Assembly (NCBI GenBank): GCA_008690995.1
Contig: VRMN01000012.1
Coordinates: 62,001 to 126,000 of the forward strand
Reading direction: 5' to 3'
From: Porphyridium purpureum
Taxonomy: Eukaryota
Length of the DNA: 64,000 bases
Shown here: positions 1 through 64,000 of the stretch, one piece after another
Layout: each line of letters starts with the position of its first letter
Position numbering within the stretch: position 1 is the first letter of the stretch
The notes under the pieces: model-generated
What the model saw: only the letters and a program-made list of their open reading frames with translations
What the model was told of the DNA's origin: nothing
The model's database searches: none
Program-made: the position numbers and the translations under genes

Positions 1-846
1 TTGACTACGTGATCAACGCCGCCGTATTTTTGTAGGCACGTAGGAGCCGCGTACGCGTCGAATTCAAAGGCCGGCGGATCATCCCAGCGATACTTTCTTT
101 GGCCGTTCGGCAAAACGATTGCGTCTGTATCCCTCTTGAATAACTTGCAAGCTGTCCACTGGTGCTGTAACTGGCACCATGCCAACCACATGCGCTCGTC
201 CATTTCGGGTGCCCGCAACGGTCCTTTTTCAGCGTACAACGTGTGCTCGAAGAGCGTCACCGAAAGGCCGGCGCATTCTCGTGCGAGTTCCCAAAACTCG
301 TAGGCGTACACCAACCTCTTGTACTCAATATCGCTCATATTTATGACGCTGTTGTCGCCGAACGGCTTCTCATTGAGCTTTCTGCCGTGATACTGGGGGT
401 ACCCCTCGGTGCTGCGATTTGGGGCTTGCAAGCGAGCAATGTCGTACCCAGAAATCTTGTCCAATATATCTCTGAAGCGCACTCGCCACATTTGTCGTGC
501 AACGTCTCTATCCTCGTACGAGATCAACTTCTCGTCACTTTCAGTCAAGCGAAAGAAACCACGCACCGCCGGCATGGAGTAAGCGCGTACGCGAGGCAGA
601 AAGGACCCGACCAAATCTCGGTTCCATGTTCCGTACAGCGCTCGCTTCAAACCCGCGTCAGAATCGCTCCCACCCTCGCTACACATGACGTTCACCCGCC
701 CTCACGACACCTTCAAGACCGCAGCCTCTATGCTTGCTCACGTACGTGTCCAGCCAGCCCCTTTTTCCCTGCTCTCGGCGCCGCCCACGAGATTGGCGAT
801 GTCATGACCAGCGAAGATTATACAACTCGGGTTCACGTGGACCGCT

Positions 847-1086
847 TTGCCTACCGACAACGTAAGAAAGAGAGATCGCGAAAGTGTGATCGCTGGAAAT
901 TTGCGCGCACGCGGAAGAAGCGGAGCTGTGCTTGAGATGGCGAATCCGAAGCTGTACAGCGAGCTTGCGCCGAGCCAATCAGTTGAGTTCGCGCGCCGTG
1001 AACTTGTGACTGCGCTGATGGGACAGTACGGCGTAGGGAGCAACAAGGAATTGCAGCGGATGGTGCTGAGCGAATCGTGCTCGTAC
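847..1086 (+). pseudogene. 5' part of an ORF interrupted by the gypsy insertion (continues at 8327-8809)
   Basis: Removing 1087-8322 and one TSD joins ...ESCSY (ends 1086) in frame to EEETILRWVPAL... (starts 8327), giving about 240 open codons. Confidence 0.5.
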
Positions 1087-2132
1087 TGTCACGGGAGTAG
1101 CCCGTGTGTTAAGGAAATGATTAAAAATAGCCATAGTCCGTGGCCGGATACCTGGTCGCGCCGGACCCACTGTACTGTAGGTGTACAAGGGGGCGCGTGG
1201 TAGGCCTGAAGGCCCCTTCCCTTAGGGACCAGACGCGCGATGACCACCCAGTATGGAATGGGTGTACAGCCAGGAGGTGGCTGGAACCTTCTGGAAGGTT
1301 CTAGACTCAGCGACAGCAAGGCACTGTACCTCGGGGGTACAGTGGTCGCGATGGGTATAAAAAGACGCGCGGGTCGGCAACCAAGGGGGGGAGAGGGGGG
1401 TCGGGAGACAGAAGGAGTAAGGTGGATCTAAGTAAAAACAGGTGTATTCAAGGAAGCGTGTTCGGGCCTTGGGTACCTGTTGAGGGAGCGGGGGTACAGC
1501 GGGAGTACAGCGGGGGTACGGCGGGGGTACGGCGGGAGTACAGCGCGAGCGAGCGAGCGGGGGGTTTAACGGGGAAGGTTCGCGGATGCCCTGGGGTAAG
1601 GCGTCATTAGACGGTCCTTGTTCGGAAGTGGATCCGGGGGTGGTACGTGGGCGGGGGCGGATAAAGGAGTGATAGGCCGTTTGAAGCCGAAAGGTGAGGC
1701 AACCTCCTCCGGCTAACCCCGGCTGCCCACAACGCCTCCCCGGGTCCCGGATCACCGTAAGGTGTGGCCGAACGGGATCCCGGTTGGGCAGCGGACGCCT
1801 GGTTCCCCCGTTACGCGCGTCTTCCGTGTGTGTGCTTTTGGTTGGCTGTGCCTGCTCCGTGCGTGTGCTCTTGGTTGGCTGTGTCTTTCCCGTGTGTCTG
1901 CTCTTGGTTGGTTCTGTCGGTCCCGTGTGTGGGTGCTCTTGGCTGTTTGCGTGTGAACAGCGTGCGTGAGCGTCGTTGGTTCCGGGTTTCCTGCCTGCCG
2001 CAGGTCCAGTTGGCTGCGGGTGTCTTGTGTTTCCTCTTGGTTGCGTGGATTGTCCAGCTTGTGTGCGTGCGTGTGCCGCTTGGCTTGCTGTTGGGTGTGC
2101 CGCTGTGTCCTGGGCCAGCACGGTTCGTGACA
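1087..2132 (+). repeat. 5' LTR (1046 bp) of gypsy element 1
   Basis: Direct repeat of 7266-8322; TATA-like GGGTATAAAA near 1353; internal 11-bp and 33-bp tandem repeats. Confidence 0.97.
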
Positions 2133-2311
2133 TAATTTCCGGAAATTATCTTCCAGGATTGCGTGGCATCTGACGTTGGTGCGAGAGAGGGTGGGGTGTG
2201 GACGTGAGATCGGTCTTGATCTTGGACAAACTTGTGTCCACATTCTGATACGTACGGTCACCGAGTGAAGGATTGCGAGAGAGGATTCGGAGCAGGAACG
2301 AAGTCGCAAAG

Positions 2312-3253
2312 ATGGTGCGTGGCAGGAAGACGACGATGGGCTCAGACGATGCGCGAGAGCACGCGTCCTCGAGCGAGCTGGAACGTGCACAGGCTGGCGC
2401 GCTGGCACCAGAGCCGACAATGCCCACGGCTCGTGGTGACGAGATAGGAAGTCATGGGGTTGTGAGTGTTCAGCAGAAGGAAGAGGGTGTCCCCGCCATT
2501 GTGCGCGGCAAGATTCGTTCTCAACTGGGCCAGGCTATTTGTGACGCGGGCGTGCAGATTGAGAAGGCCGGTGATCCACTTTTTCTGACCGCCAAGATGG
2601 TCTGGTTCAATCGCCTGCGTGACATGGGAGAGGATCCAGATCAACATGTATCCTCGATTGATGCAGTTTTCCGCGGGGTGGGGCTGAGGAAATGCTACGA
2701 GGTCCTGTCGGAGTTGCACGGTGCAACAGCACAAGAGGCATGGGCGGCAGTGGCTGCTTACTTCTACAACAAGGAGCACGAGCGCGCCCTTCGTGCAGAG
2801 CATCACGATGTTGAGTATGTTATTGGCCAGGACCTGAAGAAATTCGTGGAGGTTCTGGAGGATCGCTGCACGGCTCTGGGAGAATCTGACACTCGCAAGA
2901 TTGAGGCACTTACGTTGGCGCTTCCGAAAAACTCCGAGCTGCGTCGTCAGGCCAGGACGTACGGCATACAGGGGAACTGGACCTTGATGAAGACTGCTCT
3001 GTTGGAGGAGGTTGGTCAGTATGGAACCTTTGGTGCGCTTGGCTCGCAGTACGGTGTAAGGGCAGTGAGGAAGCCCGAGCGCGTGCACCATTTGGGTAAC
3101 TTTGATGAAGCTGGGCTCCCTGGGTTGAATCCTCGCAAGCGACTGGTCAAGTGCTGGGAGTGCCAGGAGCGGGGCCACGTTCGCATGGAGTGCCCAAAGT
3201 GGGAGAAAAATAAGAGGCAGAGGACCGAAGAACGCCAGACAAAAAACGAGTAG
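2312..3253 (+). CDS. gag: Gag with C-terminal CCHC zinc knuckle
   Basis: ORF ending in CWECQERGHVRMEC; first ATG at 2312. Confidence 0.9.
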   Translation: MVRGRKTTMGSDDAREHASSSELERAQAGALAPEPTMPTARGDEIGSHGVVSVQQKEEGVPAIVRGKIRSQLGQAICDAGVQIEKAGDPLFLTAKMVWFNRLRDMGEDPDQHVSSIDAVFRGVGLRKCYEVLSELHGATAQEAWAAVAAYFYNKEHERALRAEHHDVEYVIGQDLKKFVEVLEDRCTALGESDTRKIEALTLALPKNSELRRQARTYGIQGNWTLMKTALLEEVGQYGTFGALGSQYGVRAVRKPERVHHLGNFDEAGLPGLNPRKRLVKCWECQERGHVRMECPKWEKNKRQRTEERQTKNE

Positions 3254-3276
3254 CGGGGGGATGCGAAGGCCCCCCG
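3241..3276 (+). promoter_or_regulatory. -1 ribosomal frameshift signal (A_AAA_AAC plus GC stem-loop)
   Basis: Slippery heptamer in the gag frame, 6-nt spacer, then a CGGGGGG/CCCCCCG stem; the -1 frame is open into pol. Confidence 0.85.
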
Positions 3277-3288
3277 GAATCTGAAGAA

Positions 3289-6200
3289 TTGTCGGAGGCA
3301 GTCCCACTGGGCTCGTATCCGTGGATAGACGTACAGGCTGAATGGGGAGGTCTGAAGGTTCGGACTACTGCGCTGGTTGATACGGGGGCTTTATCCACGT
3401 GGATGAACGACGATTTGGCTGACCGTCTTGGGCTTCTTCGCAGAAAGACCCACACACAGGCATTGGGCCCAACCAATGAGGTGTTGGGGGAGGCCGAGGA
3501 GAGCGTTGCCGTAATTTGGATTGGTGAGGGACTTCAGTCGGAGGAAAGCGTCCGGATTATGAGGAACCTCGGACCTGATCTCATACTGGGAATGCGTTTT
3601 CTTGCCAAGCATGTCAGTTGCTTGATCCCGGGAAGGGGTCTGGGCCTACGCTCGGGCGGATGGATTTCTTTTGTCAACCGAGACGTTTCCATTGCACAGG
3701 AAGCCGTGTGTCATACATGCCTGGAAAGACACAGGATCCTGGGATCGATGTATGAGGAAGCCAAACCCACGGTGCAGTTGGAGGCGGTGCACTATATTGC
3801 TGATGGAGCAGAAGTGAAGAAGCGAATCCAGGCCCTCGAAGAAAAGTATGCAGGTCACAACGAGGCTGTTTGTTCTACCATTGAAGCCAAGATCTTTGAG
3901 CATTTGGATGAAGCGCAAAGCAGGGAGATGAAAGGGCTCTTGAAGAAGTTTTGGGTTCTCTTCCGGCCGGAGCTGGGTAAGACAGACCTCGTCGAGCATA
4001 CGATTCGCATCAAGCCAGAGCGTTTGGAGGATCTCCCCAGGGCAAGGTTACGTCGCAGGGCTCCTGCGGTGACGCAGGCTGAGCGCGAGATGGTGCAAGG
4101 CCTGGTCGCCCGAGGAGTGCTGGAGCCGAGTTTGTCAGATGTGTCGAGCCAGAATGTCATGGTCAAGAAGCCGAATGGCGGCTGGCGTCTGACGACAGAC
4201 TTCCGAACGCTTAATGATGCGACTGTCAAAGATCGATATCCCATTCCGGACGTGGGAGAGATGATCGACTGGTTTGCATCGTGGAAGTTCAAGAGTATCC
4301 TGGATCTGAAGGATGGCTTCTTCCAGGTCCCTCTGGCCCCCGAGAGCCGACCATTGACAGCGATTATCACTCCGGACGGGCTGTTTCAATACTGCCGATT
4401 ACCTCAGGGTTGCTGTAATAGCCCAAGTACCTTCCAGCGATTGACAAATACGGTCCTGGGCCCGCTCAGGTACCTGAATGCATTGGTTTACATTGATGAT
4501 TTGGCAATCGGGACAAAGACGTTTGAAGAGCACTTGCAAGCGCTGCAGCGGGTGCTGGAGCAATTCTGCGCTGCGGGCTTGGTGTTCTCATTGTCGAAGT
4601 GCAGATTTGGGGCTTTAAGGGTCGAGTTTCTTGGACATGATATCGGCCTGGACGGTATAAGGCCGAGCCAGAGGAAGACGGAGGCTGTGCGAGCATGGCA
4701 GGAGCCGAGGAATGCAAAGGAACTGCAGCAGTTCATTGGGCTCGTGGGGTGGTTCCGCAATTTTATCGAGGGATTTGAGGAAGTCTGCAGACCTCTTAGG
4801 GATGCTATGAAGGGCCTTCAAATCAACGCCAAAGGAAGCAAGTGGAAGAAATACCCTATGAACTCGGCGGATTGGCAGGCACGATTTGGTGAGCCTCAGA
4901 GTCAGGCGTTTCTGTCGCTTCGGGAAGCACTCAGCGATCCAGAAACTGGAGATCGAAAGGTTTTGGCTGCATACGACCCAGAAGCAGAGCATACGCTGTG
5001 GACAGACGCTTCTAGCACTGGCTTGGGAGCAATGTTGACGCAGAGAGAGGGTACTGGCGATCGTCCAGTGGCATTTTACTCGAGGCTTCTGAGACCGGCC
5101 GAGCAGAACTATACCGTGACGGAGAAGGAGTGCTTGGCCGCCATTGCAGCCATGGAGCACTTCAGGCATTACTTGTACGGCAAACGATTCGTGCTCATGA
5201 CTGACCACAGCGCATTGAGCTGGCTCATGAGGCAAAAGGAGCCTCAAGGTCGGATTGCGCGATGGATTCTCAAGGTACAGGACTTCGACTTCCAGGTTCA
5301 GCATCATCCGGGCAAGGCGAATACAGTGGCAGATGCGCTTTCGCGTCCAGCTGTACGTATGAATGGGGAAGAGGCTCGGGTGGCGAGCGAGAGCAATAAG
5401 TCTGAGACTCTCAACAACACGAGCGAAATCGAGCTCATTGGACTGAATGCTGTTGAGGATGAGGAAGTGAAGCAGGTAGTTCGGTTGGCTAAAATGCTGA
5501 AGGAAGAGATTCAGGGTCCAGCTTCGGGGGCCGATGGGGATATGGTCCCTGTCACATCGGCCGGAGTGCGAGAGCTGCTGCTTCATACTGGCGAGCATAC
5601 AGAAGCGAACGATGCGTACACACCACCTTCGATGGAAGAGATCGTGGCTGCATACGCAGACGACACGGACATTCAGGAACAGTTGAAGAATCTGAAAGCA
5701 GACAAGCCCGAATACACGTACCCGGAGTACACCGTTGATGAGGATGGAGTCATCTGGGCTATGCTTCGCGATGAGTCCAGGGTCGTGATACCAAACGCTC
5801 TGGTGCAGCGCGTTCTGCATGTGTATCACAGCACGCCACTTTCAGGGCACCTTGGAATAGAAAAGACTGCAAAGCGGGTCTCGGATGCACGATACTGGTG
5901 GACCGGTTGGACGGAAGATGTTCGTCAGTTTGTTCTTTGTTGCCATGAGTGCTTTTCAAGGAAAACAAAGGCGCCCCCGAGAAGGGCTCGCATGCAAGTC
6001 TATCGCGCAGTGAGACGTTTCGAGATTGTCTCGATAGATGTTCTGAGTATCACACCGACAACAACTCGCGGGCACAGCAAAGTGGTAATCATGGTGGACG
6101 CCTTCACAAAGTGGGTTCGTGCCCATGCAGTCAAGGATGAGACTGCGGCTACACTGGCACGTGTTTTCCTAGACGGTTGGGTGTGCGATTTTGGACCGCC

Positions 6201-7026
6201 AGAGTCTCTGCTGTCCGACCGGGGACCGGGCTTTGTAGCCGACATCCTTTCAAAAATGTGTGAAAATCTGGGTGTAGGACGTATGCTTACGACAGCATAC
6301 CATCCGCAGACGAACGGGGTTGTGGAGCGCTTTAACCAGACAGTGTGTCAAATGTTGTCGGCATACGTGTGTGCGAACGGAAAAGACTGGGATCGCTGGT
6401 TGCCGGTAATGGTGTATGCGTATAATACAGCCCGGCATGCATCCACGAAGATGTCTCCGTTTGAACTGTTGTATGGTGAGCCGGCGCGGGACTGGGCGAG
6501 TATGGCGGGACCCAGAGCTGTTGAACAAGCAGATGACCTCGCGAAGAAGCTTGCTGCATGTCACGCCATTGCCAATAAGAATGCGAAGATCGCACAGGAT
6601 CGGTACACGAAGAACTATGATCGCCGAGTCAGGGAACATGACTTCAAGCCGGGCGACGTGGTGTACGTTTGGGCGCCGCCTTCAGGAGAAGGGCGCAAGC
6701 TGAAAAAGCCGTGGGTAGGACCACTATCCATCCTGAGAATGGTCGGGGTTCATGCAGTACTGTGCAGTGAAGGCCATCCTGACGGGAAGTTGGTCCACGT
6801 GAACCGGCTTGCTCGGGCCCACAAGGACCTCCTTGAGGCAAGTGGATCCCAAGTCTTGCAAGGAGAAGACGGCAGCTGGGCTATAGAGGCTATAGCCGGG
6901 GATCGGGTTGTGGGCGGACGCCGAGAGTACAGAGTTAGATGGCGAGGACTCGGTAAACGTGGGGATACGTGGGAACCTGAGCTCGCATTGCCACCAATGA
7001 TGGTGGCTGCCTACCGTGACGCGTGA
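3289..7026 (+). CDS. pol: Pol polyprotein (protease, RT, RNase H, integrase, chromodomain), probably made as a Gag-Pol fusion
   Basis: LVDTGA, LDLKDGFFQ, YIDD, TDAS/EKECLA/TDH, HHCC and SDRG/YHPQTNG, C-terminal EYRVRWRG...DTWEPE. Confidence 0.97.
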   Translation: MSEAVPLGSYPWIDVQAEWGGLKVRTTALVDTGALSTWMNDDLADRLGLLRRKTHTQALGPTNEVLGEAEESVAVIWIGEGLQSEESVRIMRNLGPDLILGMRFLAKHVSCLIPGRGLGLRSGGWISFVNRDVSIAQEAVCHTCLERHRILGSMYEEAKPTVQLEAVHYIADGAEVKKRIQALEEKYAGHNEAVCSTIEAKIFEHLDEAQSREMKGLLKKFWVLFRPELGKTDLVEHTIRIKPERLEDLPRARLRRRAPAVTQAEREMVQGLVARGVLEPSLSDVSSQNVMVKKPNGGWRLTTDFRTLNDATVKDRYPIPDVGEMIDWFASWKFKSILDLKDGFFQVPLAPESRPLTAIITPDGLFQYCRLPQGCCNSPSTFQRLTNTVLGPLRYLNALVYIDDLAIGTKTFEEHLQALQRVLEQFCAAGLVFSLSKCRFGALRVEFLGHDIGLDGIRPSQRKTEAVRAWQEPRNAKELQQFIGLVGWFRNFIEGFEEVCRPLRDAMKGLQINAKGSKWKKYPMNSADWQARFGEPQSQAFLSLREALSDPETGDRKVLAAYDPEAEHTLWTDASSTGLGAMLTQREGTGDRPVAFYSRLLRPAEQNYTVTEKECLAAIAAMEHFRHYLYGKRFVLMTDHSALSWLMRQKEPQGRIARWILKVQDFDFQVQHHPGKANTVADALSRPAVRMNGEEARVASESNKSETLNNTSEIELIGLNAVEDEEVKQVVRLAKMLKEEIQGPASGADGDMVPVTSAGVRELLLHTGEHTEANDAYTPPSMEEIVAAYADDTDIQEQLKNLKADKPEYTYPEYTVDEDGVIWAMLRDESRVVIPNALVQRVLHVYHSTPLSGHLGIEKTAKRVSDARYWWTGWTEDVRQFVLCCHECFSRKTKAPPRRARMQVYRAVRRFEIVSIDVLSITPTTTRGHSKVVIMVDAFTKWVRAHAVKDETAATLARVFLDGWVCDFGPPESLLSDRGPGFVADILSKMCENLGVGRMLTTAYHPQTNGVVERFNQTVCQMLSAYVCANGKDWDRWLPVMVYAYNTARHASTKMSPFELLYGEPARDWASMAGPRAVEQADDLAKKLAACHAIANKNAKIAQDRYTKNYDRRVREHDFKPGDVVYVWAPPSGEGRKLKKPWVGPLSILRMVGVHAVLCSEGHPDGKLVHVNRLARAHKDLLEASGSQVLQGEDGSWAIEAIAGDRVVGGRREYRVRWRGLGKRGDTWEPELALPPMMVAAYRDA

Positions 7027-7245
7027 CCAGTGGCGGAACCTCGGACACACCGGCCGGGTGGAGGGCCACGTGGACGGACGTCCTCTTCGAGTACTTACGT
7101 TGCCAAGACGGGCACACGAAGCCGATGGCCAGTGCACGGGCGACATCGAGCTTGAGACGTGGATGCCGGACGCGTCAAGCATTGGCATGTGCTGTAAGTA
7201 TGAAGTGACTCTCCGGAAGCTTCGGACCATGTGATACCTGACATT

Positions 7246-7265
7246 GGGAAGCGGAGAGGGTGGGA
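7246..7265 (+). promoter_or_regulatory. Polypurine tract of gypsy element 1
   Basis: GGGAAGCGGAGAGGGTGGGA directly before the 3' LTR. Confidence 0.8.
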
Positions 7266-8322
7266 TGTCACGGGAGTAGCCCGTGTGTTAAGGAAATGAT
7301 TAAAAATAGCCATAGTCCGTGGCCGGATACCTGGTCGCGCCGGACCCACTGTACTGTAGGTGTACAAGGGGGCGCGTGGTAGGCCTGAAGGCCCCTTCCC
7401 TTAGGGACCAGACGCGCGATGACCACCCAGTATGGAATGGGTGTACAGCCAGGAGGTGGCTGGAACCTTCTGGAAGGTTCTAGACTCAGCGACAGCAAGG
7501 CACTGTACCTCGGGGGTACAGTGGTCGCGATGGGTATAAAAAGACGCGCGGGTCGGCAACCAAGGGGGGGAGAGGGGGGTCGGGAGACAGAAGGAGTAAG
7601 GTGGATCTAAGTAAAAACAGGTGTATTCAAGGGAGCGTGTTCGGGCCTTGGGTACCTGTTGAGGGAGCGGGGGTACAGCGGGAGTACAGCGGGGGTACGG
7701 CGGGGGTACGGCGGGGGTACGGCGGGAGTACAGCGCGAGCGAGCGAGCGGGGGGTTTAACGGGGAAGGTTCGCGGATGCCCTGGGGTAAGGCGTCATTAG
7801 ACGGTCCTTGTTCGGAAGTGGATCCGGGGGTGGTACGTGGGCGGGGGCGGATAAAGGAGTGATAGGCCGTTTGAAGCCGAAAGGTGAGGTAACCTCCTCC
7901 GGCTAACCCCGGCTGCCCACAACGCCTCCCCGGGTCCCGGATCACCGTAAGGTGTGGCCGAACGGGATCCCGGTTGGGCAGCGGACGCCTGGTTCCCCCG
8001 TTACGCGCGTCTTCCGTGTGTGTGCTTTTGGTTGGCTGTGCCTGCTCCGTGCGTGTGCTCTTGGTTGGCTGTGTCTTTCCCGTGTGTCTGCTCTTGGTTG
8101 GTTCTGTCGGTCCCGTGTGTGGGTGCTCTTGGCTGTTTGCGTGTGAACAGCGTGCGTGAGCGTCGTTGGTTCCGGGTTTCCTGCCTGCCGCAGGTCCAGT
8201 TGGCTGCGGGTGTCTTGTGTTTCCTCTTGGTTGCGTGGATTGTCCAGCTTGTGTGCGTGCGTGTGCCGCTTGGCTTGCTGTTGGGTGTGCCGCGGTGTCC
8301 TGGGCCAGCACGGTTCGTGACA
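7266..8322 (+). repeat. 3' LTR (1057 bp) of gypsy element 1
   Basis: Matches the 5' LTR apart from three substitutions I could see and one extra 11-bp unit. Confidence 0.97.
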
Positions 8323-8326
8323 GTAC

Positions 8327-8809
8327 GAGGAGGAGACAATTTTGCGCTGGGTACCCGCTCTGAAAACCATCTTCAAGAGGTATGATACCATGGACGGAGC
8401 GAATCTGGCGTACGCCCGAAAGTTGCAAGTGACTGTCGGCGGTTCGACTCGAGGAAGTGGTCTACGAGTGAATGCAGGTTGGCCGCACGGCAGAGAAGTA
8501 CGACGCGGTGTCCGTCACCGACCGGAAAAGACGTCGGCGTATTGGGTTTGGTCACTCGCACACATCAATGCGCGACGTGCCGTACGGCAGGATCTGCGCC
8601 GCCGCGGTGTTGCAGTGGATGACCTTGGCGCCGCGGCGGCAGCAGAATATGAGTTCGACTTGGCGCCAGGAGAACAAGAAAACGTTTTGTGGTATGCATG
8701 GTGCGTGCTCAACGACGCGTACGCGTGCAACATCGTATTGATAAGGTCCAGCCAGGTACCTGGAAGCCGCCCGTTAGCGATGGACCATTGGGCACTCCCT
8801 TGCAGCTGA
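8327..8809 (+). pseudogene. 3' part of the ORF interrupted by gypsy element 1
   Basis: In frame with 847-1086 once the insertion is removed; overlaps the next ORF in another frame. Confidence 0.45.
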
Positions 8810-10458
8810 GTGCGGTACCGCTGTCCTATTCGACCATGTGTATGCCACAACTCATTGCGGACTATGCCGTGCGGCCAACGGATCTGGCATGGACCGTGGT
8901 GATCCAGAATCTCTTCGGCGAATCGGATGACAACATGCACATGAAGCACCGCCTGCTGTACGATCCGGACTACGCAAATACACTTCAGAGGAAGCCGTTA
9001 GATCCGGGTGAGAGAGCCGTTCGGCTTGTCCGTGCGTGGCAGCATGTGGAGCTGAACATGCGGCCTCTTCAAGAACAGCAATACGAAGTACTCCAGTTGC
9101 CGTTCGGCTACATTGTAAGTCTCTTGGAGCCGCAGGGCCACGACTTGATGATCGGCGTACAGCCCCCACCAGACGGGTGGCCGTCGTTCAAAACGTTTCT
9201 GCCGCACGGCTACTTGGATGTTCCAGGCTTCTTCAAGGGACCAGACGACGTGGCCAATGTGCGCCGCTTCAGCGATACCGCATATCATCCGCACGCCCTG
9301 TTTCGCATGCGCCAGCGATTTGAAGACGAAGGAAAAAAAGCGGCGGCAGCGCGTCTCCTGCGTTCGCAGCTCGCGCACGCGACTTCAGAGGCGGACGAAG
9401 ATGAGCGCAGACGTGGTGACCGGCGCTCGCGTGAGGATGCGGGTCGGCTCGATCGGGATTTCGGACAGCCGTGGGGCACAGTGCCATGGTCGCGGTCCGC
9501 ACCCACTGCAGAGCACGTTGACATGGCGCGTCGCACGACAAATGGCGAGGGGAGTCCAAGGATACCCCGATACCCGGGAGCGACCGCGATAGCTCAGCGC
9601 GACCGCATGGAGATCAAAAGAAGCCGTACGGCTCCCTACGAAGTGCCTCCAACAGCGTACCTGGTTGGATATGATGCTGTACCAGCGTCAGTAGCGGATC
9701 CAAACTACAGATACGAAGGGAGGCGCCGCACGGCAGCTCATACGGAACCCATTCACGCGCACGCACAGCAAGAGCCTATTCGGCGTGCTTTCGCAGAGGA
9801 ATATGGATGGCGTCACGGTGATGAGAGTGGATTTGAGGCACCTCGCTGGGATTCCGGGGCATCTGCGTATGCAGCTGGCGCAAATGATTGGTACGTTGGC
9901 CAGCCACGTCCTGGGTACGACGTGCCTGCTGTGCAGCCTCCTGGGGTACCCTTTGCATATGCACAAGGTTCGAGGCCTTGCGGCGCACCCGTCATGCAAC
10001 CGTACGAGGTATTACCTGCGCAACATGCACAGGTTTATGGGGCACCCCCTGTATACGCACAAACCCCGACGTATTTTCCATCTCATGCGCATACTGCAGG
10101 TCAGGGATGCCGTGGTCAAGTTTTCGATCATTGGCAGCAGCCCGTTCGTGAGCTGTCTGCACAGACGTACGTCGAAGGAGACGAGCGAAGGGGCTCTGCA
10201 CACTTGCGGCAGTACGTTGGACCTGCATCGTCGCTGATACCCGTACGGGGTCCGCCTGGCTATGGACGTATACCTCTACGTCCGTCCGCGCATGTGCTTG
10301 CACCACCTGGGCATACGCCTGTGCAATACGCGCAGTCTGGGCTGGTGCGCGGCGGAGATTATGACGAACAATGGCCCGAGCAGAGAGATGAACAGACGTA
10401 CGTCTATCCTCCGAACGAATCCAACGAGTACGATCCCGAGAACTGGCGTATGATCTAG
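8689..10458 (+). CDS. Hypothetical protein with a Pro/Tyr/Gln/Ala-rich C-terminal half; may be the frameshifted continuation of the interrupted ORF
   Basis: 589-codon ORF, no recognised domain. Confidence 0.35.
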   Translation: MVCMVRAQRRVRVQHRIDKVQPGTWKPPVSDGPLGTPLQLSAVPLSYSTMCMPQLIADYAVRPTDLAWTVVIQNLFGESDDNMHMKHRLLYDPDYANTLQRKPLDPGERAVRLVRAWQHVELNMRPLQEQQYEVLQLPFGYIVSLLEPQGHDLMIGVQPPPDGWPSFKTFLPHGYLDVPGFFKGPDDVANVRRFSDTAYHPHALFRMRQRFEDEGKKAAAARLLRSQLAHATSEADEDERRRGDRRSREDAGRLDRDFGQPWGTVPWSRSAPTAEHVDMARRTTNGEGSPRIPRYPGATAIAQRDRMEIKRSRTAPYEVPPTAYLVGYDAVPASVADPNYRYEGRRRTAAHTEPIHAHAQQEPIRRAFAEEYGWRHGDESGFEAPRWDSGASAYAAGANDWYVGQPRPGYDVPAVQPPGVPFAYAQGSRPCGAPVMQPYEVLPAQHAQVYGAPPVYAQTPTYFPSHAHTAGQGCRGQVFDHWQQPVRELSAQTYVEGDERRGSAHLRQYVGPASSLIPVRGPPGYGRIPLRPSAHVLAPPGHTPVQYAQSGLVRGGDYDEQWPEQRDEQTYVYPPNESNEYDPENWRMI

Positions 10459-11354
10459 AGTCTGGTACGATGAAACATTTGAATGTTGACAGCACCTGCC
10501 AAAGAGAATTTTAGAAAGATGCACATCAATGTCAACGGCGTTTTATGACCACAACTCTATGCCGTCGAACACATCAGGTCGCAGAATAAACCACCATTTT
10601 GCAGGCACCTGTCCATTCTCACTTTCACGCACGATTCCGCAACGCGTAGCGTTTTGTGATGAAGAGGATGATGCTACGCTGGAGTCAAGTGCGGTACCGC
10701 TGTTATATGTGTCCAAGAACGAAGTGACCTTGCAGCGCAGTTGAGAAGCCATCACAATTTTGACACCAGCTTCTTCACGTACGTGATCAAAAATGCTTCT
10801 GAAGTGCGCACAAACCGTGGACCCACTGTTGATTGGAGGAACTCGCTCAACTTTCAAGTGTCGTACGACGACAATGGCTTGCACACATGGCGCCACTAGC
10901 TCAGTACCCGGAGACAATTCATCGTTGGACCGCCCTGGATGTACATCAATTGCGGTCGTCCCGATCATCAGTAAGCGCACGTAGCGAAGACGTTGACGTA
11001 CGTCGTCCCAATACTGAACGAAGTCGTATCGTTCCTTGCCGTAATAGTTCCAGAACGCAATAAAGCGCTCATGTAACGATCCACCCCTTTTGTCCACCTG
11101 CGGCTTTTTTTAATCGCCTCTTTAATCTTTTTGTTACAGTCTAAAGTCTATTCTAATGGGCACTGTACCACTCGGTACAGTGCATCGGCCCTCAAAATAA
11201 CTGGGCGGTCCGGTTAGCTTTAGGGTCTAGTTGTAGGGAATTTAAGCTCTGCCGCTTCACGGCGGGGATTGGACAAGGAGAGAGAGAGAAGAAGAGGGGA
11301 GAGAGTAAAAGACGTTAGTTTTGAACGCTTGGGGTCTGGGACACGAGCGGACGA

Positions 11355-11627
11355 TTGGGGTATCCCTTCCAAATCGTGGCAGCCATTTCTTGGGTATGCA
11401 AAGGCCACGCCGTCAAAGAAAAACATTTGAGGAAGAGTCAGGACATCGCAGTCATGTCACTGCGCGAAGTTTTCATAGAAAAGAAGCTGGGCAATTGCGA
11501 GCTCCTGTTTGTGCAAAGAGTGCGCAATCCGGCCGGCATGTTTACGAAACCTCTTGGACCACAGCGTTTTGTGGAATTGGAGCAGTTGCTGAAGCTTCAG
11601 GAGGCATCAAAAGGGAGGTCCGACTGA
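11355..11627 (+). pseudogene. Ty1/copia RNase H C-terminal remnant
   Basis: KSQDIAVMSLRE...NPAGMFTKPLGPQRF resembles the copia KHIDI...N.AD.FTKPL motif. Confidence 0.7.
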
Positions 11628-12792
11628 ACTGCCGCTCGGGAGGAGCATGAGAAAGGATGTGTACTCGCGCAAGTACACTCGGCCCTCAAGATCAGAAGGG
11701 TCAATTGTTGACACAAACGCGCAGTACAATGCATCGACCAGAAGTTTACTTGTGTGTGTGAGGTGCGACGCTGCCTGAAAAGCATGTTTAGGAAGAGTAA
11801 GGATCTATTTAATAGCGGCTGTCATCTGCAGCATTTATCGCGGCCTAGTTTGGTCGCGTAACGAGTTTACATGGTTTGGTTGCTCACAGGCTGGTCAATA
11901 AAGACTCCGGTCATAAGCAAAGAACTCCAGTTGAATTGCACAGAGCAGCAGTCACGGACGCCAGGCGCTCGGTGAGGTCTCACTGACATCAATACCAGAC
12001 TGTAGGGTAGTGGCGCAAACTCGTGCCAGCGTCGTGTGCCGTGCTTCCAATGCTTCGTATGGACTGCAAAATCTGTCCGGGAACAAAGTGCAATTTTTGG
12101 AAATAGCGTGGACATGCGCACCTCGTCGAGGCGCGTGTCCAGCTCGGCCGCTTCATGTTTTTCACCGGCCGCGTAATCCACACAGCCGCCGCGTCGGTTA
12201 CAAAAGGACGTAGCTACAGGTGAAGGGCAAAGTTTGGCAGTCTTCGTGAGAGAAAAGAAAAATAAAGATATGCTGCTTTCTTTCCCAGAAGCTGCCCGCG
12301 AGTGCAAAGCGCTGATCTCTGCAGCTTTGAAGAGCCGGCATGTACTGTGCATTTCATATGATACTCGTAGTGGTTAGCTAGTAAGCAGAATCAACTGTTT
12401 ATTGAATCGCAACTATTTCTCACTAAACATTTTAGAGGGGAACAAACTAAATAGACAAGAGGATCTGCACAGCCACTTACATAGGCGTGTGAAGGATGCT
12501 CATCAGCATGGATGAGCTATGGGGTGCATCCGTCTACGTGCTGCTGCTGCTCATCAGTAAGGGCATACCTCATTGCGTCATGCCAACGTACTGGAACGCG
12601 GCCGTCGCGCGAAAGCGTGTCGCGGGACACAAAAGATGGTAACGATTCAGCGATTTCATCGCAAAACGGCTTAACCGATGCTGAGATTATCGGTTTACTG
12701 GTTCAACGGTCCAAAGCGAGCACATCAGTGCGCTGAACGAAGTCGGTGCAAGGAACCGCTAAATTGATGGTAGGCATGATCCGTATATATAA

Positions 12793-12901
12793 CAAGAGAG
12801 GTCACAAAAGACAGCACGGGCGTTGAAGCGGAAGAGAGAGAGAGAGAGGAGAGACTTATACTGCGAAAGACGGCGGTCGCTTGAGAGGACCGTCCGTGAC
12901 A
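12793..12901 (-). repeat. LTR-like direct repeat (partner at 19158-19261)
   Basis: Near-identical sequence with a variable (AG)n tract; abuts the truncated integrase with no purine tract. Confidence 0.8.
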
Positions 12902-15900
12902 AATGCTCTTCATAGCCGCGCGGATGTCCGGGAAAAGCCCACTTGTCGCGGGGTGAAGCGCAGACTCCCGTACTTGGGGCCCGATCACAGCGAGCCGATT
13001 GACATGGCAGCGCGTGGTCTCGCCTGTGCGCTCGCTCTTGATGATGACATTGTTCCAACGGACATACTCTTGGATGAGGTATGGTCCGCGCCAAGGATAT
13101 CTCAACTTGCGACCCACGCCAATGGTGGCGGGCGGGTCAAAAACCATTACTCGTCGACCTGGTACAAAGCCGAAGTCTGCGACTTTGCTGTTGTACCACC
13201 GAGCCACCTGTTCCCGTCGGTGCGCATTATTCTCGCGTACTAGCTCGTGCAACCGTCGGAGTCGGGCTGCAAGATCACCTTCCGCTGCGACAGCATCCTC
13301 ACTGACAAACAGGATGTCACGGTCAAGTTTCGGTGCTGGACACCCGTACATCGCTTCAAAGGGACTGACACCCGTCGTGTCGTGTATACTGACATTGTAA
13401 GCATATGTCGACGCCGCCAAGTGACGATCCCACTCGCGATCATCCGTCAAGACTTGTGCTCTGATCTGCGAAAGCAACGTCCGATTCATGCGTTCCACAG
13501 TTCCATTTCCAGCAGGATGAAGTGAACTTGTGAAGACTTTCTTGATTCCGAGGATGGCACTAAGAGCTGTGATGACCTCGCCCGTGAACGCTGTGCCATT
13601 GTCCGAGAGCAGACGCTCTGGTGCACCGAATTGAAATATCCATGCATCAAGCAGCGCTTGAGCCACCGTCTCCGCAGTCTCCTCTTTCAAAGCTAAACAA
13701 GCAGTGTAGCGAGTAAAGAGATCCACAATTACAAGTACCTTTTTGTTGCCACGGCTGCTTTCTGGTGACACTGTCGTAAAGTCCACCGCAACAATTTCGA
13801 ATCGTCGGACTGGGGTCCAAGGCGCTATAAAGCCTTTCACCCGCTCCAACCGTGGAAGCTTCTCCATCGTGCAGTGCACTCATTGCTCCAGGAAAGCATG
13901 AATGGTCTCAGCCATCTGCGGCCACCAGAACTTCGTCCGGATCCGGCGCAGCATGCGTTCACGGCCAAAGTGCCCGGCCCATGTTGGCCCGTGAAAGTAC
14001 GAAAGTACTCTTCGAACCATTGCCGATGGTACCCATGCGCGCTCCTCGTCCTTGTCTACGCAAACGATCAAGCCTTTCTCGTTTCGAGCGAAGGTATCGT
14101 CCTGCTCCCAATCTGCTAGCTCGTAGTCGAGGGCAGCTTTCTGTGCCTCCAGCAGCTCCATCAAGCTTGGCAGTCCAGATTGGACTTCAATGACTTCGCC
14201 AATGTACGTGACCACATCGTCAACATGCTCTGCGTCGGGAAGATCCCTCCACTCGTCGTCTTCGGCCAACACTGTGTCGCGGCTAAGGCAGTTTGGTGCA
14301 GCCATATCCGCGCCAGGTTGATATCGGATCGTGTATTCCAGATCCTGTAGAGCCAACAGCCACCGGGCCAATCTTCCGATCGGACTTTGCTGCCGCCAAA
14401 GCCAAGCAAGTGCTTGATGATCAGTGACGAATTCGACAGGTTCACCATGCAAATGGTGTCGGAGTTTGCGGCCTGCATACAAGATTGCCAGCAACTCCTT
14501 TTCGCTCACGGTGTAATTGAGCTCTGCGCCTTTGAGACGGCGACTTACGAAGGCCACAGGATGTCACACCTCATTGCCTTCGTCTTGCATGAGCACGCCA
14601 GCAATTGCCCCCGCGCTCGCGTCGGTGAACAGCCTCTTGACTCGCCCTTGTACCGGTGCTACGAGCACCTCTGGGCTCGACAGCTGTTCCTTTAGCTGAG
14701 ACCAAGCCTGCTGCTGCTGTGTGCCCCATCGATCGGTAAAGTCCTTGATTATGATGCGCTCCCAGCGGCCACGTTTCTTTCTGTTCCAGCCCGTGCCTTT
14801 GAGCACATCATACAAAGGCTGTACCATTTCGGCAAACCGTGGGATGTGCTGACTGAACCAATTCACCAATCCCAAGAACCGAACCAGCGCGGCTGCGTCT
14901 CGAGGTTCTTGTAGATCACGAATTGATTGCACGTGCTCATCAGACGGTCTGATGGTTCCAGCGCTCACCGCATGACCCAGTACGGTCACTTCTGGCACCC
15001 CGAAGGTGCATTTGCGAGTGTTCAAGCGGGCTCCAACCCGGCGGAATCTTTCCACGACTCGTTTCAGCAGAGCAACATGCTCCTCGACGCCATCTGTGGC
15101 CAGTGTGATGTCGTCCATGTATGCCACTGCATCATCACCGAATGGTCTCGTCAAGTTCGCCGCTGCACGCTGCATTGCGAACGGAGAAGTCTTCAGACCT
15201 TGCGGCAATCGAGTGTACATGACAAGGCCAATGCAGGTCTTTACGGCAGTCAGCGGTTGCGACTCTGCTGCCAAGCGGATGTTGAAGAATCCATCCTTCA
15301 AGTCGAGCGACGAGTAGAAGCTCCGCCGCGCCAGCTTTTCCAAAACCTCGTGCAGGTCTTGCAGTGGATATACCTCTCCAGCCACTTGAGCGTTCAAGAG
15401 GCGGAAGTCTGTGGTCATCCGGAGCTGCCCGCTGCGCTTGCGAACGAAAACATGGACGGATTCCCACTCGCTCTTCTCGCATGGTACCAGTGTGCCTGAC
15501 CGGAGGTGCTTCGTAACCTCGGCTTGTCCGACCTGTTTTTGGCCACTGACTTGCGCCGCTCTTTCGCGTTCACCGGCACTGCACCGGGCTTCAAAATGAT
15601 GCAGTATTCTTCACCTTCGATGGCGCCAGCGCCGCAAAACACCTCGGCATTCGCACGTAGGCATTCGCGTACTTCTTCTGCATGCTCTCTGAAGCCTTGC
15701 AGGTCCACGTTGCTGATAATTGTGAGCACTGCTTGCTGCTCATCATTCACAGTGCACTGGGCCAACGTGTCCAACACGTGGGGCATGACACCATCAGGGC
15801 CCAAGTCCCTCCATGACGCTTCGCTATGGCCGAAAGGGATCACTGTTTTGCCTCCGGCTACTTGATCAAACGACACTGCTGATGATACGAAGTCGATCCG

Positions 15901-16470
15901 TGCTCCGTGAGCTCGCAAGAAGTCTCGTCCGAGGAGAACACCCGATCTCAGTCGCGGCAGAACTTGAACTGGCACCTCCTGCAGCTGCCAACCCGGCAGT
16001 CGAACCATCAGCTTGCCTGTCTCGCCGGCTCCGAGAGCACGGCCATCCGCTGCGAACGCGAGAATCTGGGTCTTCACAAGCGTTTCTTCGCCTTCAAGCT
16101 GATCGAACAAGACATGGTCTACAAACGTGTGACCCGCTCCGGTGTCAATTTTTGCTAAGACTCGGACCTCCCCGCTTGATGTAGAAATCATCACAGGCAC
16201 TGTGATGGATTCATCATGTATTTTCATTGCGGCTTCGGTGGATTGGATGACATCGACATTCATAGTAAGCTCGTCTTCGAGGCCCCACTGCCAAACTGAA
16301 TCATCGTCGGGGTCCAACGGCTCCAGGCTATGCGCCCCAATGCAGTCCAGCACGTCTGCTCCCCAGTCGTCGTCGTCGTCCTCGCTTCCAAAGTCAATCT
16401 CGTCTATTGCGCTACCCTTTGTACGGGTCTCTAGGCCTGCGCTTGGCCCAGGACCCTGGGCTAGTTTTTT
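12902..16470 (-). pseudogene. pol: Disrupted pol (protease, RT, RNase H, integrase)
   Basis: KIDTGAG, LDLKDGFF, YMDD, FTDAS, EKELLA, SDNG, HPAGNG spread over ORFs 15415-16353, 14564-15418, 13880-14557 and 12725-13879. Confidence 0.92.
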
Positions 16471-17642
16471 TGACCAGGTCCATCGGGTACTCGCACAACT
16501 GGCGCGTAATCTACTGCTTCGTTTGGACAGTCTCGGTGCAGATGGCCCATTTGCTTACACTTCCAGCACTGCATCATATGTATCGGAGGCTTCGGTCACC
16601 TGCTGCCACTGCCTCGCATTTGGCCACTTTGGCGCGACTGATGGACTTGAGAATACATCAGCGGCTGAGCTGGTGCATGTGGTGCTACGACACCCTTGGG
16701 TAACCATGTGCTGGTCGAAACTCCGTCCGCTCTAGGCCCGGACGGCCTCGTCTCCTGTTGGTATCCGACGTCATCGTTAACTTCATCCAACGTGGTACGA
16801 ACCCCACGCTGCTTCGCGATTTTCAGCGCGTTCTTTCGCACCACCGAGACGGCTTCGGCAAAGGACGCACCAACCATCAGGCTCCACTCTTGAAGTGCAG
16901 CAGGCAGACCGCTGAGGAAACGCATCTTGATGTCTTTGTCCGTGAAGAGGACAGTCTGGCAAGTAGCCAGGTCGGCTACGCGATTGCCGAATGCTCTCAC
17001 GCCCTCACGCTCGCCCATACGCAGCGACTCCCACTGCATCTTCAAGTCCGTCGCATGGACATGGTTGTAAAACCGTTGCTGCATCCGGTCGGGGATTCGC
17101 AGTGGCAGCTCGGTTGGGAAACGTTGCACCAGTTGCCACAGGAATCGTTTCGCAGTTCCCTCAAAGGCATACTGCATCCAGTCCAAAATCAATATCTCGC
17201 GGTTCGGGCCGAATGGTGGCGTCGTCGCGATCAGCTTTTCCAGCTTTGACCTTACGAGCAAGAAGTCTGCTGAGCCTTCTTCGGAAATGCGCAAGTCTTC
17301 AAATTCCTCGCGCCAGGTCTTTTGGCGCTCCAGGTTATTGCGCACGTGCATTGTGTTCGCCATCTCGTAGTGCGGTGGCTCTGGCGGGGCAGCACCCATC
17401 CCGAGAACCCGTTCGTCCATCTCAGCCGACGAGCCTGGTCGTGCCCCACCTCCAAGATGTGGAGCAGCTATTCCAACCCCACCTGCTTCTATTTGCGCTG
17501 CCAGCGTTTGCACCGACTCCATGATGCGATTCATCTGGGCCGCCACGGACTGCGTATTGAACCCTGCTTCAGCAGTTGGTCCACTTCCAGCCGGCGCACC
17601 TGACGCTGCCGCTGGGTTCTGTTCTGATTCATGACTGGACAT
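16461..17642 (-). pseudogene. gag: gag with an in-frame premature stop before the zinc knuckle
   Basis: Gag-like ORF stops at 16596; the same frame continues PKPPIHMMQCWKCKQMGHLHRDCP. Confidence 0.85.
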
Positions 17643-19157
17643 TCAGGCTCTCTGCCGTCCGCAGTGCTCTTCAGTAGTCTATACCTTAGACCGCAACACT
17701 GAATGCAAGCTTTTTGGCTGGTCTTTTGGACCACCTTGCTTCGCCCGTGCTCTTCAGCAGCCGATTTTCGGACTGCAACACTTGACAATCGCTTGGCTGC
17801 CGACCTTGTCGTCTGCAGCAAGCCTCGTACCACCTAGAAACGCAGCTTCTTTGCTGCACCCAGCAGCAAAGGATACTTCGAAGTAATGTTGCCGCTACCA
17901 GTTTGACTGCTTTAACCGATACGCTTATCGTGAATACGTGCCTTCTGTGGCCTCGATATGCATGAGCTAAACCGTACGACCCGAGACGCACTCACTCAAC
18001 TACACACGAGACACAGAAAGACACCGAGGATTCTCACAAAGAACCACTTTTACTGTTCTCTCCCACGATGAAACAATCGTACCTTTTTTAAAAAATCCAG
18101 AACGATTTGGCTATTGCACGAAGGTTGCCACCCTTTTATACCCTGCAGTTGTTGCTGTCGCTTGTCATTGTTAGCGCCCAGTGTCACGGAACGGTGCGGC
18201 ATCGCCAGGCTTTTTACATTCGCCCATCGGCAGCAGCCTCTGCCATTTGCGTTGCAGACGAGTCCTCACTCTTTTTTCGCTTCTTCAATACAGTGCGCTG
18301 TACTTCCCTTTCGTTCAGTCGCTTATGTACCGCTGTACCTACCGCCCCTAACATATAACAAGACTTGAAATTTCTCCCTCTCTGCTTTGTAACCGAATCA
18401 ACAAAACCGGACCGCTTCACCGATAACAGGAACTGGAAACCGCCACACCCCGGAAACTGACAAACCGACGAACCGACACACCGAAACGAACGGAAGGACA
18501 ATCAGGACAATCAGAGAAAAGTGGCTAGAAAGGAAGAGAGGACAGAAAATTCAACTTATAGGGGACTACGAGAGGGAGTGGACCGGTCTTGACAAGTGAA
18601 GGGTGATGGAAGGTACGTTTAAACCCCAGCTGCCTTTTTGAAAACACTCCAGACCGATATCCGCTCGCACATCACGCTAGCGTGCCTCTCCCGCAAATCC
18701 AACCCAAGTCTTCCAACGACTGCCTCAATCTAACTAACCAATTCTCTTTTTATTCTATTTGCCCTTACCTCTTCTTCTACCTTGACCTGGAAATTCCTGG
18801 GAACCGGCTTGCCCCTCCGTCCTTTTATACCCTTCGTCCTTGCTCTTTCCAGCAACGACGGGAGAACAAATTTCTCCAACAGGACGAATTTCCACCACAG
18901 GTTTTGATTCGTTCCACAACTCGCAACCACAGCCGGCCACGTATCCGAAAAATGGCCGGGAAGGCGCGTCAAGAACGAATCCAGAAGCTTCGGCCGACCT
19001 TTGATCTTTGCACAAGGCCACACAAAATGACAATGACAAACATTTCGCAGGTCCGAGATCATTAAGCTTCTCGAACAATCTTCCAGCATAGAACTTTCTA
19101 GGGTTTTGTACTCAAAACCCTACGGCGTCTCTCGGGGCGGAACCCTAAAATTCCACG

Positions 19158-19261
19158 CAAGAGAGGCCACAAAAGACAGCACGGGTGTTGAAGCGGAAGA
19201 GAGAGAGGCAGAGACTTATACTGCGAAAGACGGCGGTCGCTTGAGAGGACCGTCCGTGACA
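19158..19261 (-). repeat. LTR-like direct repeat (partner at 12793-12901)
   Basis: Begins TGTCACGGACGG on the minus strand. Confidence 0.8.
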
Positions 19262-19732
19262 AGCGTACGCCATGCACTTTGCTGGTCTTACCAACAATCA
19301 GCTTGCCTCTTCTTTGCGCTTCATCTTATGCTAAAGGTCGGTGCGTCGATAATCTTCTCATGAGAGGTAGAGGCAGCGCCGTGGTGCGGATTGTAGTAGA
19401 AGGCCATTCTCTTTTACTAAACCGAAAGACCTTACCTCTAAGCCCTGTCTCTAAGTGGTGCCGAGTCGCCAGGCGAGAGGAGGCTGGCGCTTAAATAGAG
19501 CCGCTGGACTGCACTTCGCTTCTGCCGTGCGGGCACGGCCCTGCGGAGGGGTCGCCCGAGTGGAGGTGAGGGGTCGCGCCCCCTCCCGCGTCTTCGCCGT
19601 CGGGCGAACTAGCTGCCCCAACGGAGCGTCTCCATCCAGCCCGACCGGTTGCGGCGCCCTGGTGACAAGGACCGAACCGCTGCCGGTCTCGCCGTTGGGG
19701 CGTACAGCGATGTCATCACATCTTCACTTGTA

Positions 19733-21126
19733 CAGTAAGTGACAATCAATTAAAAACACCCGTACTTTTTAATTTTTCTTACAAGAAAGGTAAAATTTGT
19801 CCGCAATCGGTGAAGGTCGACAGTTTGGCGCGAAAAAGAGGTGACAAACGATTAAAAACAGCGAAGGTTCAGAGCATTTACCGGCGTATTGAAAGGAAAA
19901 ATCAGGTTTTAGAAGCGGCATTTCTTTCCTTGTGCCAAGGCCACTTCAATGATCCTCTTTGGCATGCTGTCATACAGGTCTCTGACGTAGCAATCGTCCA
20001 TTTTCTCCCACGCATCCTCGACTGCCTTTCGTAGCTCTTTAACATTAGAATACTGCTTGCATCCACCGTAAACCTGACGCGTCAATTGGCCCCATACATT
20101 CTCAATCGGGTTCAGGTCTGGCGAAAGCGCGGGCCAATCCAGAACCTCCACGTTATTGCATTGCAACCAGTCCATCGTGATCTTGGCCCGGTGGGAAGCA
20201 GCCCCATCCTGCATAAATTTGAAGTATCCAAGCGTTTCTTTAGCCTTCACAATGACTCGAGACTTGTCCAACATTTCCACGTATTTTGCGGCAGTCTGGC
20301 CCCCCGAATAGTAGTCTTTTGTGAACAAAAGAGCAAGCTTTCCTTCTCCGTTTATGGCTCCCCAGACCATCAAGCTCTGTCCACCATAAACACGACTCAA
20401 ACATACAGCTGGTTCATCCTCCAGACCCGCCCAGTAGAATTTCAAGCCATCAGGACCGTCCAAATTCCACTTCTTCTCGTCTGTAAATACAACATCTCGC
20501 CATTCCTCGCGTTTCCAGTGGTGATCAAGCACAAATTTTATACGTGCCTGCCGATGGCGATCCTGCAAATGCGGCGTTTTCTTGCACTTCTTCCATATGT
20601 GCTCATTTCTAATGACACGTCGGACCGTTTGCACTGAGACTGACTTGGCACGTGCTGACAAGATGCCTGCTTGCACCTGGCCTGCAGTAGAAAATGGCTT
20701 CGTTTTCAGGACATTCTCAATCTTTCGGCGTAGGTAAGGTGTCATTTTTCCGGCATTCTGATTGGGTCCCCGTTTGCCGTACTGTTCCGGGCATTTCAAA
20801 TAGTTCCTCACTACCGTTACTGAGCGAGATCCTCCCAGTCGGTCCGCGATCACCCGCAATGAGTGACCCTCAGCAACCAAAGCAGTGATTACGCCCTGCT
20901 CTCGTTCAGTGAGGCTTGACGCCTTGCCCATGATTTTCCCCCGCCGCGAGCTCAATTCCACGCACTGTAAAGCTTGGAATGTGTGTTTACCTGCAGTGTT
21001 TTTAATCGTTTGGACGCTTGCAACGGTCACCGCAAGGTCGACCTTCTATCGTTTTGCTCTAAAATTATCTTTTTTGTTAGAAAAAGTAAAAAAGTACGGG
21101 TGTTTTTAATTGATTGTCACTTGCTG
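19733..21126 (-). mobile_element. Tc1/Tc3-like DNA transposon; its last 2 nt and right TA are displaced to 26406-26409
   Basis: TA at 19731-19732 then CAGTAAGTGACAATCAATTAAAAACACCCGTAC, matched in inverted orientation at about 21093-21126; imperfect TIR of about 130 bp. Confidence 0.95.
19909..20931 (-). CDS. Tc3-like DD34E transposase (340 aa)
   Basis: N-terminal HTH, FTDEKKWNLDGPDG, QDGAASH, WPALSPDLNPIENVW; 34 residues between the second D and the E. Confidence 0.95.
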   Translation of the reverse strand: MGKASSLTEREQGVITALVAEGHSLRVIADRLGGSRSVTVVRNYLKCPEQYGKRGPNQNAGKMTPYLRRKIENVLKTKPFSTAGQVQAGILSARAKSVSVQTVRRVIRNEHIWKKCKKTPHLQDRHRQARIKFVLDHHWKREEWRDVVFTDEKKWNLDGPDGLKFYWAGLEDEPAVCLSRVYGGQSLMVWGAINGEGKLALLFTKDYYSGGQTAAKYVEMLDKSRVIVKAKETLGYFKFMQDGAASHRAKITMDWLQCNNVEVLDWPALSPDLNPIENVWGQLTRQVYGGCKQYSNVKELRKAVEDAWEKMDDCYVRDLYDSMPKRIIEVALAQGKKCRF

Positions 21127-21324
21127 TCGCTACCGAGGTATGTGGGTACAGTTGCCTGCGAGATAAGATAGCGGCCGGTCTGGCAAACCTGTGGCGACAG
21201 TGGTAGAGAGAGAGAGAGAGAGTGGACAGAGAGTAGTAAAGAGGACTTATAGTTCCCGGCCCATGGTAGCGGGTGAGAGCCCCCCAAAGCTGACTACTCG
21301 TCCACACGGAAGATAGCAACAACA
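21125..21324 (+). repeat. 5' LTR of the GalEa-like copia
   Basis: Direct repeat of 26201-26400; contains (AG)9. Confidence 0.96.
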
Positions 21325-21437
21325 TTGAATTCAATCCGTTGCGTGGATTGTCTTCGGGGAGAAGGAAGGAATATTCCTATCACAAGGAGAAAACAAAGAG
21401 AACTTTCGCCCTCTGGGCAGGCCTGTGTAGGCACAGG

Positions 21438-24400
21438 ATGTCTCAGTTAAGCGGATCGGTTCTATCCACCCGCGTGCTAGAGGCACGCGAGTTGACGGAA
21501 GAGTACAAAGCACAAATGGCAGACAAGGACACGGCGGAGATCTTGGAGTCCCTTCAGGTTATGTTCACCGGCGAGATCATCAAGAATCTGGGGCCTGTCG
21601 GCCAGTTCTCATTCTACAGGTGGCTTGTAGACAAAGGAGTCACGATTCCTGAGAAAGACCATGGTGGGAACATAATCCCTGTTCTTTTCCGCCTTTTACC
21701 ATTGTTGTCAGTCAGCCAGCGGGATCCGGGATCCACTTCTAATGTGCAGGCTACAGTCGAGGTGGGGAGTATGGAAATCCAATCTGACAACGACAGGTCC
21801 GACGTGCCATACACTGATGGTACATCTCAAGGAGCGCGCGTTGCTATGAGCAAAAGCGAGGAAACCTTCATGAGACGCTACAGTGCATTCACCAAGGCAT
21901 ATCAGAGTGTAGATTCAAAGTTCTACGGTACCGACGAGGAAAATTTCGCCGCATGGCGAATGCAACTCGTAAATCATTTAGCTCTACACAATCTGGATGA
22001 TCAGTACACTGCACAGGTGATCCAAGCCTGTCTCGCAGGCGATGCTCTTACGTTTTATCTTGGGACGTATGTTGACGAAGATTTGACAAAGTTCACCATA
22101 GCAGATGTTCTGGTGGGCTTAAGGGACCACTTTTACACCATCGAGAAGCTTGAACGCCTGCAGGAGCAGTGGGAAAAGGCAAACTTCGCGGAATTCCAGG
22201 CTAACAATTCCAATATCTCTGAAGTGGAAAATTTTAAGTCTTTGACCCAAAGACTCAAAAGAATCCAGCCAAATTTGAAAAAACCATACAGATCCCATGA
22301 AATGCTACGTGACAAGTATAAGCAAATCATGTTCAGACATCCTGTATACGAGCGCCTCGTCATGACCCCGCTGCCAACATCGGCTGACGCACTATGCAGC
22401 AAAATTGAAGCCTTGCTTCTGCATATGCAACCCAGTACAGTCTCGCCAAAGCCGCAGCTTGCTTTCACTGCGCAGCAGACGTCAAGGGCACCTATGGCTC
22501 AGCCAAATCACTCGGTGACTCTGTATCAAGAGCGATACAGGCGTTCGCATGCAAAACCGCAGGCTAATCGGGCAAGATCTACTCCTCGACCGATTAGCAT
22601 CGCATCCGCCAGCAATCCTCGTACGGCAAACGGCACACAGCTTCTTTGCGACATTTGCCAATCCGCAAAACATTTTCGGCGGTTCTGCCCCGACAAGGAA
22701 GCCAAAAGGAAATTTTATACTGCGAATTCAAACTACATGGTGGCAGATTTTCTAGGCTCCGACTCTTCTTCGGGTGCAGACGCAAGCGACAGCACCGACG
22801 ATGTCACCCACACAGACCTCGTTTGGCTTTCGCCAAGTCTTGTTCTTTTTCAACATGACACCGCTTTTGTTATTGTCGACAGCGGCGCTAGCGGTGGAAA
22901 CTTAGTGGGTGAACGATTCTGTCAAGCCCGACAAACCGTCCAAGTTACAGCCCCGCCAAGACGCGTAAAAATGGGCACAAGTGTCTTCGACACTCGCGGT
23001 CAAGCCAAAATTGTCATGCTAGACATAGGTGGAGCAAAGCTCGAATTCTTTGCTGATGTCATACAACTTGACATCCCACCACTTCTTGGATGGCGCGAGC
23101 AAAAGGCGCGACACATGACACTGGACGCGGGCGCCGGCATATTAACGGCCCTTGCCGACAGCGAACAGCTCAACTTTAGGGTCCACACAATTGCTGGACT
23201 CCCTTGCATTTTACTTCCAAATCCAGAAAATCCAGATTCGGTCAAAGAGCAACGTGATGATATAGTCCTGTTCACTGCTACAGAATTGCGCAGATTACAC
23301 GTGCACTTTGGGCACGCACATCTCGACAAAATCCGCGATCTGTTGCAGCGCAGTGGTCAACGTCTGACTTCTGCCGAAATTCGCTGGTATGCAGATATCG
23401 TACAGAAGTGCAAAGCTTGCCAATTCTACGCGGATGTACCACGGCGCCCCATTGTGGCCATGCCAGTCAACCCGTTCTTCAACCGCGATATCGCCATAGA
23501 CACTGTATACTTCGACGGCCTCGCTGTGCTACACATTGTGTGCAAAGGAACCAAATATGCCAGGAATCCTGTTTTACGACGCACGGATGCGGTAACCGTC
23601 ATCAGTACGTTCTATACTTCTTGGATCACCATCTTTGGCATTCCGGCCACATTATCCATGGACCGCGGTACTGAGTTTCTGAATGCAACTTTACTCGAAT
23701 TCTGTGATGGACTCGGCATTGTGATGCGTCCAGCGGCGACTGCAGCAGCCTGGTCGATAGGTGTCGTGGAACGACACCATAAGCCCCTGAAAACTGTGTA
23801 CTTTCGCTTGAAAACAACATTCCCAGACCGCGATTGCGAATTATTGCTCGCACAAGCAGAATTTGCACTGAATGCCACGCTTGGCAACCGCTACACATGT
23901 CCATTTTTACTGGTCTTCGGTCAATTACCCGTGTTCCCGCTTGGCACAGTCCAGGACCAACACAAAATGACCACAGACCGCCATATGGCTATGGAAGTCG
24001 CGCGTAGAACGACCGAAGGTATCATTGCTACCAGGCGCATTCGCGAGGCAACGCACACAAGCGTTTCAGAAAGCGCACCAGCTTTGCTGAGCCGTGGAGA
24101 CCGGGTGCTGTTCTGGCGCCCAAGTGAGAGAGCTTGGGTCGGACCCGCGACCGTGGTCCATGTACACGGAGATGCGAAAACGGTAAAAGTTGAATACAAA
24201 ACGCGGAACTACCACCCAGCTCTCCACCAAGTCAAATTGTTCGTCGCGGATCAAGTGCTATGGGCCGACGAGACTGAGACTTTCTCCAAAATTCTGCAAG
24301 TATCAGAACATTCACTCAGAAGAAAATGTGACTTTACGATATCGCGCGCCAAAGAAATCGATGGATGGCATGCAAAGGGCGTAGTGGAAGCCATTCGCAC

Positions 24401-25769
24401 GACAGAGCGCGCGAATCTAGACACGCGGTGGGTGGACTCCATCAAACTTTCAGATGGAAAAGAGTTCCCGAAATCACGTCTCGCCTTGCGAGAGTTTGCA
24501 AAATTGCAACCACATGGTTCCATGCTTCGAGACTCACCTACGACATCACGATGGACTGTGCGCGTTCTGCTCTCAGTAGCACTTAATCAATCATGGTCCA
24601 TATCATCCTCGGACGTCGAACAAGCCTTTCTTCAGAGCCAGCCTCTGAAACGTCGCGTTTTGGTGCAACCTCCAAAAGAAGCTGGTCTACCATCTGGTGT
24701 CCTCTGGCTTCTGAAGAAAGCCGCCTACGGTCTGGTGGATGCTGCGTACATCTGGTACGAGTCTCTCCGCGACGTGCTCGTCAACAAAATGCAAATGAAA
24801 GAGTCCATGGTAGACCCGTGCTTATTTGTTGCGAACGAGGGTGCATGCACAACCCAAGTCGACGATATCTTAACCGTGGGCACGCCCCAATTTCTCGAAG
24901 CTCAAAAAGAAATTCGCAAGTATCTACAGCTCCATCGAGAAAAACGTGAGAAGTTCATTTTCAACGGAGCCCAGCTCACAGTCAAGGAGAACTGTGTCAG
25001 TATTGATTTACAAGCGTATATCGAGAAATCTCGCATTGTGGCAGTGAGAATCACCACTTATAGTGACTTCCAGCGCTTCCGCGGCCAACTGCTATGGCTT
25101 GCTGCAAATTCGAGACCAGACTTAGCGTATCCTGCTGCACAACTCTCGCAAATCTCACAAGACATGTTCGACCATAAGGTGTACAAAGAGTTAGTAGCCC
25201 AAGCGCGGGGTGCAGTCTGCACAATGCCATATTTGCACTTCAACCGCCTTCACGGCACCGTGGCAATTCAAGTATTTGCGGACGCCAGTTTCGCAAACAA
25301 TGTTGACTTGAGCAGCCAGCTCGGCTTTATCATCTGTCTCGCGGACAGCCAAGGCCATTATAATATTGTGCACTGGCGTTCGGGAAAATCCCGCCGTGTT
25401 GTCAAATCGACTCTCGCAGCCGAGACGCTCGCAGTCATCGACGCATTCGACCACGCCGGTGCAGTGAAGCATATGCTCCAGGAACTAGGAATTCCCAGCC
25501 CGGAAGTTATTCTTTACACGGACAATCGATCCGTATTTGACGCCATGTCCAAGCGCACGGCCTGCACCGAGAAAGCCGTACAGATATCTGTCGCCATCCT
25601 GCGCCAAGCATTGCAAGAAGCAGCGCTCACCAAAATCGGACTTCTGTTGTCTGCTGACAATCCAGCCGATGCATTGACCAAAGCGCGCGGCAACTCTGAG
25701 CTAGACTCGCTCCTGCGTGCTGAAGTCTATCACCCTAAGGTTGTGGAATGGTTTGAAGTGAAAAAGTAG
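21438..25769 (+). CDS. Gag-Pol polyprotein of the GalEa-like copia
   Basis: CDICQSAKHFRRFC, IVDSGAS, LHVHFGH...CKAC, DRGTEF, KSRLALR, LKKAAYGLVDA, QVDD, FADASFAN, NPADALTK. Confidence 0.95.
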   Translation: MSQLSGSVLSTRVLEARELTEEYKAQMADKDTAEILESLQVMFTGEIIKNLGPVGQFSFYRWLVDKGVTIPEKDHGGNIIPVLFRLLPLLSVSQRDPGSTSNVQATVEVGSMEIQSDNDRSDVPYTDGTSQGARVAMSKSEETFMRRYSAFTKAYQSVDSKFYGTDEENFAAWRMQLVNHLALHNLDDQYTAQVIQACLAGDALTFYLGTYVDEDLTKFTIADVLVGLRDHFYTIEKLERLQEQWEKANFAEFQANNSNISEVENFKSLTQRLKRIQPNLKKPYRSHEMLRDKYKQIMFRHPVYERLVMTPLPTSADALCSKIEALLLHMQPSTVSPKPQLAFTAQQTSRAPMAQPNHSVTLYQERYRRSHAKPQANRARSTPRPISIASASNPRTANGTQLLCDICQSAKHFRRFCPDKEAKRKFYTANSNYMVADFLGSDSSSGADASDSTDDVTHTDLVWLSPSLVLFQHDTAFVIVDSGASGGNLVGERFCQARQTVQVTAPPRRVKMGTSVFDTRGQAKIVMLDIGGAKLEFFADVIQLDIPPLLGWREQKARHMTLDAGAGILTALADSEQLNFRVHTIAGLPCILLPNPENPDSVKEQRDDIVLFTATELRRLHVHFGHAHLDKIRDLLQRSGQRLTSAEIRWYADIVQKCKACQFYADVPRRPIVAMPVNPFFNRDIAIDTVYFDGLAVLHIVCKGTKYARNPVLRRTDAVTVISTFYTSWITIFGIPATLSMDRGTEFLNATLLEFCDGLGIVMRPAATAAAWSIGVVERHHKPLKTVYFRLKTTFPDRDCELLLAQAEFALNATLGNRYTCPFLLVFGQLPVFPLGTVQDQHKMTTDRHMAMEVARRTTEGIIATRRIREATHTSVSESAPALLSRGDRVLFWRPSERAWVGPATVVHVHGDAKTVKVEYKTRNYHPALHQVKLFVADQVLWADETETFSKILQVSEHSLRRKCDFTISRAKEIDGWHAKGVVEAIRTTERANLDTRWVDSIKLSDGKEFPKSRLALREFAKLQPHGSMLRDSPTTSRWTVRVLLSVALNQSWSISSSDVEQAFLQSQPLKRRVLVQPPKEAGLPSGVLWLLKKAAYGLVDAAYIWYESLRDVLVNKMQMKESMVDPCLFVANEGACTTQVDDILTVGTPQFLEAQKEIRKYLQLHREKREKFIFNGAQLTVKENCVSIDLQAYIEKSRIVAVRITTYSDFQRFRGQLLWLAANSRPDLAYPAAQLSQISQDMFDHKVYKELVAQARGAVCTMPYLHFNRLHGTVAIQVFADASFANNVDLSSQLGFIICLADSQGHYNIVHWRSGKSRRVVKSTLAAETLAVIDAFDHAGAVKHMLQELGIPSPEVILYTDNRSVFDAMSKRTACTEKAVQISVAILRQALQEAALTKIGLLLSADNPADALTKARGNSELDSLLRAEVYHPKVVEWFEVKK

Positions 25770-26200
25770 TGTACACTGCACTTTATGGGTGTTCACTTAC
25801 ACACCAATATAGATTCTGACGGAAATTGAACTGTTCCGTGGGTCTCAAGGAAGGTGAACAGGAAGCAACAGTTTTCGTCGATTACGCTGTCTGTCGTCGT
25901 GTCCCACGCGGTGGTTACGTGTGACAAGCCAAATGCGCTTCGCCCACAAGCTTGTGCGGGCATGAAGGGCAACGCGTGAAGGTTTGATGTTTTATTCTTT
26001 TTCTTTGTATGTTTGAGTCTGTTGAATTCAGCAATTTTCGAGTGCGTGTTTTTGTCCTGAGAAGGTTTTTCCGCCGTGCTGATTTGAATTTGTTTCTTCT
26101 ATTCTAAGTACTCCATTTCGTTGTCCAAGACTCACGTTGATGTAACAATTCCGTGTCGCCTCGGTTGATGCGCTCATGCCACAAAAGGAAAAGGGTTGTG

Positions 26201-26400
26201 TGTCACTACCGAGGTATGTGGGTACAGTTGCCTGCGAGATAAGATAGCAGCCGGTCTGGCAAACCTGTGGCGACAGTGGTAGAGAGAGAGAGAGAGAGTG
26301 GACAGAGAGTAGTAAAGAGGACTTATAGTTCCCGGCCCATGGTAGCGGGTGAGAGCCCCCCAAAGCTGACTACTCGTCCACACGGAAGATAGCAACAACA
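26201..26400 (+). repeat. 3' LTR of the GalEa-like copia
   Basis: Direct repeat of 21125-21324. Confidence 0.96.
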
Positions 26401-28830
26401 CTTGCTGTACACAGGTTTACACTACAAAGTTAAATCAGGCATTAAATTAATATTTGGCGATTAAAGAAATGCGTGTTGCCGAAACGACATACGAGGCGGT
26501 GCGTACTCGGTGAGGTCTGGTACAATAGCGGTGATACACTGCTGCGACAGCTGCTTGAACAGCTTCCGCATTGGCCGCTTCTCCAGCAGCTACTGCACCA
26601 CTGTCGTCTCCGGAGGCATCGTATGCTTCGGTCCCAGTCTTCCGGTAGAATCCCTGGCAGCGCCGGCGCCGAGTCGATCGCGTAGTTGTTCCTCCATTCG
26701 TCGTCCGCGGCGACGTCCGCGGCGTCGGAAGGTATGACAGAAGCCGTGGGATACTGAGCGAGCTGCACATGCTCTGTGTCAGAAAAATTGGTGCTCGAGT
26801 AGGACGCATGCTCGTCAATCCGCAGGTCGATTTCAAGTGGGTTTCGTCGGACCCCGAAAAAATCGAACTCAGCGTCAGCTTGCGCCCCCGCAATACTCGT
26901 CCCTGCGCGTCGCTTCAAGTCTCTGCGCGAGCTGTTGCTACTGAGCACGCTCTGCATGTTGCGCACTTTCCACGCGTTTCTCTTTGTGAGCACGACCTTT
27001 CTATATTTGTCGCTGTCTCACTCCCGCGCGTCGTGTATCATTCCTTCGCCGACTCGCTTGCTGATACAGATGCCGTGTATGCCATCGTTCCCGCGGCTCT
27101 GCTCTCCAGTATTCCTTATGGCGTCCAGATGATTCGCAGAGGCAGAGTCCCATTCCTCTTCCGATTGAAGAATCTACATCGTCACGCGCAGCCACAAAGT
27201 CCGTACGCTGCCCTTGCTCACGCTGTGGCAGGTCATCCTCTTCATGCGCACTTGGACCGCTGCATGGCCGAATATTGCACGGCGTCGCCGTACGACCTAT
27301 TCGGCGAGTCGCTCAATCCGCGACCCCGGTCTCGCGCAGTGAAGGGCCGACCGAGTCACCGCCAGCGCTGCACCTTGCCGATCGCATGACGCAGGACGTG
27401 CTAGCCTGTCTGTGGGCGCTTGGGTCGCGCCGAATCGACGTTACTTAAGAGCAAGCTCACGCATTTGTCCCACGTGTGCAACTGGTCCAGCCGCCGGGCT
27501 TTTATGCATTGCCTGTGGGACACCAGGACTGTTGAAATACACGTGTTCTTGTTTTGGTTGTTTACACCTCCAAGCAAGGGGTCTTCCCGAACGGGAGGTG
27601 TGCTACTGCTTGGTTCGGCTCCAGGCGCGAGGTCTGCTCGAACGGGAGCCTGTTTCTCCAAGGGTCGCACAGAGATGTTGCACTACCGAGTAGCTCTACT
27701 CCAGGCAATGCTGCGAATTACCACACCTCTTCTTGTTTTTACAAACTTCTTCCTTGTTGTTTTTTATTTTCTTTTCACAGTTGCGCTGTTCCACAAGTGG
27801 TCCTTGTTTTATACTCGACGGCACTGCCGCACACATATGTGTAGATTGCACTATCTTCCTGGAGGACACGCATGCACGCGAATCAGCCCTGTTCTGATAT
27901 GTGATCTTGCCCTGCTGATACGTTGGGTCATGATCAACTTAATCTGAGAAGTGGGGCGCGACTGCTTGTATGGATTTGGCTCACGGTACAGTCTGGCTAT
28001 GACGTGCGTTCTGACAAAGTGTTGTGAGTATTTTCGACAAGGACGGAACAGTGGGGAGATCCAGCTGGAAAGGAGCGAGAATAACTCGGTTGCAAGTGCC
28101 ACCGTAGATCGGAACGAGAAGGTACGCGCGGAAGGCTCTTTTCGCACGCGCTCGATTTTCAGAAGTACCATTCTCAGTCTGTGTCGCGCACGGTCTTGCT
28201 GTCTCGCGCAACTTGATCGCATTTCGAGCTCGACCGAGTTGTGCGGTAGCCGTGCTATGTTCTGCGTGTGGATATCGTTCGAAGGACAGCCAAACTGTGG
28301 TCACCGAGTCTTTGAGACGAGCAGCGTACTCTAGCAAGGGTGTTTGTTCGAGCTGATTCTACGCCATACCAGGCGGATCCCGCACTTCGCTGCGCTTGTC
28401 ATCGTTCCTTTAGTCACACGCTTCGGTTGATTAACCGTGTGTGGATGCTTGATGTGTCACTGAAGTGACCTGCGCTGACTGTATCTGTGTGTGAGTCTGC
28501 GCACGCACGCTCTGATTCAGTCAACATCATCTGTTCCACTATAGCTGGCACCTGGAATAGTGCAGAGAGGAGCACAGAGTCGGCTCTTTCTGTGTTGTGT
28601 CACTGCTATCAGAAGCGGCCAGCCGTGCGGTCCGGGTGACAAGCCGGGCATAGCGTCCTTGTCAGAAGGCTGAGAGATTTCATGGGTCGACGCGAGGACT
28701 GTCTGGTGAGTACGGAGACTGTTGCGGGTATTCGGCAAGTGCAGTGGAGACGTAACATCACTCGGCCTGTCGCAAAAAGTGGACCTCGACGATTTTGACT
28801 TGCCGGGCATCTGTGGCTTGAGCGACGAAT

Positions 28831-30141
28831 ATGGCGGATGGGCGTGACTTGTTCGAGGACCGCAAGGCTGCTGAGACGACCGCGCGTCTACCGAGGTTTG
28901 TTAGCTTGAACACAAGTTCAAAATATGTGAAGACTAGTGGTCGTGGAAGCAGCGGGCTTGAGCATGATTCAGTCGGTTTTGGCGGAGAATCGGATAATCT
29001 CAAGTATTCTGCGGACAACCTGCTGCCCGAGTATGTCGATGTTCCCACAAGCCCGGCTACCAGCACGAGGGACTCAACGCGTGAGTCGATGCGTCGAGGC
29101 GCGAGGAGCGGATTCAAGTACGCCAGGGAACGCATAAAAGAGGGATGGGCCCGCCTGTGCGACGACTTCAAGTACTTTGTGCTTGAAACCTCATTCACGA
29201 GCGTGGCTATTGCGTTTGTGGTTGCTGAAGCCTTTGTTGCCGTCATCAACCAGTTTGTAACCTCCTTCGTGACACCCTTTTTCGCACTGATTGGCGGCGA
29301 ACCCGACTTTTCCAACATCAAGTTTACAATCAATGGCACTGATTTCCTCATCGGGGACTTTGTGAACGCCTTCGTTGCATTCACAATCATTTGTATGGTG
29401 GTCTTCTTCATCGTTATTGTGCCAGTGCGAAGAGTGCAGGCCAAGCTTGAGATTCCGAAGCGAGAGTGTCCGTACTGCTGCTCGGAAATTCCGTGCGCCG
29501 CCAGTCGATGCGCATATTGCTGCAAAGACGTTGTGCCCATTGAGATCGAAATTACCTCACGCTCAAGTACCAAGCAGCTCACAGATTACGCACGGAAGCT
29601 ATGCAACGGTGGGAAGTGCCGCGCTGGTTGCCTTTGTTTCAGGAAACGGCGAAAGCATGCGCGCCAAGGTGAGGATGGCAGCGAAGCCGTGGATGTTAAC
29701 TTGGGCGATGCGGGCTTTTTTTCCTCGGACGCCGAAGCCGGCAGTACTGGCCTCTCGCGCTTTGCAAGGCGTATAGAAGTAGAGAAGCGGCGCTCGTCGT
29801 CGCGAGCCGTGCCTACTCGAGAAGGCGAACCACCACCAACCTCCGCAGACGAGTACGCGAACCAGAATATTTTGCGTGACCATTATGTACGCCCGTTGTC
29901 TGGAAGAACTGGTGACCCCACTGTGGATACGCCGGCGGAGCCGCTCAACCGCGCGCCTGTCCCTGCTCCTCTCCCTGCAGCGCCAGCTTCTGAGCAGGAG
30001 TCGGAGCCGGAGCCCATACCCACGCGTGCTCATACAAAAGAGAAGCCACATGGAAACGACGGCAGTGCTCAAGCTGCGGATGCGTCAGAAATGATCGTGC
30101 CGGCGTATCCCAGTGCAGTTGACGCCGTTCATGCGGTATGA
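28831..30141 (+). CDS. mscL: MscL-family large-conductance mechanosensitive channel with C-terminal zinc ribbon and long extensions
   Basis: DDFKYFVL...VAIAFVVAEAF...GGEPDFS...IGDFVNAFVAFTII followed by CPYCCSEIPCAASRCAYC (29161-29523). Confidence 0.85.
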   Translation: MADGRDLFEDRKAAETTARLPRFVSLNTSSKYVKTSGRGSSGLEHDSVGFGGESDNLKYSADNLLPEYVDVPTSPATSTRDSTRESMRRGARSGFKYARERIKEGWARLCDDFKYFVLETSFTSVAIAFVVAEAFVAVINQFVTSFVTPFFALIGGEPDFSNIKFTINGTDFLIGDFVNAFVAFTIICMVVFFIVIVPVRRVQAKLEIPKRECPYCCSEIPCAASRCAYCCKDVVPIEIEITSRSSTKQLTDYARKLCNGGKCRAGCLCFRKRRKHARQGEDGSEAVDVNLGDAGFFSSDAEAGSTGLSRFARRIEVEKRRSSSRAVPTREGEPPPTSADEYANQNILRDHYVRPLSGRTGDPTVDTPAEPLNRAPVPAPLPAAPASEQESEPEPIPTRAHTKEKPHGNDGSAQAADASEMIVPAYPSAVDAVHAV

Positions 30142-30576
30142 TGATCGTGTTACTTGGCAGACGACGGCCAGCAAGCGTGCAGATGTGAGACCCATCTGCA
30201 GGTCTGTGCGTGACCTGCATCGTCGCGAGCGGCGACGCTGTGCGGCGGGCCTTTGACCTCTTCCAGCTCGTCTCGCGTGCACGAGTGCAAGCCGTTGCGC
30301 GCGGAATTGTGCTGCGCAACATCCAGCACTGAAAATGCAGTGTGGACTGTTTACTGCTGCAAGGCAGCTTTGAATTCAAACGAGGCGCCACAGCCGAGCG
30401 CGCGGCGGCGTGGAGTCGCCCGGTGCGTGGCTTGACTGGCGTGGTTGCGCGGCCAGCTATATATGTAATGACTCGTATGTCGCGCAGGCGCGAGACTGGG
30501 CGAGCGGCTGCCAAGGTGTGCCTGTCGGAACACAGCGTATCGTAGAAGCCAACGAAGAGGTGGTCTGTAAAGCAGG

Positions 30577-32757
30577 ATGGGGTTCGGATTGGGGAAGAAG
30601 GCATCGGTGGATCAGGCGGTGAAAATGAGACCAAGGCATAAGGACGTGCACACGCAAACGAGCCTATCGTACTGGCTAAACCCGAAAAATCGTGCTCTTG
30701 CACGTACCAGTAGTGAGGTGGTCAAGCCAATCCACATGCAGAGAAGTTGCCACACTCAGACTTGCTCGTCGGTCACGAGTACGGTGACTGGCAGGGAGTT
30801 ACCACCTGAGCATGGTACTGAAAAAGTGGCAGACTTTCGAAGACATCGGACGGTGGAAGAAATTTCTTATCCTGAAGACATGGACGATGTGGAAAATATG
30901 GATCCCAATAGAATTGTGCAGATTACTCCTTCGAATCGAAGGCTTTCCGAATCGAGAGACCAGTCTAAGGCTTGGAAGATATATCCAACTGTCGTACCGA
31001 CTATATTGAATACGCCACACTTTGACATGTTCGAGACGTCGACTGGCTTGAATTATAAAGGCCAGAGTACGCCTGGACCCGGAGGACCCGAGCCGGAGCC
31101 CGAGCCGCCGAGCCCGAGCCGAGCCGGAGCCGAGCAGCGTGCAGGTAGTGTTCGCAGAGTTGAGCAGCCTGAGTCGTCAGGAAAACAATCGTCCACTTGT
31201 ACAGTGGTCCTGCCGGAAATGAAGAAGCGCGTGTCGGATGCAGAAATCAATGATCTGGCTGAAAATCATGTCATTGCAAAACCAGCACTCACGTCTGAAT
31301 GTCAGCCAGAGGCCTCAAAGATAACGGCGCCGCCTTCGAAACTGAACCGCGATGGCCAAGCAACGCAACATGTTACACGCAAAATGAGAACATTGGAGAG
31401 GCAGCAACAGCACTTAGGACCTGCAAGACCCGCTTCGGTGCAAGTCTTGGTTCAAGAAGGCGCAGCGTACCACTGTGCACAGAACTGGAATCCCAGCAAT
31501 TCAACTTCGCATGTGCTGCCTATTCGAAGCGTGTCAAAAATCCGCGCAGGTGCAAAGCTAGTCATAGACACATTCCAGACACTCACGACCTTTCGTGTGC
31601 TGAAACGAATTGCCTTGCCGTCAAGCAGTACCACATCTGCAAGTCCAAGTCCGGCTTTTTACACTGCCGTCGTTCATGCTCGCTGCGCAGGTCATCGACC
31701 GAATGGTGCCGTGACTAGCAGTAGTACCGTGCTTCTCAAGGTTGTTGCGCCTGGCAGTATCTGGGATTTTTACATCATCAATATCATCCGGGAACGTATC
31801 GGAGGCTCGGGTCGTGCGGATCTGTTGCCATTTATGCCATGTGCTCCGCGCCTTTTCCACCACCAAGACGAGTGTATTCTGGCGCTGAAACTGGCGAGTG
31901 GCACGCTGCGGGGCGACGATACGTTTGTTCCACTCGGCACACTCCTCAAAGGGCAGCGCCAGACTGTTCGGCGTACGTGCGCGAACCCGGTTGGCCCGGC
32001 CGATGCTTCACAAATGGACGAGCATATTGTAGCGTATTATTTGCACGCCCTTGTACGAGTCGTCCACGGCATGCATCTTGCGTGGGTAGCGCACGGGGGA
32101 ATCTGTGCAGATGTGATTATGGTGAAACGCGGTCGAGATGCCGGAGCGCCAGTAGCTCTCCAGCATCCGAGGAATCCGCATCATACAAACGGTGGTGGTG
32201 GGTCCAAAAATGTGCTCTTGGACGACCCCGTGCTGCTCTTTGTCGATTTTCAGCACGCTGTGGACCTCCGGCTTGCCGAAGCTGCCAGTCGCAGAGCATG
32301 TGGCTCCGCCGCGCCATCTTGCGACAAGCTCAGCGCAGTCCTGTTTGAAGCCGACTTGAATGCCATTGGTCGGTTGGTCCAGAACCTGCTGAGCGCGTGT
32401 ACTAGTCGCACATCTCGATACGAATCTATATCGCGCGACCTATGGCTTCACGACTCTCTCTGGAGTCGTATCATGGACGAGCTGTGTCCCCGCGGAGCGC
32501 TTCAAAACCAGACTGCCTTTGATGGTCCCAACGACACTGTTCAGCCGCAGTTTAACATCTTCGGCCGTCACAATGCGACGCAGGCCCCACTGGAAACCGA
32601 CGCAGGCTTCGCCTCACTATCGCAGCCGCGGAAGCTGCGCTCCGGACACGACACGCTGCGCGCACTCGCGCGCGTGGAGCAGCAGCTGCGCACGTTCATC
32701 GACGCGCGCGCCGTACGTATCCATCACGCGCTGCAGCGCTTCTTCTTCAGCCAGTAA
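30577..32757 (+). CDS. Bub1/BubR1-like kinase-domain protein, probably a pseudokinase
   Basis: LLKVVAPGSIWDFYI, MDEHIVAYY, HGGICADVIMV, LFVDFQHAVDLRL follow the Bub1 pattern (LKV..P...WEFYI, HGDIKPDN, LIDLG.SID). Confidence 0.6.
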   Translation: MGFGLGKKASVDQAVKMRPRHKDVHTQTSLSYWLNPKNRALARTSSEVVKPIHMQRSCHTQTCSSVTSTVTGRELPPEHGTEKVADFRRHRTVEEISYPEDMDDVENMDPNRIVQITPSNRRLSESRDQSKAWKIYPTVVPTILNTPHFDMFETSTGLNYKGQSTPGPGGPEPEPEPPSPSRAGAEQRAGSVRRVEQPESSGKQSSTCTVVLPEMKKRVSDAEINDLAENHVIAKPALTSECQPEASKITAPPSKLNRDGQATQHVTRKMRTLERQQQHLGPARPASVQVLVQEGAAYHCAQNWNPSNSTSHVLPIRSVSKIRAGAKLVIDTFQTLTTFRVLKRIALPSSSTTSASPSPAFYTAVVHARCAGHRPNGAVTSSSTVLLKVVAPGSIWDFYIINIIRERIGGSGRADLLPFMPCAPRLFHHQDECILALKLASGTLRGDDTFVPLGTLLKGQRQTVRRTCANPVGPADASQMDEHIVAYYLHALVRVVHGMHLAWVAHGGICADVIMVKRGRDAGAPVALQHPRNPHHTNGGGGSKNVLLDDPVLLFVDFQHAVDLRLAEAASRRACGSAAPSCDKLSAVLFEADLNAIGRLVQNLLSACTSRTSRYESISRDLWLHDSLWSRIMDELCPRGALQNQTAFDGPNDTVQPQFNIFGRHNATQAPLETDAGFASLSQPRKLRSGHDTLRALARVEQQLRTFIDARAVRIHHALQRFFFSQ

Positions 32758-32760
32758 ATC

Positions 32761-33035
32761 CGTGATTCGGAGGTCAAGCTGTACCCCAGTATCGAGCGCC
32801 GGTGGTTACGAGGTTGTCGATCGCAGCCGGCGGCGGCGCCGTGCGGGTACTTAAACAGCGCCGATTCGTTCCGTCGTAGACGCTCCCAAAAATGCCTCGA
32901 GTCAGAGGAGTTTGTGGTAACGACTAAAGCAGGTAGCCTTTGTTATTTTGTTTTGGTCTAATCTTCTCGGCAGCGAACTTCGGCTCGTTGTTCCCACACC
33001 ATTAGTACTAAGCCTACCACTAGTAAGGCTTCTTG
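32761..33035 (+). repeat. 5' LTR (275 bp) of the hybrid element
   Basis: No difference seen from 38135-38409. Confidence 0.96.
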
Positions 33036-33050
33036 GGTTATGAGCCCAGC
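33036..33050 (+). promoter_or_regulatory. Primer binding site complementary to the anticodon arm of initiator tRNA-Met
   Basis: GGTTATGAGCCCAGC directly after the LTR, similar to the Drosophila copia PBS GGTTATGGGCCCAG. Confidence 0.85.
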
Positions 33051-33315
33051 CGCTATCCTCGCGGCTGCGTTCCTCTCTCTCACCATCCTACTCCCTCTAC
33101 TATCCGCGGTTTTAGCTCTGCCCATACAGCAAAGAAGGCAAGCGCGACATATAAGATTGCTCGCGGAGGAGCAGGCGCGCACAGAGCAGCGACTGGAAGT
33201 CCTCGAAAACCTCGTCGCTAACTATCGACCATACACGAGCGCGGCTCGTAAAGGCGATCGCGCAGTCCGACGAAGAATCGCCGAAACTGAGAGCGAGGAA
33301 CAGCAAACGCTGTAG
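33040..33315 (+). CDS. Small upstream ORF (91 aa): hydrophobic N-terminus, then basic and coiled-coil-like segments
   Basis: MSPAAILAAAFLSLTILLPLLSAVLALP then QQRRQARHIR...EQRLEVLENL; ATG lies inside the PBS. Confidence 0.45.
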   Translation: MSPAAILAAAFLSLTILLPLLSAVLALPIQQRRQARHIRLLAEEQARTEQRLEVLENLVANYRPYTSAARKGDRAVRRRIAETESEEQQTL

Positions 33316-33360
33316 CAAAAAGACTCGTGCACAAAGGCACAGAGCAACGGGATCTCCTCA

Positions 33361-36300
33361 ATGGAATCAGGTCAAAGGACCCCCACCAGGCTCGAGCAGG
33401 AGCGCACCGCAGCGCTCGCTCGCCAGCAGCAGCAGGCCATGCAGGCCGAGCTGGCTGCACAGGCCGCTGCGCAACAACAACAACAGCAGCAGCAGGCAAC
33501 GACCAGCGCCGCGAGTGACATAGAAAACATACGCCAGGCGTTGGCCCAAGAGTTCTCGCGAATGCGCGAGGAGCTCCTTGGGCAGGTGCAAGAGGAGCGT
33601 AATGCTCTTGCTGCCGAGATGCATCGATGGCGCAACGGCGCATACCCGCGAGCCGAAGCAGCGTCGCAAGTCAAAGCCGCGCCAATGGCGCCATTTCTTG
33701 GGGACAGGGATGCACTCGCGGTCGGCGCGTGGTGTGAGACCGCTAGCGAGCGGATCTACATCCAGCTCCAAGAGGAGTATCGCGCCGGCTCTCATCCGTG
33801 GGATGATGATGCTGAACAGAAGTGTGTGCGTATCGCCGCCTCCTTCTTTCATGGGGCGTCTAGGCTTTGGTGGTCAGTGCTTGACCCAAAGCCTGTCCGG
33901 TTTGATGACTTCTTGCAGGCGTTCAGGCGGGAATTCGAACCCATCGCCTCGGACCAGGTCGCGCGTGACAGGCTTGCCGCTTGTGCGCAGCGCAACCGCA
34001 GCGTCCACGACTACGCAAACGATTTCGGAAACTGCCTGCTCAGGCTCCCGTCGGTCGGTGATTCCGAGCGGCTCGATCGTTTTGTGCGCGGTCTGCAGAG
34101 CAAGATTCAAATTCAGGTGCTGCTAAGGCAACCTGCATCGTACCATGAGGCGCTTCGCGCCGCATTGGCAGTCGACGCCGTATTTCGGCAAAGCGTGCAC
34201 GCGTCAGCATTTGCTGAAAAAGATGCAGCGCCAATGGATCTAGGATCGGCCGAGGCTCCGCGCCGACAGACACGAGCACCGAACAGAAAAAGCAAGAAAC
34301 GCCCGAAGAACCAGCAGCGCACCGTGCCGAGGAGCGCGCCGCAAGCACCGTCAAGGACCGCCCGCGTCGGAGCGGATACGTGTCATAACTGTGGGCGCCG
34401 CGGCCACTGGGCCGCCGAATGCACCCACGAGTTGGGTGTCGCGGAGTTTGAGATTGGTGCGGCCGCACTCGCGAAGTCGGACTTGATCCAATTGCCCGTT
34501 TTTATCAATGGCCACGCATCGAACGCGGTAGTCGATACCGGTGCAACCGCGACATTTGTATCAGAGGCGGTGTGCAACAAACTTAGAGTCCCTTTCACGA
34601 AAAGCGGGTCGAACGGGCCACGAATTCGTCTGGCCGATGGACGCACCAAGCCAATCACGGGCAAAGCGTCGTTCTTGCTTACGGTGCCAGGCATCGTCGA
34701 AGAACGCACAGAGGCATGGGTGCACAGCGGGCACCATGCAATGATCCTTGGTCTCGACTGGCTCAACGAGCACCAGGCCAAGCTGCAGGTCGGCGGCAAG
34801 ATCTTGCTGGATGTCTCTACTCCAAGACAATACACAAGGAACGCCGCTAACGCAAGGACACCGGATACTTTGGAATGTGCCGCGACCAATGAGCAAAATG
34901 AAAGCAGCGGGGGCACGGTCGGCATTGAGCACGAGGTGCTCCACATGCCTGCACGCGCTGATTGCGATGCCTGTCAGGCATCCAAGCTTCAGACCATGCG
35001 CGCACCACGCCGCACGCAAACGCCCCAGTTCTCTGCGTTCAACGATACCGTTTCCGTCGACCTAGTCGATCCAACTGAGTACGGTATCTGCGGCGCGAGA
35101 TGGCTCCTGACGCACAGGGACGCGACTACCGGGTGGCTTGTTGTGGCGCCCCTGGCGAACAAGACCGCGGAAAGCGCGTTGACCGCTTTCCTTGAAATAC
35201 AACGCGGTCGCGGCTGGCCGCGACTCGTCAGGAGTGACGAAGGCCGCGAGTTCCAGGGCGCGTTCGAAGTCGCACTGAAGGCCAACCTCGTGGCCCACGA
35301 ATCGGGACTAGCTCACCGACCAAATACGCACGCAACGCACGAACGCGTACACCGGGATCTCAATGCAGGAGTACGCACGCTGCTGCTGACCGCCGGGCTC
35401 GAGCCGGAATGGTTCGCGTTCGCCGCGAAGTACTGGGCCAACGCACGTAATGCCGCCTGGAAAAGCAGGGATGGTATCGCGCCGTATCAGGCTCGCTACG
35501 GACGCAAGTGGGAGCGCGATATCCCGCCTTTTGGCCGTGGAGTTTATATCATGACGGCGGAACGTGCCAAGTTTCACCCCAGGGGTATGCTGTCCCTCGT
35601 CATGGGCATCCGATTCCCATCACCGACCACCAACCGCACCCCGCTCAACGTTCTCGCAATTCCGCTCGACAATCTCCGCCCCTCAGCCGCCAAGTGGGTG
35701 GGAGAGTGGAGCTTGTCAACACGTGTGTTCCCTAGCAAGGAACAACGCTCTAATGAGGGAGCAGTGGATCGGATAATGCCTGAGTGGCATGCAGTGCTCG
35801 ATCCCGATGGGGATCGGACGCCGGAGCGTGCTCGATCAGAGGATCATGACGAGGAAAAGGCGCAAGCCCTGCAAAAGCAAGACATTGACGTCCCGACCAC
35901 GACGGCGTCAAGGGAGGAGTACGAGCGACGCTCATGGAGCACCGAGATGGATGACGCACTGCGTGCCGGGTACGCAGCTCATGGGCCGAAATGGAAAACC
36001 ATTTGCGATACAGGTGGCGAAGCGCTGAGCGGAGTCGGGGGCCTGGCGTTGCGCTCGCACGCGAGCGCAATCGGCCTGCTCGGAGAAAAGGCTACGGGGT
36101 TAGGTAAGCACCGACGCGGCCGGACAGCAGGAGACATCCGCGCCCGTCAAGCCGTCCTCAATGTGGCGCAGCAAATGCAATCGGAGAGCGCCGCACCGGG
36201 CTGCGATAGCTTGCACCTTGGTGTGGCTGAAGTAGTATCGTTTGCCACGCATTCGCGGACGCAGGCGGGACGTCTGGCCTTCACCAAAGAAATGAATACG

Positions 36301-37911
36301 CTCATCAGTAGCGGTGCGCTACCATTCCAGAAAGCACTAGGCCGATGCGAAGCCGCACGCGTGCCGAACGCGCGGTTTGTTAAGTTGAAGCCGATCCTCG
36401 CCATCAAGAACAGCGAGATGCCGCCGGAACACCGAATGCTTAAATGTCGCATCGTGGCACAGGGTTGCCACATCACGGATGTGGATGGCAAACGTGCACC
36501 GCCTGAAACACCACAGTTTGACCGGCCGCCTGGTCTTTCCAGCATACGCGCGGCCGTGTCCGTCGCACTGCACGTGCACGGCGCCGCAGCTGATGCATTA
36601 TTTTTCGATATCGATGCCGCGTATGTCCACGCGCCATTGAGAGGGAACCCCACGTTCGCGTATTTCAAGTCTCTGGTGCCGTTTTTGGAAGGAATCGTTA
36701 CACGTCATGTTCTGCGGAAGATCGCAAGTTTGAAGGACCCCGTGGTCCCGTTGCCAATGGCACTATATGGTCTGCCGCGCGCAGGTTTCGATTATTCCGC
36801 GTACGCCCGCCAGAAACTGTGCGCCGCCCAATGGAGTGAGTCTGCTGCAGACAAGAACGTTTATTGGCGTCGGCGCGCCGGAGTGCTAACGCTACTAGTG
36901 CTTTACGTCGATGACGGGGCCATTTTGGGCACCACTGCCTCGGTGAACGAGGCCATGCACGAGCTGGTGCGCATGTTCAGGATCACGAAGAGCGCGCAGC
37001 TTCTGTCGGAAAGCTCACGCGCACGGCCCATACGCTATCTCGGTGTCAACGTGTACCGCCAGGATGCAGCCTGGATCTTTGATAGTGGCGAGTACGCCAG
37101 ATACATCGCCACGGCCCACAAAGGGGGGCGCGCGAGGGCGACACCGTTGTCTACACGAATCGAGACGAGCGAGAAATTGAATGCCTGCCCACCGGAAGCG
37201 CGCGCTTGCTTGGGCAAGTTGATGTGGCTGTCACGTACGACACGACCGGATTTGGCATACGCGGTGGCCATGATTGCCAGACATACCGATCGATGGTCAG
37301 TGGATGTCCAGCGTGCCATGGATGAGGTATTGGCGTATCTCGCGAAGCACGCAAATATTACCTTACAATACGCGATGCCAAGCACAGATAACAAGGAGAT
37401 CAACATTGTCTGCTTCACTGATTCGGATCTGGATCCCGGCCGCTCCACAAGTGGTGTCGCTATCTTTCTTGCGTCCGGCGGCACTCGTCATCTTGTCGAG
37501 TGGTCAAGCCGTCGCCAAAGGCGCGTCGCTACGTCAACCGCGGAGGCGGAATTGGTGGCAATGCACAGTGCGGTGCAGAACGCGACGTTCCCAATCGCAA
37601 CATTCCTGGATGATGTATTTGCGAAGTGGCCGCGTACAACCGTGCGATGCGATAACGAGACCTCACTCGGTGCGGTGTCGAAGGGATTCAGCCCAGTGCT
37701 AGTTCATGCAAACAAGACCCAACGCATAAGCCTCGCATGGCTGCATGAGCTGCACAGCGAGCATCTCGTCGCTTTTGAACACGTACCCACCAGGGCCAAC
37801 GTGGCTGATCCGTTCACCAAGCCCGTAGGCGCCGACGTCTTTCGCGGACACGCGCGCGCGTGGGGTTTGTCATCGCCTCTCCTGTCCCCGTCCACTGGTG
37901 ATTCGCGTTGA
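33361..37911 (+). CDS. Gag-PR-INT-(Myb-like)-RT-RH polyprotein
   Basis: PMDLG, CHNCGRRGHWAAEC, VVDTGAT, ILGLDWL, HEVLH..CDAC, RSDEGREF, KCRIVAQG, LYGLPRAG, LYVDD, TRPDLAYAV, STAEAEL, NVADPFTKP. Confidence 0.95.
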   Translation: MESGQRTPTRLEQERTAALARQQQQAMQAELAAQAAAQQQQQQQQATTSAASDIENIRQALAQEFSRMREELLGQVQEERNALAAEMHRWRNGAYPRAEAASQVKAAPMAPFLGDRDALAVGAWCETASERIYIQLQEEYRAGSHPWDDDAEQKCVRIAASFFHGASRLWWSVLDPKPVRFDDFLQAFRREFEPIASDQVARDRLAACAQRNRSVHDYANDFGNCLLRLPSVGDSERLDRFVRGLQSKIQIQVLLRQPASYHEALRAALAVDAVFRQSVHASAFAEKDAAPMDLGSAEAPRRQTRAPNRKSKKRPKNQQRTVPRSAPQAPSRTARVGADTCHNCGRRGHWAAECTHELGVAEFEIGAAALAKSDLIQLPVFINGHASNAVVDTGATATFVSEAVCNKLRVPFTKSGSNGPRIRLADGRTKPITGKASFLLTVPGIVEERTEAWVHSGHHAMILGLDWLNEHQAKLQVGGKILLDVSTPRQYTRNAANARTPDTLECAATNEQNESSGGTVGIEHEVLHMPARADCDACQASKLQTMRAPRRTQTPQFSAFNDTVSVDLVDPTEYGICGARWLLTHRDATTGWLVVAPLANKTAESALTAFLEIQRGRGWPRLVRSDEGREFQGAFEVALKANLVAHESGLAHRPNTHATHERVHRDLNAGVRTLLLTAGLEPEWFAFAAKYWANARNAAWKSRDGIAPYQARYGRKWERDIPPFGRGVYIMTAERAKFHPRGMLSLVMGIRFPSPTTNRTPLNVLAIPLDNLRPSAAKWVGEWSLSTRVFPSKEQRSNEGAVDRIMPEWHAVLDPDGDRTPERARSEDHDEEKAQALQKQDIDVPTTTASREEYERRSWSTEMDDALRAGYAAHGPKWKTICDTGGEALSGVGGLALRSHASAIGLLGEKATGLGKHRRGRTAGDIRARQAVLNVAQQMQSESAAPGCDSLHLGVAEVVSFATHSRTQAGRLAFTKEMNTLISSGALPFQKALGRCEAARVPNARFVKLKPILAIKNSEMPPEHRMLKCRIVAQGCHITDVDGKRAPPETPQFDRPPGLSSIRAAVSVALHVHGAAADALFFDIDAAYVHAPLRGNPTFAYFKSLVPFLEGIVTRHVLRKIASLKDPVVPLPMALYGLPRAGFDYSAYARQKLCAAQWSESAADKNVYWRRRAGVLTLLVLYVDDGAILGTTASVNEAMHELVRMFRITKSAQLLSESSRARPIRYLGVNVYRQDAAWIFDSGEYARYIATAHKGGRARATPLSTRIETSEKLNACPPEARACLGKLMWLSRTTRPDLAYAVAMIARHTDRWSVDVQRAMDEVLAYLAKHANITLQYAMPSTDNKEINIVCFTDSDLDPGRSTSGVAIFLASGGTRHLVEWSSRRQRRVATSTAEAELVAMHSAVQNATFPIATFLDDVFAKWPRTTVRCDNETSLGAVSKGFSPVLVHANKTQRISLAWLHELHSEHLVAFEHVPTRANVADPFTKPVGADVFRGHARAWGLSSPLLSPSTGDSR

Positions 37912-38134
37912 GTTGAGAAGGGTTAGATTTCGCTCCTATCTTCGAGCGAGCGACGGGCTGCTAATGATTGCCCGTTTCGCAGTGAAGTTCATGGCATGGC
38001 CGTCGCCGGATGTACACCCCCAGAACGGGGGCGACTTTATGTGAGTCCGAGGGACCCATCTGTGGGGGAACCTCATTGTTTGATATGATAGGGCTTTAGA
38101 TACGCGCAAAATATGGGATAAGCGTGAGGGGGCG

Positions 38135-38409
38135 CGTGATTCGGAGGTCAAGCTGTACCCCAGTATCGAGCGCCGGTGGTTACGAGGTTGTCGATCGCAG
38201 CCGGCGGCGGCGCCGTGCGGGTACTTAAACAGCGCCGATTCGTTCCGTCGTAGACGCTCCCAAAAATGCCTCGAGTCAGAGGAGTTTGTGGTAACGACTA
38301 AAGCAGGTAGCCTTTGTTATTTTGTTTTGGTCTAATCTTCTCGGCAGCGAACTTCGGCTCGTTGTTCCCACACCATTAGTACTAAGCCTACCACTAGTAA
38401 GGCTTCTTG
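38135..38409 (+). repeat. 3' LTR (275 bp) of the hybrid element
   Basis: Preceded by GAGGGGG plus 2 nt and followed by the TSD AAATC. Confidence 0.96.
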
Positions 38410-38563
38410 AAATCCACTGTACACTATCACAAAGCGTACTGTACACTACTGGTGACCGGGAGATCGCGCGCGGAAGTGATGGACGGAAAGAAGGAGAGTA
38501 TTGGCAGCAGCAAGAGGTGTGGTCGAGTTCCGTCCTGAAGCAGCGGCGACGACGAGCACTGCC

Positions 38564-39466
38564 ATGGCGTTCGTGAATGGTTTTGGAGGTGCGGACCAGA
38601 AAGTGCCGGTGCCGTGGTCGTGTGATGTGTGTCGCCGCACGTCGCGCGGCAGAGATGCGGTCGTGGTGCGAATGGGCATGATGGACGACTTCAAGAACTT
38701 TTGGAAGAACTTCAATGAGAGCTTGGACTACGCAGTGGTCGGGCGTCGCGAGGCGATGTGGAGTCCAGACCGTCGGCCCGAGGACCAGCGCGTGTATGAT
38801 ATTTCAAAGACAAAGCTGTCGTGGGGAAACAAGGCCGAGCGGATGTCCACGGCAGCCGAACAGGCGCGACTGAAACAGCAGGTTTCGCTCGATACGAACA
38901 TTGCGCGCGGCAGCGCAAGCAGCGAGGCGCAATCCTTCTCGCAGCTGTATGAGACCGATACAGAGGATGAACACATGGGCCCGGCCTTCACTGCGCGCGT
39001 GGAGCAAATGGCGGCCTGGTCAGATGTGCCTGTGGATGACCCGGCAGAGCGCTTTATCACCGGCATGGAGCTCGCCGAGATGGTATTCGACAAATACGGC
39101 AAGTACCACGACGTGGGCTTGGTGCAGAACAAGATTCGGCTGCCGTTCAACGACGAGAAGAACCTTCTGCTTGCGCTGAACATTTATCCAGCGTGCCTGG
39201 GCGTGGGCGAAGAAGGATTTGGCTTCCGACTAACCGAGGAGCAGTACCTCGAAAAGCTGGAGTTCATTTCGAACATTCTGAATACGCTGGACCAGGCGTG
39301 GTGGGTGAAGAAGTTCCTGCGCGAGCCAAAACGCAGCCGCCGCGGACTGCCTTCCGAACCGCGCGAGGCGTTTGCGGTCTCGCTCGGTCTCAACGAGAGT
39401 CCAACCTGGCCGTACGTTCCCAAGAGCCTCTTGGAAGAACTGTTCGGCTCATTAGCGGACGATTAA
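38564..39466 (+). CDS. Plastid-targeted DUF3067-like protein
   Basis: MAFV... transit-peptide-like start; TGMELAEMVFDKYGKYHDV...FRLTEEQYLEKL...PREAFAVSLGL resembles the cyanobacterial/plastid DUF3067 family. Confidence 0.7.
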   Translation: MAFVNGFGGADQKVPVPWSCDVCRRTSRGRDAVVVRMGMMDDFKNFWKNFNESLDYAVVGRREAMWSPDRRPEDQRVYDISKTKLSWGNKAERMSTAAEQARLKQQVSLDTNIARGSASSEAQSFSQLYETDTEDEHMGPAFTARVEQMAAWSDVPVDDPAERFITGMELAEMVFDKYGKYHDVGLVQNKIRLPFNDEKNLLLALNIYPACLGVGEEGFGFRLTEEQYLEKLEFISNILNTLDQAWWVKKFLREPKRSRRGLPSEPREAFAVSLGLNESPTWPYVPKSLLEELFGSLADD

Positions 39467-40755
39467 TAGCAGCGTGCAGGACTTCATGACCTGCTCCTCC
39501 GAGCCCTCCACCAGAGAAACATTGTACGTTCCCAACCCGGTTGAACCGTTTTCAAACCGGTTTGAAATCGATTGAAGCCGAGAAAACTTTGGCCATCGCC
39601 TGTGGAGTGCAGGAGCAGCGGAAAAAGGCTTTCGACAGCAGAGTAGACTTGGTGAAGCAGCCGCTGTGGTGCGCAGTCGCTGGAATGTCGTGTATGCGGA
39701 GTATTTGAGGAGACGGCGTTTGCTTGTACGGCGCCGGCGCCTGCTTCGTGGAAGATTCGTATGTCGTATACGTGGAAAGTAGGCCATATGGGATTAGAAG
39801 TGGTGAGGACGACAATGGGGAGCGACAATCAACATAACCGCAGCGAATTGAGACACGGCGCGTCCGGGGGAATGAGGAAGAATCCTTGCGGGCGCCGGGA
39901 GAAGGAAGAACGTCGCAGAAACATGAAATGTGGTTGAGAGTTGCGTCAATTGAGGTTGAGAATTTTGAGCCGCGCAAGCGCCATGACATGCAGATCTCGC
40001 AAACAACCGGAGGTATTCGTCCAAAGAGGACGCTGACCTCAGTGTCTATGGCGGCGCGCTCATGACGATCGTCGCGACCGGATAAGAATGTTCTAGATGT
40101 AACGACACAATGTTTATGAAGATATTCATTTTGGCTGGGAGAGAGGATTGCTCAGGTGTTCCGTGTGCGCAAATGTTTCCAAGATGGAAAGGGGTTTTCC
40201 CAATTGGCAGCCGTCCCGCTCGCCTTTGCAAGCCAACGGTACCACCTATTGTTAAAAAACGAAGGAGCAGAAACTAAACATACCATTAAATAAACCGTTT
40301 GATTTTCGCGTTAGTGTCATGCGCGAGCGTGTAATTCCAAAAACATGACCTCATTAAAACGCACTTTTTTACAACACATGGTGTAACGCACGTGCGTGGT
40401 GTGCGGAAACGGTTTACTTTGCCATGAAACCGATTCCATGATTAACGGTTTATCGGCGCATTGTTTCGATGCGACAAAATCACGAAAGAGGGTCATTTGA
40501 GTAGAAGATGCGAAACGCTCACGGTTATGGTTTAACGTGCAATGCGACGAGATGTAATGCGGTTCATGTTTCTTTGAATAAGAAAAGAAGTGAAACCGAT
40601 AAGAGAAACCGATAAGGAAAAACAAAAAAACGCGCAGCCGAGCAGGAGGCGAGTGGGTTGGGCAGAGGAGAAACGTGGGTTGGGGTGTTGTCCGCCGATG
40701 CGTGCGGACGGGTGTTGAATGGTGTGGTGGGGTTGTGGAAGGGCGCGCAGACGGT

Positions 40756-43700
40756 ATGGGACAGTACCTGTCGAGTGAGAATGGCGGGCCGCCAGCGCAT
40801 GGCCTGGATATGCACACGTTGGTCGCGGACGTGCTGATGAGCACGTCGTCGTTTAGTCGGACGCACACCGAGCGCACGCTCCAGAGTATTGGCGCGGCAA
40901 ATGCGGCGAATGCGGCAAGTGGGAAAGGGGGTAGTGGCAGTGGCGCTATTGCGGCCGCGGCCGCCGCGGCGGGAGCCGCGGTTGGAAAAGTGGCGGAGAA
41001 AAGAGACGCGCTCGGAGCGATGGCGTCGGCCGCGCAGCCGATGTCTGCGGGGGTTTCGAAGAAGGAGCGCCCGGGAGCGGCATTGTTGAGCTGGCTCAAG
41101 AACCCAACGCAGCTGCGGCAAGACAGAGAGCGTGATGGTAGCGGCAGTTCAGGCTCCTCGACGTCGTCCAAAATGGGACCCTTCTTGCCCGTGAGCATTC
41201 CCACATTGTACGTGACCGACCAGAACAAGGACGGTCGGCTCAGCCCGGACGAGATCTCGCGCGCTCTCAAGCGGTGGGCCGGCTACCGCGCGGCCGCGCG
41301 TGGAACTTACGCTGCGCTGCCAGAGTGGCAGCGCCGCATCCTGGAAGAGAGCGTGCAGGTGCTTGCGTCCAAAAAGGAGAATGGCGTGCTCACCCTCTTT
41401 GCGGTGCGCCGCGTGCTCAAGGACATTCGCAGTTGCACTGTGTGGTGTGCCAAGGATGAGCTTCATGGTGGGCGAGACTCGGCGTACATTAAGCGCACGC
41501 GCGGCGGCACGAAGGACGTGTTGGCCGTCGAGTGGAGTGACGCCGGCGCGCAACTGCAGCCATTGGAGGACGGGCTGCAGTACCTGGACGGACTGGAGCG
41601 GACGGAGAGCAAAGCTAAAGCGAGCACAAACCCAATCCCTGCAGCAGTCATCGAAGAGTACGCGGTATCCGCACTGGCCGCCGAGGCGCTCATCAAGGAT
41701 GACCACTCGGCCCTGGTGCGCGCTTTGGAAAGTGGCGGAAGAGCCGAGCGCAAGCGTTTCGTCAAGTGGTTATGGTTTCTTGCCATCGAAACCAGCCAGC
41801 TGCCTTCTTCAGAACACGCCGCTCCAGCTGGCGACTTGACGTCTGTCGGGAGCGCAAATTCAAGTTTCAGCAGCAGCTCAAAGCTGAGGCTGAAGTTTGC
41901 GGGATTGAGTATGGGTGGTCCGAGTCCTGCCGGCCGTGGTGGCGTGGCAGGGACAGCTACGGACGGAGTCGCGACCCTCGAATCAATATGCCAGCTGCTC
42001 CAACTGATGCACGAAGACTGCATTAGTCTCGACACTCTGCCCATTATGATGAACGAGTATTCCCCTGGTTATTCCAATGGCATGGCTGCGCCTGATGCGG
42101 CCGTGCAAGAAGAATTTCAACTGCATTATATGGATGCGCCTTCGCGACAGGGAAGTGCGTTTTTCGAGTCACTTTTTCGCAACGAAATCGACCCTCTCAC
42201 GCTGTTTGAAGACACGGCGCGCCGCGTGATACGGTCGCTGCGGTCCGCCACACACTCGAGCTCTGTTTTGAACGCCAATACCACGCAGTATGCAGCGCAT
42301 GACCAGGACGGCCTGCTTGATCTTGGGACGGAGCACGAGGTGTTTGCAGACTATCTGCTTGAGAAGGCCGGCGCAATGCGGAGAGACCGCAGTATTCCGA
42401 GCTCTGGCCCGAGTCGGAGTCTGAGCTCGGGCTCACCGCAGGTCAAGGGCACGCATACCAGAGCAATGACAGCTCTCTCGGGTAGCAAGGAAGCCCCAGA
42501 CGCACAGTCGTCCATACATGAGCAACAGCAGCAGCAGCAGCAACGCGAACTACTAAAACAAGAAGTACAAGACGCGTGTAGCCTTGACGCATGCGTTGTG
42601 TCCAAGAGCATGGACTCGCTCAACTTGTCTGCGCCACGTTTGCAAGAAGGCGATGGGCGCTTTTTGGCGCCAGACGAAATGTCGTTGCCCGAGTTTTTCG
42701 CACTCGGTGACTTGGTATGCCGACTGTACTTGGTCCGTCCACTGGGCCAAATGCCCGAGTGTGGCTGGTACGAGCTTCGGCGCGAGCTCGGTACCGGCGC
42801 GCAGGGCACTGTCTATCTGGGGCGTGATATCTCGACGTCACAGATGGTCGCGGTCAAGACGATTGGCCGCGTGGACGCGCACGAGAACTATGACCATGTT
42901 TTGATGCGCAACCCGCTTGTGACTGGCGTACTGGATATTCTGGAAGCCGTGCAGGCACATCCGAGCATCGTGCGATACAAAAAGGTCATTGCGACTGATG
43001 ACGCATGCCATTTTGTGATGGATATGTGCGCAGGCGGCAGCTTGTTTGAGGTGCTCACCTACCTGCAGAGCATGACTCCCGAAATCGAAGCCATGGCGGC
43101 ACTTGCCAACAGAGATCGAGACACTGCGGCGTATGGCAGCGGCGGCGCGGCATCAGCGCTGACGCATGGCTCACAGCGCTTCTCACCCAGTGGACGCAAG
43201 TCGCTCGACAGATATAGCGTGGAGCGCAATTCGTTGGACGCGGCCCGACGCAGCTCGCTTGAAATGATCACCGGGCGGGCTCGTGGGCGCAGAGACTCAA
43301 ATGCGATTTTGAATGGCGGTGCTTCCTCGTCTGGAAACACCGTGCCGAGCTCAGGCGGTCTCAAGGGCGGGCCGGACACCTCGTTTCAGTTGTCAAATGT
43401 GGTGGAAGGGCCGCTGGTATCTGAACGCACAGCACGCTGCATATTTCGACAGCTCGCGTCCGCTGTCGCACACTGCCATCGGCACAACGTGTGCCATCGT
43501 GACTTGAGGCTCCACAATCTGATGCTTACCGCAACGGGGGACTTGATTCTGATCGATTTTGACTCTGCGTCGGCTTTCAGCGGCGGGTGGGATTTGTTCA
43601 GCGGCGAGCATCTGGTGGGCTCCTTGTACTACCAAGCGCCGGAGCAGGTCAACGGCACTGCTTATGCAGGCATGAAAGTGGACGTGTGGGCCATGGGCAT

Positions 43701-45171
43701 TATCCTGTACTGGCTTTTCTACGGCCGCCCACCGTTCGCAGGTGACTCGATGCTCGACACGTTTGCGCTCATTCGAGAGTGCACGTGGGATCCAAAGCTG
43801 GTGCCTTCACCGCTCGCACTGGACCTGCTCAAGAAGCTGATCAACAAGGATCCGCAGGCACGTCTGACTGCCGAGCAGGTGTGCGAGCATCCGTGGCTCA
43901 AAGTGGACGATGATGACATCGACTTTGAGGATGGCACCAATGGTGCCAACGCTGACAATGGCCTCTCTGGAGCTTTCGAATCTCGTGGTATCGGAGATAG
44001 AAATCACGCTGCCGACTTGAGACTGGGCGTGGCAGAGAACCCACTCGAGCCGCTGCTCAGCCGATTCTGTCTGAATGTCCCCGTGGAGCTGTTTGGCGGT
44101 AGCATCGGTCCAGGCGGCGACTACGACGCAGAAGCAGTTTTCAGCTTGGCAAGAAAGGTGCTTGCGAGTATTTGGGCAGACGCAGACAAGTTCTTTCTGG
44201 TGCACGAACACCGTGTAAGCACCAGTCTGGACGCTGACCCAGCGCACAGCGTTGTGCACCAGCCCCACAGGTCGCTCACAATGCAGGTGGCGTTCCCGGA
44301 GTTTGAGTTTTGCATGCTCGTGAATTTTGTTTGGCTCGATCAAGAGCAATGGGCGGCTGTGCGTGCTCGTGTGTCACGTGTTGGAAGTGTTGAGGGAAAG
44401 AGCTGCAGCAAAGGCAGCATGGCCGCGCCTGCGCCCCTTCCGTTACCGAGCCGGGACATCTTGGTGCTTGCTAGTGTCGGAACACCAGCGAAGTGCGCGT
44501 CAGAAGATATCGCGCTTATGGGCTCCTCGCCTGTGGAAAGCATGAGCTTCGGGTCTCTCGCGCGAAGCATACACGCCTCTGCAGGCCATTCGCCCATGCA
44601 ACCTTGCTTGACGTTTGACCTGCTTCGTGGTGGAGGGAATGTGTTCGTCAAAGCGAGTCGCAAGATTGCGCACATCTTTCTGCAGCGCGTGCATGCAGCG
44701 GCGCACGCGCGATACAGCCTCAGCTATCCGTCCCGGAAAAGCATCAGCCAGGCTGGTGCGCGTCTTTTGTCGCCGCGAACGTCAGGTGTCTTCACAGGCA
44801 GGAAAAGCATCAGTGGCCTCTCTGGCAGGTTGGCTTCAGAAAAGTCAAGGGACAAGGCGGCCAGAGCTGCCGTGGTGGCTGCCGCTACGGCTGCGGCCGC
44901 AGAGGAGGCCGCGCTCTCCAATGAGCGTGAGAACATCGGTCGACCACGGGCTTCAAAGGAGAAGCTGATCTCACCAAAGGACAGTGGAGCGGATCGCGAA
45001 GCAAATGCATTGAGAGCGCCACAGCCCATTCCACGCAAGTTGACCTTCTCGTTAGAAGACGATGAGCTAGGTCCGAGCACGCCGGCTGAAGAGGCCGCGA
45101 AATCTTCTTCGGCAAAGTTCAAGTCTTTGTCCTGGCTTAGTGAGAAGCTCAAGAAGCCCGCGGGCAAATAG
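40756..45171 (+). CDS. Large Ser/Thr protein kinase (CAMK/SNF1-like) with myristoylation motif and one EF-hand-like loop
   Basis: MGQYLS start; DQNKDGRLSPDE; GTGAQGTV, VAVK, HRDLRLHN, DFD, APE, DVWAMG. Confidence 0.85.
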   Translation: MGQYLSSENGGPPAHGLDMHTLVADVLMSTSSFSRTHTERTLQSIGAANAANAASGKGGSGSGAIAAAAAAAGAAVGKVAEKRDALGAMASAAQPMSAGVSKKERPGAALLSWLKNPTQLRQDRERDGSGSSGSSTSSKMGPFLPVSIPTLYVTDQNKDGRLSPDEISRALKRWAGYRAAARGTYAALPEWQRRILEESVQVLASKKENGVLTLFAVRRVLKDIRSCTVWCAKDELHGGRDSAYIKRTRGGTKDVLAVEWSDAGAQLQPLEDGLQYLDGLERTESKAKASTNPIPAAVIEEYAVSALAAEALIKDDHSALVRALESGGRAERKRFVKWLWFLAIETSQLPSSEHAAPAGDLTSVGSANSSFSSSSKLRLKFAGLSMGGPSPAGRGGVAGTATDGVATLESICQLLQLMHEDCISLDTLPIMMNEYSPGYSNGMAAPDAAVQEEFQLHYMDAPSRQGSAFFESLFRNEIDPLTLFEDTARRVIRSLRSATHSSSVLNANTTQYAAHDQDGLLDLGTEHEVFADYLLEKAGAMRRDRSIPSSGPSRSLSSGSPQVKGTHTRAMTALSGSKEAPDAQSSIHEQQQQQQQRELLKQEVQDACSLDACVVSKSMDSLNLSAPRLQEGDGRFLAPDEMSLPEFFALGDLVCRLYLVRPLGQMPECGWYELRRELGTGAQGTVYLGRDISTSQMVAVKTIGRVDAHENYDHVLMRNPLVTGVLDILEAVQAHPSIVRYKKVIATDDACHFVMDMCAGGSLFEVLTYLQSMTPEIEAMAALANRDRDTAAYGSGGAASALTHGSQRFSPSGRKSLDRYSVERNSLDAARRSSLEMITGRARGRRDSNAILNGGASSSGNTVPSSGGLKGGPDTSFQLSNVVEGPLVSERTARCIFRQLASAVAHCHRHNVCHRDLRLHNLMLTATGDLILIDFDSASAFSGGWDLFSGEHLVGSLYYQAPEQVNGTAYAGMKVDVWAMGIILYWLFYGRPPFAGDSMLDTFALIRECTWDPKLVPSPLALDLLKKLINKDPQARLTAEQVCEHPWLKVDDDDIDFEDGTNGANADNGLSGAFESRGIGDRNHAADLRLGVAENPLEPLLSRFCLNVPVELFGGSIGPGGDYDAEAVFSLARKVLASIWADADKFFLVHEHRVSTSLDADPAHSVVHQPHRSLTMQVAFPEFEFCMLVNFVWLDQEQWAAVRARVSRVGSVEGKSCSKGSMAAPAPLPLPSRDILVLASVGTPAKCASEDIALMGSSPVESMSFGSLARSIHASAGHSPMQPCLTFDLLRGGGNVFVKASRKIAHIFLQRVHAAAHARYSLSYPSRKSISQAGARLLSPRTSGVFTGRKSISGLSGRLASEKSRDKAARAAVVAAATAAAAEEAALSNERENIGRPRASKEKLISPKDSGADREANALRAPQPIPRKLTFSLEDDELGPSTPAEEAAKSSSAKFKSLSWLSEKLKKPAGK

Positions 45172-45296
45172 TCTGAAGAGGATGCGACATCAAAATTGCG
45201 AATGCGTGAATGTACGTTTAAACACAAGATTGTTTGTGCCTCGTCGGAGCTTGAAGTGCGGGCGCGAGCACGCGAATGAAGTGAAGGGCGGCGAGC

Positions 45297-46745
45297 TCAG
45301 GCGGGCTGCACATCGACCGCGGCGCCCGCCGCTTTCCGCAAACGATTCATAATGGCAGAGCCAATTCCTTGCGTGTCGTCTACGCTCTGTGCAAGAATGA
45401 CAACCACACGCGATTCTTCGCAGGCGGCACCGTGTGGCGCCTGTTGGTCAGAGTTTACCTGTGGCTCGTCAAACGCGCGAAGGCAGAAGTACAGTTCGCG
45501 GCCGAACGATTCGACGCCCGCCCGCAGCGTCCCGCAGGGCACAAAGCGCACTGCAACATCCACAGCATGAGGATTCGCTTCATCGCCTTGTCGTTGCTCA
45601 GGCATTTTCAGCTCTGATTCGAGTTGCTCGCATAGTTCTTGATATGCCAACACGCCAATGCTGCATGGAGTCTGCTGTTGACTTTGGTGCATCCGTATGC
45701 GTTCAAAGAGAGCGCTGCGCAGAGCGGCCAGATTCGTGCCGCTAAGAATGACAGGCATGGATGGCGCGTAGTGCCGATACTTCATACCAGGGGCTTTTGG
45801 AGCCTCCATCTTGTCATTTGCATCAGTGCCGGTGTGAGACTGAGACGCGTCGCGAGCATGCTCTGTGAAAGCTTCACCTGCAGCAGACTCGAGCATCTGC
45901 CGCGTGATACCTCCCGGTCGCAAAATACACGGCGGCGTTCCGGTACGCTTCCCGTGTGCATCAATGCAACAACTAACATCCACCACTGTTGACTCCAGGC
46001 CAACGTCGCACATGACATGGCCTGCGTCATCTGAAGCGTCGCCGTCAAGCACGGCTCGTACAAGGCACGGTTGGGCGTTTGCAAAGTCGCGCACCACGTG
46101 TGCGGCGCGTGTGGGCGATGGCCTGCCGCTCAAATTCGCACTGGGAGCAGCCACGGGATGCTCGGGACCTAGACGGCGCAGTAACTGCTGTGCAACTGCA
46201 TTGGACGGCACGCGCACCGCCACGGTGTCCAGTCCGGCCGTCACCGTGTCTGAGAGGCTCGGTGCGTTTGGTGCTTCTCCGGCACCATTGTCAGTGCGCC
46301 TTCTCTTTGGCAGGACCAGCGTGAGCGGACCTGGCCAGAATGCCGCGGCGAGTTTACGAGCAATCTCTGGCAGCGGCGTTGCGACCAATCCGGAGCGTAA
46401 AAGCGATTCGATACTATCGACATGAACGATCAGAGGATTATCCGACGGACGCCCCTTGGCCGCGAATATCGAGCGGGCAGCGGCATCGTTGAAAGCATCT
46501 GCGCCAAGACCATATACTGTTTCTGTGGGGAATGCGACTAAACATCCAGCAGCGAGCAGACTCGCCGCTCGCTCAATATCCTGCTCTTTGCGAGCATCCA
46601 ATCGCTCCATTTTCTGATCATGCGCCTCAGACGTCGCCCGAGCACAACGAGACACGACGGAATGAAGCCGACCGGACCTCAATATTTGAAAAAGTCTCCC
46701 TGTTCCTGCTCTTGCTACACGAATGCTTGTCGCAGACGGAAACAT
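45297..46745 (-). CDS. SUA5: Threonylcarbamoyl-AMP synthase (YrdC plus Sua5 domain); start codon uncertain
   Basis: VAFPTETVYGLGA, KGRPSDNPLIVH, FWPGPLT, APSANLSGRPSPT, GLESTVVD, PGMKYRHYAP, AIMNRLRKAA. Confidence 0.95.
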   Translation of the reverse strand: MFPSATSIRVARAGTGRLFQILRSGRLHSVVSRCARATSEAHDQKMERLDARKEQDIERAASLLAAGCLVAFPTETVYGLGADAFNDAAARSIFAAKGRPSDNPLIVHVDSIESLLRSGLVATPLPEIARKLAAAFWPGPLTLVLPKRRRTDNGAGEAPNAPSLSDTVTAGLDTVAVRVPSNAVAQQLLRRLGPEHPVAAPSANLSGRPSPTRAAHVVRDFANAQPCLVRAVLDGDASDDAGHVMCDVGLESTVVDVSCCIDAHGKRTGTPPCILRPGGITRQMLESAAGEAFTEHARDASQSHTGTDANDKMEAPKAPGMKYRHYAPSMPVILSGTNLAALRSALFERIRMHQSQQQTPCSIGVLAYQELCEQLESELKMPEQRQGDEANPHAVDVAVRFVPCGTLRAGVESFGRELYFCLRAFDEPQVNSDQQAPHGAACEESRVVVILAQSVDDTQGIGSAIMNRLRKAAGAAVDVQPA

Positions 46746-47073
46746 GCACCGTGAACTCGCCGTCGAGTCAGCGTCGACCGAGCTTGCGCGGCGGGTCCGC
46801 ACCGGAATAACGAAGCAAATCTCGGTGCGCGTTCCGACCAACCAGGCGTTAAAAGTTTGCCAATAATTCACCGACGGCACTGCTCCCCTGTCAATCTTGA
46901 TCCGCGACTCCATCCACGCTCCATTCCCTCCGAAATCGTTTCTCCCAGCCGCCAGCTCGTCGCCGGAAGCGGCGGCCCTGTCTATAGACCGCTGTCTCAA
47001 CGCAAAGGACACACACGTCGAGCTCGCTGCGGTCCGACTTGTGGAGGCGATGCCGAGATCCGCGACACGGCCT

Positions 47074-47131
47074 AGCGAGCTGTCGAGCGAGCTGTCGAGC
47101 GAGCTGTCGAGCGAGCTGTCGAGCGTGCTGT
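47074..47131. repeat. 12-bp tandem repeat (AGCGAGCTGTCG) x4 plus a partial copy
   Basis: Read directly from the sequence, upstream of SUA5. Confidence 0.9.
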
Positions 47132-49611
47132 GGTCGTCGTGCCGAGCGCGTCGTGGCCGTCGCACAACCGCCCAGCGTCCGCCACTCGCGCCGTGCCCGC
47201 TGGTTTAACGGCGTATCGGCTTATCCGTCTATCGGCGTAGCGGTTTAACGGCTCATCGCTCTTTGGTTTGGCTTGCGGCTGTGTGGCAGGCGGTGGCGGG
47301 GTGTGCTGCGTGTTGGATCCAAGGCAAAAGATGGAGAAGATGATAAGCATGGCCACCCAAGATCTTCTGCAGCAAATATAGACCGTGAGTGTCTAAGGCC
47401 TTTGTGTTCGCTGCGCTCGGGAACTGCCTTGCAGCTCTTGTGCGAAACTTGAACTCGCGTAAAATGTGAGCTCTGAGCAATGAAGAGCGTGTAGAGGCAG
47501 GCCAAGTCGTAATCTCTGCTCGGATGCTCGCGAATGATTGGACTGTAGGCCACGGCTATGGATACCAGTACTTCATTCAGTGTGGCGCAGGAGCATATGT
47601 CACGCGCTTGACGCGGGGATTCGGCGGGAGTCGCAAGAGCTTCGCAGCCGTACTTGTTTCCAATTTAAATGCCCAACTGCGCCAGCTCGCTTGTCTCCGC
47701 TGCCGCGTTCTCCACATCCCAGCAAACGCTCTCTCGTCAAACAAATCGGCAAGAGCCTAGCAGCAGCACGAGCTTCTCGCGTCTACCTCGCTTTCTTCAT
47801 CTGCCTTGCAGCCATCAGCTCAACATCGAATCCCTCTTGTCCGGTCCTGCACACAACCCTCTCCGATGTGTCTCATCCAACTCTCGTTACCCTTGAGCGC
47901 CATTCCTTGAAGGTACACCATGTACAGTGCGTACAGCAGGTACAATAAGTACAGCGACTCATCCATGCGCGAGTTTATAGTAAAACACGCGTTTTTTACA
48001 ACAAGCTGAGCATGCGCACAAGGTCTTCTGATTCGGACCCAAAATTAGCGCGCCCAGCGAGATTCTTCCATTTCGAGTACAGTCCAAAACAGGACTTTAG
48101 AATCAGAGCACCAAAAACGGGGCACCACACAGGAGAAACGGGAGCGTGCGTTGCGCACACAATGATTCCTCTTTGCAACGAGCTTCACTTGATCCTGGAT
48201 CGCGAGCCATCCATCCATTCATCTATCTATCCAAAGCGAGCTCGTCCACCACAACCACCACCACACTAATAACCACCACCACACTAATAACCACCACCAC
48301 CGCGCTTTTGTATGCCCGTTTGTCTTAAAAAAAACAGCCCTGTCCCACTCACATGGTACAAACAGTGGAAATCACACATTGCCGAAACATAACCCTTCAC
48401 CGCACCCGCTTCTCACACACCACACCCCCCACGCCTGAATTCAAAGTGTGTGGTCCATCACCATCGTCGTCTTGCTTACGAACTTGCCACTCCAGCCATG
48501 CAAGCCCCGCCATTCCAAGCGCATCCCGCAACGCTATTTTTACCTTTTATCTTTTCCTTCCACATGCAGTTGTTTTGCAAAGCACCATCGTGCTTTTCAC
48601 ACGCCGTGTTGTGCAACTCACACGTGGACCCTTTCTCATCTTGCACCCAGATTTCCGCATGTTTTTATCCCTCGCGCTCTATTTTTAGCGTGCTGTAAAG
48701 TGTGCGAGAAGCGGAGGTACGGAGGAACGGGGCGGGGATTGAGCTGGAAGGGTCATTCATTCATGGATTTTCAATAGTGGTTGCTTATGGGTTGTGGCTC
48801 GGCGGGTGTGTGTTATTTTTATGGCTGTAATGGAATTCGACGTAGAAACGGCGTGTGTGTGTGTGTCAAGGGTGGTGGTGGTGGTGGTGGGACACACGTG
48901 TCCCCTTGAATTTCGGGTGGTTTTGCTATGTGCGTGTGCGTGCAGGAGTGTGACGTGCAGCCTTCGTCGGTATTCAAGAGGCGATGATGCTGACGATGGC
49001 GACGCCGGAATAACTGCGGGTGCGGCGGTTGCTGCTGACTAGATCGCGACGCGGGGTAAGCGCGGTGATGACGAGGAGCAGGATGAGGCGCTGTGCATGC
49101 GTGTAACGCGCGGGTTACGCGTGCGGCGTGGCTTTGCAAGACGGAACATGGATTGAGGGGTGCGCGCGCGCGCGCGGTTTACGTGCGTAACCCCGTTTTC
49201 TGTCCCAACATGTCTCGTGGCCTCGCGCCCTCTTTCGGTCGATCGTCACGTCGCCAGATTGCCAGATCGCCATCGCTACGTTCCGCCTCGCCTCGGTGCT
49301 GATCAAGACGTGAACGCTGGCAGAGCCCTGTGGAGTTGTTTGCGTTGGTGCTGACGCGGGCGCGGCGCGAAGTGCAGCAAAGCAAGGTCGCAGACGCGCG
49401 CGCATGCGGGGATGGCTCTGAATTCGAACGGCTCCCTTGCGTGGGTCGCTCTGCGTGGTGCACGCAAATGCGGCGCGCATTGGGTATAAGACGGGCGCCG
49501 CGTGACCGTGCCAGGTGGTGAGGAGACGAGACGGATGCAGACGCGGATAAGGGAGCTTGACTAGAATTGTGCCGGAGTTTGCCTTTGGCTGGTTCGCGCT
49601 TTGCTTTAGGC

Positions 49612-52491
49612 ATGACTGCAAGCACGATGGCGCGGCATGGTCTGAGCGCTCTCGCGCTGGTCCTGCTGGTGTTCGGTGCGGCACACGCCGTCCCGATGAC
49701 CACTAACCAACGCCTCGTCGTTCCGGAAGACATTTGCTACACGTCTCAAGGCATTGAGATTTACGGCTGCGGGCGCGGCTGGCTAGACCCGAACGATCCG
49801 TACTATCCGTTCCTGCTGCCTATCAAGATTAATGAGGGCCTTTCGCCGGCGGACAATGTCTTTGAGCTCAAGTGCCCCTCGGACCGAATCGTTTACGCTG
49901 GTGGGAACTGCATGTGGTCGTCATTCGAGGCAGCTGCGAACCCACAAAGCACCTGCCCAGGTCTGTTCAACGCGGGCGACGATTCCAACTTTGCCGTGCC
50001 GACACCAATCTACCCCGACTCGCCGATGACGGTTGTCGAGGCCCTCGTGGACACGGACAAATGGATGATTGTCGACGACGATCTCCATAAAATCGCGTTC
50101 TCGGGCGAGAGCTGGGCGGATCACAAGGGCTTTGGACTTGTTTCGGTCACCGACCACGAGTACTCGACCATGTTTGAAAAGCTTGTGGTGTTCAGCACGG
50201 GAGGCGCCGCCGAAGGCGTACACGCGCGTGAGATGTGCAAGGAGGCGTATGGAACTAACAACGGTGGTTCCAGCGATGACAAGTTTGCAGCAAATGGCGA
50301 CAAGGCCCCCTTCTTGGGCGTGTGCACGACTGACTTCAACGATCCGTCCAGCGTGGTAGCAGAGACGAGCTCGTGCGCCGTGATTCAGTTCTATTTGTGC
50401 GCCAACGTGGACGGCGTGTGTGATTACGCCAACGCAGCGGCACCTAGGCCTGAACTCGACGATCTCAACTTTGGATTCGGTTTCGCCTCGGACGAGTACC
50501 AACGCTTTGCTGGCCAGTTTGGCGAGGTCACGTTATTCAGCGACGTGTCGGCCATTAGCGTGGTAAGGCTCGGGCTTCCGACCGAGCCAAACTATCCTTA
50601 CACGACTCTGTGGGACCAGGCGACGATGACTATTGTTGGGAACCGTGCGCAACTGCCAAATGGCTTGGGCGAGGTGTCTGTCGGAAACGTGAACCTGCAG
50701 ACCAACCCGACCTTTTTCAGCAGCCAAGACAGCGTGTCCAACGCCAAGATTGAATCTTTCGGTTGGTCGCGCTTCCTGGAGGCTCCGTACGCGGAGAAGA
50801 TTTACCAGAATACGGTGTACAAGTTTACCGTTGGTGTCTGCGACTGCGGAGCTGATGGTACGTCGTGGAGCTCGGCGCTTTATATGGGCGCTGACTCGAT
50901 CACGCGCTGTGACTTTACGCCGAGCACCAGCGTGTGCTCGTACGACGAGTCTGTGTACACGAAGATTGGTGAAACCTCGGATGGTGTCATTCAGCTGCAA
51001 TTGCTCCCGACAAAGTGCCCCGTGTCGCTCGTTCCGACATTTAGCAACGAGTGTGGCGGAGACGACCAAGTGATGACCAAGGTGAGCACGACGTCGAATG
51101 GCGACGGATCGATCACCCAGGTGTTCGAATCTCCGTACCGCCCGGATAGCGCGTTCGGACGCTGCTCGTACCAGTTGTTCGGTGTGGATGAGGTTCTGCC
51201 CACCGCAAGCATTGATGTGAGTCCAGGTGCGGCAAAGATCCAGGGGGCGGCCGGTGCACCAGTACAATTCACGTGGTCCGCTTCGGGGTGCAACCTGATC
51301 AATGTGGAAATCGCGTACGATTCGAATGACGCGGCACCCGCAACAAAGATGCCGGTTGCGGCTACGCATATCGAGGCGTACGCTGCACCGTACCCACAGG
51401 CAGACCAAGACGTCGAGACCGTGACGTACTTCTACGCCAAGTCGGCCGACAAGAAGGCCACCGACCAGCCAGGTGTGACTTACAAATTGGAGCTTGGAAC
51501 AACAGAGTACGTTGCGGTCATTACGGTAACGGATTCATTCGGTCGCACGGCGACTGCCTCTGTTCCTGTGTGCATCGCCGAGGACTGGACGAACCCGACA
51601 GGAGTGGACGCCAACGGTGACTGCCTCGTGAAGGATTTGTTCGGAGCGTGTGTGCCGAACATTGACTCTTTTACCTGCGACGTCGGAGGGACACCTTCTC
51701 CAAGCCCAAGCCCAAGCCCAAGCCCGAGCCCGAGCCCGAGCCCAAGTCCGAGCCCAAGCCCAAGCCCAAGCCCAAGCCCAAGCCCAAGCCCAAGCCCAAG
51801 CCCAAGCCCAGCACCACCAGCGCTTGAATACTGCTGCTCAGCGAACGATGACGGTGCAGTGTGCGCGGTGGTGTCAGAGGAGCCGAAGGCAACTAAGGAT
51901 TGCTCATCCTCATCAGGCAGCAGCGGCAGTGAGAAGAGCGGATCTGAATCCGAGAGCTCGGACAGCGACAAGGAAAGTGGCACGGAACGCTCGTCGGGAG
52001 GCAGCGGCAGCGAGAAGAGTGACTCCAAGTCGGAAAGCTCTGGCAGTGAGAAGGAAGTGAGGAGACTGTGGAAATGGTCACGCTCAAAGTCTGGGAAGTC
52101 GGGCTCAGACTCGAAATCATCGAGCGGGTCGGACTCGGGCTCAGAGTCTGAGGTCGAGTCGATCGGAACACCATGCTGCCCATGTAAGTGCCCGGCACCG
52201 CCGCCGACGCTTCCGACATGTGGCAAGGGCAGTGGCTCGGAATCCGAGAAGAGCGGCTCGGAGAAGAGCGGCTCGGAGAAGAGCGGCTCGGAGAAGAGCG
52301 GTTCGGAAAAGAGCGGCTCGGAGAAGAGCGGTTCGGAGAAGAGCTGTTCGGAAAAGAGCGGCTCGGAGAAGAGTGGCTCGGAGAAGAGTGGCTCGGAATC
52401 CGAGAAGCGTGGCTCGAAATCGAACAAGCGTGGCTCGAAGGGCTCTGGCAGTGAGTCGGAAAGCTGCGATTCCAAGTCGGAGAGCGATTAG
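49612..52491 (+). CDS. Secreted protein A: Cys-rich N-domain, (SP)19 linker, Cys motifs, SEKSG-repeat tail
   Basis: Signal-peptide-like LSALALVLLVFGAAHA; EYCCS..GAVC; PCCPCKCP..PTCG; TATA-like sequence near 49484. Confidence 0.85.
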   Translation: MTASTMARHGLSALALVLLVFGAAHAVPMTTNQRLVVPEDICYTSQGIEIYGCGRGWLDPNDPYYPFLLPIKINEGLSPADNVFELKCPSDRIVYAGGNCMWSSFEAAANPQSTCPGLFNAGDDSNFAVPTPIYPDSPMTVVEALVDTDKWMIVDDDLHKIAFSGESWADHKGFGLVSVTDHEYSTMFEKLVVFSTGGAAEGVHAREMCKEAYGTNNGGSSDDKFAANGDKAPFLGVCTTDFNDPSSVVAETSSCAVIQFYLCANVDGVCDYANAAAPRPELDDLNFGFGFASDEYQRFAGQFGEVTLFSDVSAISVVRLGLPTEPNYPYTTLWDQATMTIVGNRAQLPNGLGEVSVGNVNLQTNPTFFSSQDSVSNAKIESFGWSRFLEAPYAEKIYQNTVYKFTVGVCDCGADGTSWSSALYMGADSITRCDFTPSTSVCSYDESVYTKIGETSDGVIQLQLLPTKCPVSLVPTFSNECGGDDQVMTKVSTTSNGDGSITQVFESPYRPDSAFGRCSYQLFGVDEVLPTASIDVSPGAAKIQGAAGAPVQFTWSASGCNLINVEIAYDSNDAAPATKMPVAATHIEAYAAPYPQADQDVETVTYFYAKSADKKATDQPGVTYKLELGTTEYVAVITVTDSFGRTATASVPVCIAEDWTNPTGVDANGDCLVKDLFGACVPNIDSFTCDVGGTPSPSPSPSPSPSPSPSPSPSPSPSPSPSPSPSPSPSPSPAPPALEYCCSANDDGAVCAVVSEEPKATKDCSSSSGSSGSEKSGSESESSDSDKESGTERSSGGSGSEKSDSKSESSGSEKEVRRLWKWSRSKSGKSGSDSKSSSGSDSGSESEVESIGTPCCPCKCPAPPPTLPTCGKGSGSESEKSGSEKSGSEKSGSEKSGSEKSGSEKSGSEKSCSEKSGSEKSGSEKSGSESEKRGSKSNKRGSKGSGSESESCDSKSESD
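51697..51810 (+). repeat. 6-bp coding repeat encoding (Ser-Pro)19
   Basis: AGCCCA/AGCCCG units. Confidence 0.95.
52243..52392 (+). repeat. 15-bp coding repeat encoding SEKSG x10
   Basis: TCGGAGAAGAGCGGC-type units; one unit reads SEKSC. Confidence 0.95.
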
Positions 52492-52739
52492 GCAATCAAT
52501 TTTGAAAGTATACCACTCCACAGCACAACTGTTGGACGTGGTTCGAGGAATAAGATGAGAAAGTAACCATTGCGACTAAAGACATACCCTGATAGGAATT
52601 TTTGGATAAATCACCTTGAAGCCGAGCCACATTGGTGTCCGAGCGCGCAGCCCGTTTCCAGCACGGCGGATACGTTGGGCCCTTTCTCCAGTTCGGCGCG
52701 CGCACGGTTGCTCTGCTGTCATCCGCCCCCAAGCCACTC

Positions 52740-53165
52740 CGCGCAATTCAGTGACACCACCGCACCTCCACGGCGCCTTTCTGCGCGCCCCGCGCAACCC
52801 TCGCGCTCCAGCTCCTCCGTCACACGCACCCGCCGCGCCCGCGCGATTCCGGCGCCCGGCCCCACCCTCCCGACCGCGCCTAACCCTCAACCGCGCGCGC
52901 ATTACACGGCCCAATTCGCGTGACGTCCACTGTACCTCATGCGTTGGGGCTAGTGGTGCAGACACTGTACCGCACGGTGTGGTGGTTTGGCGAGTTGAGC
53001 GGCGCGGCGCAAAGCGGATTCACGCACGCTTCTGAGGCGCGTGTGGCGTGTTCGGAAAAAGGAAAGGAGGAGGGAATAAAAGAGGGAATGAAGGGAGGAA
53101 CTAAGGAATGAAGGTCGAATTCAAAAGCCGCAAATCATCCGCTTGAACGGCGCACGCAAAGGACG
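52740..53165 (+). repeat. Diverged non-coding upstream block, copy at about 63530-63995
   Basis: Shared CGCATTACAC..CCAATTC, CTGTACCT.ATGC, GACACTGTACCGCA, GCGAGTTG and GGTCGAATTCA in the same order. Confidence 0.7.
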
Positions 53166-53812
53166 CGTCAGAAAAAAGGCCGATGCACATGAATGGGGAA
53201 ATATCTGCGCGCTAGACCTCAGAGAGGGAGGGTTAGAGACGGTATGTGGCGAGCCGTTTTTCCAGACGCATCGGAAACTGCCGTGCGTGTTTTATGTGTG
53301 TGGCACACTTGGGTCGGCGGCCGGTTTGAAAGGTTGCTGGACACCAGCGCACGGAGACACGCAGAGAAAATAGCGTGCTTTGCGATGAGATCATGCAATG
53401 GATCATGCCGCTGCGCAGACATGTTGGCAACGCAGCAGAGGCGGAAGGCCGGCGTTTCTGCGGCTCGTGGCACGAAGCGAGGGCCGTCCTAGCTTCACAC
53501 GCAACGCTGTGGAACGTATCATCGGCGTTATACCATCGAGCGCGGGTGCGAGTGAATTGCTCGTGTTTGCTACATCGTGCGCCTATATAAAGGCGCGCAG
53601 ACGCGTGTTCTCGCGTGGTGTTGTTCATGATGTTGCGTATCAAAGTCGGCGAAGCAAAGGGTAAGGATAGGAGCAAGGAAGGAGAGGCGCGACCTAGAAG
53701 TCGAGACAGCTGCGCGGCTGTCTGAAGAGGGGAAGGAAAGTAGGCGTCAAGGGTGGTTGACGCAGGCATAGGAAATTACAAGCCCAGCTTTGTCAGGCAG
53801 ATACACAATACC

Positions 53813-54892
53813 ATGGACACCCGAAAGCATGGTATGTTGGCTTCGGGCCTAATGCTACTCTGCGTCCTCCATGTACTCGTCCGAGGCACCCAGGCGCAGG
53901 CAAGTGCAGGTATTGTTTACGGCATTGAGCGTGACACCGTGGAGAAGAACGTTTTCGCCATTGACTTCTCCGCCGGCTTGGGTATGGAGCCGACCACGAC
54001 TCTGGTCGCAAACATGACAAAGGCCGCGGCCGAGGATCCAGATTTCCCGCAGCAATGCATCGGATACGTGAACGGGGTGACGCGCACGGGGGCTCTGTAT
54101 GAATTCTCACCAAACGGACTGGCGTACGACGGCGACTCCCGGCTGTACTTCGCCGCGTTCGACCGATTTGGCATGACGGCGTCACGTTTGTGCTTCTACT
54201 CATTCGAGACCAACTCGTTTGGGCTGGCCGCCAGCCTCGGTCCGACTGTGACGGCTGCCGCGTTTGACCCGAACACATACCAGTACGTGTGGATCGACCA
54301 GGGCGCCCTGCAATCTGAGGGTGGTATTCTGGTCCTCCAGTTCGCGCGACTGGACAGGACGACGGGCCAGATCATGGAGCGAGTGACTAACACTCTGTTC
54401 CGCGATGTGACGACGGACCCGAATGCCCCAGCTGCCGAGTTGCCGTTCACTTATCGTGGCGGCGATTTGGCCATTGACGCCACTGGTATGTTGTACGGCA
54501 GCAGCGTCGGAACGGGCGGAGGCTTCAAGTACTTCTTTTCCATCGACTTGGACTATGCTGCCGGAGACCTCGGCGCAACTCCCGGAACGGCGTACGCGTA
54601 CCGACTCATCCACGCAGATCCAGCGGACTCGACGCAGGTGAGCACTCTGACCGGGTTCGCAACTGCAGATCAGCTGGCATTTGACGCGGATGGGAGGTTG
54701 ATCAGCCAAGACAGCGAGCGAGGCATCTTTAGTGTCGTGGACACTGCGACAGGTGCGAACGGTGAGCTGGGCGTTGAGGGTGTGGATTTCGTCAGGCTGT
54801 TCCAGTTTGGCGTGCTGCGTACTTTTGCAGACCTTGCCTCGGCTCTGGTCTTTGAAGCGCCGACACCGACGCCATCACCATCGCCGTCGCCA

Positions 54893-54951
<59 letters not shown>

Positions 54952-55373
54952 ATCGCCATCGCCATCGCCATCGCCGTCGCCATCACCATCGCATCGCGCG
55001 CATCGCGTCGCCGTCGCCATCGCCGTCGCCGTCGCCGTCGCCGTCACCGTCACCGTCGCCGTCGCCGTCGCCATCGCCATCGCCAGTGCCGACGCCAGCG
55101 CCAGAGTTCTGCTGCTCCCCAGAAGACGAAGGCGCCGAGTGCGACGTGGTAACACAGCTGCCGGATGATACATCGGAGAGCGATGATGAGAGTCACAGAA
55201 TGCTTGCGAGCATTCGCAGCGATCGCGTCCGTCGCACATTCTCAAGCTCGGACTCGGATGCAGAGTCTACGGAGCTGCCGTGCTGCCCGTGCACGTGCCC
55301 GATGCCGCCACCAACTGCTCCAGTGTGTGGGAATGTTGGAAGTGATACGAGCAGCAGCAGCGACAGCGACTAA
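53813..55373 (+). CDS. Secreted paralog B (possible beta-propeller domain, SP repeat, Cys motifs) with a frameshift in the SP repeat
   Basis: Highly similar to paralogs C and D; the frame changes near 54990-55010 and the conserved EFCCSP/PCCPC tail lies in ORF 54732-55373. Confidence 0.75.
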
Positions 55374-57632
55374 GATTGGAATGGCAGAGGCTCGGAGAGC
55401 GAGTAGATGAATCAATTCGATGCCATGCCATTGAAAATGTACTGCTAGCGATGGAGTACACTGGAATTGTTGATGAGAAGTAAAGGATAAGAGACTTCAT
55501 CGCAAATACCATGTTGCTTGGGTCTGGATTGATGGTTGAGGCGAGCGACACTGCACGCCAGTATCAGCTCCTCTTCGATCTAGCGTGTGTGCCACCTTTC
55601 TACACGCCGTCGCCTCCGTGATTGAATGTCTATTCTTATCTAGGCCGTCGTCGATGCTAAATTCTTTGCGACTTACTGCCTGGTTCTCCGTGCCTCGTTC
55701 TCCGCCAGTACATCCATATCATCTGATGAGTATGTGCGAAGAAAAAACTTGGAATGCCGCATGAGATCACGTGCCCCCCTGCGCCTTTTCTTCTGACCAA
55801 GTAGGCCCAGTAAAAGAAGAAACTCGGTAGCTTCCACAAGAGCGCATTCTTACACTCCACAGCTCTGACGAACCTCTACTTTCCAAGCTCGGCCCTGCAT
55901 TGGCCGCAGCTTCCGCACTGATCTGCATTGTACGCCACGCCTCGCGTTCAAAGACCATCACCGCCGCCACGGCCCGAGAAGCCGCCTGACCACCACTTGC
56001 ATTGACCCTGGCGACGTCCACAATGCCTGTGGCCGACGCCGAAGAGTGACCGCCACGCACCCTTCCAACCCGTGCGCCACCTTGGCCTCCCCGCACCGCC
56101 ATCTCGTCGCGCCGCTGCTCCTTGCCGACACTGAACACCCAACCACCGGGTGTACACTGTACCCCTAAGTACAGTACAGCGGGTGTCCACTCGCCAGCCG
56201 TGCGTGTTCAGTGCGCAGAACACGGCCTTCCACGCGGCAGCCCTTCCTTGCTTCCTGGACACGCGCCAACCCCCCTTTTCCAGCACACCACCCGGCTCAC
56301 TACCTCTTTCACAACCACAAACACCACCGCCGAGCTATTTCTGGAAGTGACACCACCCCAATTCTACGCACGCCCCCCCTCCATCTCTTTCTACGTGGCA
56401 CGCTTCTTCCTCGCCATGCCCCTGCTCCTCTTTCCTCCTGCTCCACCACACGCACCAGTTGCTCCTCCATATGATTCATTATATTCCAGCGTGTCACAGC
56501 GTGTGGTGCAAGCGGCGCAAGTGGCGCACTGTCAACCACCCCTTCCACCACCCACTGTACCCCCACCACCAACCCCCATTTTACTACCATTCACACCGAC
56601 TTACACTGCTGTCCGTTCCCCCATCGCGTGATGCTGACACTGTAACGCGTCGACGGGCGGCGTGGCGGCGTGCTTGTGGTGTGTTGGCGCGCTGTGGCAT
56701 CGTCGTGTGGCACCACGCACCACGCGCAGCGACAGCGCGTGGTTTCTACTGTGCGGCGCACAATCTTCCCACAAATCAGCACACGTCACTCACGCCCGTG
56801 GCGTGTGCCATGTGTGTGGCATTGTCGCCCGAAAAGGAGGAAGCGCACAGCCACAACGAACACCGAACGTAGAACAAAAGTCAGAACGATCATTCTTCCA
56901 CGTCGCCAAGAACAGAAAGCTCGTATGCGAAAGCAGAGAGGGAATGAACGGCGGAAAGAAGGAATAAAAATAAATCCACGCATCTGAGCGGCCTTGAATC
57001 AGAGAATCGGGCGGAATCGGGCAGAATCGAGCAAACAACAAAGCGAAAGCGCCAAAGAGTCGGTTCCAGACGCGTCGAAACCGTGTTGCGTGCGTGTGGT
57101 GGCACATTAGGGAGATGGGTGGGTTGGGGTATTAAGGGTCATTTTTTATTTTTATTTTTTTGGGTGGTTAGGAGCACATGCGCTATGCTATGATGAGAGA
57201 ATTACACACAGCGCGCTTTGGCGAGGAGCCGCAGCGGCGATGATGCGGGTGCGTGGCGTGGTGGCGCAGACATGCTGGCATTGTGGGAGCGCCGCAGCGC
57301 CGCCGTTCCACGGGCTCGTGGCATAATCAAGGGCACGCGGTCGGTCCGGGCGTCAGATTGCGCGCTGTGGAATGTGCCACCGCCGATATCGCACCGACGA
57401 GCTCGGGTGCGACTGAATTGGGACTGTTTTGGGCAACATGGCGCGTCTATATAATGTCGCGCACGCGCGTGCAGTGAACATCCCTCGAGACAACTGGACT
57501 CAGAGCAAGGACAGTGAGAAGCAGAAGCAGGGAGAGAAAGGAGTTTGACCACAAGCAGAAGATCAAGGAGCGTGCAAGGGTGACTGGAGGAGCAAAGAGC
57601 AAAGACTTGGCAGGCCCTGGCACAACATCAGG

Positions 57633-59342
57633 ATGGGTGTTCGCATTCGTAGTGGGCTGGCTTCGTGCTTGCTCCTGCTTTGCGTTGTGCATTTCCACAT
57701 CCGAAGCACGCAAGCCCTGGAAAATGCAGGCATTGTTTACGCCATTGAGCGCGATACCATGCAAAAGAATATTTTCGCGCTGGACTTTTCCGCCGGTTTG
57801 GGTATGGAGCCGACCACCACGCTGGTCGCAAATATGACAAAGGCCGCGGCTGAGGATCCAGATGGGTTCCCGATGGATTGCTTTGGATACGTGAACGGGT
57901 TTACGCGCACAGGGCCTCTGTACGAGTTTTCACCGAATGGATTAGCGTACGATGGCGACTCGCGCCTGTACTTCGTCGCATTTGACCAATATGGAATGAC
58001 GACATCACGCCTGTGCTTCTATTCGATTGCGACCGATACGTTCGAGTTTGCTGCCAATCTTGGCCAGCCTGTGATGGGCGCCGCCTTCGACTCAAAGACG
58101 TATCAATATGTGTGGATCGACCAAGGCGAGCAGCAAAACATGGGCGGCATTCTGGTCCTGCAGTTCGCGCGCCTGGACAAAACGACGGGCCAGATCATGG
58201 AGCAAGTGACCAACACCATGTTCCGCAATGTGACGACAGACCCGATGGCACCGGCTGGCGAATTGCCGTTCACTTTTCGAGGCGGCGATATGGCAATCGA
58301 CTGTGGCGGCATGCTGTACGGCAGCAGCGTCGGGACGGGCGGTGGCTTCAAGTACTTCTTTACCATCGACTTGGATTACGCTGCCGGAGACCTTGGCGAA
58401 ACTTCTGCAATGCCGTACGATTACCGACTCATCCATGCAGACGTACCTGACGACCCCAGTCAGGTGAGCACATTGACCGGGTTTGCAACTGCAGATCAGC
58501 TGGCATTTGACATGGACGGGAGATTGATCAGCCAAGACAGTGAGCTCGGCGTCTTCAGTGCTGTAGATACTGCGACAGGAGCGAATGGTGAGCTGGGCGT
58601 TGAGGGTGTGGATTATGTGCGGCTCTTCCAGATGGGCATACTGCGCACTTTTGCAGACCTTGCCTCTTCTCAGAACTGCGGAGGGTCAACACCCACGCCA
58701 ACACCCACGCCAACACCCATGCCAACACCCATGCCAACACCCACGCCAATGCCCACTCCAATGCCAGAGTACTGCTGCTCGCCAGATGACGAAGGTGCCA
58801 TGTGTGACATGGCACCACACGTGCCGGGAGAAAGCTCGGACAGCGACCATGAAAACATGAAGATGGTTTTGAGCACGCGCAGCCACAGCAACCACGCCCG
58901 AGGCCGCGGCCGCGGACACCGTTGCCAAGGTCGTGGTCATGGTCATGGTCATGGTCATGGCCACGGTCATGGTCACGGTCACGATGATGATTGTGGTTCA
59001 AGCTCTGGCTCGGACGCAGAGTCGACAGACATGCCGTGCTGCCCGTGCAAGTGCCCGACACCGCCACCAACTGATCCAGTGTGTGGAAACGTAGGAAGCG
59101 ACAAGAGCGACAAGAGCGACAAGAGCGACAAAAGCGACAAGAGCGACAAGAGCGACAAGAGCGACAAGAGCGACAAGAGCGACAAAAGCGACAAAAGCGA
59201 CAAGAGCGACAAGAGCGACAAGAGCGACAAGAGCGACAAGAGCGACAAGAGCGACAAGAGCGACAAGAGCGACAAGAGCGACAAGAGCGACAAGAGTGGC
59301 AGTGAGTCAGAGTCCAACGGCAGTGGCTCAGACAGCGAATAG
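57633..59342 (+). CDS. Secreted paralog C with PT/PM linker, GH repeat and (SDK)22 tail
   Basis: Signal-peptide-like start; shared domain GIVYAIERD...SPNGLAYDG...GGDMAID...DQLAFD; TATA near 57448. Confidence 0.88.
   Translation: MGVRIRSGLASCLLLLCVVHFHIRSTQALENAGIVYAIERDTMQKNIFALDFSAGLGMEPTTTLVANMTKAAAEDPDGFPMDCFGYVNGFTRTGPLYEFSPNGLAYDGDSRLYFVAFDQYGMTTSRLCFYSIATDTFEFAANLGQPVMGAAFDSKTYQYVWIDQGEQQNMGGILVLQFARLDKTTGQIMEQVTNTMFRNVTTDPMAPAGELPFTFRGGDMAIDCGGMLYGSSVGTGGGFKYFFTIDLDYAAGDLGETSAMPYDYRLIHADVPDDPSQVSTLTGFATADQLAFDMDGRLISQDSELGVFSAVDTATGANGELGVEGVDYVRLFQMGILRTFADLASSQNCGGSTPTPTPTPTPMPTPMPTPTPMPTPMPEYCCSPDDEGAMCDMAPHVPGESSDSDHENMKMVLSTRSHSNHARGRGRGHRCQGRGHGHGHGHGHGHGHGHDDDCGSSSGSDAESTDMPCCPCKCPTPPPTDPVCGNVGSDKSDKSDKSDKSDKSDKSDKSDKSDKSDKSDKSDKSDKSDKSDKSDKSDKSDKSDKSDKSDKSDKSGSESESNGSGSDSE
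59097..59294 (+). repeat. 9-bp coding repeat encoding (Ser-Asp-Lys)22
   Basis: AGCGACAAG/AGCGACAAA units. Confidence 0.95.
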
Positions 59343-59915
59343 ATGAAACAATTCAACTGCACAATACGGATTATGCATCCTAATCGATAGAAATGAGAGA
59401 AAACGTGAATGAGGAGTAAAAGATTAGTTAATGCCTTGCGGAAGTTACATTTTTTGGACGTGAGACGCCTTCCCGGCCACATGACAGTACGTACCGCAGT
59501 CAGCTGCTATTCGATAAAATGTGTGTGCGTCACTCGCACCTGCCGTCGGGTCCATGATTGGATGCTTGTTCTGATCCTTGCTGTTGTCGAGGCTAGAATT
59601 TTTCCGGCTCACTGCTTCGTTCTGCATTCCGAGGTCCCCGCAAGTACATCCATATCATCTGATGATCAGATATATAAAAAAAGGGTGCAGATACAAGCCA
59701 AAAAAAGAGAGCAGATCACTTTTGCACCATAATGCCCCAGTTTGCATTCTTGGTGAGACGTTGACCAGCGCAACGCATCACAATCTGGCGCCCATCACGC
59801 CAGAAATACATGGCATGAGTCCAGTTGGGTGTGCGCACCGTATAGAAGCAGCTGACCAAGTTGCGCACTCGGCGAAGGAACTCCACACATTCATGCCACA
59901 GCACACACACAAACA

Positions 59916-59946
<31 letters not shown>

Positions 59947-61047
59947 GCGCGCGCATACAGCGCGATCATCCCGCTTGCTCCGAACCAACGACTCCTGATA
60001 AACAACCGCTGCTTCCCTTGGCCAAATGCATATGAAAGTGGCGTAATTTGTATAGGAAGGATGTACAGTCAGTGTACATGCTCCACGTGCCACGGGTGCG
60101 TGGCACAGCGCGGAATCGCGCCGTCGCGAGCGCGCATGTTGGCGAGCGCGCGTGCGTGAGTCGCAGCGTGTGGAACGTCAACGGCATAACACCAGCACGG
60201 CGCTGCCGACGATGAAATGAACCACACGCACGTATACGTTCACGTATACGGACACGTACACGTACACGAGCAAATGGAGAAAGGAGAAATGACAGAGCGC
60301 CACGAACTCGTGGTACGCGCTTGCAAAGCGATTGTTCGTGAGCAGTTTTGGCTCCCGAAAAAGGCAGATGACGGCATGTGCAAACGAGCACGCGGCAAAA
60401 AAATCCAGAAACGGAAATATCTTGGCGCTTACTCCTTGGGACACGTGGAACTGCGTGAATTGGGCATATTCCAGAGACGCCGGAAGCGCCACGACGCGCG
60501 CCGCTCGGTGCCTGTGCGTCTGGATAACGCTTTCGCTGTTGTTGTGGATTGCGTGGCGCGCTTGGGAGAAGAGGGGTCATTGGTGTGAACACGCTGTAGT
60601 CAGAGGACACTCAGAGCAGTGGAATGGATAGAACTCTGGCGGATACTTGGGCTGGTCGCGTGGTAGTAGGCGAAAGGCGAAAGACTTGTTGGCAACGTGG
60701 GAATGGTTGACTGGCGATCTTCCAGGCAAATGCGAGGAATTCAGCCCACGCATCTATCCGCAGTTGGTACTGTGGAACGTTCCAAGATCATGAGTGTCGT
60801 GGCGCACGTTGCAACCATCTGGAGGCTGCTTCGCGCCGCGCATCGGGTATATAATGGGGACCGCGCGTAGTTTAGTGCAAGAAGTGGGGGAGTGCGGGAC
60901 AGAGAGCAGAGTTGACAAGGAGCATAAGAAGAACGAGAACAGCAAGAAGAATTCGGGCACACGCAGGAAGGGACAGACTCCGTGGTACAGGGATTGAAGC
61001 AGCAAGCGAAGCTGAAGTGGAGGCTCCGGAAGCATTCGCTCGGCATC

Positions 61048-62505
61048 ATGGATAATGGCAAGCGTCGCGCGATGGCCTCGTGCTTGCTCCTCCTTTGTGT
61101 ACTGGATGTCCTCGTCCGAAGCACGCAGGCTGTGGAGAATGCAGGTATTGTTTACGCCATTGAGCGCGATACCACGCAAAAGAATATATTTGCGCTGGAC
61201 TTTTCCGCCGGCGTGGGTATGGAGCAGAGTACCACGCTGGTCACAAATATGACAAAGGCCGCGGCCGAGGATCCAGATGGCTTCCCGATGGATTGCTTTG
61301 GATACGTGAACGGGTTTACGCGCACAGGGCCTCTGTATGAGTTTTCACCGAATGGACTGGCGTACGATGGCGACGCACGCCTGTATTTCGTCGCATTCGA
61401 CCAATACGACATGACGACATCACGGCTGTGCTTCTACTCGATTGCGACAGATTCGTTCGAGTTTGCTGCCAACCTCGGCGAGCCTGTGATGGGTGCCGCG
61501 TTTGACTCAAAGACGTATCAATATGTGTGGATTGATCAGGGCCAGCAGCAGGATGTGGGCGGTATTCTGATGCTCCAGTTCGCGCGGCTGGACAGAACGA
61601 CGGGCCACATCATGGAGCGAGTGAACAACACCATGTTCCGCAACGTGACAACGAACCCGAATGCGCCGGCTGCCCAATTGCCGTTCACTTTCCGCGGCGG
61701 CGATGTGGCAATCGACTGTGGCGGCATGCTGTATGGCAGCAGCGTCGGGACGGGGGGTGGCTTCAAATATTTCTTTACCATCGACTTGAACTATGATGCG
61801 GGAGATCTTGGCGAAACTCCTGAAATTGTGTACGCGTACCGACTCATCCATGCAGACGTACCTGACGACCCCAGTCAGGTGAGCACATTGACCGGGTTTG
61901 CAACTGCAGATCAGCTGGCGTTTGACATGGACGGGAGATTGATCAGCCAAGACAGCGAGCAAGGCGTCTTCAGTGTCGTAGATATTGCGACCGGTGCGAA
62001 CGGTGAACTGGGCGTCGAGGGTGAGGATTACATCCGGCTGTATGAGATGGGCATGCTGCGAACGTTCGCAGACCTTGCCTCCACTCTGAGCTGCGAAGTG
62101 TCAACTCCAACGCCAACGCCAACTCCAACGTCAACATCAATGCCAACTCCAACACCGGAATACTGTTGCTCGCCAGATGACGAAGGCGCAGTCTGCAAGA
62201 CGGCGTCGGACATGCCAGAAGAAAGTTCGGACAACTCGGACAGCGACTATGAGACCATGAGAATGATTACGAGCATGCGCAGCCACAGCAAGCACAGCCG
62301 CGGCCGCGGTCGTGGCCATTACTGCCGTTGCAGCTCATCCTCCGACTCGGAGGAAGAGGTGCCGTGCTGCCCATGCACATGCCCGAAACCGCCGCCAAAG
62401 CCTCCTGTGTGTGGAAATGATGGAAGCGACAGTAGCAGTACAAGCAGCGAGAGCAGCAGTGGAAGCGAGTCGGAATCTAACGACAGAAGGGCGAAGAGGA
62501 AGTAG
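61048..62505 (+). CDS. Secreted paralog D with PT linker, Cys motifs and Ser-rich tail
   Basis: Close paralog of C; first ATG at 61048; TATA near 60848. Confidence 0.88.
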   Translation: MDNGKRRAMASCLLLLCVLDVLVRSTQAVENAGIVYAIERDTTQKNIFALDFSAGVGMEQSTTLVTNMTKAAAEDPDGFPMDCFGYVNGFTRTGPLYEFSPNGLAYDGDARLYFVAFDQYDMTTSRLCFYSIATDSFEFAANLGEPVMGAAFDSKTYQYVWIDQGQQQDVGGILMLQFARLDRTTGHIMERVNNTMFRNVTTNPNAPAAQLPFTFRGGDVAIDCGGMLYGSSVGTGGGFKYFFTIDLNYDAGDLGETPEIVYAYRLIHADVPDDPSQVSTLTGFATADQLAFDMDGRLISQDSEQGVFSVVDIATGANGELGVEGEDYIRLYEMGMLRTFADLASTLSCEVSTPTPTPTPTSTSMPTPTPEYCCSPDDEGAVCKTASDMPEESSDNSDSDYETMRMITSMRSHSKHSRGRGRGHYCRCSSSSDSEEEVPCCPCTCPKPPPKPPVCGNDGSDSSSTSSESSSGSESESNDRRAKRK

Positions 62506-63529
62506 GCAAGAGAACCCGGACAGCAACTCAAAACAAAATTTACCTGCACAAGAGAAATGCATGGTTGTGTGATTGAAGAATAAATTAAAACAAATTCGAT
62601 GTGCCCCTGCAGAGGCTTGCATTCCCGGATACTGGAGTGCATTTCTGGAGTGAAGCTTTCCGAGTCGTTACCTTATTCTCCTTCAACGTTCCCGCCTAGA
62701 CACGTACTGCGTCGGATGAGAGCATTCTGAAAGCAGAGGCAGGGCGCTTTTTGCACATTAGTTTCACGTGCAGAATTCCTTCGCGAGACATTCATTGGAC
62801 AGAGCACGACACAAAAGACATCGCGCCGTCCACGCACGAAGTGTGAGACTGTAGAGGCTCATATGAGATGGCCGCCGCCATACTAAAGCAGCCAAGCATG
62901 TTGCGCGTTCGGCGCAAGAACACACATCACCCCACCAACCCGCTTCAGGCGCAACGACAAAACGTGTAGTAAACGATGCATTCTTGTTGTAAACTGTGAA
63001 GGAATGATCGGGGAGTTGTCTAGACTTCGTCTCTACCTGACGACACGTTTACTCGTAATCTCCTATTCCTCTTCCTTGCGTCTTCTCTGGTGAGGAAGCT
63101 AACCAGGCGACGACCGTCGGGTGGGGTTGCTTTTATACACGCCGCCAGCCTGGCGTGCACTTCTGCAGCGCAGGGCGACGAGGTGGGTCTTGCCACCCAG
63201 CCACAGGCCCTGCACGACCCGACCGTTGCGAGGATGGCTCCGAAACCACCATATGCGCGCGCATGGGCCCGCGCGGCACTCGACCGTTAGGTCGCCACTT
63301 CGAAACGGTCCGACTGTTTTACAGGTAAACGATTTCCGCCGTGAAGCAGCGTGATTTGTGAATGGCCTGGCTGTACACACACTGTACTTCCACAGAACCC
63401 CCACCAACGCCGCCCCGCGCTGCTCGGTCGTCCAGCGCGCCGCGCCGTTCCAGCACGATGGGCGTGGTGGCCGCGTAGGCCGACGGCCCTGCTTCTTCGG
63501 ACCCAAACTGCCTGGTCCTTCATCCGTGA

Positions 63530-63995
63530 CCCCGCCGCATTCCACACGCGTGCCTGTGCGCCGCGCGGGGACCCCCCTTGGCGCTGGCGCTGGCTCCACC
63601 ACACGCACCAAACCTCTGCGGCAAACCGCTGCGGCGCGCTCGATCCGCTGACCCCGCGCGAGCTGTACCCCCACCGCTGTCCGCATTACACCTCCAATTC
63701 AAAGGTCTTCGACTGTACCTTATGCTTTGGTGGGGTGGTGCTGACACTGTACCGCAGACGGTGCTTTTGCGAGTTGGGTGCCGCGTGTGCGAGTGTGTGG
63801 AACTAACGCGCCAGGTGGTCGCACGTGCGAAGCGCCGCGGTGCGACGCTAATTTTACTAACGCTTCTGGGCATGTGCTCCCTGCGTGGCGTGTCTCCATT
63901 GAAAAGGAAGGACGGTCGAATTCAGACGCAACGTTGCTGCACGTGAACGCCGCTCAGAATGGACGGTGGACGAGCGGCTACAGGGCACGCAAAGT
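63530..63995 (+). repeat. Diverged copy of the upstream block of paralog B
   Basis: Colinear similarity to 52740-53165. Confidence 0.65.
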
Positions 63996-64000
63996 ATCCG

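Follow-up and report, generated by a model that had tools for sequence, protein, structure and literature searches.

The window analyzed, a 64-kb stretch of the Porphyridium purpureum genome, contains an intact Ty1/copia element at positions 32761 to 38409 (Table 1). Direct long terminal repeats (LTRs) with a target site duplication (TSD) in the 4- to 6-bp range, the domain order with a copia-type reverse transcriptase (RT), and the presence of both a tRNA primer-binding site (PBS) and a polypurine tract (PPT) place it in the Ty1/copia group (Pseudoviridae); its termini are not the canonical 5′-TG...CA-3′. Another contig carries a further full-length copy (KAA8499353.1), which differs at 3 of 1,516 residues, and several related families sharing 40 to 68% identity were found within P. 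purpureum; relatives in this species include KAA8491195.1, KAA8492641.1, and KAA8490719.1.

Table 1. Features of the copia element and its insertion site (positions in the window)
Feature	Position	Strand	Details
Left TSD	32756..32760	+	AAATC; overlaps the TAA stop codon (32755-32757) of the upstream gene
5′ LTR	32761..33035	+	275 bp, CG...TG
PBS	33036..33050	+	GGTTATGAGCCCAGC; complementary to the tRNA-Met anticodon arm (half-tRNA primer type); abuts the LTR
gag-pol ORF	33361..37911	+	Single intact ORF encoding 1516 aa, counted from the first ATG; domains in the order Gag, protease, integrase, RT, RNase H
Gag	33832..34428	+	Retrotrans_gag PF03732/Ty3_capsid-like plus CCHC zinc knuckle; E 8.6e-11 and 2.2e-05
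Aspartic protease	34498..34767	+	PF13975, PF13650; E 7.1e-11
Integrase	34927..35730	+	Zinc finger H-x3-H-x6-C-x2-C, D567, D626, E661, beta-rich C-terminal part
Myb-like domain	35926..36090	+	PF00249; between integrase and RT; end approximate
RT and RNase H	36217..37890	+	Copia-type RT, YVDD at 36904; boundaries approximate
PPT	38125..38134	+	TGAGGGGGCG; abuts the 3′ LTR; from 10-mer comparison across copia loci
3′ LTR	38135..38409	+	Same sequence as the 5′ LTR
Right TSD	38410..38414	+	AAATC

With E values of up to 1 accepted, RVT_2 was identified in all nine family members and PF00249 in five of them (best E value, 3.3e-05); in P0001, a near-identical copy of the element's protein, PF00249 reached an E value of only 0.16. 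The Myb-like domain might, at a guess, serve in target or DNA binding. The Gag and protease region (33832-34767) matches Pfam families usual in Ty3/gypsy elements (PF03732, PF19259, and PF13975), in place of which many ordinary copia matches carry PF14223 and PF22936. A direct comparison of these domains with the proteins of the window's gypsy elements gave a weak match (best E value, 0.009) and thus no clear evidence of a chimeric origin.

The element was inserted exactly at the stop codon of an upstream ORF on the forward strand (30571-32757; 728 amino acids from stop to stop), for which there was no Pfam or PDB match, and approximately 155 bp ahead of a DUF3067 gene (38564 onward). Read depth in one public run, X6, drops from the gene to the LTR and again to the interior; if this is an RNA run, which is a guess, the LTR may form the 3′ end of the gene. 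Elsewhere in the window lie a gypsy element with TG...CA ends (1087-8322), a broken gypsy element on the minus strand (∼12725-17642), and a second copia element with TG...CA ends and the TSD CTTGC (21125-26400), in which no obvious PBS was seen by eye. A DNA transposon with inverted ends of ∼67 bp (19732-21127) overlaps, at its right end, the left TSD and first bases of this second copia element. At 49561-62505, large proteins that are probably secreted and contain Ser-Pro and Ser-Asp-Lys repeats are encoded in a cluster; three of them are paralogs.

The two LTRs are identical over all 275 bp (95% upper bound on divergence, 1.1%), and the element is intact and likely young. Each LTR begins CGTGATT and ends CTTCTTG, and AAATC borders the element at both ends, just as the initial annotation had described; a 5-bp match at this fixed register is expected by chance with a probability of ∼0.001. 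A TG lies at LTR positions 3 and 4, as had also been claimed, and the CA closest to the right LTR end is 16 nt inside. No combination of TG...CA ends with a TSD was found when 0 to 39 nt were trimmed from either end of the element. The two neighboring LTR elements have TG...CA ends, so the CG...TG termini do not reflect a host-wide or assembly quirk. Apart from one chance 12-mer, no other pieces of this LTR were present in the 64-kb window. Taken by itself the window is ambiguous: the right TSD, too, is followed by a C, so that AAATCC could be read as a 6-bp TSD bordering an element with GT...TG ends. This is one form of a wider alternative in which the unusual ends arise from an error of boundary, from mutation after insertion, or from misassembly. 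Since the LTRs are identical, the four end changes that mutation after insertion would require are implausible. Also against this alternative, the left junction was present in contigs of two public runs, although one of them is possibly the source of the window.

Other insertions were sought by comparing contigs from 4 of 21 public runs with the 5′ LTR, and 21 of the 57 loose ends were viewed. In runs X4 and X6, GCGGAT directly followed the terminal TG, giving the right flank of a second insertion. Two records from runs X2 and X4 diverge from the reference ahead of 32761; the first of these corresponds to the PPT, and in the second the allowed letters end [GT]C[GT][CGT]A, a fit to GCGGA with a chance probability of 0.012. 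The left flank was deduced from this two-record consensus under a tie rule that gave 0 violations in 90 positions, and it places an A, which is not an LTR base, ahead of the C. The left and right flanks of these sites lie on separate contigs, and from their pairing we infer that the second site probably has the 5-bp TSD GCGGA, with the C belonging to the LTR, i.e., CG...TG ends. The 6-bp reading fails here because it would need GCGGAC to equal GCGGAT; only 5 bp with a C start fits. The perfect 5-bp TSD that had been proposed from the window therefore holds, and the explanation by boundary error or artifact is very improbable and can be regarded as largely refuted.

At a third site the left flank ends TTTTC in X4; the right side is only weakly compatible (chance probability, 0.19) and differs in X1 at one TSD position. 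Loose ends of X1 and X6 also contain the left end of a diverged relative, GCG|CGTGATT. The joint in both runs returns to the reference at 33033, so that the terminal TTG before the PBS is kept, although 234 nt of the LTR interior could not be aligned at 85%. This relative thus appears likewise to start with CG and end with TG. In X2 a further relative has TATTG just before the PBS, and a sister subfamily with ∼88% identity is also present in the contigs. Flank contigs of X1 and X6 stop at 32790 (LTR start + 29), as expected of a repeat edge. No empty site with a single AAATC was seen in the viewed contigs from the four runs. The evidence from these contigs supports CG...TG ends that are real and common to at least two lineages, rather than a one-off mutation, with ends read for two and partly three lineages, all from Porphyridium, in a clade that comprises 12 sequences or more.

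That clade was delimited in a midpoint-rooted FastTree phylogeny of RT-RNase H, for which 124 of 184 sequences were kept from a sample enriched for proteins found via this integrase; the second copia element of the window was excluded by the length filter, and named reference elements were absent from the tree. The element sits in a 12-sequence clade (support, 0.985), 11 members of which are labelled Porphyridium. This is nested in a larger clade of 61 sequences marked by a very compact zinc finger of the integrase, H-x3-H-x6-C-x2-C (34927-34990), identified in 36 of the 61 sequences inside the large clade and in 1 of 63 outside, in a sample biased toward this integrase. Three canonical loci with half-tRNA-Met priming (L017, L028, and L032) belong to a group that excludes the element. 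Metagenome relatives were found at 79 loci, with 21 to 36% identity. Among the 24 metagenome loci in the same large clade, no credible LTR pair or half-tRNA PBS was identified; the 12 of these whose ORFs were mapped have very long ORFs, several of which run off the contig. No relatives of the element were found in the viral collection.

The PBS was said to begin directly after the terminal TG, and it does (33036 follows 33035). Its complement was present in 111 of 129 tRNA genes from 120 pattern-selected viral loci, all of them tRNA-Met(CAT), with these virus-encoded genes used as stand-ins for the host's own tRNA. Judged on the same stand-ins, priming would be of the half-tRNA (Hemivirus-like) type. 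Five distant copia loci share this PBS; the bases immediately before GGTTATG are CA in four of them and TA in the fifth. The PPT 10-mer, TGAGGGGGCG or CGAGGGGGCG, lies just downstream of pol in four distant copia loci and is followed by TG in three of them and by TA in the fourth, with two of the hits (L026 and L029) sharing the same context and so not independent. The purine tract claimed 2 nt before the CG of the 3′ LTR is present, but the 2-nt gap likely belongs to the PPT itself, given the 10-mer followed by TG in three of the four loci. Two of the metagenome loci may have other noncanonical copia ends: L057 (3204-3415 and 7748-7950) seems to start with AGTT and has a variant PBS, and in L061 (904) TA follows the PPT.

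The CG and TG of the element thus appear, on sequence comparison, to occupy the places usual for TG and CA in canonical relatives. The PBS and the PPT each border directly on an LTR, in the same register as in those relatives, and the cDNA is therefore likely blunt. If it is blunt as in Ty1, the absence of 3′ processing would be normal. The initial annotation had proposed that the integrase either has altered end recognition or omits 3′ processing; of the two, altered recognition is the likelier, and the omission would be no anomaly. The real oddity would accordingly lie in the G at both joined 3′ ends rather than in any missing 3′ processing.

The same register bears on a second explanation, close to an idea in the initial annotation, in which two former spacer bases at each end came to be integrated whole. 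The CG would then be the duplicated last bases of the PPT ahead of an old TG, and the terminal TG the next two bases copied from the tRNA. The strong version has the primer cleaved 2 nt farther into the anticodon stem, so that its last bases are CCA, with two tRNA bases left behind on the cDNA by RNase H each time the element replicates. The inner TG at LTR positions 3 and 4, retained in the diverged relative, is as this account would have it, as is the distant locus L051, where PPT|TGAT resembles the element minus its first CG. At the right end the terminal TG, as had been claimed, lengthens the complementarity to tRNA-Met by 2 nt. It pairs with the next two bases in 79 of the 111 stand-in tRNAs, for which the pattern used in the search already specified the G, and is also demanded by the anticodon stem symmetry that the PBS itself implies; an unselected TG would match the tRNA by chance in 1 of 16 cases. 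Inside the extension, the element would have TG...CT ends, which among noncanonical types are reported as the most common in lotus (PMC9804982). However, the right end so defined is CT in this element and AT in the X2 relative, never CA, and no extension is needed for the PBS to stand in the register usual for half-tRNA priming. The general LTR start consensus TGTTRNR, as given in PMC3601003, already supplies a T at position 3, so that a single base arising by chance would suffice for the inner TG. Extension would also require two separate events, both of which happened to yield a G-3′OH. On balance we regard it as rather unlikely.

The integrase was modeled with a pLDDT of 93.7. In profile searches against the PDB, the best sequence match was Ty1 integrase (7z0h; E value, 1.4e-34), and a fold search with the model gave as its top matches the intasome integrase of prototype foamy virus (PFV). 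The enzyme is predicted to be of the ordinary DDE type with D567, D626, and E661 intact, in a fold comparison that has no power to resolve base specificity. Retroviral integrases are described as touching the DNA end with a helix (PMC3228729), and the equivalent helix of the element's integrase carries a family-typical motif. Histidines at the positions of PFV S217 and N224 were found in all nine close relatives, and in 17 and 55, respectively, of 137 distant relatives. Ty1 has His at the S217 position and the TG...CA copia element of the window has His at the N224 position. A role for the His residues beside the catalytic Glu as the cause of the changed ends was dropped, as they are also found in TG...CA elements. 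Across the nine close and 137 distant relatives, Ty1, and the TG...CA copia element of the window, no integrase residue could be linked to the changed ends.

The lack of an outstanding end-contact residue is what would be expected of a third explanation, a relaxed integrase with little end specificity of its own. Specificity would come from packaging, and CG...TG would owe its fixation to drift or to selection that acted on pairing with the primer rather than on integration. Ty1 integrase is described as relaxed in vitro (PMC2939329), and the eight non-TGCA types reported as abundant among lotus Copia elements cluster with canonical ones (PMC9804982). The two LTR ends of the algal element also have little inverted sequence in common past the terminal C...G pair. 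Against this stands the conservation of both terminal dinucleotides in lineages whose LTR interiors fail to align at 85%, which suggests selection on the ends, and we hold a relaxed enzyme to be quite unlikely.

As a class, non-TGCA copia elements are well known, and CG...TG lies outside the plant end rules as published in the sources cited here. A survey of 50 plant genomes reports 870 such elements in 42 of them, with the first T alone invariable (bioRxiv 10.1101/137141). For lotus, the eight non-TGCA Copia types are reported always to have T as the first base and A or T as the last (PMC9804982). Further reported examples are TGTT and AACA ends in Rosaceae copia elements (PMC5659011), TA..CA in the copia element TARE1 (PMC3701649), and TG..GA in Tos17, a plant non-TGCA Copia element. 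The element resembles these as described in its Copia domain order, insertion beside a gene, 5-bp TSD, identical LTR pair, and short LTR (275 bp, compared with reported means of 272 and 316 bp). Unlike them, it has three of the four terminal bases changed, with both ends affected. Its first base is C, compared with the T given as invariable in the 50-genome survey (the A of AACA being a reported exception), and its last base is G, compared with A or T alone in lotus. It therefore departs from the end rule of the described plant types (first T or A, last A or T) on both sides. Beyond plants, TG/CA is reported as missing from the diatom families CoDi3.2, CoDi4.2, and CoDi4.3 (PMC2806351), which are likened to the element by that lack alone, from a description without end letters that would allow C or G ends. 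Insect Zam/gypsy elements are listed with AG...YT ends and no TG/CA (PMC3601003, Table 3); Zam is a Ty3/gypsy element with A...T ends, whereas the algal element is a copia with C...G. A search of titles and abstracts outside subscription journals and Repbase turned up no paper on this family or on CG...TG ends.

Priming by half of tRNA-Met is known from Drosophila copia and Ty5. It is also reported for Osser, Bryco, and Gymco-II (PMC6317226), which the element resembles in a PBS that matches the tRNA-Met anticodon arm and abuts the LTR. Unlike the canonical lineages primed in this way, its LTR ends in TG, not CA. The GalEa clade, reported from Porphyridium, is described as having the PBS TGGTAGCAGAGC, matching the full 3′ end of tRNA-Met (PMC5445492), whereas the PBS of the element is of the half-tRNA type. 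Ty1 likewise primes with the full tRNA acceptor end (PMC2939329). According to the same source, Ty1 has TG...CA ends, a blunt cDNA is joined with a 5-bp stagger, and altering the ends abolishes the in vivo use of DNA fragments. The algal element is like Ty1 in integrase sequence and 5-bp stagger and, if the register is read correctly, in its blunt cDNA. Retroviral integrase is reported to expose an invariant CA (PMC3395085).

In vivo, Ty1 is dependent on the dinucleotide at its ends (PMC2939329), so the lasting G ends imply a shifted or loosened preference. In what we regard as the most likely, and a fairly probable, account, an integrase with a preference shifted from A to G joins a blunt cDNA that has pyrimidine-G at both 3′ ends, with a stagger of 5 bp. 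Under this shift in preference, tRNA-Met cut in the anticodon stem would prime the minus strand right at the edge of U5, and RNase H cleavage directly after TGAGGGGGCG would prime the plus strand. The blunt cDNA would undergo no trimming, and its two G-3′OH ends would attack the target 5 bp apart. Such ends could have originated by a change of the 3′ terminal A to G at both ends, turning TG...CA into CG...CG with the inverted C...G terminal pair kept. The right-hand CG would then have become TG, adding two base pairs with the tRNA. This route takes three steps, all of them transitions, and would be the simplest origin. A bolder version, in which the integrase of an entire red-algal copia clade is respecified from CA-3′ to pyrimidine-G-3′ and the right end, instead of being copied from the element, comes at each round from a tRNA-Met fragment that is cleaved two bases farther on and ends in CCA, is unlikely.

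As the initial annotation had anticipated for standard finders, programs that require TG...CA or listed plant motifs would, from the way they are built, overlook the CG...TG family or trim it wrongly. The 3′ CA is the most conserved integration signal of retroviruses and LTR retrotransposons. The reason for this conservation is described as poorly understood (bioRxiv 10.1101/137141). An intact multicopy element in which both joined ends are G, residing beside canonical elements in the same small genome, offers a natural variant for studying which features of a DNA end are read by an integrase, and it is equally suited to asking whether the enzyme and its ends coevolve.

Follow-up and report, generated by a model that had tools for sequence, protein, structure and literature searches.

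Structure of the element

The 64-kb stretch of Porphyridium purpureum DNA analysed here (the window) carries an intact LTR retrotransposon, the features of which are collected in Table 1. The first-pass annotation had claimed identical LTRs, an exact target-site duplication and a reading frame free of stops, and all of these were borne out: the LTRs agree at 275/275 bases, and AAATC stands on both sides, a duplication most probably of 5 bp. Because a second insertion of the element has GCGGA on both sides (on loose contig ends, which we assume to belong to one locus), we favour a 5-bp duplication with CG...TG ends and, on the same flanks, reject a 6-bp duplication (AAATCC) for the window copy; this second insertion also provides the further copy with a different duplication that had been proposed as a check. 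The LTR ends are thus not the TG...CA that is typical, if not defining, of Ty1/copia. The left AAATC overlaps the stop codon (32755–32757) of a 726-residue host ORF lying upstream.

Table 1. Features of the element in window coordinates
Feature	Position	Strand	Evidence
Whole LTR retrotransposon, intact	32761–38409	+	LTR pair, target duplication, single ORF
Left target-site duplication, AAATC	32756–32760	+	Empty site seen in contigs
5' LTR, 275 bp, non-canonical 5'-CG...TG-3' ends	32761–33035	+	Ends fixed by further insertions
Primer-binding site GGTTATGAGCCCAGC, directly abutting 5' LTR	33036–33050	+	Half-tRNA type
Upstream ORF, 91 aa, hydrophobic N-terminus, ATG within primer-binding site	33040–33315	+	ORF list
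Single Gag-Pol ORF, 1516 aa, without stop or frameshift	33361–37911	+	Translation
Capsid domain (aa 104–275), Ty3/gypsy-type by sequence	33670–34185	+	Profiles, tree, Pfam
CCHC zinc knuckle	34378–34428	+	Pfam
Aspartic protease (DTGA...ILGLDW), Ty3/gypsy-type	34474–34800	+	Profiles, tree
Linker, unconserved; inferred gypsy-to-copia junction	34801–34929	+	Profile switch
Integrase, copia-type, compact H-x3-H-x6-C-x2-C finger	34930–35730	+	Tree, motifs
Myb/SANT-like three-helix domain, after integrase core	35926–36075	+	Motif, weak Pfam
Reverse transcriptase, copia-type	36283–37230	+	Profiles, tree
RNase H, copia-type (STAEAE, ADPFTK)	37393–37830	+	Profiles, tree
Purine-rich tract ahead of 3' LTR, putative PPT	38115–38134	+	Sequence
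3' LTR, same sequence as 5' LTR	38135–38409	+	LTR alignment
Right target-site duplication, AAATC	38410–38414	+	Sequence

The primer-binding site could pair with the anticodon arm of a tRNA-iMet, as judged from tRNAs of other sources; it matches an antisense tRNAiMet oligonucleotide (PMC1797187) at 14 of 15 bases, and its first 12 bases are identical to the end of an oligonucleotide in PMC11230868. No tRNA gene was found within the 64-kb window, and the 91-residue upstream ORF matched no Pfam family above the cut-off. The motifs quoted in the first-pass annotation are present at the expected places of the 1516-residue translation, where a script located APMDLG at residue 290, DTGAT at 392, ILGLDW at 462, HEVLHMPARADCDAC at 524 and KCRIVAQG at 1028 and, in the C-terminal half, LYGL at 1135, YVDD at 1182, TRPD at 1294, STAEAE at 1392 and ADPFTK at 1482; the remaining quoted motifs are evident on inspection of the translation. 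In a domain-by-domain Pfam comparison, likewise suggested there, Retrotrans_gag, gag-asp_proteas, Asp_protease_2 and zf-CCHC pass the cut-off and Ty3_capsid, RVP_2 and RVT_2 fall short of it, whereas Retrotran_gag_2, Pol_BBD, rve and RVT_1 go unmatched at E values up to 1.

Capsid and protease

By sequence, the capsid and protease are of the Ty3/gypsy type. Sliding profiles built with the Porphyridium rows left out reach up to 65 bits for gypsy and at most 16 for copia over residues 101–500, and the controls, a resident copia element (P0144) and a resident gypsy element (P0156), are each assigned to their own type along the whole length. Both reference sets, gypsy and copia, were gathered with the two halves of this very protein as queries, which biases profiles and trees in favour of the result; the Pfam and PDB scans alone are free of this bias. 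When run against 1.84 billion proteins, a Gag-protease profile returns 11 family-like matches first (9 of them named P. purpureum) and then, at E 2.3e-45, P0156, which is a P. purpureum element carrying RVT_1; an RT family is present in 11 of the 33 matches scanned, RVT_1 in all 11. Word-seeded protein searches with Gag-protease were nearly empty (2 matches, then 5). In the capsid tree, which holds 33 of 48 rows (long and redundant ones dropped) and no copia Gag, the family groups with P0156 and four other rows at a support of 99/96; a quick tree of all 48 rows left the link to P0156 without resolution. P0156 is the nearest capsid outside the family, at 34% identity, the families being 30–33% identical among themselves.

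Profile searching of the PDB gives Ty3 Gag as the best matches; with the sequence alone as query, no PDB entry scored below E 0.05. The predicted capsid model (pLDDT 96.6) has Z scores of 14.8 with PEG10 (rmsd 1.5, 85 residues aligned), 12.0 with Copia (4.8, 161), 11.1 with Ty3 (5.2, 149) and 11.0 with Ty1 (2.0, 82), and Foldseek ranks dArc1, PNMA2 and PEG10 on top. The Copia and Ty3 capsids are at most 1 Z unit apart, and the fold, as modelled, does not separate gypsy from copia. Nor is Retrotrans_gag alone diagnostic of gypsy, since three copia-type matches (P0020, P0086 and P0088) carry it. The copia-type Gag (Retrotran_gag_2) and protease (Pol_BBD) are absent from the element and both present in the control P0144.

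All 8 family members compared score 36–58 bits with the gypsy protease profile versus 8–21 with the copia one, and the protease tree, comprising 18 of 42 copia and 7 of 10 gypsy rows, places the family with gypsy (support 100/100). Congruence of the protease with the RT tree is rejected (p 0.0016 and 0.026); an AU test of nesting within gypsy versus a sister position favours neither (p 0.51) and has no bearing on chimerism either way. The family protease is not close to that of the resident gypsy element (23% identity), and the protease of P0012 (5.4 versus 1.0 bits) is decided for neither type. Grouping of Gag and protease with copia homologues, named beforehand as the outcome contrary to a chimera, did not occur; both group with gypsy.

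Integrase, reverse transcriptase and RNase H

The C-terminal enzymes, again as classified from sequence comparisons, are of the Ty1/copia type and stand in copia order. Residues 1101–1516 score 20–63 bits in sliding copia profiles and below 0 in gypsy ones, and the RT scores 78.1 bits with the copia profile versus 3.3 with the gypsy profile. Both RT and RT-RNase H nest in copia beside P0144 and P0012–P0014 (support 98 and 100/99). The RT tree leaves out 14 rows, 4 of which lack a YxDD match. The integrase (catalytic residues D567, D626 and E661, with 34 residues between D and E) falls on the copia side at 100/100, and its placement with gypsy is rejected (p 0.0005). In agreement, the element fits the Ty1/copia definition in the excerpted text of PMC6317226 and has neither the RT-RNase H-integrase order nor the RT of Ty3/gypsy. 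Separate trees of the two halves, as had been recommended, therefore give gypsy and copia placements, respectively, and profiles and trees agree with the central claim of the first-pass annotation, a gypsy-type Gag and protease fused to copia-type integrase, RT and RNase H in one intact ORF. Since the integrase of P0144 groups with mainstream copia, P0144, the best witness for the copia-type ancestor, may itself be recombinant.

The integrase finger had been described as compact and of dinoflagellate type. Compact it is, but on the evidence gathered here it does not mark dinoflagellates: among the 120 RT-RNase H matches listed, 18 show the pattern, 13 of these carriers lying outside the five Porphyridium clusters, and the 2 listed matches named Symbiodinium are without it. 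The Myb/SANT-like motif is found in 9 of the 11 proteins examined (one truncated), and Pfam Myb_DNA-binding scores below the cut-off in several family members; a fold search with this part had no match under E 0.001, with TBF1, TRF1 and Myb in the top ranks.

Family, copies and RNA

The full layout is present in 19 of the 28 listed proteins of five clusters, which are spread over many contigs. Only 44–76% RT-RNase H identity is retained between families, and the swap must therefore be old. The second copy differs from the window copy at 3 of 1516 residues, and an empty allele at the insertion site is seen in three runs (contig evidence being taken from runs other than the small-share X17–X20); the window copy is young and missing from some haplotypes. 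Of the recently active recombinant lineage proposed at first, the recombinant nature is upheld by the trees, whereas recency holds for this copy only and not for the ancient swap. Sense RNA reaches abundance from 34113 onward and not before, with a foreign 5' end that has no match within the window; coming from other variants and having another 3' flank, it was rejected as proof of activity of this locus. The Atlas comparison gave weak leads only.

Discussion

The anatomy of the element, the opposite tree positions of its two halves, the several families and the empty allele are direct observations, and they make it likely, in our view, that an ancestral copia element lost its own gag-protease cassette in exchange for one from a gypsy lineage that the alga itself harbours. 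The element is like Ty1/copia (Pseudoviridae) in its protease-integrase-RT-RNase H order, the kinship of its RT, RNase H and integrase, its single ORF and its 5-bp duplication, and like the half-tRNA-primed Ty1/copia lineages in its half-tRNA-Met primer site; it differs in the gypsy-type capsid and protease, the compact integrase finger, the CG...TG ends and the Myb/SANT-like domain. Drosophila copia and Ty5 are also half-tRNA-primed. In plants, according to the portion of PMC6317226 available, half-tRNA primers occur only in Ty1/copia lineages, the types being Osser, Bryco and Gymco-II. With Ty3/gypsy (Metaviridae), here P0156 and chromodomain-bearing relatives, the element shares the capsid, the PMxLG motif and a protease of the DTG...ILGxDW type, whereas in RT, RNase H, integrase, domain order and primer site it follows copia.

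A wider origin is the best surviving alternative, and we regard it as unlikely: the gypsy-type Gag-protease would have entered a wider copia clade a single time, at its base, or be an old shared state, canonical members (P0144 and P0013 among them) having regained copia-type fronts, so that the element would be nothing out of the ordinary within a deep clade of which few members have been sampled, and no swap would have occurred at the level of Porphyridium. Consistent with this, a sixth, distant element of the same layout, P0300, gypsy-type in Gag and protease, is the first branch of the RT-RNase H clade, the P0144 integrase is discordant, and a neighbouring copia element has a weak gypsy-like signal both in Gag (23 bits) and in integrase. 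However, the proteases of P0013 and P0144 are copia (28 and 74 bits versus 8 and 6), and the capsid joins the gypsy element of the same genome about as closely as the families join each other. Moreover, the layout of P0300 implies one origin or two, and a single origin of P0300 and the family without reversals is not rejected (p 0.093).

It is more improbable still that the element belongs to a mosaic lineage already described, be it PyRE10G/GalEa of red algae, CoDi-like, or a Gmr1-like gypsy in copia order. PyRE10G, known to us from a title alone, is reportedly a Porphyra yezoensis copia element 'encoding gypsy-like integrase' (Peddigari et al., 2008), and thus a red-algal copia element presented as a copia/gypsy mosaic; here it is the Gag-protease that is gypsy and the integrase that is copia. 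GalEa-like elements have been reported in Porphyridium cruentum (PMC3587641, in excerpt), but GalEa-like CoRex1, in the partial description consulted, has the primer-binding site TGGTAGCAGAGC and an HX4HX30CX2C finger, neither of which the element matches, and its ends differ as well. For the RT, a grouping with the window's second copia element and its relatives (rows P0316, P0085 and P0106), GalEa-like by presumption, is rejected (p 1e-6), a result that holds for these rows only. Gmr1 too has its integrase ahead of the RT and a gypsy-type front half, yet is gypsy by RT, where the element is copia. CoDi-A diatom copia, as excerpted from PMC2774666, likewise joins a copia integrase to a C-terminal chromatin- or DNA-reading module, a chromodomain there and a Myb/SANT-like domain here (no Chromo domain matched at E up to 1); the likeness noted is one of domains. 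We found no description of the layout, nor a copia clade of this architecture, in the literature searched (PyRE10G by title only); subscription papers, Repbase or supplements may hold one.

An assembly misjoin, also raised by the first-pass annotation for the protease/integrase boundary, or a defunct element nested within a different one, has a negligible chance and is refuted in substance: no single contig covers the whole element and the contigs are short-read, but those of runs X1 and X13 (34707–35031) cross the junction with 0 differences, there is one reading frame, the identical LTRs share one target duplication, and five clusters on many contigs have the layout in common.

Returning to acquisition of a resident gypsy cassette, we suggest that the swap would have involved two crossovers, PBS/gag and protease/integrase, two being needed because the copia-type primer-binding site sits upstream of gag; template switching, or nested insertion followed by deletion, may have been the route, and the protease would have moved together with its Gag substrate. 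The single ORF would yield one polyprotein, to be processed by the gypsy-type protease that it contains. Packaging of the element RNA would fall to the gypsy-type Gag, and half a tRNA-iMet would prime the copia RT; the copia integrase would then insert the cDNA, tolerating its CG...TG ends and leaving a 5-bp duplication, while the Myb/SANT-like domain may help to select the target. More speculatively, Porphyridium may be home to a hybrid lineage, undescribed and still mobile, that arose when a copia enzyme module took up the gag-protease cassette of a co-resident gypsy element, perhaps on two independent occasions, and that has evolved an integration system of its own, with CG...TG ends and a Myb/SANT reader directing insertion to gene ends marked by TGTACA in a genome densely packed with genes.

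Finally, copia and gypsy are placed in different virus families, and packaging, processing and priming are assumed to depend on a Gag, a protease and enzymes that are adapted to one another. A diversified lineage with young copies implies that the capsid-protease module is exchangeable across the copia/gypsy divide, the breakpoint lying between protease and integrase, and offers a naturally occurring model, in an alga with a small genome, for asking which Gag-Pol and Gag-RNA contacts are truly family-specific. RT-based classification misses this layout, the family proteins being annotated just as 'Copia protein'. Further, end recognition and targeting by the integrase could be probed directly through the unusual LTR ends and the Myb/SANT-like domain.

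RESULTS

The first-pass annotation had described an intact ORF with motifs of both superfamilies between identical LTRs, and this description was borne out (see table). A host ORF of 726 aa ends just ahead of the hybrid element, and the GC contents of the element do not set its halves apart: those of the front and back halves are alike (0.608 and 0.594), as expected if the swap event is old. MscL, whose domain occurs in another host ORF, is a mainly bacterial family.

Features of the hybrid element and of other elements and genes in the window
Feature	Position	Description
Hybrid element, LTR pair	32761-33035 and 38135-38409	275 bp each, identical; flank Gag-Pol ORF
Hybrid element, primer site GGTTATGAGCCCAGC	directly abuts 5' LTR	14/15 bases as in an antisense tRNA-iMet oligonucleotide, anticodon arm, given in PMC1797187
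Hybrid element, upstream ORF	33040-33315	91 aa; hydrophobic N-terminus; start within primer-binding site
Hybrid element, Gag-Pol ORF	33361-37911	1516 aa, without stops; all motifs quoted in the first-pass annotation
Hybrid element, purine-rich tract	immediately before 3' LTR	
Gypsy element	~1087-8325	LTRs long, almost identical; gag (2312-3253) separate from pol (3403-7026; RVT_1, chromodomain)
Direct repeats	12793-12902 and 19158-19262	spacing 6.36 kb; possibly LTRs of another element
Tc1/mariner-type transposon	19732-21127	DDE_3, HTH_Tnp_Tc3, 67-bp inverted repeats; adjoins second copia
Second copia, intact	21126-26400	~200-bp LTRs 99% alike, TG...CA; duplication CTTGC; 1443-aa ORF; palindrome ATTGAATTCAAT behind 5' LTR in place of usual tRNA site
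Host ORF	28831-30141	MscL mechanosensitive-channel domain
Tandem paralogous ORFs	49612-62505	Pro/Ser-rich; arrays of 9-15-base repeats

In sliding profiles, the family proteins P0001 and P0010 change from gypsy type to copia type at aa 450–550, and the longer P0004 does so slightly later; both resident controls, the canonical copia P0144 and the gypsy P0156, remain of a single type throughout. The proposed cross-superfamily chimera is supported. The gypsy and copia reference sets were collected using the two hybrid halves as queries, which biases the profile and tree tests.

In the front half, a Pfam scan of the hybrid ORF and of its relatives P0003, P0004, P0008 and P0010 matched Gag and protease families associated with gypsy but none of the copia ones; the P0144 control carries Retrotran_gag_2 and Pol_BBD. 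Retrotrans_gag by itself is weak evidence, since it also occurs in three copia matches. A Gag–protease profile of five sequences had Ty3 Gag as its top PDB match and met the Copia VLP protein solely at the knuckle; against 1.84 billion proteins its best match beyond the family was P0156 (P. purpureum, RVT_1, gypsy domain order). An RT family was present in 11 of 33 scanned matches (chosen by rank and length from 152 non-query matches) and was RVT_1 in all 11. Among 117 proteins scored with the Gag–protease profile, P0156 reached 133 bits, the distant element P0300 112, one plant record, itself bearing Ty3_capsid, 41, and P0144 23 (spanning the knuckle), the remainder staying below 10 bits over the capsid region. 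Moreover, the protease preferred the gypsy profile in all eight family members examined and joined gypsy in its tree (33 rows; 100/100), congruence with the RT tree being rejected (p 0.0016; for P0144 alone, p 0.026), and the capsid tree (33/48 rows) grouped the family with P0156, P0157, P0211 and two further rows (99/96). Gag and protease are thus of gypsy type, as had been claimed. The predicted capsid model (pLDDT 96.6) has the common retroelement fold, with Copia, Ty3 and Ty1 matches within 1 Z unit, and is therefore no discriminator. The gypsy element resident in the window was rejected as the donor type, its Gag having no Retrotrans_gag match.

The claim of a copia-type back half was equally upheld. 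The RT scores 78.1 bits with the copia profile and 3.3 with the gypsy profile, on which ground a Gmr1-like identity was rejected, and it is nested within copia beside P0144 and the relatives P0012–P0014 (43 rows; SH-aLRT 98), a placement repeated in the RT-RH tree (27 rows; 100/99). The integrase groups with P0012–P0014 and P0300 (34 rows; 100/98), a gypsy origin being rejected (p 0.0005); its best PDB match is 7z0h_W, which we take to be Ty1 integrase. In the outside relative P0013, an AAA_28 NTPase domain is fused behind RNase H.

As to a possible misjoin at the protease–integrase boundary, contigs (not long reads) of runs X1 and X13 over 34707–35031 traverse the linker with 0 differences; the whole element lies in no single contig. 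An X8 contig jumps 5654 bases precisely at the element, and X11 and X2 contigs pass from its left flank straight to its right flank; these represent the empty allele, and the haplotype that carries it has other variants as well. Two additional 3' flanks were seen in run contigs. One of them has GCGGA at right, matching GCGGA at a left flank, which, provided that both flanks belong to one locus, sets the duplication at 5 bp and the LTR ends as CG...TG, and supplies the copy with a different target duplication that had been sought. A second copy has 3 differences in 1516 aa. An RT-RH search returned 194 proteins; among the 120 listed, the top ones form five P. purpureum clusters (44–100% identity), in which 19 of 28 listed members unite the full layout in a single protein (the motif in gag, a protease of gypsy type, the compact finger, YVDD, the end of RNase H), the other nine, mostly fragments, being without one or more of these motifs.

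Sense RNA is abundant solely downstream of 34113 (runs X8, X11, X21–X23), foreign 5' sequence being joined at 34113–34117 at an AG acceptor-like site; the capsid is left out, and the coding potential covers knuckle, protease and Pol only. The window locus was rejected as its source; this RNA stems from another copy.

DISCUSSION

From known LTR biology, we suggest that the hybrid ORF would yield one polyprotein cut by its own gypsy-type protease, that particles would be built from gypsy-type Gag, that reverse transcription would be primed by a half-tRNA, and that copia-type integration would give a 5-bp duplication. PMC6317226 describes half-tRNA primers in plants from Ty1/copia lineages alone. 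Considering that the copia-type primer site lies upstream of gag, the swap probably replaced a cassette by means of two crossovers.

Of 11 proteins examined, nine have a Myb/SANT-like motif behind the integrase; the family profile of this region matches TBF1 (E 0.0017) and c-Myb, and its predicted model has three confident helices with weak fold matches. The palindrome TGTACA lies within ~20 bases of a junction in 3/3 insertions, versus 1.4% of non-element window positions; since the second copia of the window has it as well, the palindrome may be a mark of gene ends that tolerate insertion rather than a family-specific target. TGTACAC occurs 20 times window-wide (5.2 expected), adjoins several transposon junctions (38418, 38440, 26406, 19729) and is possibly a 3'-end signal of P. 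purpureum.

By domain order and RT the element files under Ty1/copia; its Gag and protease follow the Ty3/gypsy plan. It differs from GalEa-like elements as they are described in PMC3587641; PyRE10G, compared by title and mentions elsewhere, is the nearest precedent, but its copia/gypsy mosaicism concerns the integrase. The second copia of the window, whose Gag and integrase are weakly gypsy-like by profile score, is probably GalEa/PyRE10G-like. In the part of PMC2774666 covered here, the only links drawn between copia and gypsy are CoDi-A chromodomains and Gmr1 order, and the three CoDi families given as without TG/CA ends in PMC2806351 provide a precedent for unusual LTR ends. PMC6811547 reports 8% LTR DNA and recent expansion in P. 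purpureum, the words 'copia' and 'gypsy' being absent from its main text. The literature, searched at listing level, gave no published description of gypsy Gag–protease joined to copia INT-RT-RH.

Finally, since families about half different in RT-RH residues have the layout in common, the swap is old, and the identical LTRs and empty allele show that the copy in the window is young; the recent activity proposed for the recombinant lineage therefore holds for this copy but not for the swap itself. P0300, a P. purpureum cluster mate of a Gag match, also carries gypsy-type Gag and protease ahead of copia INT-RT-RH and is placed apart from the hybrid family in RT-RH trees; it is possibly a second, independent swap, a single origin not being rejected (p 0.093 for RT-RH; p 0.50 for capsid). 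P0144 groups with the hybrid family in RT-RH, but has the Gag, protease and integrase of mainstream copia, and it is possibly an intra-copia recombinant; given this position of its integrase in the tree, exchange of front halves may have recurred in the hybrid element's copia clade. The hybrid element itself represents a real, old gypsy–copia hybrid lineage with young copies.

Follow-up and report, generated by a model that had tools for sequence, protein, structure and literature searches.

The question raised by this locus is how an LTR retrotransposon might choose its place of insertion. In Porphyridium purpureum, one such element encodes a segment resembling a Myb/SANT repeat, located between the integrase (INT) core and the reverse transcriptase (RT). 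The element lies within a stretch of 64,000 nucleotides, called here the window. The original prediction, made from the nucleotide sequence, considered this segment as a captured DNA- or chromatin-binding module, found at the position where other integrases carry targeting domains, and proposed that it could direct insertion next to genes. The identity of the repeat, its distribution among relatives and the sites occupied by other copies of the element are considered below, together with the explanations that may account for them.

The host element

The Myb segment is carried by an intact, recently inserted Ty1/copia-type LTR retrotransposon, whose gag and protease (PR) are of the gypsy type (Table 1). 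The PR-INT-RT-RH order with an RT of the RVT_2 type, the LTRs and the 5-bp target-site duplication are those of the Ty1/copia group; on the contrary, the termini are CG..TG instead of TG..CA, both in the window element and in a second insertion (A, see below), and neither gag nor protease is copia-type. A Myb-bearing relative, P0028, has a copia-type protease (Pol_BBD). Hybrid elements are reportedly found also in Porphyra yezoensis, where Peddigari et al. are said to have described in 2008 copia/gypsy hybrids, i.e., red-algal copia elements with gypsy-like parts. The left end of the LTR reads CG and then TG, as if two bases that are normally trimmed had been kept, and the right end is without CA. 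The primer-binding site is presumably of the half-tRNA-Met type. Half-tRNA priming is used by some copia lineages, according to the account in PMC6317226.

Table 1. Coordinates of the Myb-bearing element and of its target site in the window
Feature	Position	Strand	Evidence and remarks
Left target-site duplication, AAATC (5 bp)	32756..32760	+	Overlaps stop codon of upstream ORF 30577-32757
5' LTR, 275 bp	32761..33035	+	Begins CG-TG, ends TTG (not TG..CA); 100% identity to 3' LTR; start at C recurs in other insertions
Primer-binding site (likely)	33036..33049	+	Sequence; adjoins 5' LTR
gag-pol, single 1516-aa ORF	33361..37911	+	ORF calls, Pfam; order gag-PR-INT-Myb-RT-RH
Gypsy-type gag (Retrotrans_gag, Ty3_capsid), CCHC knuckle, gypsy-type aspartic protease	33832..34767	+	Pfam E 9e-11, 2e-5, 7e-11
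Integrase HHCC and catalytic core	34927..35451	+	Alignment; rve matches in relatives; 57-75% identity to P0003/P0004/P0009
SH3-like integrase C-terminal domain (likely)	35524..35715	+	PF25597 match at equivalent place in relatives; no Pfam match of its own in the window protein
Poorly conserved linker	35716..35925	+	10-30% identity; Cys/His zinc finger often here in relatives
Single Myb repeat	35926..36081	+	Pfam, family profile vs PDB, AlphaFold2, structure searches, ESM Atlas
Myb helix 1	about 35941-35982	+	AlphaFold2 model
Myb helix 2	about 35992-36012	+	AlphaFold2 model
Myb helix 3	about 36040-36069	+	AlphaFold2 model
Basic tail GLGKHRRGR, 3' of Myb, conserved	36082..36123	+	57-71% identity in P0003/P0004/P0009
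Copia-type reverse transcriptase	36217..37074	+	RVT_2 E=0.008 here; down to 1e-7 in close relatives
RNase H (RH)	37405..37854	+	Alignment
3' LTR	38135..38409	+	Identity to 5' LTR; purine-rich tract just before
Right target-site duplication, AAATC (5 bp)	38410..38414	+	Matches left copy
GTACACT target-side word	38419..38425	+	4 bp past right duplication; same offset in insertions A, B

The polyprotein and the Myb peptide share one open frame spanning 33316-37911, and no Pfam match to a chromodomain was obtained with the polyprotein. A protein named "Copia protein, Porphyridium purpureum" differs from it at 3 of 1516 positions; near-identical proteins bear the name of Porphyridium purpureum. An empty allele of the site is present in three sequencing runs (X2, X9 and X12), which makes the insertion recent and polymorphic; the empty-site joint skips 5654 nucleotides, i.e., 5649 + 5, supporting a 5-bp duplication at the window element. 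Insertion A carries GCGGA on both sides: the duplication is therefore 5 bp long and the termini are CG..TG, and a duplication of 6 bp was rejected on this ground. On its left, the insertion falls on the stop codon that closes a kinase-like ORF (30577-32757); on its right, a second ORF (38564-39466) begins 154 bp downstream of the element, and both frames are intact. In one RNA-seq run of 1.6 billion letters, 40 reads fell on the 396-bp 3' end, some of them from a diverged family, which indicates that transcription of the element is low at most.

Identity and fold of the Myb repeat

A 51-residue Myb-like peptide is indeed encoded in frame at 35926-36078 of the plus strand, between the integrase core and RT, as had been predicted. 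Searched alone against Pfam PF00249, the window segment gives E=0.002 and 18.7 bits over helices 1-2 only, below the gathering cut-off of 24.4 bits, and full-length P0009 reaches 24.3 bits. An initial profile, seeded with four close relatives, was searched among 155 proteins and added six segments, full or nearly so, at E<1e-3. In the resulting family alignment of 12 segments, 9 match PF00249, the best isolated segment with E 4.6e-7; the Pfam match that the original prediction proposed to look for is found for the family, whereas the window copy taken singly remains below threshold. With the 12-segment profile, 38 sequences of the PDB were retrieved at E<=1; all but one of them (37) are Myb-domain proteins by name (best E 4.5e-7), and the best 33 matches are Myb proteins without exception. 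The top match of the segment in the ESM Atlas is a Myb cluster (0.91).

AlphaFold2, run on the 12-row alignment, predicted helices at residues 9-22, 26-32 and 42-51 with a mean pLDDT of 81, in agreement with the three-helix fold expected of a captured single repeat in the linker; a longer piece, folded from its sequence alone, gave a low-confidence model (pLDDT 57) in which the three helices did not appear. A structure search of the model with VIA-align was led by human TRF1 (Z 8.3) and Schizosaccharomyces pombe Tbf1 (Z 7.8), with rmsd values of 2.2-2.3 A; since other Mybs follow within about 1 Z unit, as near ties, the donor Myb family is not fixed by structure. Foldseek placed Tbf1 first and Myb domains in its top rows, with E-values that are not significant (best 0.44). 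The three helices of the model have the helix-turn-helix arrangement of a Myb/SANT repeat, and the family also displays the Trp/hydrophobic core and the acidic helix 1 of these domains: the first Trp is present in 11 of the 12 segments and the second in all 12, while the third position is occupied by Ala or Leu, with Ala in the window copy as in Tbf1. Replacement of the third Trp is common in single-repeat Mybs (PMC10887745).

The resemblance to the telobox type, also part of the original prediction, holds for shape and not for specificity. The third helix, which had been noted as divergent, does occupy the true recognition-helix position, aligning with helix 3 of S. pombe Tbf1; its sequence, however, departs from the telobox one, the base-reading triad K-D-R being replaced by R-S-S and the LKDKWRN-type motif being missing. 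An Arg is found at the position of the telobox Lys, the first base-reading one, in 9 of the 12 aligned segments. In TRF1/2 the triad is described as critical, TERB1, which is devoid of it, binds no DNA, and the R425V change alone abolishes binding by TRF1 (PMC8867601). The window Myb, reading R-S-S in place of K-D-R, is therefore not considered a telomere binder, and targeting to telomeres was rejected on the basis of the lost triad, of the absence of TTAGGG from the element and of the insertion between two ORFs. As judged from alignments and from the predicted model, what the segment encodes is a genuine single Myb repeat, telobox-like in shape, which is not a member of the telobox group.

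Conservation and distribution among relatives

Identity of the window Myb to P0003, P0004 and P0009 is 58, 40 and 40%, respectively, compared to 30, 11 and 10% for the linker that precedes it and to 78, 46 and 45% for RT. At the level of these comparisons, the Myb is shown to be conserved against a drifting linker, and the expectation of conservation among relatives was thus borne out. The repeat is detected at E<1e-3 in 16 of 162 relatives, all of them named P. purpureum, with 12 of the 16 being the seeds of the search profile. In a tree of RT-RNase H sequences built from 26 selected rows, with a companion tree of 75 rows, Myb bearers are found in three RT lineages: the clade of the window element, P0157/P0158 (in a cluster including P0028), and P0036. 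The sister of P0036 at 100/100 support, P0014, is without Myb, and two Logan relatives located inside the window clade, P0006 and P0010, have no detectable Myb; given these three close relatives, the repeat is dispensable. Its distribution would need at least four gains or losses, and both a single capture followed by losses and swaps between lineages would fit the tree.

The sequence of helix 3 differs strongly between lineages. Among close kin, the window copy is the least basic in this helix, with a net charge of +1 over the last 20 residues; Myb segments of lineage A are net basic, those of lineage B net acidic (-5, -6). In 30 additional copia proteins, taken from elsewhere, the Myb is absent. 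No host donor gene was found, as a Myb-profile search of longer proteins, limited to word-sharing candidates, returned 9 family members and nothing else. A scan of metagenome and viral contigs with the family protein alignment gave no relatives; 23 metagenome loci obtained with an 18-base LTR pattern were dismissed as fortuitous, their matches not exceeding 29 bases and not extending to the protein.

A Cys/His zinc finger, missing from the window element, occupies the same INT-RT linker in 42 of 161 proteins. Its pattern is CxxC-x-CxxC-x-H-x-C-x-CxC/G (for example in P0005 from residue 953, in P0010 from 326 and in P0161 from 691); it had no Pfam match in the proteins scanned and, from its sequence, may represent an older, undescribed accessory domain of the integrase. 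In P0005 the finger lies beside the Myb, while in P0012 the Myb appears to truncate it. In P0123, an unrelated copia protein, a stretch of the linker resembles what we take to be a CW-type zinc finger, possibly another captured chromatin reader. The gene models of P0014 and P0166 comprise head-to-tail blocks of INT C-terminus-RT-RH, in two and three units, respectively, which are either tandem arrays or assembly artefacts.

Insertion sites and the GTACA(C/G)T word

Flanks of other copies were collected by comparing seven sequencing runs with the element, and the figures given here cover the flanks among the matches listed. The right flank of the window element is AAATC-CACT-GTACACT; around 38441 additional copies of the word occur, in either orientation, some 120-145 bp ahead of the next ATG (38564). 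Insertion A reads GCGGA-TAAG-GTACAGT (X13 contigs, with matching left duplication, and 9 raw reads in X21) and insertion B reads CTTTC or CTTAC-GAAA-GTACACT (X13, X2). The latter is a sister subfamily, roughly 88% identical, whose contigs span the Myb region gap-free and whose duplications are not exactly alike on the two sides. Hence, in 3 of 3 readable right flanks among the matches listed, GTACA(C/G)T is found 4 bp past unrelated duplications, on the side of the 3' LTR; the mirrored word is absent from the three readable left flanks, four left flanks in X2 being merged and unreadable. The alignment of a further right flank, C (one X12 contig, plus 3 reads in X21), extends across the word and has no more than 4 mismatches over 15 positions; among about 128,000 places in the window, 18 others match as well as this. 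Flank C was left out of the count, and insertion C could be a rearranged allele. The word is present in the empty-site allele, and the possibility that it forms part of the element was accordingly rejected.

The word was defined after viewing the flanks and n is three; in a simulation open to any word and any offset, 300,000 random triples of non-coding flanks were drawn, of which 15 had 5 aligned bases in common (5e-5), whereas under a harsh null, in which each flank already contains the word, 911 of 300,000 did (0.003). The element thus appears to be site-targeted, with a bias in target choice that consists of one shared word at one offset in a small sample. In the window, GTACA(C/G)T has a density per kb and strand of 0.65 in non-coding DNA vs 0.10 in coding DNA (6.5-fold), and the non-coding density of the shorter GTACA(C/G), expressed likewise, is 1.27; the longer word is a candidate core promoter word of P. 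purpureum. Clusters on both strands occur, for example, at 11168-11175, 38419-38447, 52935-52970, 56152-56169 and 63387-63752. The fixed offset of 4 bp from a word that is commoner in non-coding than in coding DNA goes beyond the insertion-site bias that had been guessed; proximity to genes, the form in which the guess was made, says little by itself in a gene-dense window, whereas the offset is informative.

Three other elements of the window, devoid of Myb, are associated with similar sequences. A gypsy element (1083-8326; LTRs 1087-2132 and 7266-8322) has GTAC itself as its 4-bp target duplication; its C-terminus looks chromodomain-like by eye and its LTRs contain several copies of GTACAGT. 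A Tc1/mariner-like element (19732-26415, transposase ORF 19909-20931 on the minus strand) lies at a TA within a GTAC context. The right inverted repeat of this element is interrupted by a copia without Myb (21125-26400, duplication CTTGC), which has GTACAC one base past its duplication; this GTACAC, however, is the terminus of the interrupted Tc1 repeat. The window also comprises a second gypsy element (about 12700-19262, minus strand), with stop codons in pol, and, at 49612-62505, a tandem ORF family with Ser-Pro and Ser-Asp-Lys repeats, possibly coding for secreted wall or matrix proteins.

How the target may be chosen

The reading that we prefer is that the Myb, lying in the likely integrase tail, helps to aim integration by reading GTACA(C/G) 4 bp past the duplication; its probability is estimated at slightly under one half (about 0.48). 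The Myb is located upstream of the hydrophobic strand that in all relatives precedes RT, and is for this reason presumed to belong to the integrase; this strand, which opens RT, is the presumed INT/RT cleavage site, and cleavage by the protease would leave the repeat attached to the integrase. Helix 3, with the basic residue kept at its first base-reading position, would contact the word together with the basic tail, which is possibly an extra DNA contact or a nuclear signal. Held in place by this contact, the integration complex would make its staggered 5-bp cut at a distance of 4 bp from the word; in so short a gap, a separate host protein would have little room. Given the excess of the word in non-coding, promoter-like DNA, copies would be steered away from coding sequence in a gene-dense genome. 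In a more far-reaching version, the self-encoded Myb would recognise a dispersed promoter word and, with no host tether, determine both position (4 bp) and orientation, lineages with different helix 3 aiming at different words; we consider this version somewhat less likely than not. Counting against an aiming role of the Myb are the restriction to three flanks, the change of both the telobox Asp and Arg to Ser, the weakly basic helix 3 of the window copy and its variability among lineages, as well as the Myb-less elements found at GTAC and the Myb-less close relatives.

These last observations fit a site preference residing in the integrase core or in the SH3-like domain, with the Myb kept for binding to the element's own LTR, for nuclear import together with the basic tail, or for contact with chromatin. 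Myb-less elements of the window sit at GTAC, Myb-less sisters exist within the clade, and the LTR has a minus-strand GTACAG near its start (32784, 38158). The target footprint of an integrase is itself expected to reach as far as the word. However, the intrinsic preferences of LTR elements described in PMC5408687 are palindromes centred on the duplication, while here the duplications are unrelated and the mirrored word occurs in 0 of 3 left flanks, which makes this explanation unlikely. Alternatively, the Myb may bind protein, in the manner of SANT domains or TERB1, and act as a tether, the integrase being recruited by a host factor bound to the GTACA(C/G)T promoter word. Tethering is a known route for the yeast Ty1, Ty3 and Ty5 integrases (PMC5408687); two of the three telobox base-reading residues are lost, the Mybs of lineage B are acidic, and the word recurs in intergenic clusters and in the LTRs of other elements, as a host-factor site would. 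Nevertheless, a bound host factor would probably be crowded by the 4-bp gap between cut and word, Arg is maintained at the first base-reading position in most of the aligned segments and lineage A segments are basic, and we regard a tether as quite unlikely.

The shared word may also be fortuitous, the insertions being few and the intergenic DNA rich in the word, with the Myb as a passenger or working without sequence specificity. Such a reading would be favored by the three flanks available, by the post hoc choice of the word and by its non-coding density, but it is made very improbable by the outcome of both simulations and by the far better conservation of the Myb with respect to its linker.

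Significance and comparison with known systems

A literature search, outside which lay subscription papers, Repbase and supplements, found no report of a Myb in an LTR element, of a one-sided fixed-offset target word for copia, or of a GTAC promoter word in Porphyridium. Whether or not the word is read by the Myb, neither the domain capture nor the fixed-offset word has a counterpart in the literature searched. Targeted LTR elements described so far rely on host tethers, on histone or methyl readers, or on a palindrome at the cut; if the preferred reading is true, a self-encoded Myb and a one-sided word at fixed distance would bring an R2-type strategy into an integrase-based element. Should lineages with different helix 3 aim at different words, as in the more far-reaching version, the integrase tail would be a naturally swappable targeting cassette among Porphyridium lineages. 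The system would be a direct test case for gene avoidance by retrotransposons in compact genomes and a natural model for programmable integrases. Transgene expression has reportedly been achieved in Porphyridium purpureum.

CopiaMBD, an arthropod Ty1/copia family, is similar in having a captured host DNA-binding domain in Pol, under constraint and proposed as an integration guide (PMC6673714); as described there, its MBD reads methyl-CpG density and binding was demonstrated by DAP-seq, whereas the window element has a Myb, known from sequence and model, and a fixed word at a 4-bp offset. The diatom CoDi-A elements, which are Ty1/copia and share the copia order, and the Ty3/gypsy chromoviruses also carry an extra module at the integrase C-terminus, but theirs is a chromodomain that reads histone marks and gives a regional bias (PMC2774666), a domain to which the window element has no match.

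Sequence-specific LTR integration and termini other than TG/CA are features also of the Drosophila errantiviruses gypsy, ZAM and Idefix, to which PMC5408687 treats such integration in Drosophila as confined; their specificity is for a palindrome at the target itself, in the present case the sequence of the duplication is free, and the word lies outside it, on one side. An element-encoded Myb tied to site-specific insertion is found, at the N-terminus, in the non-LTR elements R2 and R4/Dong, for which Myb-guided site choice has been proposed; R2 also has zinc fingers, which may be compared with the finger of P0005. Unlike these elements, which are target-primed, use a REL endonuclease and insert in rDNA or microsatellites (PMC7998251), the window element is an integrase-based LTR retrotransposon associated with a dispersed word.
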